Positions 1 through 57,143 of a stretch of 57,143 nucleotides of DNA are shown in pieces (the stretch's first letter is position 1; every line of letters begins with the position of its first letter). This stretch comes from Octopus bimaculoides. Its lineage: Eukaryota. The notes under the pieces are model-generated. The model searched no databases. It was given only the letters and a program-made list of their open reading frames with translations, and was not told the origin of the DNA. Made by a program: the position numbers and the translations under genes. The stretch spans positions 10,456,851-10,513,993 of the forward strand of contig NC_069009.1 in NCBI RefSeq assembly GCF_001194135.2, given 5' to 3'.

Positions 1-1247
1 TCCCACATGTTCTGTTTGAATTTTGAAGAAAGAAAACAAGTGATCATATGTTATAGTTAATTAAAATTTAATCACCAATATACTTTCCCTGATTATCTAT
101 GACTTCCTTCCATCTGTTTACAAGCTTTTTTAATTCCATCAATGTAAAACGTTTTTGGTTTCAAAGCGAGGAACTCTGAAATGTCAGTTTCAACATTCTC
201 CTGGCTTCTGAAAGTTATGTCCCCCAAATGATTCTTTAAATTGGAAACAAATTTTCGTCTAATGGAGCAATAGAGCAATGTCGGGAGAATATGGTGGACG
301 AGAATTTTTCCCAACAAAAATCTTCGATTTTCTGTGATGTTATCTTTGCTATGTGGGGTCACGCGTTTTCCTGATGAAACATCACTCGTTTTCAATTCAC
401 TAAAGCGGGTCATTTTTTTTTTCAAAGTTTGGTTCAAATACTCTATTTGCTGACAGTAGAATTGTGCATTGATTGCTTCATTAGGTGGTAGAAATTAAAC
501 GTGAATTATTTCTTTGCAATCCTACTAGATAGAGAGAAGAATCTTTTTCACATGAAGTTCCCTTCTCGGTTGGGAATGAGCTTTTTCCATTTTAGCAAGC
601 CACTGTTTTCGAGGTTTAACATTTAGATAGAAGATCCATTTTTGTCATCAGTCACAAGTTTATCCAAAAAGGGTGAAATGAGATCGCGAGAGTGGAGAGA
701 AGAGCAGGTGTCAATTCGGGTTCTCCGTTTGCTTTAGGACAAGTCATGAGACACAAATTTACCAAGTTAAGGAACCTTTCCAAGTTGTTGAAGATGACGA
801 TGAACATTTGTATGGTTTGAACTAAGCTTTATTGCCAATTCGTAATCTGATAATGCAGGATATTCTTCATGTAATGCCTCAAGAAGCTTATCATCAAACT
901 CAACTTGACATCTTATTCGAGTTTCATTTTCGAGGCTGAAATCTCCACTTCTGAATTTTGCAAACCATCTCCTGCAAGTTCTGTCATTCAAGCATATTTT
1001 CCCGTAAACTGAGTGTATGTTTCGAGTCACTTCGGCTGCAGAGTTTCCGTTTTTGTACTCTTCAGGGATCAAATTCAAAATTTCAAAAATAAAAATAAGC
1101 AACAAGAATATCCAAAAGTAACGTACTATGATCGCTTCACGCAACTCTATTTAATTGAACAATGCAATCATTACATCAATTTAAATGCCGAGCAATTTTC
1201 AGCTGCAGAAAGACATAGAATTTAATTAAATTAAAACAGATGGACAC
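1..1247 (-). mobile_element. Degenerate mariner (Tc1/mariner) transposon
   Basis: The minus-strand fragments EEYKNGNSAAEVTRNIHSVYG...CRRWFAKFRSGDFSLENE (HTH), FLDKLVTD (first catalytic D region) and SNLKNHLGDITFRSQENVETDISEFLALKPKTFYIDGIKK (C-terminus) are in mariner order, with stops and frameshifts. A degenerate TIR core tctgttt(g/t)aattt occurs at 11-23 and inverted at about 1228-1240. Confidence 0.85.
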
Positions 1248-1691
1248 ATTAGTATACATTTACCTAAAATGTACAAGAAATTAAGGAGATAGACAAAGAA
1301 CATGCTGCCTTCTCTTCAGCTTAGAATCTAGTAAGGTATCAGGAAGAAAGAATTCTTACAGAATTTTGCTTGTCACTGTTTTTTATGGGGTCAGTTTTAA
1401 TTTATAGACTAGTTATATGAAATCCTTTTATATCTAAGGCCGAGAGATGTATANNNNNNNNNNNNNNNNNNNNNNNNNNNNNNNNNNNNNNNNNNNNNNN
1501 NNNNNNNNNNNNNNNNNNNNNNNNNNNNNNNNNNNNNNNNNNNNNNNNNNNNNNNNNNNNNNNNNNNNNNNNNNNNNNNNNNNNNNNNNNAGAGAGAATG
1601 AGAAAGAGAAATACAGAGAGAGAGAAAGTGAGAAAGAGAGAGATAGAAAGAGAGAATGAGAAAGAGAAATACAGAGAGAGATAAATATACA

Positions 1692-1951
1692 GGCACAAGT
1701 GTGGTTGTATCGTAAGAAACTGTCTTCCTAAACACATGATTCGAGGTTCAGTCCCTTGCTTAACAGTTTTCTTGTGTAGACACCCACTAGACTTGACAAC
1801 CCATCTTGGTGTGCTGATGTCCACATAACTGATCGATTTGGCGAAATAGATGATCAAATATATTCTACAAGGAATAACTCCTGGGATCTAATTGTTCGAC
1901 TATAGGCGGTGCTCTATCATGACTTCAGAAAATGATTGAAGCATGTAAGAG
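1692..1951 (+). mobile_element. Degenerate tRNA-derived SINE (same family as 23331-23696)
   Basis: It shares the blocks ggc(a/g)ca..gtgg.tgt, cttgacaacc..ggtgtg and cgactat/caggcggtgctc..catg with the copy at 23331, and has a ggttcagtccc B-box-like motif. Confidence 0.6.
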
Positions 1952-2650
1952 AATAAGAGATTATATATATTAGCAATGCATATTTTCACAATCTGACTGG
2001 CATAAATCACGGCACAAGTGTTTATTCCCGCACTGATGTTCTATATATCGTTTGTTCGGAGATGAGTAGTGGCAATCTCTAGCAGCAGAGTGTTTGTCAA
2101 GGTGGAGATCAATGAAGATGGAAATCACTTGACTTTGCGGACGCGGCATTGCAGTGAAGAATCTTCTAGCAGAAAATCCACTTATCAATGAGAATAGATG
2201 TTTGCAATATATCGTACGTCATAAATTGTATTTCAAATAGATCGTTACCTGTTAAAATGTGCATGTTAGTAATTTCTACATCACATACATTTATACATTA
2301 AGACGCACAAACTCGTACACAACAAAAACTCACATACCTGCATTCCTGTATATCCTTATTTGTAACACAGGAACTGCCATACACCCAACAGGGAGCAATG
2401 GCCTATACGGTTCTATTGAAATTAGTAGTTAATATGTTACTGTTAGAATGTCTCCCAAAGGAAAGAATCTACTATCTGACAGACATCAGATCCTACACAT
2501 TGATATCTTTTTCTGTTAAATGAAAGTTTGTCAAGTGAAGCAGTGCCACAAAGCGCTAGAATTTAGGTTCATAAAATTCGATTCATAAAATATTCGTGAA
2601 GGCATTGTTGAAAAGAATTATGTTAATCGCTTTTTAATATTCTATTTCAG

Positions 2651-2808
2651 ATTAGAGGGACAACAAGACGTATTTAGTATTAATTGTTTAGTACCAAATA
2701 ATGTTACTAAAGATGAAGTTTTCAAACAAATTTCTGAAACTTTTAACACATCAGAGACATTACGTAATTTGGGAATTCAGAAAGATAAGATGGAGTTGAT
2801 TGGTGAAA
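2651..2808 (+). CDS. Exon A1, C-terminal half of SEA-like domain 1 of an adhesion-GPCR-like ectodomain
   Basis: Acceptor tttcag|, donor |gtaagt, 158 nt, phase 2 to 1. It encodes LEGQQDVFSINCLVPNNVTKDEVFKQISETFNTSETLRNLGIQKDKMELIGE and is paralogous to the exon at 12610 (28/45 aa identical from FSINC). Confidence 0.85.
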
Positions 2809-3533
2809 GTAAGTACTACTTTCCTTTCCATTTTTATGGCCATCACAATGACTATCATCACCATTATCATCTACGATGACGTCAATGCCGTCGTCAGCCT
2901 CATAATAATGTAAAACTATGAAGGATACTCACAAAAACAGAAATACAAACACACACAGATACAAATGCACACTCATACACAACACACCCAACCAAAATAC
3001 ACACCAACACTCATTTTCACCCTTTTTCACAAGTCAATAATGTGTTTTGTAATGTGTTTTGGGTGCACTCCCAAATTCATTCATGACTTCATTCATTGGT
3101 AATACAGTCTGGCAATTTCAAACGTGAATATTTGAGTGTTGTTAATATTTATCATCGGGAAACACATCTTGTCTTTAGATGGTGTGTTTCGGTAAAAGAA
3201 ATGACACCCGTTCAAGGAGACATTTTGATGAACCTTATTGTCTGGCTAACAGACATCGGGATGTAGAAGCATGCAGAACAGCAAGGTTCTAAGCAACGAC
3301 ATATCTATTCATTCTTAATTAATTCTGTCAGAGTCGCTATCGATGTTACGTCATTAACCACTCATACATGGCTATGAAACTAGGAAACAGTGCCGTACAG
3401 AGTCATTTGGCAGTTGCAGGAATATTATAACATATCTGAAATAAAGTAGAAGCTGGCTCTGCACACCTGAACAATTTATATGTGCCTTTGCCTTCATAAA
3501 TTCAAAAAACGAAATGTTTGGAAGATCCCCTCA

Positions 3534-4759
3534 CAATCAAAAGTTCATTTGGCAACATGGAATAGTATATATCTGAACTAGAGGATCAACGATACTCACA
3601 AAACAGTTACAAGTTCACACTTAGTTAACACCAATTCTAGGAAAAATCTTCACACTACCCTATAATGATATACGGTCTTTCACTATACATAGTTCCGTTT
3701 TTTACCAATAAATTTAAGCACCGATATCAGTTGAGTAGTCGCTGCAAAACAATAGCTTCATTTAGACGTGTCATTCGCTTTGCATGTAATATTGCGCGAC
3801 GATGTATAAAAATATAAACACATACGCATAGATATATGTGTATATAAATGTATGTATGTATGTATGTATGTATGTATGTATGTATGCATATCTTTGTTTT
3901 GAANNNNNNNNNNNNNNNNNNNNNNNNNNNNNNNNNNNNNNNNNNNNNNNNNNNNNNNNNNNNNNNNNNNNNNNNNNNNNNNNNNNNNNNNNNNNNNNNN
4001 NNNNNNNNNNNNNNNNNNNNNNNNNNNNNNNNNNNNNNNNNNNNNNNNNNNNNNNNNNNNNNNNNNNNNNNNNNNNNNNNNNNNNNNNNNNNNNNNNNNN
4101 NNNNNNNNNNNNNNNNNNNNNNNNNNNNNNNNNNNNNNNNNNNNNNNNNNNNNNNNNNNNNNNNNNNNNNNNNNNNNNNNNNNNNNNNNNNNNNNNNNNN
4201 NNNNNNNNNNNNNNNNNNNNNNNNNNNNNNNNNNNNNNNNNNNNNNNNNNNNNNNNNNNNNNNNNNNNNNNNNNNNNNNNNNNNNNNNNNNNNNNNNNNN
4301 NNNNNNNNNNNNNNNNNNNNNNNNNNNNNNNNNNNNNNNNNNNNNNNNNNNNNNNNNNNNNNNNNNNNNNNNNNNNNNNNNNNNNNNNNCAATCAAAAGT
4401 TCATTTGGCAACATGGAATAGTATATATCTGAACTAGAGGATCAACGATACTCACAAAACAGTTACAAGTTCACACTTAGTTAACACCAATTCTAGGAAA
4501 AATCTTCACACTACCCTATAATGATATACGGTCTTTCACTATACATAGTTCCGTTTTTTACCAATAAATTTAAGCACCGATATCAGTTGAGTAGTCGCTG
4601 CAAAACAATAGCTTCATTTAGACGTGTCATTCGCTTTGCATGTAATATTGCGCGACGATGTATAAAAATATAAACACATACGCATAGATATATGTGTATA
4701 TAAATGTATGTATGTATGTATGTATGTATGTATGTATGTATGCATATCTTTGTTTTGAA
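3534..4759. other. Assembly artefact: exact 370-bp duplication either side of an N gap
   Basis: 3534-3903 is identical by eye to 4390-4759, including the (TATG)n length, and the two flank the gap at 3904-4389. Confidence 0.85.
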
Positions 4760-5023
4760 CAGAGAATCGGAGGTTGTTATACACCACTGATCACAATGCG
4801 TTTTGTCGGCAACTTTGGAATTAGGGAAGCACCTAAGAGGGAATTGTTTAATAGTTTATTTAGTTTAAGCCCGATTTATCCTAAAATGATTACATAATAA
4901 TTATAAAGTGCGTTTAGTTACATAATCAGCGATTTTTACCTCTGTATGCGTCTATGTCACAAAATATTCTACGAAATCATTATATAGCATAGTCCTGAAA
5001 GAAACTAGCATTTCCAGACTATT

Positions 5024-5066
<43 letters not shown>

Positions 5067-5183
5067 AAACAACACTATTACCACTACTCACCATTATTAT
5101 TGTACATGTATTTTCCAGTATATAAACCACACCAACGAATTCCCTAGTAAATATTTCATATAAGCGTTTTCTTTCTTTTTCAG

Positions 5184-5298
5184 TGGTTTGTAATGAAAAC
5201 ACGACATCAACGAACAGTCATACTTTCTACTGGCCAATGACAAAAGTAGGAACTAATGTGGCCATCCCCTGTGGTGCAAATACATCAACAAGGCATTG
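5184..5298 (+). CDS. Exon B1, N-terminal part of hormone-receptor (HormR/HRM) domain 1
   Basis: Acceptor ttttcag|, donor |gttcgt, 115 nt, phase 1 to 2. It encodes (M)VCNENTTSTNSHTFYWPMTKVGTNVAIPCGANTSTRH(C), with the C...WPxT..G....PC....TRxC HormR pattern. Confidence 0.88.
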
Positions 5299-5931
5299 GT
5301 TCGTTTGTATTGTTTTACTTCTTCCCAAATTTCGATCTTTCATTGAGCGAGTGTTCTATGCCAAAGTAAATAATACATCTAAATAGATTAAGACGAGAGA
5401 ACTAATGTGTGTCTGATCAAAACATTTAACACTGCGGTTTTATATCTTACGCAGGATGTGACATAATTTTTGTCATGGTGAATCGAGAAAGACTTGCTTT
5501 CTCCCGAATATTAGAAAAAAGTTTTATAACATTTGTTGTGAAGATTCAATTGCCTGGACTTTCATTTAACAAAAGAAATGTAAGGGAGGATACACATAAC
5601 TAAATGCAGCTAATTCTATTGAATTCAGGGTAACGTTATTTATTCAATGTAATTATTTACTGTAGAACAACACGTTTTGTCACTATATGGTTACTATTGG
5701 GTGGAGAGCGAAGAAAGCAGATCATCGTGGAGCCTGACTCAGCATATTGACATTTGTGTCGCTTCTACTACGCTATCCCAAGTGCTAAGCATATAAAATG
5801 TTCCACTTGGAGTCTGAATTTCATAAGTTTTAACACAAATTATACAGGTTCAATTTATCAAATCTATGCAGGTATAAGTAAACAAGCAACCTTCTCTGCT
5901 GCCGATGATGATGATGTGGATGATTGTGATG

Positions 5932-5963
<32 letters not shown>

Positions 5964-6339
5964 GATGATGACTAAATATGATTAGGTGATTTCTTCACTC
6001 ACCTAGGAGTAATACCATGGTGCTTTAATACAGTCTCAACCATATCGTTCCGACATCTTATGTTAAAAATGTCTTAATGGCAAAATACAATAAATAAAGG
6101 CAGATGTTTCAATTGTTTACTCTAAAGTTTAGTTAGATCTTTTCAAACAGCTTTGAGGATACTAAGTGGAGTAAATAACAGATTACTGACAAAATGATTT
6201 GTAGTTATCTTCGTTCTACTAAATTGTGATTTTATACACCAACCAGTTAATAATTGTTCTTAAATTTCTCTGAGATTGATGAAATACAAATGCATAATGA
6301 AGTCTAATAATATTTTATATTTATTTCGTCTTTCTCTAG

Positions 6340-6458
6340 CACGGCGGTAGACCTAGAAATGCAAAAGTGTTCCCCATTTACTGGCATTTGGCAAGAACCA
6401 CAGATGTCTCAGTGTTACATTTCAGGGGGCACCACTGAAAAACCAAATAACCCTACAC
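6340..6458 (+). CDS. Exon C1, C-terminal part of HormR domain 1 plus linker
   Basis: Acceptor ctctag|, donor |gtgagt, 119 nt, phase 2 to 1. It encodes TAVDLEMQKCSPFTGIWQEPQMSQCYISGGTTEKPNNPT, containing the C..F.G.WQEP....C HormR motif. Confidence 0.88.
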
Positions 6459-7169
6459 GTGAGTATTTCGAAATACAGATACAGTAGGAGTAGTAGCAGG
6501 GAGAACAGGAGGTGGATATGTATATGTGAAATATTTGAATTTCGTTACGACCACTTTATGCGCATGTGTTTGAATACGTGTGTATTCATGTCAAGTCACT
6601 TATCGGAGCATGCGCTTTGCATATCTTCGCTGCATCCACTTTTTACATGTATATATGATCGGGTCGTCCCGGGAAAACCTACAATCATTCTAAGCTGATG
6701 ATAACAATTCATACATATAACAGGGTGCATCCAGGTTTCTGAGTACAATCTTTGGCTCTATACGAAATCCGATGAATAATAACAAAAACCTGCGAAGAAT
6801 TCTGATTACAACGGAGGTCCGGCTGCTCCTAGGTGTAACAGACAATGACTAAGTCTAGTAACTGTAGAGGAAGGTACGGCAGACCAGAGACCTTTGTTTG
6901 CATACTATTTGCCATCTTATTCGCGCATTTTCCAGGCTTTTATCAACCCTATCATTTCTCTGCTGCCATTAACAAAGGATATGAAATTGCGTCGTGTTCA
7001 TGCGTTTGCCAATTATAAATGAACTAAATTAATCTGATGAAAGTTTCTCATGCCTCTATACAACTCACAACGCTGTCATTATAAAGATATTTATCTTTAT
7101 AGTTTTATTTTAACACTTGTTTATAATTGTAATGATATGTTATGTTATTATTTTTGTATCTCTTTATAG

Positions 7170-7264
7170 GCTGGACGAGTTCCTTTCTATTTCATCTGAT
7201 TTACGATTCGACATTTAAGAACATCAAGGATGATATAAAAACTGCTGAAAACGTATCTAGAGCT
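7170..7264 (+). CDS. Exon D, N-terminal part of SEA-like domain 2
   Basis: Acceptor tctttatag|, donor |gtgagt, 95 nt, phase 1 to 0. It encodes (R)WTSSFLFHLIYDSTFKNIKDDIKTAENVSRA, and its phases fit exons C1 and E. Confidence 0.72.
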
Positions 7265-7303
7265 GTGAGTAGCCATGTCTTCTTTGACTCACATAATCTG
7301 TTT

Positions 7304-7357
<54 letters not shown>

Positions 7358-7370
7358 GTCTCTGTCTCTC

Positions 7371-7438
<68 letters not shown>

Positions 7439-7917
7439 TCAGATAGATACAAGCACGTATTCATTTGCTTCTTCCAGTTATTTGACTGCTGTCATAACTG
7501 GAATTACTGTCTGTCCGGTATCCATATATCTCCGTCTGCATTCTTTCTACATATATCTATCATAACATTTTGGAATGAGGATGATCCCGGAATGGAAAAT
7601 CGGCCCTACATTTGGTTCTTGAAATCCAGTACTGTGCTCTGATTTAAAACCATTTGGGTTTCTATTTCTAGCAGGTAAAGTCCGGCTGATTAACGCCTCC
7701 TGGTTGATGGTTGTTACATGACGTTCGAGATCAAGGTGGAGATAAGCGACATTCGCGCCCTTAATTTTACTCGAGATAGTTTCTAAACAGTTGGAATTCA
7801 ACGTGCGAATGCAACAATAGAATTATTGCATTACAGAAATAATTCTCATCCGCCACGCGGCTATATACACATTATAAATGTATTTTAGTGATATCATTCA
7901 GGCCTGTTTAGTTTTGA

Positions 7918-7962
<45 letters not shown>

Positions 7963-7964
7963 CA

Positions 7965-8006
<42 letters not shown>

Positions 8007-9314
8007 GACAATTAGATGAACTGAGGTAGGAATAAAGGTAAAAAATGTCATTATTTTGAGTTATTAAAGATATTTACAAGCATACCGGTTTCGTATACAG
8101 ACAGATACAGGTCAGTGGACACATAGAAACGTGTGCGAGGCATCTTAATCCTAATTTCCTAACTTTTCCCTTCCATCAATTTTCACAGAACACATCTACA
8201 CAACAAAGAATGAATAAAGAGGCAGTTTTCATTAATAAATATCTTCCTCAATTAAATATAAACACATGACCTCATATAGAACCCCACTAATCTTCCATTT
8301 AATATCACTAACCCCCATACATATTTTAGGGAGTATGTATATGTACCACAATATAACCGAACTTTGGGTGTAATTCACTATGATCTAATATATACAGTAC
8401 ATACCAGTTTAAGTCTCGTCCCGGTTGCTAAAATTGATAACCACTGTCCAGTATTGCCTACCATTAACTTGTCATGGCAACGTCATAATGTGATAACAGT
8501 GTCACATGAACAGACATTCTGAGAGATATTGCACAGACTAGCAAAAGATTAGTAAGTTTGTCATGTGTGAACATTTAGTACCTAGAAGTGTTTTGAGGGA
8601 AAGCGCCCTTACCACCACCAAGAATGGAGTACATTATAGACTTTTATTGAAATCCAATTAGCTTATCATCCAATATATGCAACGTTTCGTCAAATTGGTT
8701 CACTGGGGTAACAAGCAAGATGGTAATAGATCGGCAGGCAGAAATTGCCTCTCTATGTATAGGATATATGTGCACGTGTCTGTGTGTGAATTTCTCTATG
8801 CAATGGATAGGACACCTGTGAACAATTATTGTCAAATTACTCTCTCCCTGCTTAAAGCTACGTATTCCTCACGCCCATTTTTCTTTCCCTTCCACAGCGT
8901 CTTAAAAATGATTTATGTCTATGAGAAATAATTAAAAGGAAAATACTGTTACGTATGCATATACAGATATGAATATATACAAATATGTGTGTGCGCTGGT
9001 GTGTGTTTGCATATATATATGTATACAATACGGTCTTTCATGTATTACATTTCTATGTATGTGAATGTATGTATACACACATTTATACATGTGTGAATAT
9101 ACTCAGAGCGAATAGAAAAGGGAATGAGATTTAATTAACCAAATCCATCTACTAATATTAAACTAACTCAAAATGGATTTTTATGTTCCGTGACATTTTA
9201 CTAGCAAATGTGATATTTGATTCTAACTCATAACAAATAAATCTGTATTCTCAATCCATTATTGAGTCATGTCCCTTAATTTGCCCATAGATAACGTATA
9301 AATGACTATTTCAG

Positions 9315-9367
9315 ATGGAACATGAATTATTAAACTTGACAGGAGCATTCGAAGTTGAATATTGTGG
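9315..9367 (+). CDS. Exon E, middle of SEA-like domain 2
   Basis: Acceptor tttcag|, donor |gtaagt, 53 nt, phase 0 to 2. The only open frame is MEHELLNLTGAFEVEYC(G), and it bridges exons D and A2 in frame. Confidence 0.75.
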
Positions 9368-9675
9368 GTAAGTAAAATGTCATTTAACACGTTTATTAAA
9401 ATTTTGTTTTTTATTTGCGATGAAAATATTCAAGTGGTCTATGTTTTGTTGATGCATTAAATGTTACAATAACAATGCTGTACATGTGACAAATAAAAAT
9501 CAAATTTACGATTTCAATCAACCATCCGTCTGTAATAATATTATAAGAAGCGCAGATATATATATTTATATATAAATTTATATAAATAAGGATAGGATCG
9601 ATATTTAAATGCCGATTTTATCTGATGGCAGCATGGAAATAAAAACCTTCAAAGGTAATAATTATTTAAAATTAC

Positions 9676-10017
9676 AATTTAGAGTATCTAAGAGATGCCA
9701 CCACGCTGGAAATAACAGTGAACCTTGACTCTTAAGCCACATTAAATGTTCATACAGCATCAGTAGAGAAGACAAAAAGACAAAATAAACTAGCTAAAGA
9801 TTAATGGATAATTCCATTTCTGGCTCTGCATGAGAAATGCTCTTTCATCGTCTGTGGAATATACTCAGAAAACACATAAATCATCCAGTAATCTTTTGCT
9901 AGTTTATTTTCTCTCTTTGTTTTCTCTCCTGGTGCTATATGAACATTTAATGTGGTTTTAGAGTCAAGGTTTGACTGCTATTTCCAGCGTGGTGGTATCA
10001 CTTAGATACCCTAAATT
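9676..10017. mobile_element. Fold-back element/MITE with about 120-bp inverted arms
   Basis: The left arm aatttagagtatctaagagatgccaccacgctggaaataacagtgaaccttgactc...aaataaactagc (9676-9794) is reverse-complementary, with mismatches, to 9898-10017. Confidence 0.8.
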
Positions 10018-12609
10018 NNNNNNNNNNNNNNNNNNNNNNNNNNNNNNNNNNNNNNNNNNNNNNNNNNNNNNNNNNNNNNNNNNNNNNNNNNNNNNNNNNN
10101 NNNNNNNNNNNNNNNNNNNNNNNNNNNNNNNNNNNNNNNNNNNNNNNNNNNNNNNNNNNNNNNNNNNNNNNNNNNNNNNNNNNNNNNNNNNNNNNNNNNN
10201 NNNNNNNNNNNNNNNNNNNNNNNNNNNNNNNNNNNNNNNNNNNNNNNNNNNNNNNNNNNNNNNNNNNNNNNNNNNNNNNNNNNNNNNNNNNNNNNNNNNN
10301 NNNNNNNNNNNNNNNNNNNNNNNNNNNNNNNNNNNNNNNNNNNNNNNNNNNNNNNNNNNNNNNNNNNNNNNNNNNNNNNNNNNNNNNNNNNNNNNNNNNN
10401 NNNNNNNNNNNNNNNNNNNNNNNNNNNNNNNNNNNNNNNNNNNNNNNNNNNNNNNNNNNNNNNNNNNNNNNNNNNNNNNNNNNNNNNNNNNNNNNNNNNN
10501 NNNNNNNNNNNNNNNNNNNNNNNNNNNNNNNNNNNNNNNNNNNNNNNNNNNNNNNNNNNNNNNNNNNNNNNNNNNNNNNNNNNNNNNNNNNNNNNNNNNN
10601 NNNNNNNNNNNNNNNNNNNNNNNNNNNNNNNNNNNNNNNNNNNNNNNNNNNNNNNNNNNNNNNNNNNNNNNNNNNNNNNNNNNNNNNNNNNNNNNNNNNN
10701 NNNNNNNNNNNNNNNNNNNNNNNNNNNNNNNNNNNNNNNNNNNNNNNNNNNNNNNNNNNNNNNNNNNNNNNNNNNNNNNNNNNNNNNNNNNNNNNNNNNN
10801 NNNNNNNNNNNNNNNNNNNNNNNNNNNNNNNNNNNNNNNNNNNNNNNNNNNNNNNNNNNNNNNNNNNNNNNNGCTGGAGATAGAGACGAAAAAGATATTA
10901 ATTTAATTAGTAGTTATAAGTAAGGGACACAGAAAGTTCTAAAGGTGATAAGAAGTGTTATGTTGAAGGATTGCAGGACTATCCTTTGTTAGGCGGGCGA
11001 GTTATTCGGTTGAAAGTGATGGGTAAAGAAAATAATAAAAAAGTGAGAAAATAGATGAATGGGGGGGATCGTAAAAGAAAAAAAGTATCGGGGTCATTGA
11101 ATGAAAAGCAGAAAGTGGATAAACTGTCAGATAAAAGAAGCCAGAGATTTAGTATTGAATAGCAGAAGTAGAGCTAGCGAGTTTTGCAAGTGGCTAGAGG
11201 AATGATATGATCAATACAGTGATGATCGTAAGGTAAGTAGGAGATCGATCGAGAAATGGAAGTTTATTAAATCAGAATGAAGAGGATGTGTCTATATATC
11301 GCCCCTTGTCTGTAGGCCCGGTTAAAGATGCTGAGTGTAGAGTGTAAGGGTATGTGATAGATAGCGAGCTTCATGGGGGTGGGGAGAGAAAGGAGCTAGG
11401 ATGAGATAAAATAAAATTAATTAATCTTATTTGAGAGGAGTGAATGTTCTGCATTGTATAATCCGCAATGTTGTCTCCTGGAACTGAGAAATACGGAGTT
11501 CAAGTCTCACTAATTGTTCCTCTCTTGTATTTGATGAGTGTATTATCTAATGGCACATATGTATGTATATGAGTATAAGATGTCCCTTAAGATATAATGC
11601 ACCTTTGCCTCCCTAAAATGACATTTACCACCATACAGTAAACTGGGAACCAGTCAGTCTGATGAAACACATCTTCATTTGCAATAAATTGTAGTCATAA
11701 ATTGCATTTCAAATGGATCAACAGTTATTCAACTCTATATGTTAGTAATACGTACAACATATGTCCATACACACACACACACACACGCACACACTCACAC
11801 ACACACACACAAACATAAAACACACACACAAACACAAATACATAAATACATGTATATATGTATGTCATCAGTTTCATTTCTGTATTTCTTGTCGATAGAG
11901 AAAGAGCCGGACTCTAACATAGATTCAAGGCTCCTTCATTGGAACTTTGATCAATATCATCTAGGTATTTGTGCATATGTGTGTGTGTGTGCAGCATGTA
12001 TGTATGTATGTATGTATGTATGTATGTATGTATGTATGTATGTATGTATGTATGTGCTTAAAACATTCAAACGATTGCTATTGTACACGGAAACAAATAC
12101 CCCAATAAACCGATTGGTGAATCGCCTCGAATTTATGGTACATATGGATCCGCCTGGGGATTCATCTATTACTTTTCGCATGGAGTGTTGAATTGGCTAT
12201 TCACCTACTTATCTTCAATCCCTCATTCTATCTTTATACATGTGTGCGTATATGTGCATATGTACCAACATGCATCTATATCTTGGTTTGTAACATAGGC
12301 ACAATCACCTACCCCACAGGCAGGAATGGCTTATGTGGTTATGTTGAAGTAATTAGTAATTTACTGTTAGAAATGCTCTCAAAATAAATAAATTCTGACT
12401 GACATGCATCAGAATTTATACATTGATATCCATTTTCAGTAAACAAAAGTTTGTTTAGAGAATAACAGTGGATATTTATATTCTAGTTATTAGGACAAGA
12501 TCCTCCTTGTTAAATTTCCATGTAATTAAAGGAGCTGATGAATGTTGTGAGAACTAATTATGTCTTTTTTAATTTCTTTTTGAATTTCATTTCTCTTTTT
12601 AATTTTCAG

Positions 12610-12755
12610 ATTAGAAATATTTAGTATTAATTGCTCAGTACCAGATGAGATTACTAAAGAACAAGTTTTGAAACAAATGTTTAGAACTTTTAATACTTCA
12701 CAAACATTACGTAACTTGGGAATTCAACTACGTTATACGAAATTAATTGATGAAA
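12610..12755 (+). CDS. Exon A2, C-terminal half of SEA-like domain 2
   Basis: Acceptor ttttcag|, donor |gtaagt, 146 nt, phase 2 to 1. It encodes LEIFSINCSVPDEITKEQVLKQMFRTFNTSQTLRNLGIQLRYTKLIDE. Confidence 0.85.
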
Positions 12756-13169
12756 GTAAGTAGTGCATTTCTTACTATTTTTATGGCATCACAATCGCCA
12801 TGGCCATCGCAATCGTTATAAGTGTCATCATTTCCACCATTTCCACTATCGTTTCCGTCGACTTCGTCATCAGCACCAAATTAGGATGATGCTATTGAGG
12901 CCACACGCGTGGTCACACACACGCATCCCCTCCCCGCACACGCATCTAGTTGTCTACCTATTTTTCAACCGATCATTCTTTCAGTAAATGAATAATACGT
13001 TTTCTAATATTCTTTATAATTTTCTCTTTCGCTACTTTCCATTCCAAGCTGTTCATGGTTCATTTAATTTTAGCTATGAAAATTACCTCAGACAATAAAC
13101 CTTTTCTACTTCTCCTGTATATGTCTAAGTCTTATGAAGCCAAAGTAATAGTGTAGGAGCCATTATATA

Positions 13170-13320
13170 TTTATAGCGCGACCAGCAAGCAGAATCGTTA
13201 GCACTACGGCTGTAATGCTTAGTTGAATGTCGACTTTCTTTACCTTCAACATTCAAATTTCACCGCCGAGTCGATAAGTACTAGTTGAGTAATAGGCTTG
13301 ACAAATTCGACAATTCCTTC
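13170..13320 (+). mobile_element. Degenerate SINE fragment
   Basis: The blocks gcagaatcgttagcac...aatgcttag...ttcaaatttcaccgccgagtcgataagtactagttgagta resemble, from memory, a tRNA-derived mollusc SINE. This was not database-checked. Confidence 0.4.
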
Positions 13321-13399
13321 TCCACCAAAGTCTCAATCCTAAATATGTATTTCTTCCTAGCTCTCCTGTGTGACCCTTCTGTCCGGCATTCGACATGAT

Positions 13400-13580
13400 A
13401 GATCGCTAGTCACTACACAGTCTTTATTTTGTCTCCTCGTTTCTTTATGTGTTCCTTTCTGCGGAAGAGCGAAGGCTCGAAATGTTAAAGCTTTTTCACT
13501 TTCCGAGCGTTAAACTAATACACCCGTTTGTTGTCTACATCACTTGCCTTCGTCTTTTGTTTTGTTGTGAATTCTCCCTA
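13400..13580 (+). repeat. Dispersed repeat, three copies (also about 22980-23106 on + and 33780-33930 on -)
   Basis: All copies share the core ctg(cg/tc)gaagag(c/t)g(a/t)ag(g/t)ctcga(a/g)a(t/c)gt(t/a)aaag...ttccgag...atacatc/ccgtttgttgt(c/t)taca. Confidence 0.7.
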
Positions 13581-13588
13581 CACACACA

Positions 13589-13651
<63 letters not shown>

Positions 13652-13820
13652 TGCTAGTTAATGATTATAGAATGCGTTTTGTTATCCGTTCTTGTGGTTT
13701 GTTAAATATTAAGAAAATTGTATCTTAGTATGAATCTATATCCCTTCATTATGGTGATAATAACTAACATATCGGCCTCAAATGAGCCAGCAAACTAAAG
13801 CTACTGTACTCCTATTGTTT

Positions 13821-13891
<71 letters not shown>

Positions 13892-14251
13892 ATGCTGCTG
13901 GTGAAGGATAGATAGAAATACAGCTTCTTGCCCAGTCACCGTTATCTATATCCATATGTATTTTCTAGCATATATAATCCACACACCAGTGAATTCCTTG
14001 ATATATATATATATANNNNNNNNNNNNNNNNNNNNNNNNNNNNNNNNNNNNNNNNNNNNNNNNNNNNNNNNNNNNNNNNNNNNNNNNNNNNNNNNNNNNN
14101 NNNNNNNNNNNNNNNNNNNNNNNNNNNNNNNNNNNNNNNNNNNNNNNNNNNNNNNNNNNNNNNNNNNNNNNNNNNNNNNNNNNNNNNNNNNNNNNNNNNN
14201 NNNNNNNNNNNNNNNNNNNNATACCATACACATGTTTTATTTGTTTTTCAG

Positions 14252-14366
14252 TGGTTTGTAATGAAAGCACAACATCAACAAACAATGGCACTTTCTATTG
14301 GCCAATGACAAAAGTAGGGACTAATGTGACGATCCCATGTCATGCAAATGTCGCAACGAGACACTG
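14252..14366 (+). CDS. Exon B2, N-terminal part of HormR domain 2
   Basis: Acceptor ttttcag|, donor |gttcgt, 115 nt, phase 1 to 2. It encodes (M)VCNESTTSTNNGTFYWPMTKVGTNVTIPCHANVATRH(C), 32/39 aa identical to B1. Confidence 0.88.
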
Positions 14367-16164
14367 GTTCGTTTGTAATGTTTTATCTCTACTAAAATTT
14401 TGAAATTTGAAGTGACATCCTATTGTAAGAGAAAGTTACATTGTATCTTATAATAATTGTGCTTGGCATTACGTTGCTTAGCCCGTCGGTATCGCCATCA
14501 CATGATTAGAGACAAAGGAGAAAATGAAGAAGACAGTAAAAGGACAGAAAGAAAAAAGGTAGAGAGATAAAAAGGGAGAGAAAGAAAAAGACGGAGACAG
14601 TAGCATTCATGACGTAATTATAACGATTTCATGTGATCAATTGAAGAGGAAGACAGAACAAAGGGGAGAAAGAAAAGAGGGCGAGAGAAAAATGGATAAG
14701 GCGAAGAGTGAGACATAAAGAGGTAGACAGAAAAAAGAGAGCAAAAGAGGATAAGGTGAAGAGTGAAACAGAAGGAGGGAGGAAGAAAAAGTGGTGGGAG
14801 AGAAGCATCCATGACGTGTGGTGGGGGAACGTAATACATTTTACGTGGTTACAAAAGTTAGTTGGAGGTAGAGGGGAATTAGAAATATAATGTCAGCAGA
14901 GTGGTGATGTTCTGATGGTGAGATTAAAGAAAGGCAGAGGGGGAGAGAAAATGGGATAGAAGGGGGAGAAAGAGATGAGGGAGAGATGATGATTACGGTG
15001 GCGGTATAGGCGGAGGCGGTGGTGAGTGAATAGTGAAATATGTATTTTTTACTTCAACTAAGTTCACCTGTCACTGAATGCATGCGCATAAGTGCATTAA
15101 TGTGGCAGATATGTTATAATATGGAGATGTTTTTTTTTGTATATAGGAAAAATGGAAAAATAAGATTGAATATCTATTTTATGAGTTTTGTGTACTAAGT
15201 CTATAAATATATAAAACGTATATATAAACTGTATTAAGTAATCATCGTATACTACGTTCTTTCACTTGTCAATGAATAGCTGATGAATGATTATCTTTTG
15301 ATAAAAAGAAGACACAACCTACGCTATCAGGTTCTTGTATTAAGCTTTCAGAATTAACCCAATAAGTTTACTATGAATTCCGTGAAATATTCACGAGGTT
15401 CCGCTTGTAGTAAATAAAACACTTAGAGAGACAAAGATGATAGAATTAATGTCAGTCACTTAAAATCCTTTAACACTGATATTTTACATTTTACACCATG
15501 ACATTATTTTGCCGTGAAATAGCAACCAACATTTATTTTTTTGCTGATGTTAGACGAAAGTTTAAAGTATTTCTTGTAATTATTCCTGTAAGTGCCAGAA
15601 TATGACAAAATAAATGTAGGGTAACAAGCATATATCTATACTCAACCAATAGCATTTATCACCAATTCTAATGATTTCAGAGTAATATCATTTATTCAAT
15701 TTTATGATGTACTTTAGAGCAATACGATTTGTAACTATATGGTTACCATATGGCGGTGAGCGAGGAAAGCAGATCACCGTGGGACCTATCTCATAGTGGT
15801 TACTATTCTTTCATATCTCCCACGTTATTCCACATGCAAGCATCTAAGTTGTTATTGTTGAAGGGTGATTTTTATAAGTTTTAAGACAAAGGTGGAACTA
15901 CTCCAGTTTGTGCCTGTAGAAGAAAATATACGTAAATCTCTTGCTAATGATGATGACAACAAACTATATATTATATTGATTTTATGGATAGGAATTTAGA
16001 ATAAATGATCGATATTTGACGGAACACATCCCTGTATTTATCCTTGTTCCACTAGATTATGAGTTCAAATCACGATCGAGTCATTGTTTATCACACATTT
16101 CTCTAATAATGATGAAATGAAAATGCATAAACACGTTTGATAATATTTGATATTTATTTTTCAG

Positions 16165-16328
16165 CTCTACCAGAAATGTGGTACATCCCGAAATGCCCAC
16201 AAATCAGTATGTGACATTACGAAAGTGTTCACTATTCTCTGGTGTCTGGCAAGAACCAGACATGTATCAATGTTACAATACAGAGAAGATCACTGAACAA
16301 CTAAAGAACCTCACAAGCGTAGACATCG
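16165..16328 (+). CDS. Exon C2, C-terminal part of HormR domain 2 and probable start of GAIN domain
   Basis: Acceptor ttttcag|, donor |gtaaag, 164 nt, phase 2 to 1. It encodes STRNVVHPEMPTNQYVTLRKCSLFSGVWQEPDMYQCYNTEKITEQLKNLTSVDI. The amphipathic helix after the last Cys is where GAIN begins in adhesion GPCRs (inference). Confidence 0.85.
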
Positions 16329-17507
16329 GTAAAGGTGNNNNNNNNNNNNNNNNNNNNNNNNNNNNNNNNNNNNNNNNNNNNNNNNNNNNNNNNNNNNNNN
16401 NNNNNNNNNNNNNNNNNNNNNNNNNNNNNNNNNNNNNATACCTATGACAATGTAATACTTGCGGGAACTATTTAGAGGATGCATGTGTATGGCTCTGTGT
16501 ATGTCTACAACCAGTGTCTTTCCAGATTGTCTTATTGTTTGTGAACGTCCGTGATTATGCGTGAGGTGAACGTTCATGCGTTTTCGAATTTATGTTTGAA
16601 ATGAGAGGAAATGTTTACTGGAAACTTGTTCATGCATATATGTGTGTGTGTCTGTCTGTATGTGTGCAGATGTGTGCATGCGAGAGTATCAATATGAATA
16701 TATATATCTCGCCGTGTATATCATGTACGGTTCTTACGTCTCCCTCCCCACGGATTAACATCATCGACTTTTCTTCTACATCATCCTTGTGTACGCTTTG
16801 TTCTTCGATATTTTGTTGTTTGCATTCTTGAAATTCTTTTTCATCTGCCAGTATTTTTCGTCTCCTTCTCCCCCTCCTCCTCCACCTCCTCATCCTTCTT
16901 CTTCATCATCATCTTCTTCTTCTTCTTCTTCTTCTTCTTCTTCTTCTTCTTCTTCTTCCTTATCCTATTTCTTTTCGTCTTCTTCACCTTCTTCCTCATC
17001 TTCTTCTTATTGTTATTCTGTTTCTTTCTTCTATCTATTATTCGCCTTTTATTTTCTACCTTTTCCTTATTTCCTTTTTCTTTCCCGTCTTTGAATTCTC
17101 CTAGATTTTTCCTGCAGCTTCATTATTGTAACCCTATTCCTCTCGTTCTATTCATTTAGCTTCCTTTTCCTTTTCCTTTTTATTCTCCTCCTCCTCCTTC
17201 TCCACCTTCACCATTTATTTTACAATCCACAATCATCTTTCAGTCCGACGTTTCAAATTATTTTCGAATTATGCTTTGGCACATTCCTTGTTTCTTTTCT
17301 CTTTTATCGACAATCACATCGTTGCATCATCATCATCAGCATCATCATTATCATCATTATCATCATCAACAACATTACCATCATCATTATCATCTGCAGT
17401 AACTTGAAATCCGTTAAATTTATCATCATCAACATATTCATTATAATCGTCTTTAGAAACGGCACTAGCTCCGCAGTCGTACTCCGAACCTTCCTAATCA
17501 TAAACAC

Positions 17508-17564
<57 letters not shown>

Positions 17565-17909
17565 AATTATCATCATTAGTATCGTTATCACGGATTTTAT
17601 CTCCATCATATGCTACAATATCATCTTCATCAACGCTATCACCATCTCTCTTTGCATAGCCTTTTCCTTTTAATTTACCCACACTACCATCAACACCTCC
17701 ACAACCACCCCTCTCTGCTTCTTCATTCTGTCATTCTCAATATTAAGATCATCTCCATTCTCATCTACTTTCCTGCTCCGCAAAAAAGTAATTGTATAAC
17801 AATATTTTAACATTTCATCATGAAACACTTCTATACATTTTCTAATCATCTAAAATTCTATTTCATAGTCATTTCGTGGATAATAATATTTTACAATATT
17901 ATGTTACAG

Positions 17910-17981
17910 ATATTTGGATGAAAGTAATATCGACATAATTGAAGTAGGGATATTCGATAATCTGACCAGTTTAACATACCT
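17910..17981 (+). CDS. LRR exon L1
   Basis: gttacag| 72 nt |gtaagt, phase 2/2. It encodes YLDESNIDIIEVGIFDNLTSLTY(L), a typical-class 24-aa LRR with the ladder Asn replaced by Ser. Confidence 0.88.
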
Positions 17982-19809
17982 GTAAGTTGTTTAAGTCTTG
18001 TTGATGATATTTCACAGACAATATATTACTAAACATTTAAAATATTCCCATTCTATATAACGTGCCGACTTTGCCTTCCTCAAGATACTCAATCTTTTGC
18101 GATAGAAATATGAGATTTTTGTGTCTGTAAATATGTGAGTGATATATATATATATANNNNNNNNNNNNNNNNNNNNNNNNNNNNNNNNNNNNNNNNNNNN
18201 NNNNNNNNNNNNNNNNNNNNNNNNNNNNNNNNNNNNNNNNNNNNNNNNNNNNNNNNNNNNNNNNNNNNNNNNNNNNNNNNNNNNNNNNNNNNNNNNNNNN
18301 NNNNNNNNNNNNNNNNNNNNNNNNNNNNNNNNNNNNNNNNNNNNNNNNNNNNNNNNNNNNNNNNNNNNNNNNNNNNNNNNNNNNNNNNNNNNNNNNNNNN
18401 NNNNNNNNNNNNNNNNNNNNNNNNNNNNNNNNNNNNNNNNNNNNNNNNNNNNNNNNNNNNNNNNNNNNNNNNNNNNNNNNNNNNNNNNNNNNNNNNNNNN
18501 NNNNNNNNNNNNNNNNNNNNNNNNNNNNNNNNNNNNNNNNNNNNNNNNNNNNNNNNNNNNNNNNNNNNNNNNNNNNNNNNNNNNNNNNNNNNNNNNNNNN
18601 NNNNNNNNNNNNNNNNNNNNNNNNNNNNNNNNNNNNNNNNNNNNNNNNNNNNNNNNNNNNNNNNNNNNNNNNNNNNNNNNNNNNNNNNNNNNNNNNNNNN
18701 NNNNNNNNNNNNNNNNNNNNNNNNNNNNNNNNNNNNNNNNNNNNNNNNNNNNNNNNNNNNNNNNNNNNNNNNNNNNNNNNNNNNNNNNNNNNNNNNNNNN
18801 NNNNNNNNNNNNNNNNNNNNNNNNNNNNNNNNNNNNNNNNNNNNNNNNNNNNNNNNNNNNNNNNNNNNNNNNNNNNNNNNNNNNNNNNNNNNNNNNNNNN
18901 NNNNNNNNNNNNNNNNNNNNNNNNNNNNNNNNNNNNNNNNNNNNNNNNNNNNNNNNNNNNNNNNNNNNNNNNNNNNNNNNNNNNNNNNNNNNNNNNNNNN
19001 NNNNNNNNNNNNNNNNNNNNNNNNNNNNNNNNNNNNNTTCGTCTTCTGCTTTTTTGTAAATTCCAACGCTATGAGTCTTTTTGTATGAGTGAACCTATAG
19101 CATTGTATCTGTTTCTGTTTCTCTATATCATTTACTGTATTCATCTCTAAATCAACGCTGATTGCCATCCATGACTCTCACTTCTAATTGCATATTCAAG
19201 AGTACGTTATGGATATGACTATATTTTAGAGTTGGACCCTTTATCATATTTCTTTTCCACATCATCATCATAGCCATCATCATCATAGCCATCATCATCA
19301 TCAACATCATCATCACACTCATCATCGTCGTCGTCATCATCCTCATCATCATCATCATCATCATTATCATCATCATCCTCATCATCATCATCATCAGTTT
19401 CTCCATTTTCTTCATCGTTTTCTTAATTTACTACTTCTTCCTCTTCTATTTTCTACTTCTTCCATTTCGTGATAGTTTTCTTCCTCTTTTGCTTTTCTTT
19501 CCGAATATGTGCTGTTGCCTTCCTTCTTCCTGTTCCTTTTCTTCTCCTTCTTCTTCTTTATATTCGCAATCGTTTTATTTCTTCCTTCTTCTTTCATCGT
19601 CATAATCTTCCCTCTTATGTCTCTGCTTCTTCTTCGTCTTCTTCGTTCTCTTTTCTTTATTCTTCCAGTAAGAATTTTCTTCAGGTCGAGTAGCCCATCC
19701 CGCTTAAAAGGTCCCTGAATAAGGTTTGTTTAAGGATGTTGTGCAAAACACCCATGTTTCCAANNNNNNNNNNCCCATCTTTTATACCAAGACATTATTA
19801 TTATTATTA

Positions 19810-19880
<71 letters not shown>

Positions 19881-20358
19881 TATTTATTTATTTCTATTAT
19901 TATTATTATTAATTTTGTTGTTCATCTTCTTTATCATTTTCTATATATTCTTCGTCTCTTCCTTCGGTTTCTAATTTATACTTCCTTTTTTCTCTCCGCC
20001 CCTCCTCCTCTTCTCTCTCCTCCTCCTCCACCACTAACTTCTCCTCCTCATCATCATAACATCTTCGTCATCAAAACTACAACCAAATATTTTTCTCCTC
20101 TGCTTCATTATCTTATTCATTACTACGACCATCACATCTTCCACCAGCATTATGCACCTCAACTTCCTCTGCATTATCATCGTAATCATCATCAGCAGCA
20201 ACAACAGCATTATCAACATTATCATCACCATCATCATCGTTACCATCATCATCATGAAACTAATTATTAACCTTTTCTACTTTACATCATTTCTCACAAG
20301 TTATTCTTTAGCTAAAATGTTCTATACAATTCCTCATTATGTCTATTTTATGTTCCAG

Positions 20359-20430
20359 ATCATTGAGTTCTAATAATATAACAGAAATCAAAGCAGACAC
20401 CTTCCGAAATCTCTCCAGTTTAACATATCT
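20359..20430 (+). CDS. LRR exon L2
   Basis: gttccag| 72 nt |gtaagt, phase 2/2. It encodes SLSSNNITEIKADTFRNLSSLTY(L). Confidence 0.9.
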
Positions 20431-21150
20431 GTAAGTTGAATCAGTGTTAATTTTTAGTATGTCATTGACAATATATTTCTACATATGTGGTGTATTCCAA
20501 TACTTTATTATAAGCACATTCACCCGTCTTTCCAAAGATGTGTTATCATGTATATAAATCTGTGAGTGTGGGCTCATTTCCTATATATGGTACATATGAC
20601 AGAGTGATACTTGCAGGGAACAATTTCGTGATTGCTTGTGTATTTCCAAAAGGTGTGGTATTGTATTGCGAACGTCTGTGAATATGAGTATGGGTATATT
20701 TATGAGTGTTCGGATTTATGAGTGTGTAGCAATTGAGGGGAAAACGTTAGTGGAATCTTGTTAAATCTCATATGTACGCCTTTATGTGTGTGGATTCTGA
20801 ATGTGAGAATATCAAAAGGTATGTACATTCCGGCGTGTATATCATGTACAATGCTTACGTCTCCGTCGTCAGCACTGATAACAATCATCGAGTCTTCTTC
20901 TTCTTCTTCTTCTTCTTCTTCTTCTTCTTCTTCTTCTNNNNNNNNNNCCTTTTCTTCTTCTTCTTCTTCTTCTTCTTCTTCCTTTTCTTCTTCTTCTTCT
21001 TCTTCTTCTTCTTCTTCTTCTTCTTCTTCTTCTTCTTTTTCCTTTTCTTCTTTCTGCTTCGTTTCTAATTATCCTTTCTCTTCCTAAAATTCTTCACCAG
21101 TAACTAAATAAAACGCATCATACTTCATCGTCGGCATCATAACATTATTT

Positions 21151-21182
<32 letters not shown>

Positions 21183-21239
21183 CTTCTTCTTCTTCTTCTT
21201 CTTCTTCTTCTTCTTCTTCTTCTTCTTCTTCTTTTTCTT

Positions 21240-21287
<48 letters not shown>

Positions 21288-21350
21288 GTTATCCGTCTTC
21301 TTCAAGATCGTTGTTTCGTTTTCTCCTCTTTCTTCACCTCCTCCTTCCTT

Positions 21351-21852
21351 TTCTTCTTAATTTTCTTTCCCTTTTCCTCCTTCCTTCTTCGACATTTGCT
21401 ACAGCCCGTTTTCTTTATCTCCTCTATTTTCCTGCTGCCTCTTTGGCATTTTCTTCTGCTTCAATTTACTTTCTTTCATTTATTTTCCTCGTTTCCTTCT
21501 TTAAATTCATTCAGATATTTCTACCTCATTCTCTTCATCTGTTCCTTCATTTACTCCTCATCCTTCCGATTTTTAGTTCCTCCAGATTTTATCCTTCTTC
21601 TTAATTTTCTTTCCCTTTTGCCTCCTTCCTTCTTCGACATTTGCTACAGCCCGTTCTTCTCTTTCTTTGTCTTATTTATCTCCTCTGTTTTCCTGCTGCC
21701 TCTTTGGCATTTTCTTCTTCTTCAATTTACTTTCCTTCATTTATTTTCCGCGTTTCTTTCTTTAAATTCATTCAGATATTTCTACCTCATTCTCTTCATC
21801 TTTTCCTTCATTTACTCCTCTTTCTTCTGACTTTTAGTTCCTCCAGATTTCA
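21351..21852. repeat. Tandem duplication of an intronic unit of about 244 bp
   Basis: The unit ttcttcttaattttctttccctttt...gttcctccagattt starts at 21351 and again at 21595, with a few substitutions and a short insertion. Confidence 0.85.
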
Positions 21853-22185
21853 TCTTTCTTCATCGCTTTATACATTTCGGACAATCGATTCCCGCCGACC
21901 TTTTTGTGTTCTGCTTGTTGTTCTTCTTTCTTTCTCCTTCTTTTTTCCCTCTCTTCTTCTCTTTGCTCTCCTTCTACTCCATACCTACATCCCCTTCTAC
22001 CTATTTTCAGTCTTCCTTTTATTCGCCTCCTCTTTCTTTTCCATCTTCTTTCAAATTTTAAACTTGTTTTAGACAGTCGTCTCTAATTTCTTTCTCATCA
22101 CGCTTTTCCTGAATTCTTTTCTTTCGTTACTTCATCCAACAATTCGTTTCTTACAAACTCTAATTAACTCAATTTTATTTGACAG

Positions 22186-22257
22186 GCATTTGAGTTTTAA
22201 TGATATCAAAGAAATGAAAAGAGAAATATTCCAAAATCTTCCCAGTTTAACAGCTCT
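22186..22257 (+). CDS. LRR exon L3
   Basis: tttgacag| 72 nt |gtaagt, phase 2/2. It encodes HLSFNDIKEMKREIFQNLPSLTA(L). Confidence 0.9.
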
Positions 22258-22557
22258 GTAAGTTAAATCAGTCTTGTTTATATTATTTCATTGACGATAT
22301 AGTTTTTTTAATATGTAATGTCTTGCCATACTTCATTTTTATCTCCTTCACCTGCCTTTATCTTTGCTATCAATCTCTGTCGAAAAGGTGCTGTTGAGAT
22401 TGTGACAATTGAGTGCAAATATGTGTTGCATTCATTTGTATACATATGTATATATGTTAGAAAATTACTATTTTTAAATCTCAAAACGTGAGATATTCAG
22501 CAATAGTACTTTGTCGTAAAGATTGTTTGCCAAAATAACATGGCAGTCATGTCGCCG

Positions 22558-22956
22558 TAATTTAGCCCCACGAAAAATCGTCTCCAGTTGGCTATACAAC
22601 ACGATCCGTGTCCTTAGATTTTCCAACAAGGGAATCTAGTACCCCCACTCAGCTCCAAACACAAAGTACTGTTGCTGAATATTTCAAGTTGTGTGATTTA
22701 AAAATAGTAATTTTCTAATTTATAGATCAGTGACTAGTCGTCAGTTTGAAAACTATAAATTTGGGACGGGAATTTGACAGCGCCACCTCTAACCGAATAA
22801 TTAGTCTGTGATGATGAAGAGAAATAACCTGGAAATCGCAATACACAGATATTGTTTTGAGATGAGTCGAGGTGCTAGATTCCCTTGTTCGAAAATATGA
22901 GGACACAGATCGTGTCGTATAGCCAGCTGGAGGCGATGTCTCCTGGAGCTAAATTA
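22558..22956. mobile_element. MITE with inverted arms of at least 100 bp and TA-bounded ends
   Basis: taatttagccccacgaaaaatcgtctccagttggctatacaacacgatccgtgtcc...aagggaatctagtacc is mirrored by ggtgctagattcccttg...ggacacagatcgtgtcgtatagccagctggaggcgatgtctcctggagctaaatta. Confidence 0.82.
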
Positions 22957-23330
22957 CAGCAACATTCGTCCTAAACCAGGACTGCCTACACATTCTTTTT
23001 TCTCTCCTTGTTTCTTTCTGTTTTCCGTTCTGCGGAAGAGCGTAGGCTCGAAATGTTAAAGACACTTTCAATTCCCGAGTGTTATACATCTGTTTGTTGT
23101 CTACACNNNNNNNNNNNNNNNNNNNNNNNNNNNNNNNNNNNNNNNNNNNNNNNNNNNNNNNNNNNNNNNNNNNNNNNNNNNNNNNNNNNNNNNNNNNNNN
23201 NNNNNNNNNNNNNNNNNNNNNNNNNNNNNNNNNNNNNNNNNNNNNNNNNNNNNNNNNNNNNNNNNNNNNNNNNNNNNNNNNNNNNNNNNNNNNNNNNNNN
23301 NNNNNNNATATATATATGTATATATATATA

Positions 23331-23696
23331 GGCGCAGGAGTGGCTGTGTGGTAAGTAGATTGATTACCAACCACATGCTTACCAAGCCTTGTGAGTGGAT
23401 TTGGTAAACGGAAACAGAAAGAAGCCCGTCGTATATATGTATATATATATATATGTGTGTGTTTATATGTGTGGAAAAGTTTGCGCGCTGTGTTTGTCCC
23501 CCAGCATCGCTTGACAACCGATATTGGTGTGTTTACGTACCCGTAACTTAACGGTTCAGCAAATGAGACCGATAGAATAAGTACTAGGCTTAGAAAAAAT
23601 AAATCCTGGGTCTATTTGCTCGACTACAGGCGGTGCTCCAGCATGCCCGTTATCAAATTACTGAAACAAATAAAAGAGTAAAAGAGTAAAAGAGTC
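23331..23696 (+). mobile_element. tRNA-derived SINE with internal deletion
   Basis: It has the head ggcgcaggagtggctgtgtggtaag (A-box-like), an internal (AT/GT)n tract and a tail aaagagtaaaagagtaaaagag, and is homologous to 1692-1951. Confidence 0.7.
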
Positions 23697-23967
23697 CGTA
23701 TATATTTGTAAGTCTGATTTTTTGTGTGTGATGGCGGTCAATGTCTGTCTCTTTTGTGTATGGATGAGTGTGTGCGAGGGTTCCAAGATGTGACTCTAAA
23801 TCCGTCGCTATGTCATGTGCAGTGTTTACCTCTCGTTCACCTTTCATTACTTCTAACCTCATTCTCCACCACAACCACCTCCACATTCTTCGTTACTACT
23901 CTTACCATCACAACCACTAATACTACAACCACTAGCAGTGTAGTAATAGTAGTAGTAGTAGTAGTAA

Positions 23968-24004
<37 letters not shown>

Positions 24005-24602
24005 NNNNNNNNNNGTAGTAGTAGTAGCGGCCGTAGTAGTGGAAGTGCTCCTGCGTTTTGTGGATACCTGCGGCGAGAGGGAATATGAACACCGATCGGA
24101 AAATTGTGAAAGATTGTGTGCATTGTCATATCGATTCTGTGTGAATGTGAGTATGAGTGAATGTGAGCATGAGTGAATGTAAGTATGAGTGAATGTGAGT
24201 ATGAGTGAATATGAGCGTGTATGTGGGTATGTGTGAGTGTGTGATTGCGTCTCTATAAGTTTATCTTTGTGTGTGTATATAATNNNNNNNNNNNNNNNNN
24301 NNNNNNNNNNNNNNNNNNNNNNNNNNNNNNNNNNNNNNNNNNNNNNNNNNNNNNNNNNNNNNNNNNNNNNNNNNNNNNNNNNNNNNNNNNNNNNNNNNNN
24401 NNNNNNNNNNNNNNNNNNNNNNNNNNNNNNNNNNNNNNNNNNNNNNNNNNNNNNNNNNNNNNNNNNNNNNNNNNNNNNNNNNNNNNNNNNNNNNNNNNNN
24501 NNNNNNNNNNNNNNNNNNNNNNNNNNNNNNNNNNNNNNNNNNNNNNNNNNNNNTTCCTCTTCTCCTGCTTCTTCTTCTTCTTCTTCTTCTTCTTCTTCTC
24601 CT

Positions 24603-24637
<35 letters not shown>

Positions 24638-48108: not shown

Positions 48109-50356
48109 AGTGTGATGTTTAACTTGTATTAGTACAAGTTGACTCCGAGCTTCACCCTGAGATATCGAGACACATAAAGTTAAAATTTCAAGTTGGTGAT
48201 ATGCCTAGGGTGCACATATTTGGTTTTGCACAAAGTAGTTTTCTAGAGAATGTTCAAGAAAACAAGAAACTTATAATTTTCTTTCTAAATTGGAAATTAC
48301 ATAGACAGTATTTTACGTAGGTTATGGGCAGTGCCCACGAGCACTAATTTCCGAGTTTTGGAATTTCTACCATGCTTATATTTTCTGCTATCTGAGATAG
48401 GTAGCAATAAATCTTAGGGCACCTACGATTAGCGATATTGTTTTAGTCTTCAGGTCCCACATTTTGACAATTTCTATCTCTAGATCTTTATACTTGCTCA
48501 GTTTTTGGTAGGTCTTGACCGATACATTTATATCAATTGAGACATTTATATCAATGAGGTGGCACAATTTTTGCCTTAAGACTTTCAGTATAATGTACGT
48601 CTATTCACATCTGTCTTCCTCTATCTTTGAATGGTGAAGTTTCAGATGTGGGAAATGTGGTCGTTTTCAAGCACAGGAGGTGGTTTGTGTTCCCATAATT
48701 TTTTTATCATGGGGCAATTGCAAGTTTTTTTGCAAACTACCCAGTTGATATACTGTGCTGCTCTATCATACCTGTTGAGATACTCTGTTGGAGCAGTCCT
48801 TATCAGTAAGAATATCTAATGCAGCTGTTTTACTATAGGTTTTCATTCGTTTAGGTTTTACTGTGCTTGTTTCCTGTACATCTAATTCTGGGGTTTGTTG
48901 TGTTTGGAATTCCTTTAGATATTTCTTCACCAGCTTTGTTACTGAGTATGATGTTCTCTTGTTTTCGTACTTTAAAACGGGTTTTATCTTTAAAATGGGT
49001 TTTAGGCGAATTGTGAAAATCTTCATTGTTAATTTCAGTCGTGAAAGTATACGACTACACTCTTTTCTTGGCAGGTAAAGTCTGTCTATATCTGCCTTAG
49101 GGTGGTACATTCTATGCATTGTAAACAATGTCAGATATCGTCCATATTGAAACTGTACCTCAAGACCAATATGGCTAAAGTATACATCTCTTCAATCTTC
49201 TTTCTTGCATTCAGCTCTGTCTTCAGAATTGCACTTACCCTGCGATAACATTTTCTTCTGATCCTTTCCATCATCATTGAATGTTTGATTCTATCACATT
49301 CAAATACCTCGAAGTATTTGTACCCATCCGCTGGTTCTAACACTTCCACGACATTTTGTTGGTCAAGATTATCGTTGGTTGTTTATACCATTTTCCCTTT
49401 GATTAATGTAGCTTTTGCACATTTGTCGAGGCCAAATTTCATTCTGATGTCATTCCTGAATTATTTAATAATTGGAAATAACCCAGTAGTTGGTCATTTT
49501 TTGCAACGAGCTTTAAATCATCCATGTTTAAGATATGATTTATATTTATATGAAACATTTTATATTGTACAACCTTGAGCAATATCGAGAGAGGTATTAA
49601 GGTTATGCACAAGAGGAGCGGTGATAGACGGTCACCTTGGTATATACCACATGAAATTCTTACATCTTTTGCCTTGCAAGATTCATTGCCACTATTCAAA
49701 GTAAGTGTGGCTCTCCATGAACTCATACTTACAGACAAGAAATTTCACAGACGAGGTGCTATTTTATAAATTTACAGACATTACTTAATCCAGCTAAGTG
49801 GTAGACTATCAAAAGCGTTATTATAGTCTATCCAGACCATCGACAAATTCTTGTGTTGTTATTGACAATCTTCTATGTACAGGGGTTGGGCAAAATAATG
49901 GAAACACCTTAAAATTTCAAACAAATTAATTTTAATATGGGCCAGAACCGCATTTGACTATAATTATAGCTTTGTGCTGCTCCCGGCGAACAGTTTTTGT
50001 GGAAACTGGGTTCTGGTATATTTTTGGGAGCTGTACTCTTGTGATTCTTTCTAACAATTCGAGTAAGAGTCCGGCAGTCTAACAATTTGACATCTTTGAA
50101 ATTCCGATAGATCTATCATTTTAATTAATTTTAATTACCTTTTTTTGATGATATCTAAAAAGAAACATAAATTTTAAGAAAACATATTAACCAACACTAC
50201 TAATAAATAAAAAGACAAAATATATATATGCGTTTGACAGTTTATGGGTCTATAATGTTTTGGTTCATTTGTTTCTTCAGTTTTTGGTAGTGGGAATGTA
50301 ACACTATTAACTAACCAATAGGGAACCATACTAGGTTATTGCAAAACATTGTAGTA
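48107..50356 (-). mobile_element. Degenerate R4/Dong-like (RLE) non-LTR retrotransposon, interrupted by Tc1
   Basis: Minus-strand motifs are LPKTEETNEPKHYRPI (50215-50356), GIYQGDRLSPLLLCI...ILNMDDLKL, HPKADIDRLYLPRKE and a GTAHNLRKIL* end. The 3' UTR is followed by (TAA)n at 48047-48106. Confidence 0.85.
49878..50214 (-). mobile_element. Internally deleted Tc1-like element inserted in the LINE RT
   Basis: TA plus TIR caggggttgggcaaaataatggaaacacc lies at 49877-49907. The minus strand carries MIDLSEFQRCQIV and RTLTRIVRKNHKSTAPK...VSTKTVRRE, the same family as 27140 and 34140. Confidence 0.8.
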
Positions 50357-51099
50357 AAGTGTTATTAGCAGTGCATNNNNNNNNNNNNNNNNNNNNNNNN
50401 NNNNNNNNNNNNNNNNNNNNNNNNNNNNNNNNNNNNNNNNNNNNNNNNNNNNNNNNNNNNNNNNNNNNNNNNNNNNNNNNNNNNNNNNNNNNNNNNNNNN
50501 NNNNNNNNNNNNNNNNNNNNNNNNNNNNNNNNNNNNNNNNNNNNNNNNNNNNNNNNNNNNNNNNNNNNNNNNNNNNNNNNNNNNNNNNNNNNNNNNNNNN
50601 NNNNNNNNNNNNNNNNNNNNNNNNNNNNNNNNNNNNNNNNNNNNNNNNNNNNNNNNNNNNNNNNNNNNNNNNNNNNNNNNNNNNNNNNNNNNNNNNNNNN
50701 NNNNNNNNNNNNNNNNNNNNNNNNNNNNNNNNNNNNNNNNNNNNNNNNNNNNNNNNNNNNNNNNNNNNNNNNNNNNNNNNNNNNNNNNNNNNNNNNNNNN
50801 NNNNNNNNNNNNNNNNNNNNNNNNNNNNNNNNNNNNNNNNNNNNNNNNNNNNNNNNNNNNNNNNNNNNNNNNNNNNNNNNNNNNNNNNNNNNNNNNNNNN
50901 NNNNNNNNNNNNNNNNNNNNNNNNNNNNNNNNNNNNNNNNNNNNNNNNNNNNNNNNNNNNNNNNNNNNNNNNNNNNNNNNNNNNNNNNNNNNNNNNNNNN
51001 NNNNNNNNNNNNNNNNNNNNNNNNNNNNNNNNNNNNNNNNNNNNNNNNNNNNNNNNNNNNNNNNNNNNNNNNNAGATCGTGTGTTTCGGGAGGTCTTGT

Positions 51100-51148
<49 letters not shown>

Positions 51149-51535
51149 GGATGATGATGATGATGATGATGATGAGGTTGATGATGATACGAATAAATGC
51201 CCTGATGCAGTACCAGGCAATGGTTCTCATGGCTTTTGAACTCGACTGATTGTAAGTGTTAAAATGCACATTGTTTTGTCTTGATATAAAAGTTGGGCTA
51301 CAACAAATATTCTGCTCAATATCACATACATGCTTGTCAGTTGCTTGACCTCAACCTGTTGAGCATATGCCTTAGTGGCTGACGATATGTGTATCTCTGA
51401 TCATGCGCAGAAGTAGTGGCAGAGCATCATAGCCATGTGTTGATAGTAATTCGTTTGGGTTTGAATAATTAAACGCCGGAAACATGGGTGTTTTGTTAAA
51501 CAATAACAACAGCAGCAGCATCCGCGACAACAACG

Positions 51536-51572
<37 letters not shown>

Positions 51573-51622
51573 TAATAATAATAATAATAATGATAATAAT
51601 AATAGTAATAATAATAATAATA

Positions 51623-52106
51623 AGCCTCCCAGCAAGAAATGATCATTCTCTGGCTGCCCAGTACTGGCTGAAAAGGAATATATTCATAGATACGACAGAT
51701 TTGGGACCAATATACACATATATAGAAGTTATGTCAACACTATGGAATGACAAAAGAAAAAGTTGGTATAGAAACATCCCAGAAAATGACACGAAAATGA
51801 GAAAGTAACAATAGATTAGGATGCCAATAAATACTGAGAAATACTAACACCCCGGATAGAGTTGTCAAAGACTACGTAGAGAAGAAATGCTTTCTAATTG
51901 ATGTATCAATACAAACAAAGTAGAAACTTTCAGAAAGATCTGGAAATAAAGTAAGAGCACTACTAGGCACCACACACATCCTACGAAAATCACTTTCAAT
52001 AGAGTGAAAATAAGAGCACCGCAACAAACTACATCACATGCCCAAGGCACACAGATCTGCGTTCGGTAGTGCAGTGAAAGCACGTGATTGAAATAAGACT
52101 ACTGAA
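51623..52106 (+). mobile_element. 5'-truncated R4/Dong-like LINE 3' fragment
   Basis: It starts right after (TAA)n. IISGCPVLAEKEYIHRYDRFG and the 3' end aaagcacgtgattgaaataagactactgaa match the end of the 52371-56560 copy. Confidence 0.8.
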
Positions 52107-52296
52107 TAACGCGCGGTTTATCTTGATTCGAGATCACCATGTCACGCACATATGGTTCTGACGCATGTGCCTGGTGTACCCTTATCAGACGTGTTGTCAT
52201 GATGGGTATAATGGGCTTCGAATATTTTAACCAAGCGTCACTTTGATGGCATGCACTGCGCTCACACTCAATAATAATAATAATAATAATAATAAT

Positions 52297-52370
<74 letters not shown>

Positions 52371-52371
<1 letters not shown>

Positions 52372-55300
52372 GAAGATTACACCGTGGACGTTTAACATGT
52401 GAGAAAGATAAATCACTGCTCCAAAATTAACCAAAAAACATCGGAAATAAGGACATCACATGGAGCCAAAAATAGCTGACAAAGGGTTGGACTATATCTG
52501 AGTAAGTAATACTCATTGAAATGTATTTCTATTTTCCCAAATATGATGATGTATTTTAACTGGATATCTACGCAACTGGCACAGTAAACGTAAACACGCT
52601 TGTTAAATCAACACCAGGCCATATCCGGCCCCAAATACCATGTACAAAAAAATTACAAACAGATTAAATAATACCGGTATTATTCTACCCAAGAATAACA
52701 ACCGAGAATTGCATACTGTAAGCTTGTTACGCAAAAAGTACGACGACGTACACGTGCAAAACAATCTGACAACAGAAATGAACGGACCGGTACACTACGA
52801 AAACGATGACCGTCAAAATAAAATGCAGGGCGTTGTTCCTCATGTCCCGCAAACAAAACCAAAACGGCATAAATGGACACGTGAGGAATATATTTTCGAT
52901 CCTACACGCCTATTTCACAGCAGTGCTCTACCCAAAAAACGAAAACGCAACAACACATACATATAAAGTATAGAAGAAAAATAATCTAAATAAAGACCTC
53001 GATAACACAATGAACACTAACAAACTAGCTAACATAAGAAGATATATTCTAAAAGCCAAAAAAAATATCAGAAATAGAAATAGAACAATTGAAAGGAAAA
53101 ATACATCAGGAAAATCTAGATAGTAGTCACACAGCAATGCCAAATAATAATATAAACACTGAGATAGCAAAACACGAGGACAAACGTAACATTCCCGGCA
53201 AAAACGAAGTAAACAAAAAACAACAAACTCAGACCGTTGAGATGTATAATAATGTACACAAAGTACCAATCCAGAACACCACAGACAAACATATGAATGA
53301 AAAGGAAGGAAAAACAAATCTAAAGCCTGCGAATAACGAAGGAAAACCTAATGATTATGATACTATGAAAATGAAAATAACCGAAGAACTGAAAACCACA
53401 GATCTTAGAATGGACCACAGATTATATCTCCCAAAAATCAAAATAGACAATAAAACAACATCTATAATAAATAGCATAAACCTGGCCGTCACGGAACTAA
53501 CAGCCACAGAAACAACAGGCAATATCACTGAGCAGGATACTCCCTCAAACCCATCCGAATAGGAGGTCCACCACCCAAACAAACATTGTGGATAAATAAT
53601 ATCCAAAACAATATTAAAAAAAGAGAAAAGATTTATCAATTCTCAACGAAATTAGTAGACAATCAACACAACTAAGTAACAAGAAGAAAACAAAAATACT
53701 GCACAAATACAACATTACAGAAAAATACTTACCCGCGGCAAAAGAAAAGCTAAAGCAAGATATCCATGCCAAAGCACAAAGGATTCGCCGGTATGAGCAA
53801 CGCCAACGTTTCTTTGAACAAAACAAACAGTTCAAAACTAACCCCAAAATATTCTACCAAGAACTGGGTAAAAATAAAATAGACATTACTGCAGCACCAA
53901 CAGCAGAAGAAGTGTAAGAATTTTGGAAACAAATATGGTCGGTGAAGCAACAACCCCAAAAAAGGACCATTTAAACAACGAACTTAGAACTTGAGCAACT
54001 CCGGACACTTATAACAATTGAAGAGGTCACCCAGGCACTGCAAAGACTAAGCAACTGGAAGGCACATGGGCACGACAAGAGCCCCAACTTTTGGGTAAAA
54101 TACCTGAGAGGAATGCACAAAAAAGCTGACTGAAAACTTTAACAACATACTAGCAGGGCCAGAGAAAATGCCTGAATGGCTCACGAAAGGGAAAACCACC
54201 TTAATTCCCAAATCCACGGAAACGGAGAAACCACAAAACTACAGACCTATAACCTGTCTCCCTACGATCTACAAAGACTTTACTGCAATAATATCGCAGA
54301 GATTGAGTAAGCACCTGGAAAATTACCATCTGTTTCCAGAAGAGCGGAAGGGATGCTGCAAGGGCTCATACGGCTGTAAAGATCAATTATTGATCAATAA
54401 AGCCAAAGCTGAAAACAGCCGCAGAAAGAATAAAGGCCTCAGTATGGCCTGGGTGCACTACCAAAAGGCTTTCGACAGTGTTCCCCACAGGTGGATTCTG
54501 GAAACTCTAGTCATAAACAAGGTGGCACCAATTATTATAAAATACATAAGGTACTGGATGAACAAATGGCATACAGTGCTACAGCTCGAAACAAAAGAGG
54601 GACTTGTGAAAACGAAAGCCATCTCCATTAGAAGAGGAATATTCCAGGGAGACACGCTCTCTCCACTCCTGTTCTGCCTGGCGCGCACACCTTTGACTGT
54701 ATTGCTAAATAGAACTGGATGCGGATACAAATATTACGTCAAAACAGTCAGCCACCTTTTATATATGGATGCCATAAGATTATGCGCTAAAAATGACAAA
54801 GAGCTGGAAACACTACTGCAGACAGTACATGGCTTTACCAAGGAAATAGATATGAAATTCGGATTAGAAAAATATGCCAAAGCAACCCTGAAAAGAGGAA
54901 AATTAATTAAAATTAGCAACACCACACTAGATAAAGCCAATGAAATATGAGAACTAGACGAAAGCCAGCCATACAAATATTTAGGAGTCAATGAACTAGA
55001 TAGGATACAACACACACAAATGAAAGAAAACATAAAGAAAGAGAACTATAGACGAGTTAGATCAATACTAAAAACAGAGCTCAATGTTAAAACAAGATAA
55101 TAGGTATTAACACTTTAGCTGTCCCAGTTATAAGTTACAGCTACAATATCCTTAACTGGACACTAAAAGAACTATGTAAAATAGACAAGAAAACAAGAAA
55201 AATAATGACAGGATCTAGGAGTCACCACCCAAAATCTGACATAGAAAGGCTATATATTCAACGCACAGAACGTGGCATGGGTCTTATACAGCTGGGAAAC

Positions 55301-56560
55301 TATTATAAAATAACCACCATAGGACTGCAAAAATACCTACTTCAGAAGCAAGGAAAAGTAATACAAATAGTCACAAAACACGAGCAAAACAAAAAAAATC
55401 TGTTTTCAGTATTTAAGGAAGCTGACAAATACAAACAAGAAATCATAATACCTAACAAGTACGAAGCAGAAGAAGTAGAAACATCAGAAGCAATAAAACA
55501 AATGAAATCTAAACTAAAACTAGAACAGCAACGGACCATGATAAAACGATGGCAAGAAAAGCCCCTACATGGTAAATACTGGGCTACACTAAATGCGAAA
55601 GAAATAGACAAAGAAAAATCCCAGCAATGGTTGAGAAGCTCAGGACGCAAAGCAGAGACTGAAGGATTTTTAATTGCTGCACCAAAGCCTCCCCACCAGA
55701 AATTACCAAAAACATATAAGAAAAAGAGACATAACAAGTAACTGTAGAATATGTGGAGATGGATAAGAAACAATAAATCATATTATCTCTGGCTGCTCAG
55801 TCCTGGCAAGAAGGAATATATTCAGAGACATGACAGAGCTGGGACCTATATACACTGGAAGCTATGCCAACACTATGGAATAACAACAGAAAAAAGATGG
55901 TATAAACACACGCCAGAAAAGGTCACAGAAAACGAGAAAGCAACCATACTCTGGGATATGCCAATACACACAGATAGAGAGATTAAGGCCAATGGACCAG
56001 ATATAGTTGTCAAAGATCATGAAGGAAAAAAATGCATTCTAATTGATGTATCAATACCAGCAGATGACAACGTTTCTCGAAAAGAAATGGAAAAACTNNN
56101 NNNNNNNNNNNNNNNNNNNNNNNNNNNNNNNNNNNNNNNNNNNNNNNNNNNNNNNNNNNNNNNNNNNNNNNNNNNNNNNNNNNNNNNNNNNNNNNNNNNN
56201 NNNNNNNNNNNNNNNNNNNNNNNNNNNNNNNNNNNNNNNNNNNNNNNNNNNNNNNNNNNNNNNNNNNNNNNNNNNNNNNNNNNNNNNNNNNNNNNNNNNN
56301 NNNNNNNNNNNNNNNNNNNNNNNNNNNNNNNNNNNNNNNNNNNNNNNNNNNNNNNNNNNNNNNNNNNNNNNNNNNNNNNNNNNNNNNNNNNNNNNNNNNN
56401 NNNNNNNNNNNNNNNNNNNNNNNNNNNNNNNNNNNNNNNNNNNNNNNNNNNNNNNNNNNNNNNATAAGAGCGTCACAGCAAACCACAGCACATACCCAAG
56501 GCACACAGAACTGCACTCAGTAGTGAAGTGAAAGCACGTTATAAAAATAAAACTACTGAA
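52371..56560 (+). mobile_element. Near full-length but frameshifted R4/Dong-clade non-LTR retrotransposon (RT + RLE)
   Basis: RT motifs are PQNYRPITCLPTIYK, YQKAFDSVPH, GIFQGDTLSPLLF and HLLYMD. The C-terminus RHDRAGTYIHW...ANGPDIVVKD...ILIDVSIP carries a PD..D endonuclease. It is preceded by (TAA)n at 52270-52370 and followed by tataataataata. Confidence 0.92.
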
Positions 56561-56619
56561 GTATAATAATAATAGTGTGCAGCGCTCAAGTGAAAAGCTT
56601 TTAGAACAAGCCACTCAAA

Positions 56620-57143
56620 TACTACATTGATATAAGCACTGACTCTCCACAATCTATGAATTACTCTGAGAAGGGAGAAAGTATAAGCCATATTGTGAGT
56701 GAGTACTGTAAACCTGCACATCACGAATATAAAAAGAGACACAACAATGTGACCAGATATGTCCGCTGGCTGTTGTGCGGTTAAGCAAACGTGGAGAGAA
56801 CCGAATAATTGTATGAACACAATCCAGAGGGAGTAATGGAAACGAACATTTCAAAATAGTCTGGGATATTAACATGCAGTGCGACGAAATCATAGACGGG
56901 CGAAGACTAGATATCTTACTCATCCATAAAGATGAAAAAGAAGTTAAGATAATAGATATTGCAATACTAGACGATTTGAGGCTGAAATGTAAGGAAACAG
57001 AAAATATTGAGAAATCCCAGTTACTATGGTTATGGTGCATGAGGAAACTTATGGTGATACCAGTGGTAATTGTGGACTTAGGAACAGTTTCCAAGAGCTT
57101 TGAAAACATATTAAGAATATTGGATCTGCTGACAGGCTCGAGG
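56620..57143 (+). mobile_element. 3' fragment of a second RLE-LINE subfamily
   Basis: It encodes EKGESISHIVSE...KKRHNNV...HFKIVWDINMQCDEIIDGRRLDILLIHKDEKEVKIIDIAI...VIPVVIVDLGTVSK. Confidence 0.75.

What the first reader, a model, noticed from the sequence alone, without database searches (positions are those of the whole stretch)
2651..16328. Adhesion-GPCR-type ectodomain with a tandemly duplicated SEA-like + HormR module in one reading frame
Seen: eight exons with compatible phases (2-1-2-1-0-2-1-2-1) splice into one stop-free frame, [SEA1 half]-HormR1-linker(YISGGTTEKPNNPT)-SEA2-HormR2-helix(ITEQLKNL). Paralogous exons lie about 9-10 kb apart and flanking intron sequence is still alignable (about 2330-2520 vs 12255-12455, and 5650-5850 vs 15700-15900). 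Established: vertebrate ADGRG6 has a single SEA-HormR-GAIN order. Inference: an internal duplication of about 10 kb doubled the stalk module, and only the second copy kept the GAIN-entry helix while the first became a linker. A repeated SEA-HormR unit is not an architecture I recognise.
Basis: partly seen in the sequence, partly recalled or inferred. Interest (0 to 1): 0.8.

Follow-up and report, generated by a model that had tools for sequence, protein, structure and literature searches.

The report
Duplicated SEA-like/HormR exon cassette, octopus receptor
A roughly 9-10 kb piece of an octopus adhesion-receptor-family gene, carrying the exons for a SEA-like domain and a hormone-receptor (HormR) domain, was duplicated in tandem long ago and both copies still read in frame, but nothing here shows that they are spliced into one messenger, and the rest of the receptor is missing from the window.

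Summary
Eight AG/GT-bounded exons on the + strand join into one stop-free frame of 321 aa (not 331). Exons A/B/C occur twice, about 9-10 kb apart, with alignable intron flanks.

All three assembly gaps are intronic. One (3904-4389) is spurious: identical 370-bp sequences flank it. B1-C1-D-E lie on one ungapped contig, so the new HormR1-to-SEA2 adjacency is real sequence.

Both HormR copies match Pfam HRM over nearly its full length (E 5e-4 and 1.5e-4, below the gathering score). The D-E-A domain is modelled as beta-alpha-beta-beta-alpha-beta. It links to Pfam SEA only through distant family members.

The locus belongs to the octopus-expanded LRR - Ly6/uPAR-like - SEA-like - HormR - GAIN - 7TM family ("ADGRG6-like").

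The duplication is old. Copies share 65% aa identity with dN/dS 0.40, and the closest O. vulgaris locus is a single A1-type/B2-C2-type mosaic unit.

Not shown: co-splicing, or receptor identity of this locus. The window holds no GAIN or 7TM exon, a 100-N gap follows C2 by 9 nt, and no database protein contains these exons.

Annotated relatives with SEA-HormR-SEA' give precedent for the C-to-D splice, but none of the 170 relatives examined in this family has two HormR domains. I rate it a new variant of a known kind, of moderate interest.

The parts
2651..2808 (+). Exon A1: C-terminal half of SEA-like domain, copy 1 (LEGQQDVFSINCLVPNNVTKDEVFKQISETFNTSETLRNLGIQKDKMELIGE)
   Evidence: AG/GTAAGT, phase 2 in and 1 out. 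79% nt identity to A2. 89.6% to the A exon of O. vulgaris L001, against 81.1% for A2.
5184..5298 (+). Exon B1: first half of HormR, copy 1
   Evidence: AG/GTTCGT. 82% nt identity to B2. With C1 it matches Pfam HRM at E 4.7e-4.
6340..6458 (+). Exon C1: second half of HormR, copy 1, ending in a proline-rich linker (TEKPNNPT). The new GTGAGT donor lies 12 nt upstream of the ancestral donor position, in the same phase 1.
   Evidence: Read-through of the donor would stop after 8 codons.
6459..7169 (.). The 711-bp interval holding the duplication junction (end of unit 1 joined to start of unit 2)
   Evidence: Ungapped sequence. No tail-like exon and no AATAAA/ATTAAA signal. Homology to the O. vulgaris pre-D intron starts only at 7149.
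7170..7264 (+). Exon D: start of SEA-like domain, copy 2 (WTSSFLFHLIYDSTFKNIKDDIKTAENVSRA)
   Evidence: AG/GTGAGT, phase 1 in and 0 out. tblastn and BLASTN matches to family D exons.
9315..9367 (+). Exon E: SEA-like domain, copy 2 (MEHELLNLTGAFEVEYCG)
   Evidence: AG/GTAAGT. 78-83% aa identity to family E exons.
12610..12755 (+). Exon A2: C-terminal half of SEA-like domain, copy 2
14252..14366 (+). Exon B2: first half of HormR, copy 2. The acceptor lies 31 nt after gap 14016-14220.
   Evidence: 93% nt identity to the O. vulgaris B exon.
16165..16328 (+). Exon C2: second half of HormR, copy 2, plus the first turns of GAIN subdomain A (ITEQLKNLTSVDI). The phase-1 donor GTAAAG lies 9 nt before a 100-N gap.
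2201..6452 (+). Duplicated genomic block, copy 1 (exons plus alignable intron segments)
   Evidence: Self-BLASTN, collinear at 66-82% identity.
11678..16310 (+). Duplicated genomic block, copy 2
   Evidence: Self-BLASTN.
3534..4759 (.). Assembly artefact inside intron A1-B1: a 486-N gap flanked by an exact 370-bp repeat (overlapping contig ends left unmerged)
   Evidence: 3534-3903 = 4390-4759 at 100% over 370 bp.
16338..16437 (.). A gap of exactly 100 N straight after C2, probably a scaffold join. The 3' continuation of the gene (GAIN, 7TM) is not in the window.
   Evidence: No GAIN or 7TM tblastn hit anywhere in the window. In O. vulgaris the first GAIN exon lies 1.8 kb after C.

Best explanation
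The window holds the middle of a gene, or gene remnant, of the octopus-expanded adhesion-GPCR family. That family's ectodomain runs LRR - Ly6/uPAR-like - SEA-like - HormR - GAIN.

A five-exon cassette (D, E, A = SEA-like domain; B, C = HormR) is bounded on both sides by phase-1 introns. It was duplicated in tandem with a period of about 9-10 kb. The window starts inside unit 1, so D1 and E1 lie upstream of it.

Shown:
- The duplication is real sequence.
- It is older than the divergence from the closest O. vulgaris locus.
- Both copies keep open frames, splice sites and the HormR cysteine/tryptophan skeleton.
- Copy 1 lost the GAIN-entry helix and gained a strong in-phase donor.

Inferred: default exon-by-exon splicing joins C1 to D. 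That would give a stalk of SEA-HormR-linker-SEA-HormR in front of the GAIN domain, lengthening the receptor's membrane-proximal stalk by a second, diverged module. The GAIN and 7TM exons would lie beyond the scaffold join at 16338.
For: Exons, phases and single frame:
-.

Duplication:
- Collinear blocks, including intron sequence.
- B1-C1-D-E sit on one ungapped contig, and the A1-B1 join is backed by a 370-bp contig overlap.

Constraint on both copies:
- 65% aa identity, dN 0.21, dS 0.52, dN/dS 0.40.
- Exon nt identity is 73-82%, against 66-68% for alignable intron.
- In simulations with substitutions only, a 130-codon ORF survives 15-20% neutral divergence with probability 0.01-0.04.
- All splice sites are intact. 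There is no poly(A) signal or tail exon between C1 and D.

Age of the duplication:
- The O. vulgaris A exon and its flanks are closer to A1 (89.6% exon, 78% region) than to A2 (81%, 64%).
- The O. vulgaris B and C exons are closer to B2 and C2 (93% and 87%) than to B1 and C1 (80% and 78%).
- Copy 1 vs copy 2 is the largest distance in every region.

Precedent for a C-to-D splice:
- Annotated models with SEA-HormR-SEA'-tail, mapped onto their loci in O. vulgaris (L003) and O. sinensis (L004).

Domain identity:
-.
Against: - There is no transcript evidence of any kind.
- No protein among the 32 close hits or the 170 relatives examined is more than 92% identical to any of these exons (that maximum is over 36 aa; over the whole query the best is 78%). 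None in the family has two HormR domains.
- The window has no GAIN, GPS, 7TM or tail exon.
- The next + strand exons downstream are phase-2 LRR exons, which C2 cannot join in frame.
- Copy 1 is the faster-evolving copy in B and C. It has an 11-residue loop deletion and an Ala-to-Ser change in the near-invariant AxRxC motif.
- dN/dS 0.40 is an average over both lineages, so it does not exclude recent loss of function in one copy.
Confidence: 0.45

Rival explanations
1. Relic or truncated copy. The two units are not in one functional messenger. A1-B1-C1 would be the 3' end of a truncated upstream gene or pseudogene, either ending by read-through after C1 or simply unused. D-E-A2-B2-C2 would then be the only used stalk, or the whole locus would be a decaying fragment of the tandem gene cluster.
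For: - No database protein contains these exons, although many paralogues from several octopus species are annotated.
- There are no GAIN or 7TM exons in the window.
- The cluster is full of partial models and transposons.
- The closest O. vulgaris and O. sinensis models start at the Met of exon E.
- Read-through of C1 gives a stop after 8 codons.
- Copy 1 B and C evolve faster than copy 2.
Against: - Copy 1 keeps a 130-codon ORF, six splice sites and the HormR Cys/Trp skeleton, despite an age at which neutral sequence would carry stops (p about 0.01-0.04).
- dN/dS is 0.40.
- The strong GTGAGT donor in C1 is in phase.
- There is no poly(A) signal in the 711 bp after C1.
- The lack of a 3' end can be explained by the 100-N join at 16338.
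Confidence: 0.3
2. Alternative cassettes. Both units are functional but used alternatively. Isoforms would carry either unit 1 or unit 2 (upstream exon to D2 skipping unit 1, or C1 to the GAIN exon skipping unit 2), giving two stalk variants from one gene. All the relevant junctions are phase 1.
For: - The cassette is phase-1 symmetric, so every combination stays in frame.
- Family models already show several in-frame skips, such as C to tail and A' to tail.
- Both copies appear constrained.
Against: - C1 has lost the residues that begin GAIN subdomain A and replaced them with a proline-rich segment. A direct C1-to-GAIN join would truncate that helix.
- Skipping five well-defined exons is not the default outcome.
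- No data on splicing exist.
Confidence: 0.2
3. Assembly artefact. The apparent duplication would come from mis-scaffolding, or from a haplotig placed in tandem.
For: - The region has three gaps.
- One gap is demonstrably an unmerged overlap.
- Gaps of exactly 100 N suggest scaffold joins.
Against: - The copies differ by 18-34% in nucleotide sequence and carry indels. That is far beyond allelic divergence.
- The diagnostic C1-D adjacency is inside one ungapped contig (4390-10017).
- Order across the other gaps matches both copy 1 and the O. vulgaris locus.
Confidence: 0.04

Closest known systems
Octopus 'adhesion G-protein coupled receptor G6-like' cluster. This is probably part of the octopus-specific adhesion-GPCR expansion 'group 3' of Ritschard et al. 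2019 (PMC6408891). Examples: O. vulgaris P0002 and P0033, O. bimaculoides P0035 and P0038.
   Same: - Exon-for-exon homology of D, E, A, B and C, with up to 74-78% aa identity overall and 93% nt identity for exon B2.
- The same intron phases.
- The same tandem-cluster, TE-rich genomic setting.
   Different: Full members have one SEA-like plus one HormR domain, followed within about 2 kb by GAIN exons and then 7TM. Here the cassette is doubled and no GAIN or 7TM is present in the window.
Annotated models with SEA-HormR-SEA'-tail in O. vulgaris and O. sinensis (P0001, P0007-P0009, P0011, P0012, P0019, P0020, P0034; loci L003 and L004)
   Same: A C (HormR) exon is spliced to a downstream second D exon, so a second SEA-like domain follows HormR.
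   Different: - The second unit there is D'-E'-truncated A', followed directly by a short terminal exon. There is no second HormR and no GAIN or 7TM.
- Their SEA' is most like the SEA of the same gene, so that duplication is independent of the one in the window (sequence comparison).
Vertebrate ADGRG6 (GPR126) and ADGRG4: SEA-HormR-GAIN-7TM (6v55; review PMC13197933)
   Same: - The same order of a ferredoxin-like/SEA domain, HormR and GAIN.
- The family GAIN is the best PDB sequence match to ADGRG6 (E 9e-10).
   Different: - The N-terminus is LRR plus Ly6/uPAR-like, not CUB-PTX.
- Vertebrate G6 and G4 have single SEA and HormR domains.
- There is no Foldseek hit to 6v55 or to any SEA structure in the top 50.
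ADGRA2/ADGRA3 (GPR124/125): LRR-Ig-HormR-GAIN-7TM
   Same: - N-terminal LRR array and a HormR next to GAIN.
- Precomputed Pfam hits to GAIN_ADGRA3 (PF26588) in several family members.
- One O. bimaculoides member is named ADGRA3 by its source.
   Different: The octopus family has a Ly6/uPAR-like domain and a SEA-like domain between LRR and HormR, where ADGRA has an Ig domain.
P0101, an unnamed 722-aa protein from an ENA assembly with ten tandem HormR domains
   Same: It shows that serial HormR domains exist in predicted proteins (Pfam HRM E 9e-35, 10 stretches).
   Different: It has HormR-only repeats, with no SEA-like spacer and no LRR. Its organism and context are unknown, and it is not a member of this family.

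Membership tests
Adhesion GPCR (class B2) | GAIN domain with GPS motif immediately N-terminal to the 7TM | tested here: not met
   No GAIN or GPS exon anywhere in the 57 kb by tblastn with 170 family proteins, down to E 50 for the 32 close ones. Only the first ~13 residues of GAIN subdomain A are present, at the end of C2. A 100-N gap starts 9 nt after C2, so the domain may lie outside the window.
Adhesion GPCR (class B2) | Seven-transmembrane domain (Pfam 7tm_2) | tested here: not met
   No 7TM exon in the window. Homologues P0002, P0032, P0035, P0038, P0040, P0049 and P0075 have it.
HormR / HRM domain (PF02793) | Match to the HRM profile, with the conserved Cys and Trp pattern (C...WP.T..G...C...A.R.C...G.W...D.S.C) | tested here: inconclusive
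   - Copy 1: E 4.7e-4, 20.9 bits. Copy 2: E 1.5e-4, 22.5 bits. Both cover positions 7-64 of 66 but fall below the 26.2-bit gathering score.
- The doubled peptide scores 28.4 bits in total.
- The near-invariant family columns C, W, C, C, W, C are all present in both copies. Copy 1 has Ser for the AxRxC Ala.
- The position directly before GAIN fits.
SEA domain (PF01390) | Sequence match to the SEA profile | tested here: inconclusive
   - The window's D-E-A2 peptide has no Pfam hit at E<=10.
- 3 of 15 family domains hit PF01390, best E 4e-4.
- The Argonauta member P0048 hits at E 0.013, covering model positions 4-100 of 106. All are below the 26.4-bit cut-off.
SEA domain (PF01390) | beta-alpha-beta-beta-alpha-beta sandwich fold | tested here: met
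   AF2 model of homologue P0006 (62% identical to the window module): strands 51-60, 90-98, 102-111 and 143-145, helices 70-84 and 116-135, pLDDT 81-96 per 10-residue block. Foldseek returns only generic ferredoxin-like folds (E >= 3e-3) and no SEA entry in the top 50. The spliced window peptide itself could not be submitted.
SEA domain (PF01390) | G/SVVV autoproteolysis motif between beta2 and beta3 (present in many but not all SEA domains) | tested here: not met
   The hairpin reads FEVEYCG-LEIFSINC in the window and has no GSVVV-like motif (direct reading).
ADGRG6 orthologue | N-terminal CUB and pentraxin domains | tested here: not met
   Full-length family members carry LRRNT/LRR/LRRCT and a Cys-rich Ly6/uPAR-like domain instead. 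The window itself does not contain the N-terminus of this gene.
Octopus LRR-type 'ADGRG6-like' expansion | Exon-level homology of the SEA-like and HormR cassette, with shared intron positions and phases | tested here: met
   - All eight exons match family exons.
- Exon boundaries coincide with those mapped in L001, L003 and L004.
- All 32 close hits are Octopus proteins.

The most novel reading that the evidence does not exclude
An adhesion GPCR whose membrane-proximal stalk carries two SEA-like-HormR modules in series before the GAIN domain. The doubling would have been kept under purifying selection since before this locus diverged from its O. vulgaris counterpart. The first HormR would have been converted from a GAIN-docking domain into a free-standing stalk element. 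To my knowledge this would be the first adhesion GPCR with two HormR domains, and a natural experiment on how stalk length and HormR-GAIN packing affect receptor activation.
Probability: 0.3. Interest if true: 0.55.

Novelty: new variant of a known kind. Interest (0 to 1): 0.38.

Why it matters
HormR sits directly against GAIN in every characterised adhesion GPCR, and the HormR/GAIN/7TM layout predates animals (PMC13197933). A receptor with a second, free HormR and a second SEA-like domain would show that this stalk can be extended in modules. It would also provide a diverged HormR that is no longer held in place by packing against GAIN.

More modestly, the locus shows how the octopus-specific adhesion-GPCR expansion diversifies. 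Phase-symmetric exon cassettes are duplicated in tandem (SEA-like+HormR here; SEA-like alone and the Ly6-like domain in relatives). They can apparently be collapsed again by recombination, as the mosaic O. vulgaris unit suggests.

If the locus turns out to be an unexpressed fragment, it is an ordinary by-product of a fast-evolving tandem gene cluster.

Tried and rejected
I used the 62%-identical homologue P0006 instead. A 40-sequence alignment with distant relatives gave pLDDT 83.

2. Foldseek against the PDB with both models gave no SEA, HormR or 6v55 hit, only generic ferredoxin-like folds at E >= 3e-3. The fold class is supported but SEA membership is not.

3. A PDB sequence search with the single module gave nothing. 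A search with a SEA-like-only profile gave only noise.

4. I looked for GAIN, 7TM or tail exons in the window at E up to 50 and found none. I also tested whether the downstream LRR exons could continue the frame from C2. They cannot: they are phase 2 and C2 ends in phase 1.

5. Apparent extra family sequence at 4-1053 and 48404-49792, which matched the O. vulgaris locus, turned out to be transposon copies. One is a mariner-like ORF at 96-1150 (-). The other is a segment present in the O. vulgaris D-E intron but absent from the window's D-E intron.

6. The exact-sequence look-up for P0008 found no record.

7. I ran no further search on the LRR exons, because the answer would not bear on the finding.

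8. I could not determine the species of the window. The gap style resembles the O. bimaculoides locus L002, and O. vulgaris and O. sinensis give orthologue-level exon identities. That is inference only.

Full report
**What the window is.** It is 57,143 bases at 35% G+C with 20 runs of N. It is rich in microsatellites and transposon fragments. All 32 close protein relatives of the finding come from Octopus species. The source species is not given. The pattern of variable-length gaps resembles the O. bimaculoides locus L002, but that is inference.

**Observation.**
- A1 2651-2808
- B1 5184-5298
- C1 6340-6458
- D 7170-7264
- E 9315-9367
- A2 12610-12755
- B2 14252-14366
- C2 16165-16328

Each has a pyrimidine tract and AG upstream and a GT donor downstream. 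Intron phases are 2-1-2-1-0-2-1-2-1.

Self-BLASTN gives five collinear blocks between 2201-6452 and 11678-16310, at 66-82% identity with E down to 5e-41.

**Gaps.** All three gaps inside the finding are intronic.
- Gap 3904-4389 is flanked by an exact 370-bp repeat (3534-3903 = 4390-4759). Two contig ends overlap and the gap is spurious. After correction the A1-B1 intron is about 1.52 kb, matching the 1.50 kb of A2-B2.
- B1, C1, D and E lie on one uninterrupted stretch (4390-10017). The only new adjacency the hypothesis needs, HormR exon C1 followed 711 bp later by SEA-like exon D, is therefore directly read sequence.
- The joins across 10018-10872 and 14016-14220 rest on scaffolding. They agree with the exon order of copy 1 and of the O. 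vulgaris locus L001.
- A gap of exactly 100 N begins 9 nt after the C2 donor. A second such gap is at 47878-47977. These look like scaffold joins of unknown length.

**Domains.**
- Each B+C pair matches Pfam HRM over almost the whole model (E 4.7e-4 and 1.5e-4). Both are just below the gathering score. The doubled peptide passes it at 28.4 bits.
- Columns near-invariant across 40 family members (Cys, Trp, Cys, Cys, Trp, Cys) are present in both copies.
- A family profile aligns to the GAIN domain of zebrafish ADGRG6 (6v55, E 9e-10), beginning exactly at the 'NITSEDI' segment encoded at the end of exon C. C2 therefore ends with the start of GAIN subdomain A. C1 has replaced it with TEKPNNPT.
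- The D-E-A peptide of the window has no Pfam hit.
- An AlphaFold model of P0006, which is 62% identical over the module, reached pLDDT 83. It shows beta-alpha-beta-beta-alpha-beta for this domain, at pLDDT 81-96 per 10-residue block.
- Foldseek finds only generic ferredoxin-like folds.
- Distant members of the same family (Argonauta, Aplysia, an unnamed transcript) link the domain to Pfam SEA at E 4e-4 to 1e-2, below threshold.
- 'SEA-like' is therefore reasonable on fold, position and weak transitive similarity, but membership is not established.

**Family.** Full-length relatives read signal peptide - LRRNT/LRR/LRRCT - Ly6/uPAR-like Cys-rich domain - SEA-like - HormR - GAIN/GPS - 7TM. One also has a death domain. 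They occur in O. bimaculoides, O. vulgaris, O. sinensis, Argonauta hians and, more distantly, Aplysia californica. This is probably part of the octopus-specific adhesion-GPCR expansion with LRR domains and tandem clusters described in PMC6408891. The source names 'ADGRG6-like', 'ADGRG4' and 'ADGRA3' are similarity labels. The N-terminus is unlike any of those three.

**How the duplication works.** The cassette D-E-A-B-C is entered and left through phase-1 introns. A tandem copy is therefore automatically in frame, and phase compatibility is not extra evidence for co-splicing. The C1 donor (CAC|GTGAGT) lies 12 nt upstream of the position homologous to the C2 donor, where C1 now reads TTCG|AAATAC. 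The phase is preserved.

**Age and constraint.**
- Copy 1 and copy 2 are 65% identical in protein, with dN 0.21, dS 0.52 and dN/dS 0.40.
- Exons are 73-82% identical, against 66-68% for the alignable intron.
- The closest O. vulgaris locus (L001, protein P0002) has a single cassette followed by GAIN exons 1.8 kb after C.
- The A exon and flanks of L001 are closer to A1 (89.6% exon, 78% region) than to A2 (81%, 64%). Its B and C exons and flanks are closer to B2 and C2 (93% and 87%) than to B1 and C1 (80% and 78%). Copy 1 vs copy 2 is the largest distance everywhere.
- The duplication therefore predates the divergence of the two loci. The O. vulgaris unit looks like a recombinant, collapsed A1-type/B2-C2-type mosaic (inference).
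- Over such a time a neutral 130-codon frame would acquire stops. Simulated survival is 0.01-0.04 at 15-20% divergence, with substitutions only. Copy 1 has therefore been under coding constraint for most of its history.

**Precedent and uniqueness.**
- Ten predicted proteins (annotated models from O. vulgaris and O. sinensis among them) have SEA-HormR-SEA'-short tail.
- In their loci (L003, L004) the C exon is followed by D', E', a truncated A' and a terminal exon. There is no second HormR, GAIN or 7TM. That duplication is independent of the one here.
- L004 also has the Ly6-like exons in three copies.
- Among 170 relatives, including representatives of a 15-billion-protein collection, none in the family has two HormR domains. 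Only an unrelated unnamed protein with ten HormR repeats does.

**What is missing.**
- No GAIN, GPS, 7TM or tail exon occurs in the window.
- After the 100-N gap come nine 72-nt LRR exons on the + strand between 17.9 and 42.4 kb. They are phase 2, so C2 (phase 1) cannot join them in frame. They probably belong to another family gene or to a misplaced scaffold.
- No database protein carries the window's exons. The best match is 92% over 36 aa (B2), and 78% is the best over the whole query.
- No transcript data could be consulted.

**Verdict.** The genomic observation is correct and the duplication is real and old. The domain calls are right for HormR and plausible for SEA-like.

Whether the doubled module reaches a protein is open. 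My estimates are:
- about 0.45 for a doubled stalk in one messenger
- about 0.3 for a relic or truncated copy
- about 0.2 for alternative use of the two units
- about 0.04 for an assembly artefact

It is a new variant within a known, fast-evolving receptor family and is of moderate interest.

Noticed in passing
window 3534-4759: The 486-N gap is flanked by an exact 370-bp repeat (3534-3903 = 4390-4759). This is an unmerged contig overlap, so the local sequence is about 856 bp too long.
   Followed up: yes
window 17910-17981, 20359-20430, 22186-22257, 28239-28310, ~32606-32677, 35778-35849, 36248-36319, 37906-37977, 42358-42429 (+): Nine single-LRR exons of exactly 72 nt, all phase 2 with AG/GT. 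They sit in tandemly duplicated intron blocks (for example 35485-36104 vs 37613-38263 at 84%). They look like the 5' part of another family gene. No signal-peptide/LRRNT exon, LRRCT exon or Ly6-like exon was found in the window.
   Followed up: partly
window 16338-16437 and 47878-47977: Two gaps of exactly 100 N, unlike the variable-length gaps elsewhere. They are probably joins between original scaffolds, so the order and orientation of the three blocks 1-16337, 16438-47877 and 47978-57143 are uncertain.
   Followed up: no
L001 (O. vulgaris OX597842.1) 12249-22648 compared with window 2150-16337: The single SEA-like/HormR cassette of the closest O. vulgaris gene is a mosaic. Its A exon and flanks match the window's copy 1, and its B and C exons and flanks match copy 2. 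This is the pattern expected if a doubled ancestor collapsed by unequal recombination, or from gene conversion.
   Followed up: partly
L004 (O. sinensis CM016887.1) 7903-24774; L003/L004 second SEA-like units: The two-exon Ly6/uPAR-like domain is present three times in tandem in L004. A partial second SEA-like unit (D', E', truncated A') follows HormR in both L003 and L004. Cassette duplication recurs in this family.
   Followed up: partly
P0002-P0005 and L001 923-6111: The closest annotated models start at the Met of exon E and so lack a signal peptide. Ly6-like and D exons lie just upstream in L001, which suggests these are 5'-truncated gene models.
   Followed up: no
P0101 (722 aa, ENA assembly, unnamed): A predicted protein made of ten tandem HormR domains (Pfam HRM E 9e-35, 10 stretches). 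Its organism and context are unknown.
   Followed up: partly
window 96-1150 (-), 26550-26954 (-), 39779-40156 (+), 52607-56098 (+): Transposon remnants:
- 96-1150 (-): a mariner/Tc1-like transposase, whose DNA is 81.5% identical to an intron segment of L001.
- 26550-26954 (-): a reverse-transcriptase-like ORF.
- 39779-40156 (+): an integrase-like ORF.
- 52607-56098 (+): a non-LTR retrotransposon with a long reverse-transcriptase ORF.

The segment 48404-49792 matches a probable insertion in the D-E intron of L001.
   Followed up: partly
window 42963-42995 (+): A short open stretch, VWKEPEVTRCH, resembles the HormR motif GVWQEPDMSQC (E 0.3-3). It lies about 530 bp downstream of the last LRR exon. 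It is probably chance and was not pursued.
   Followed up: no
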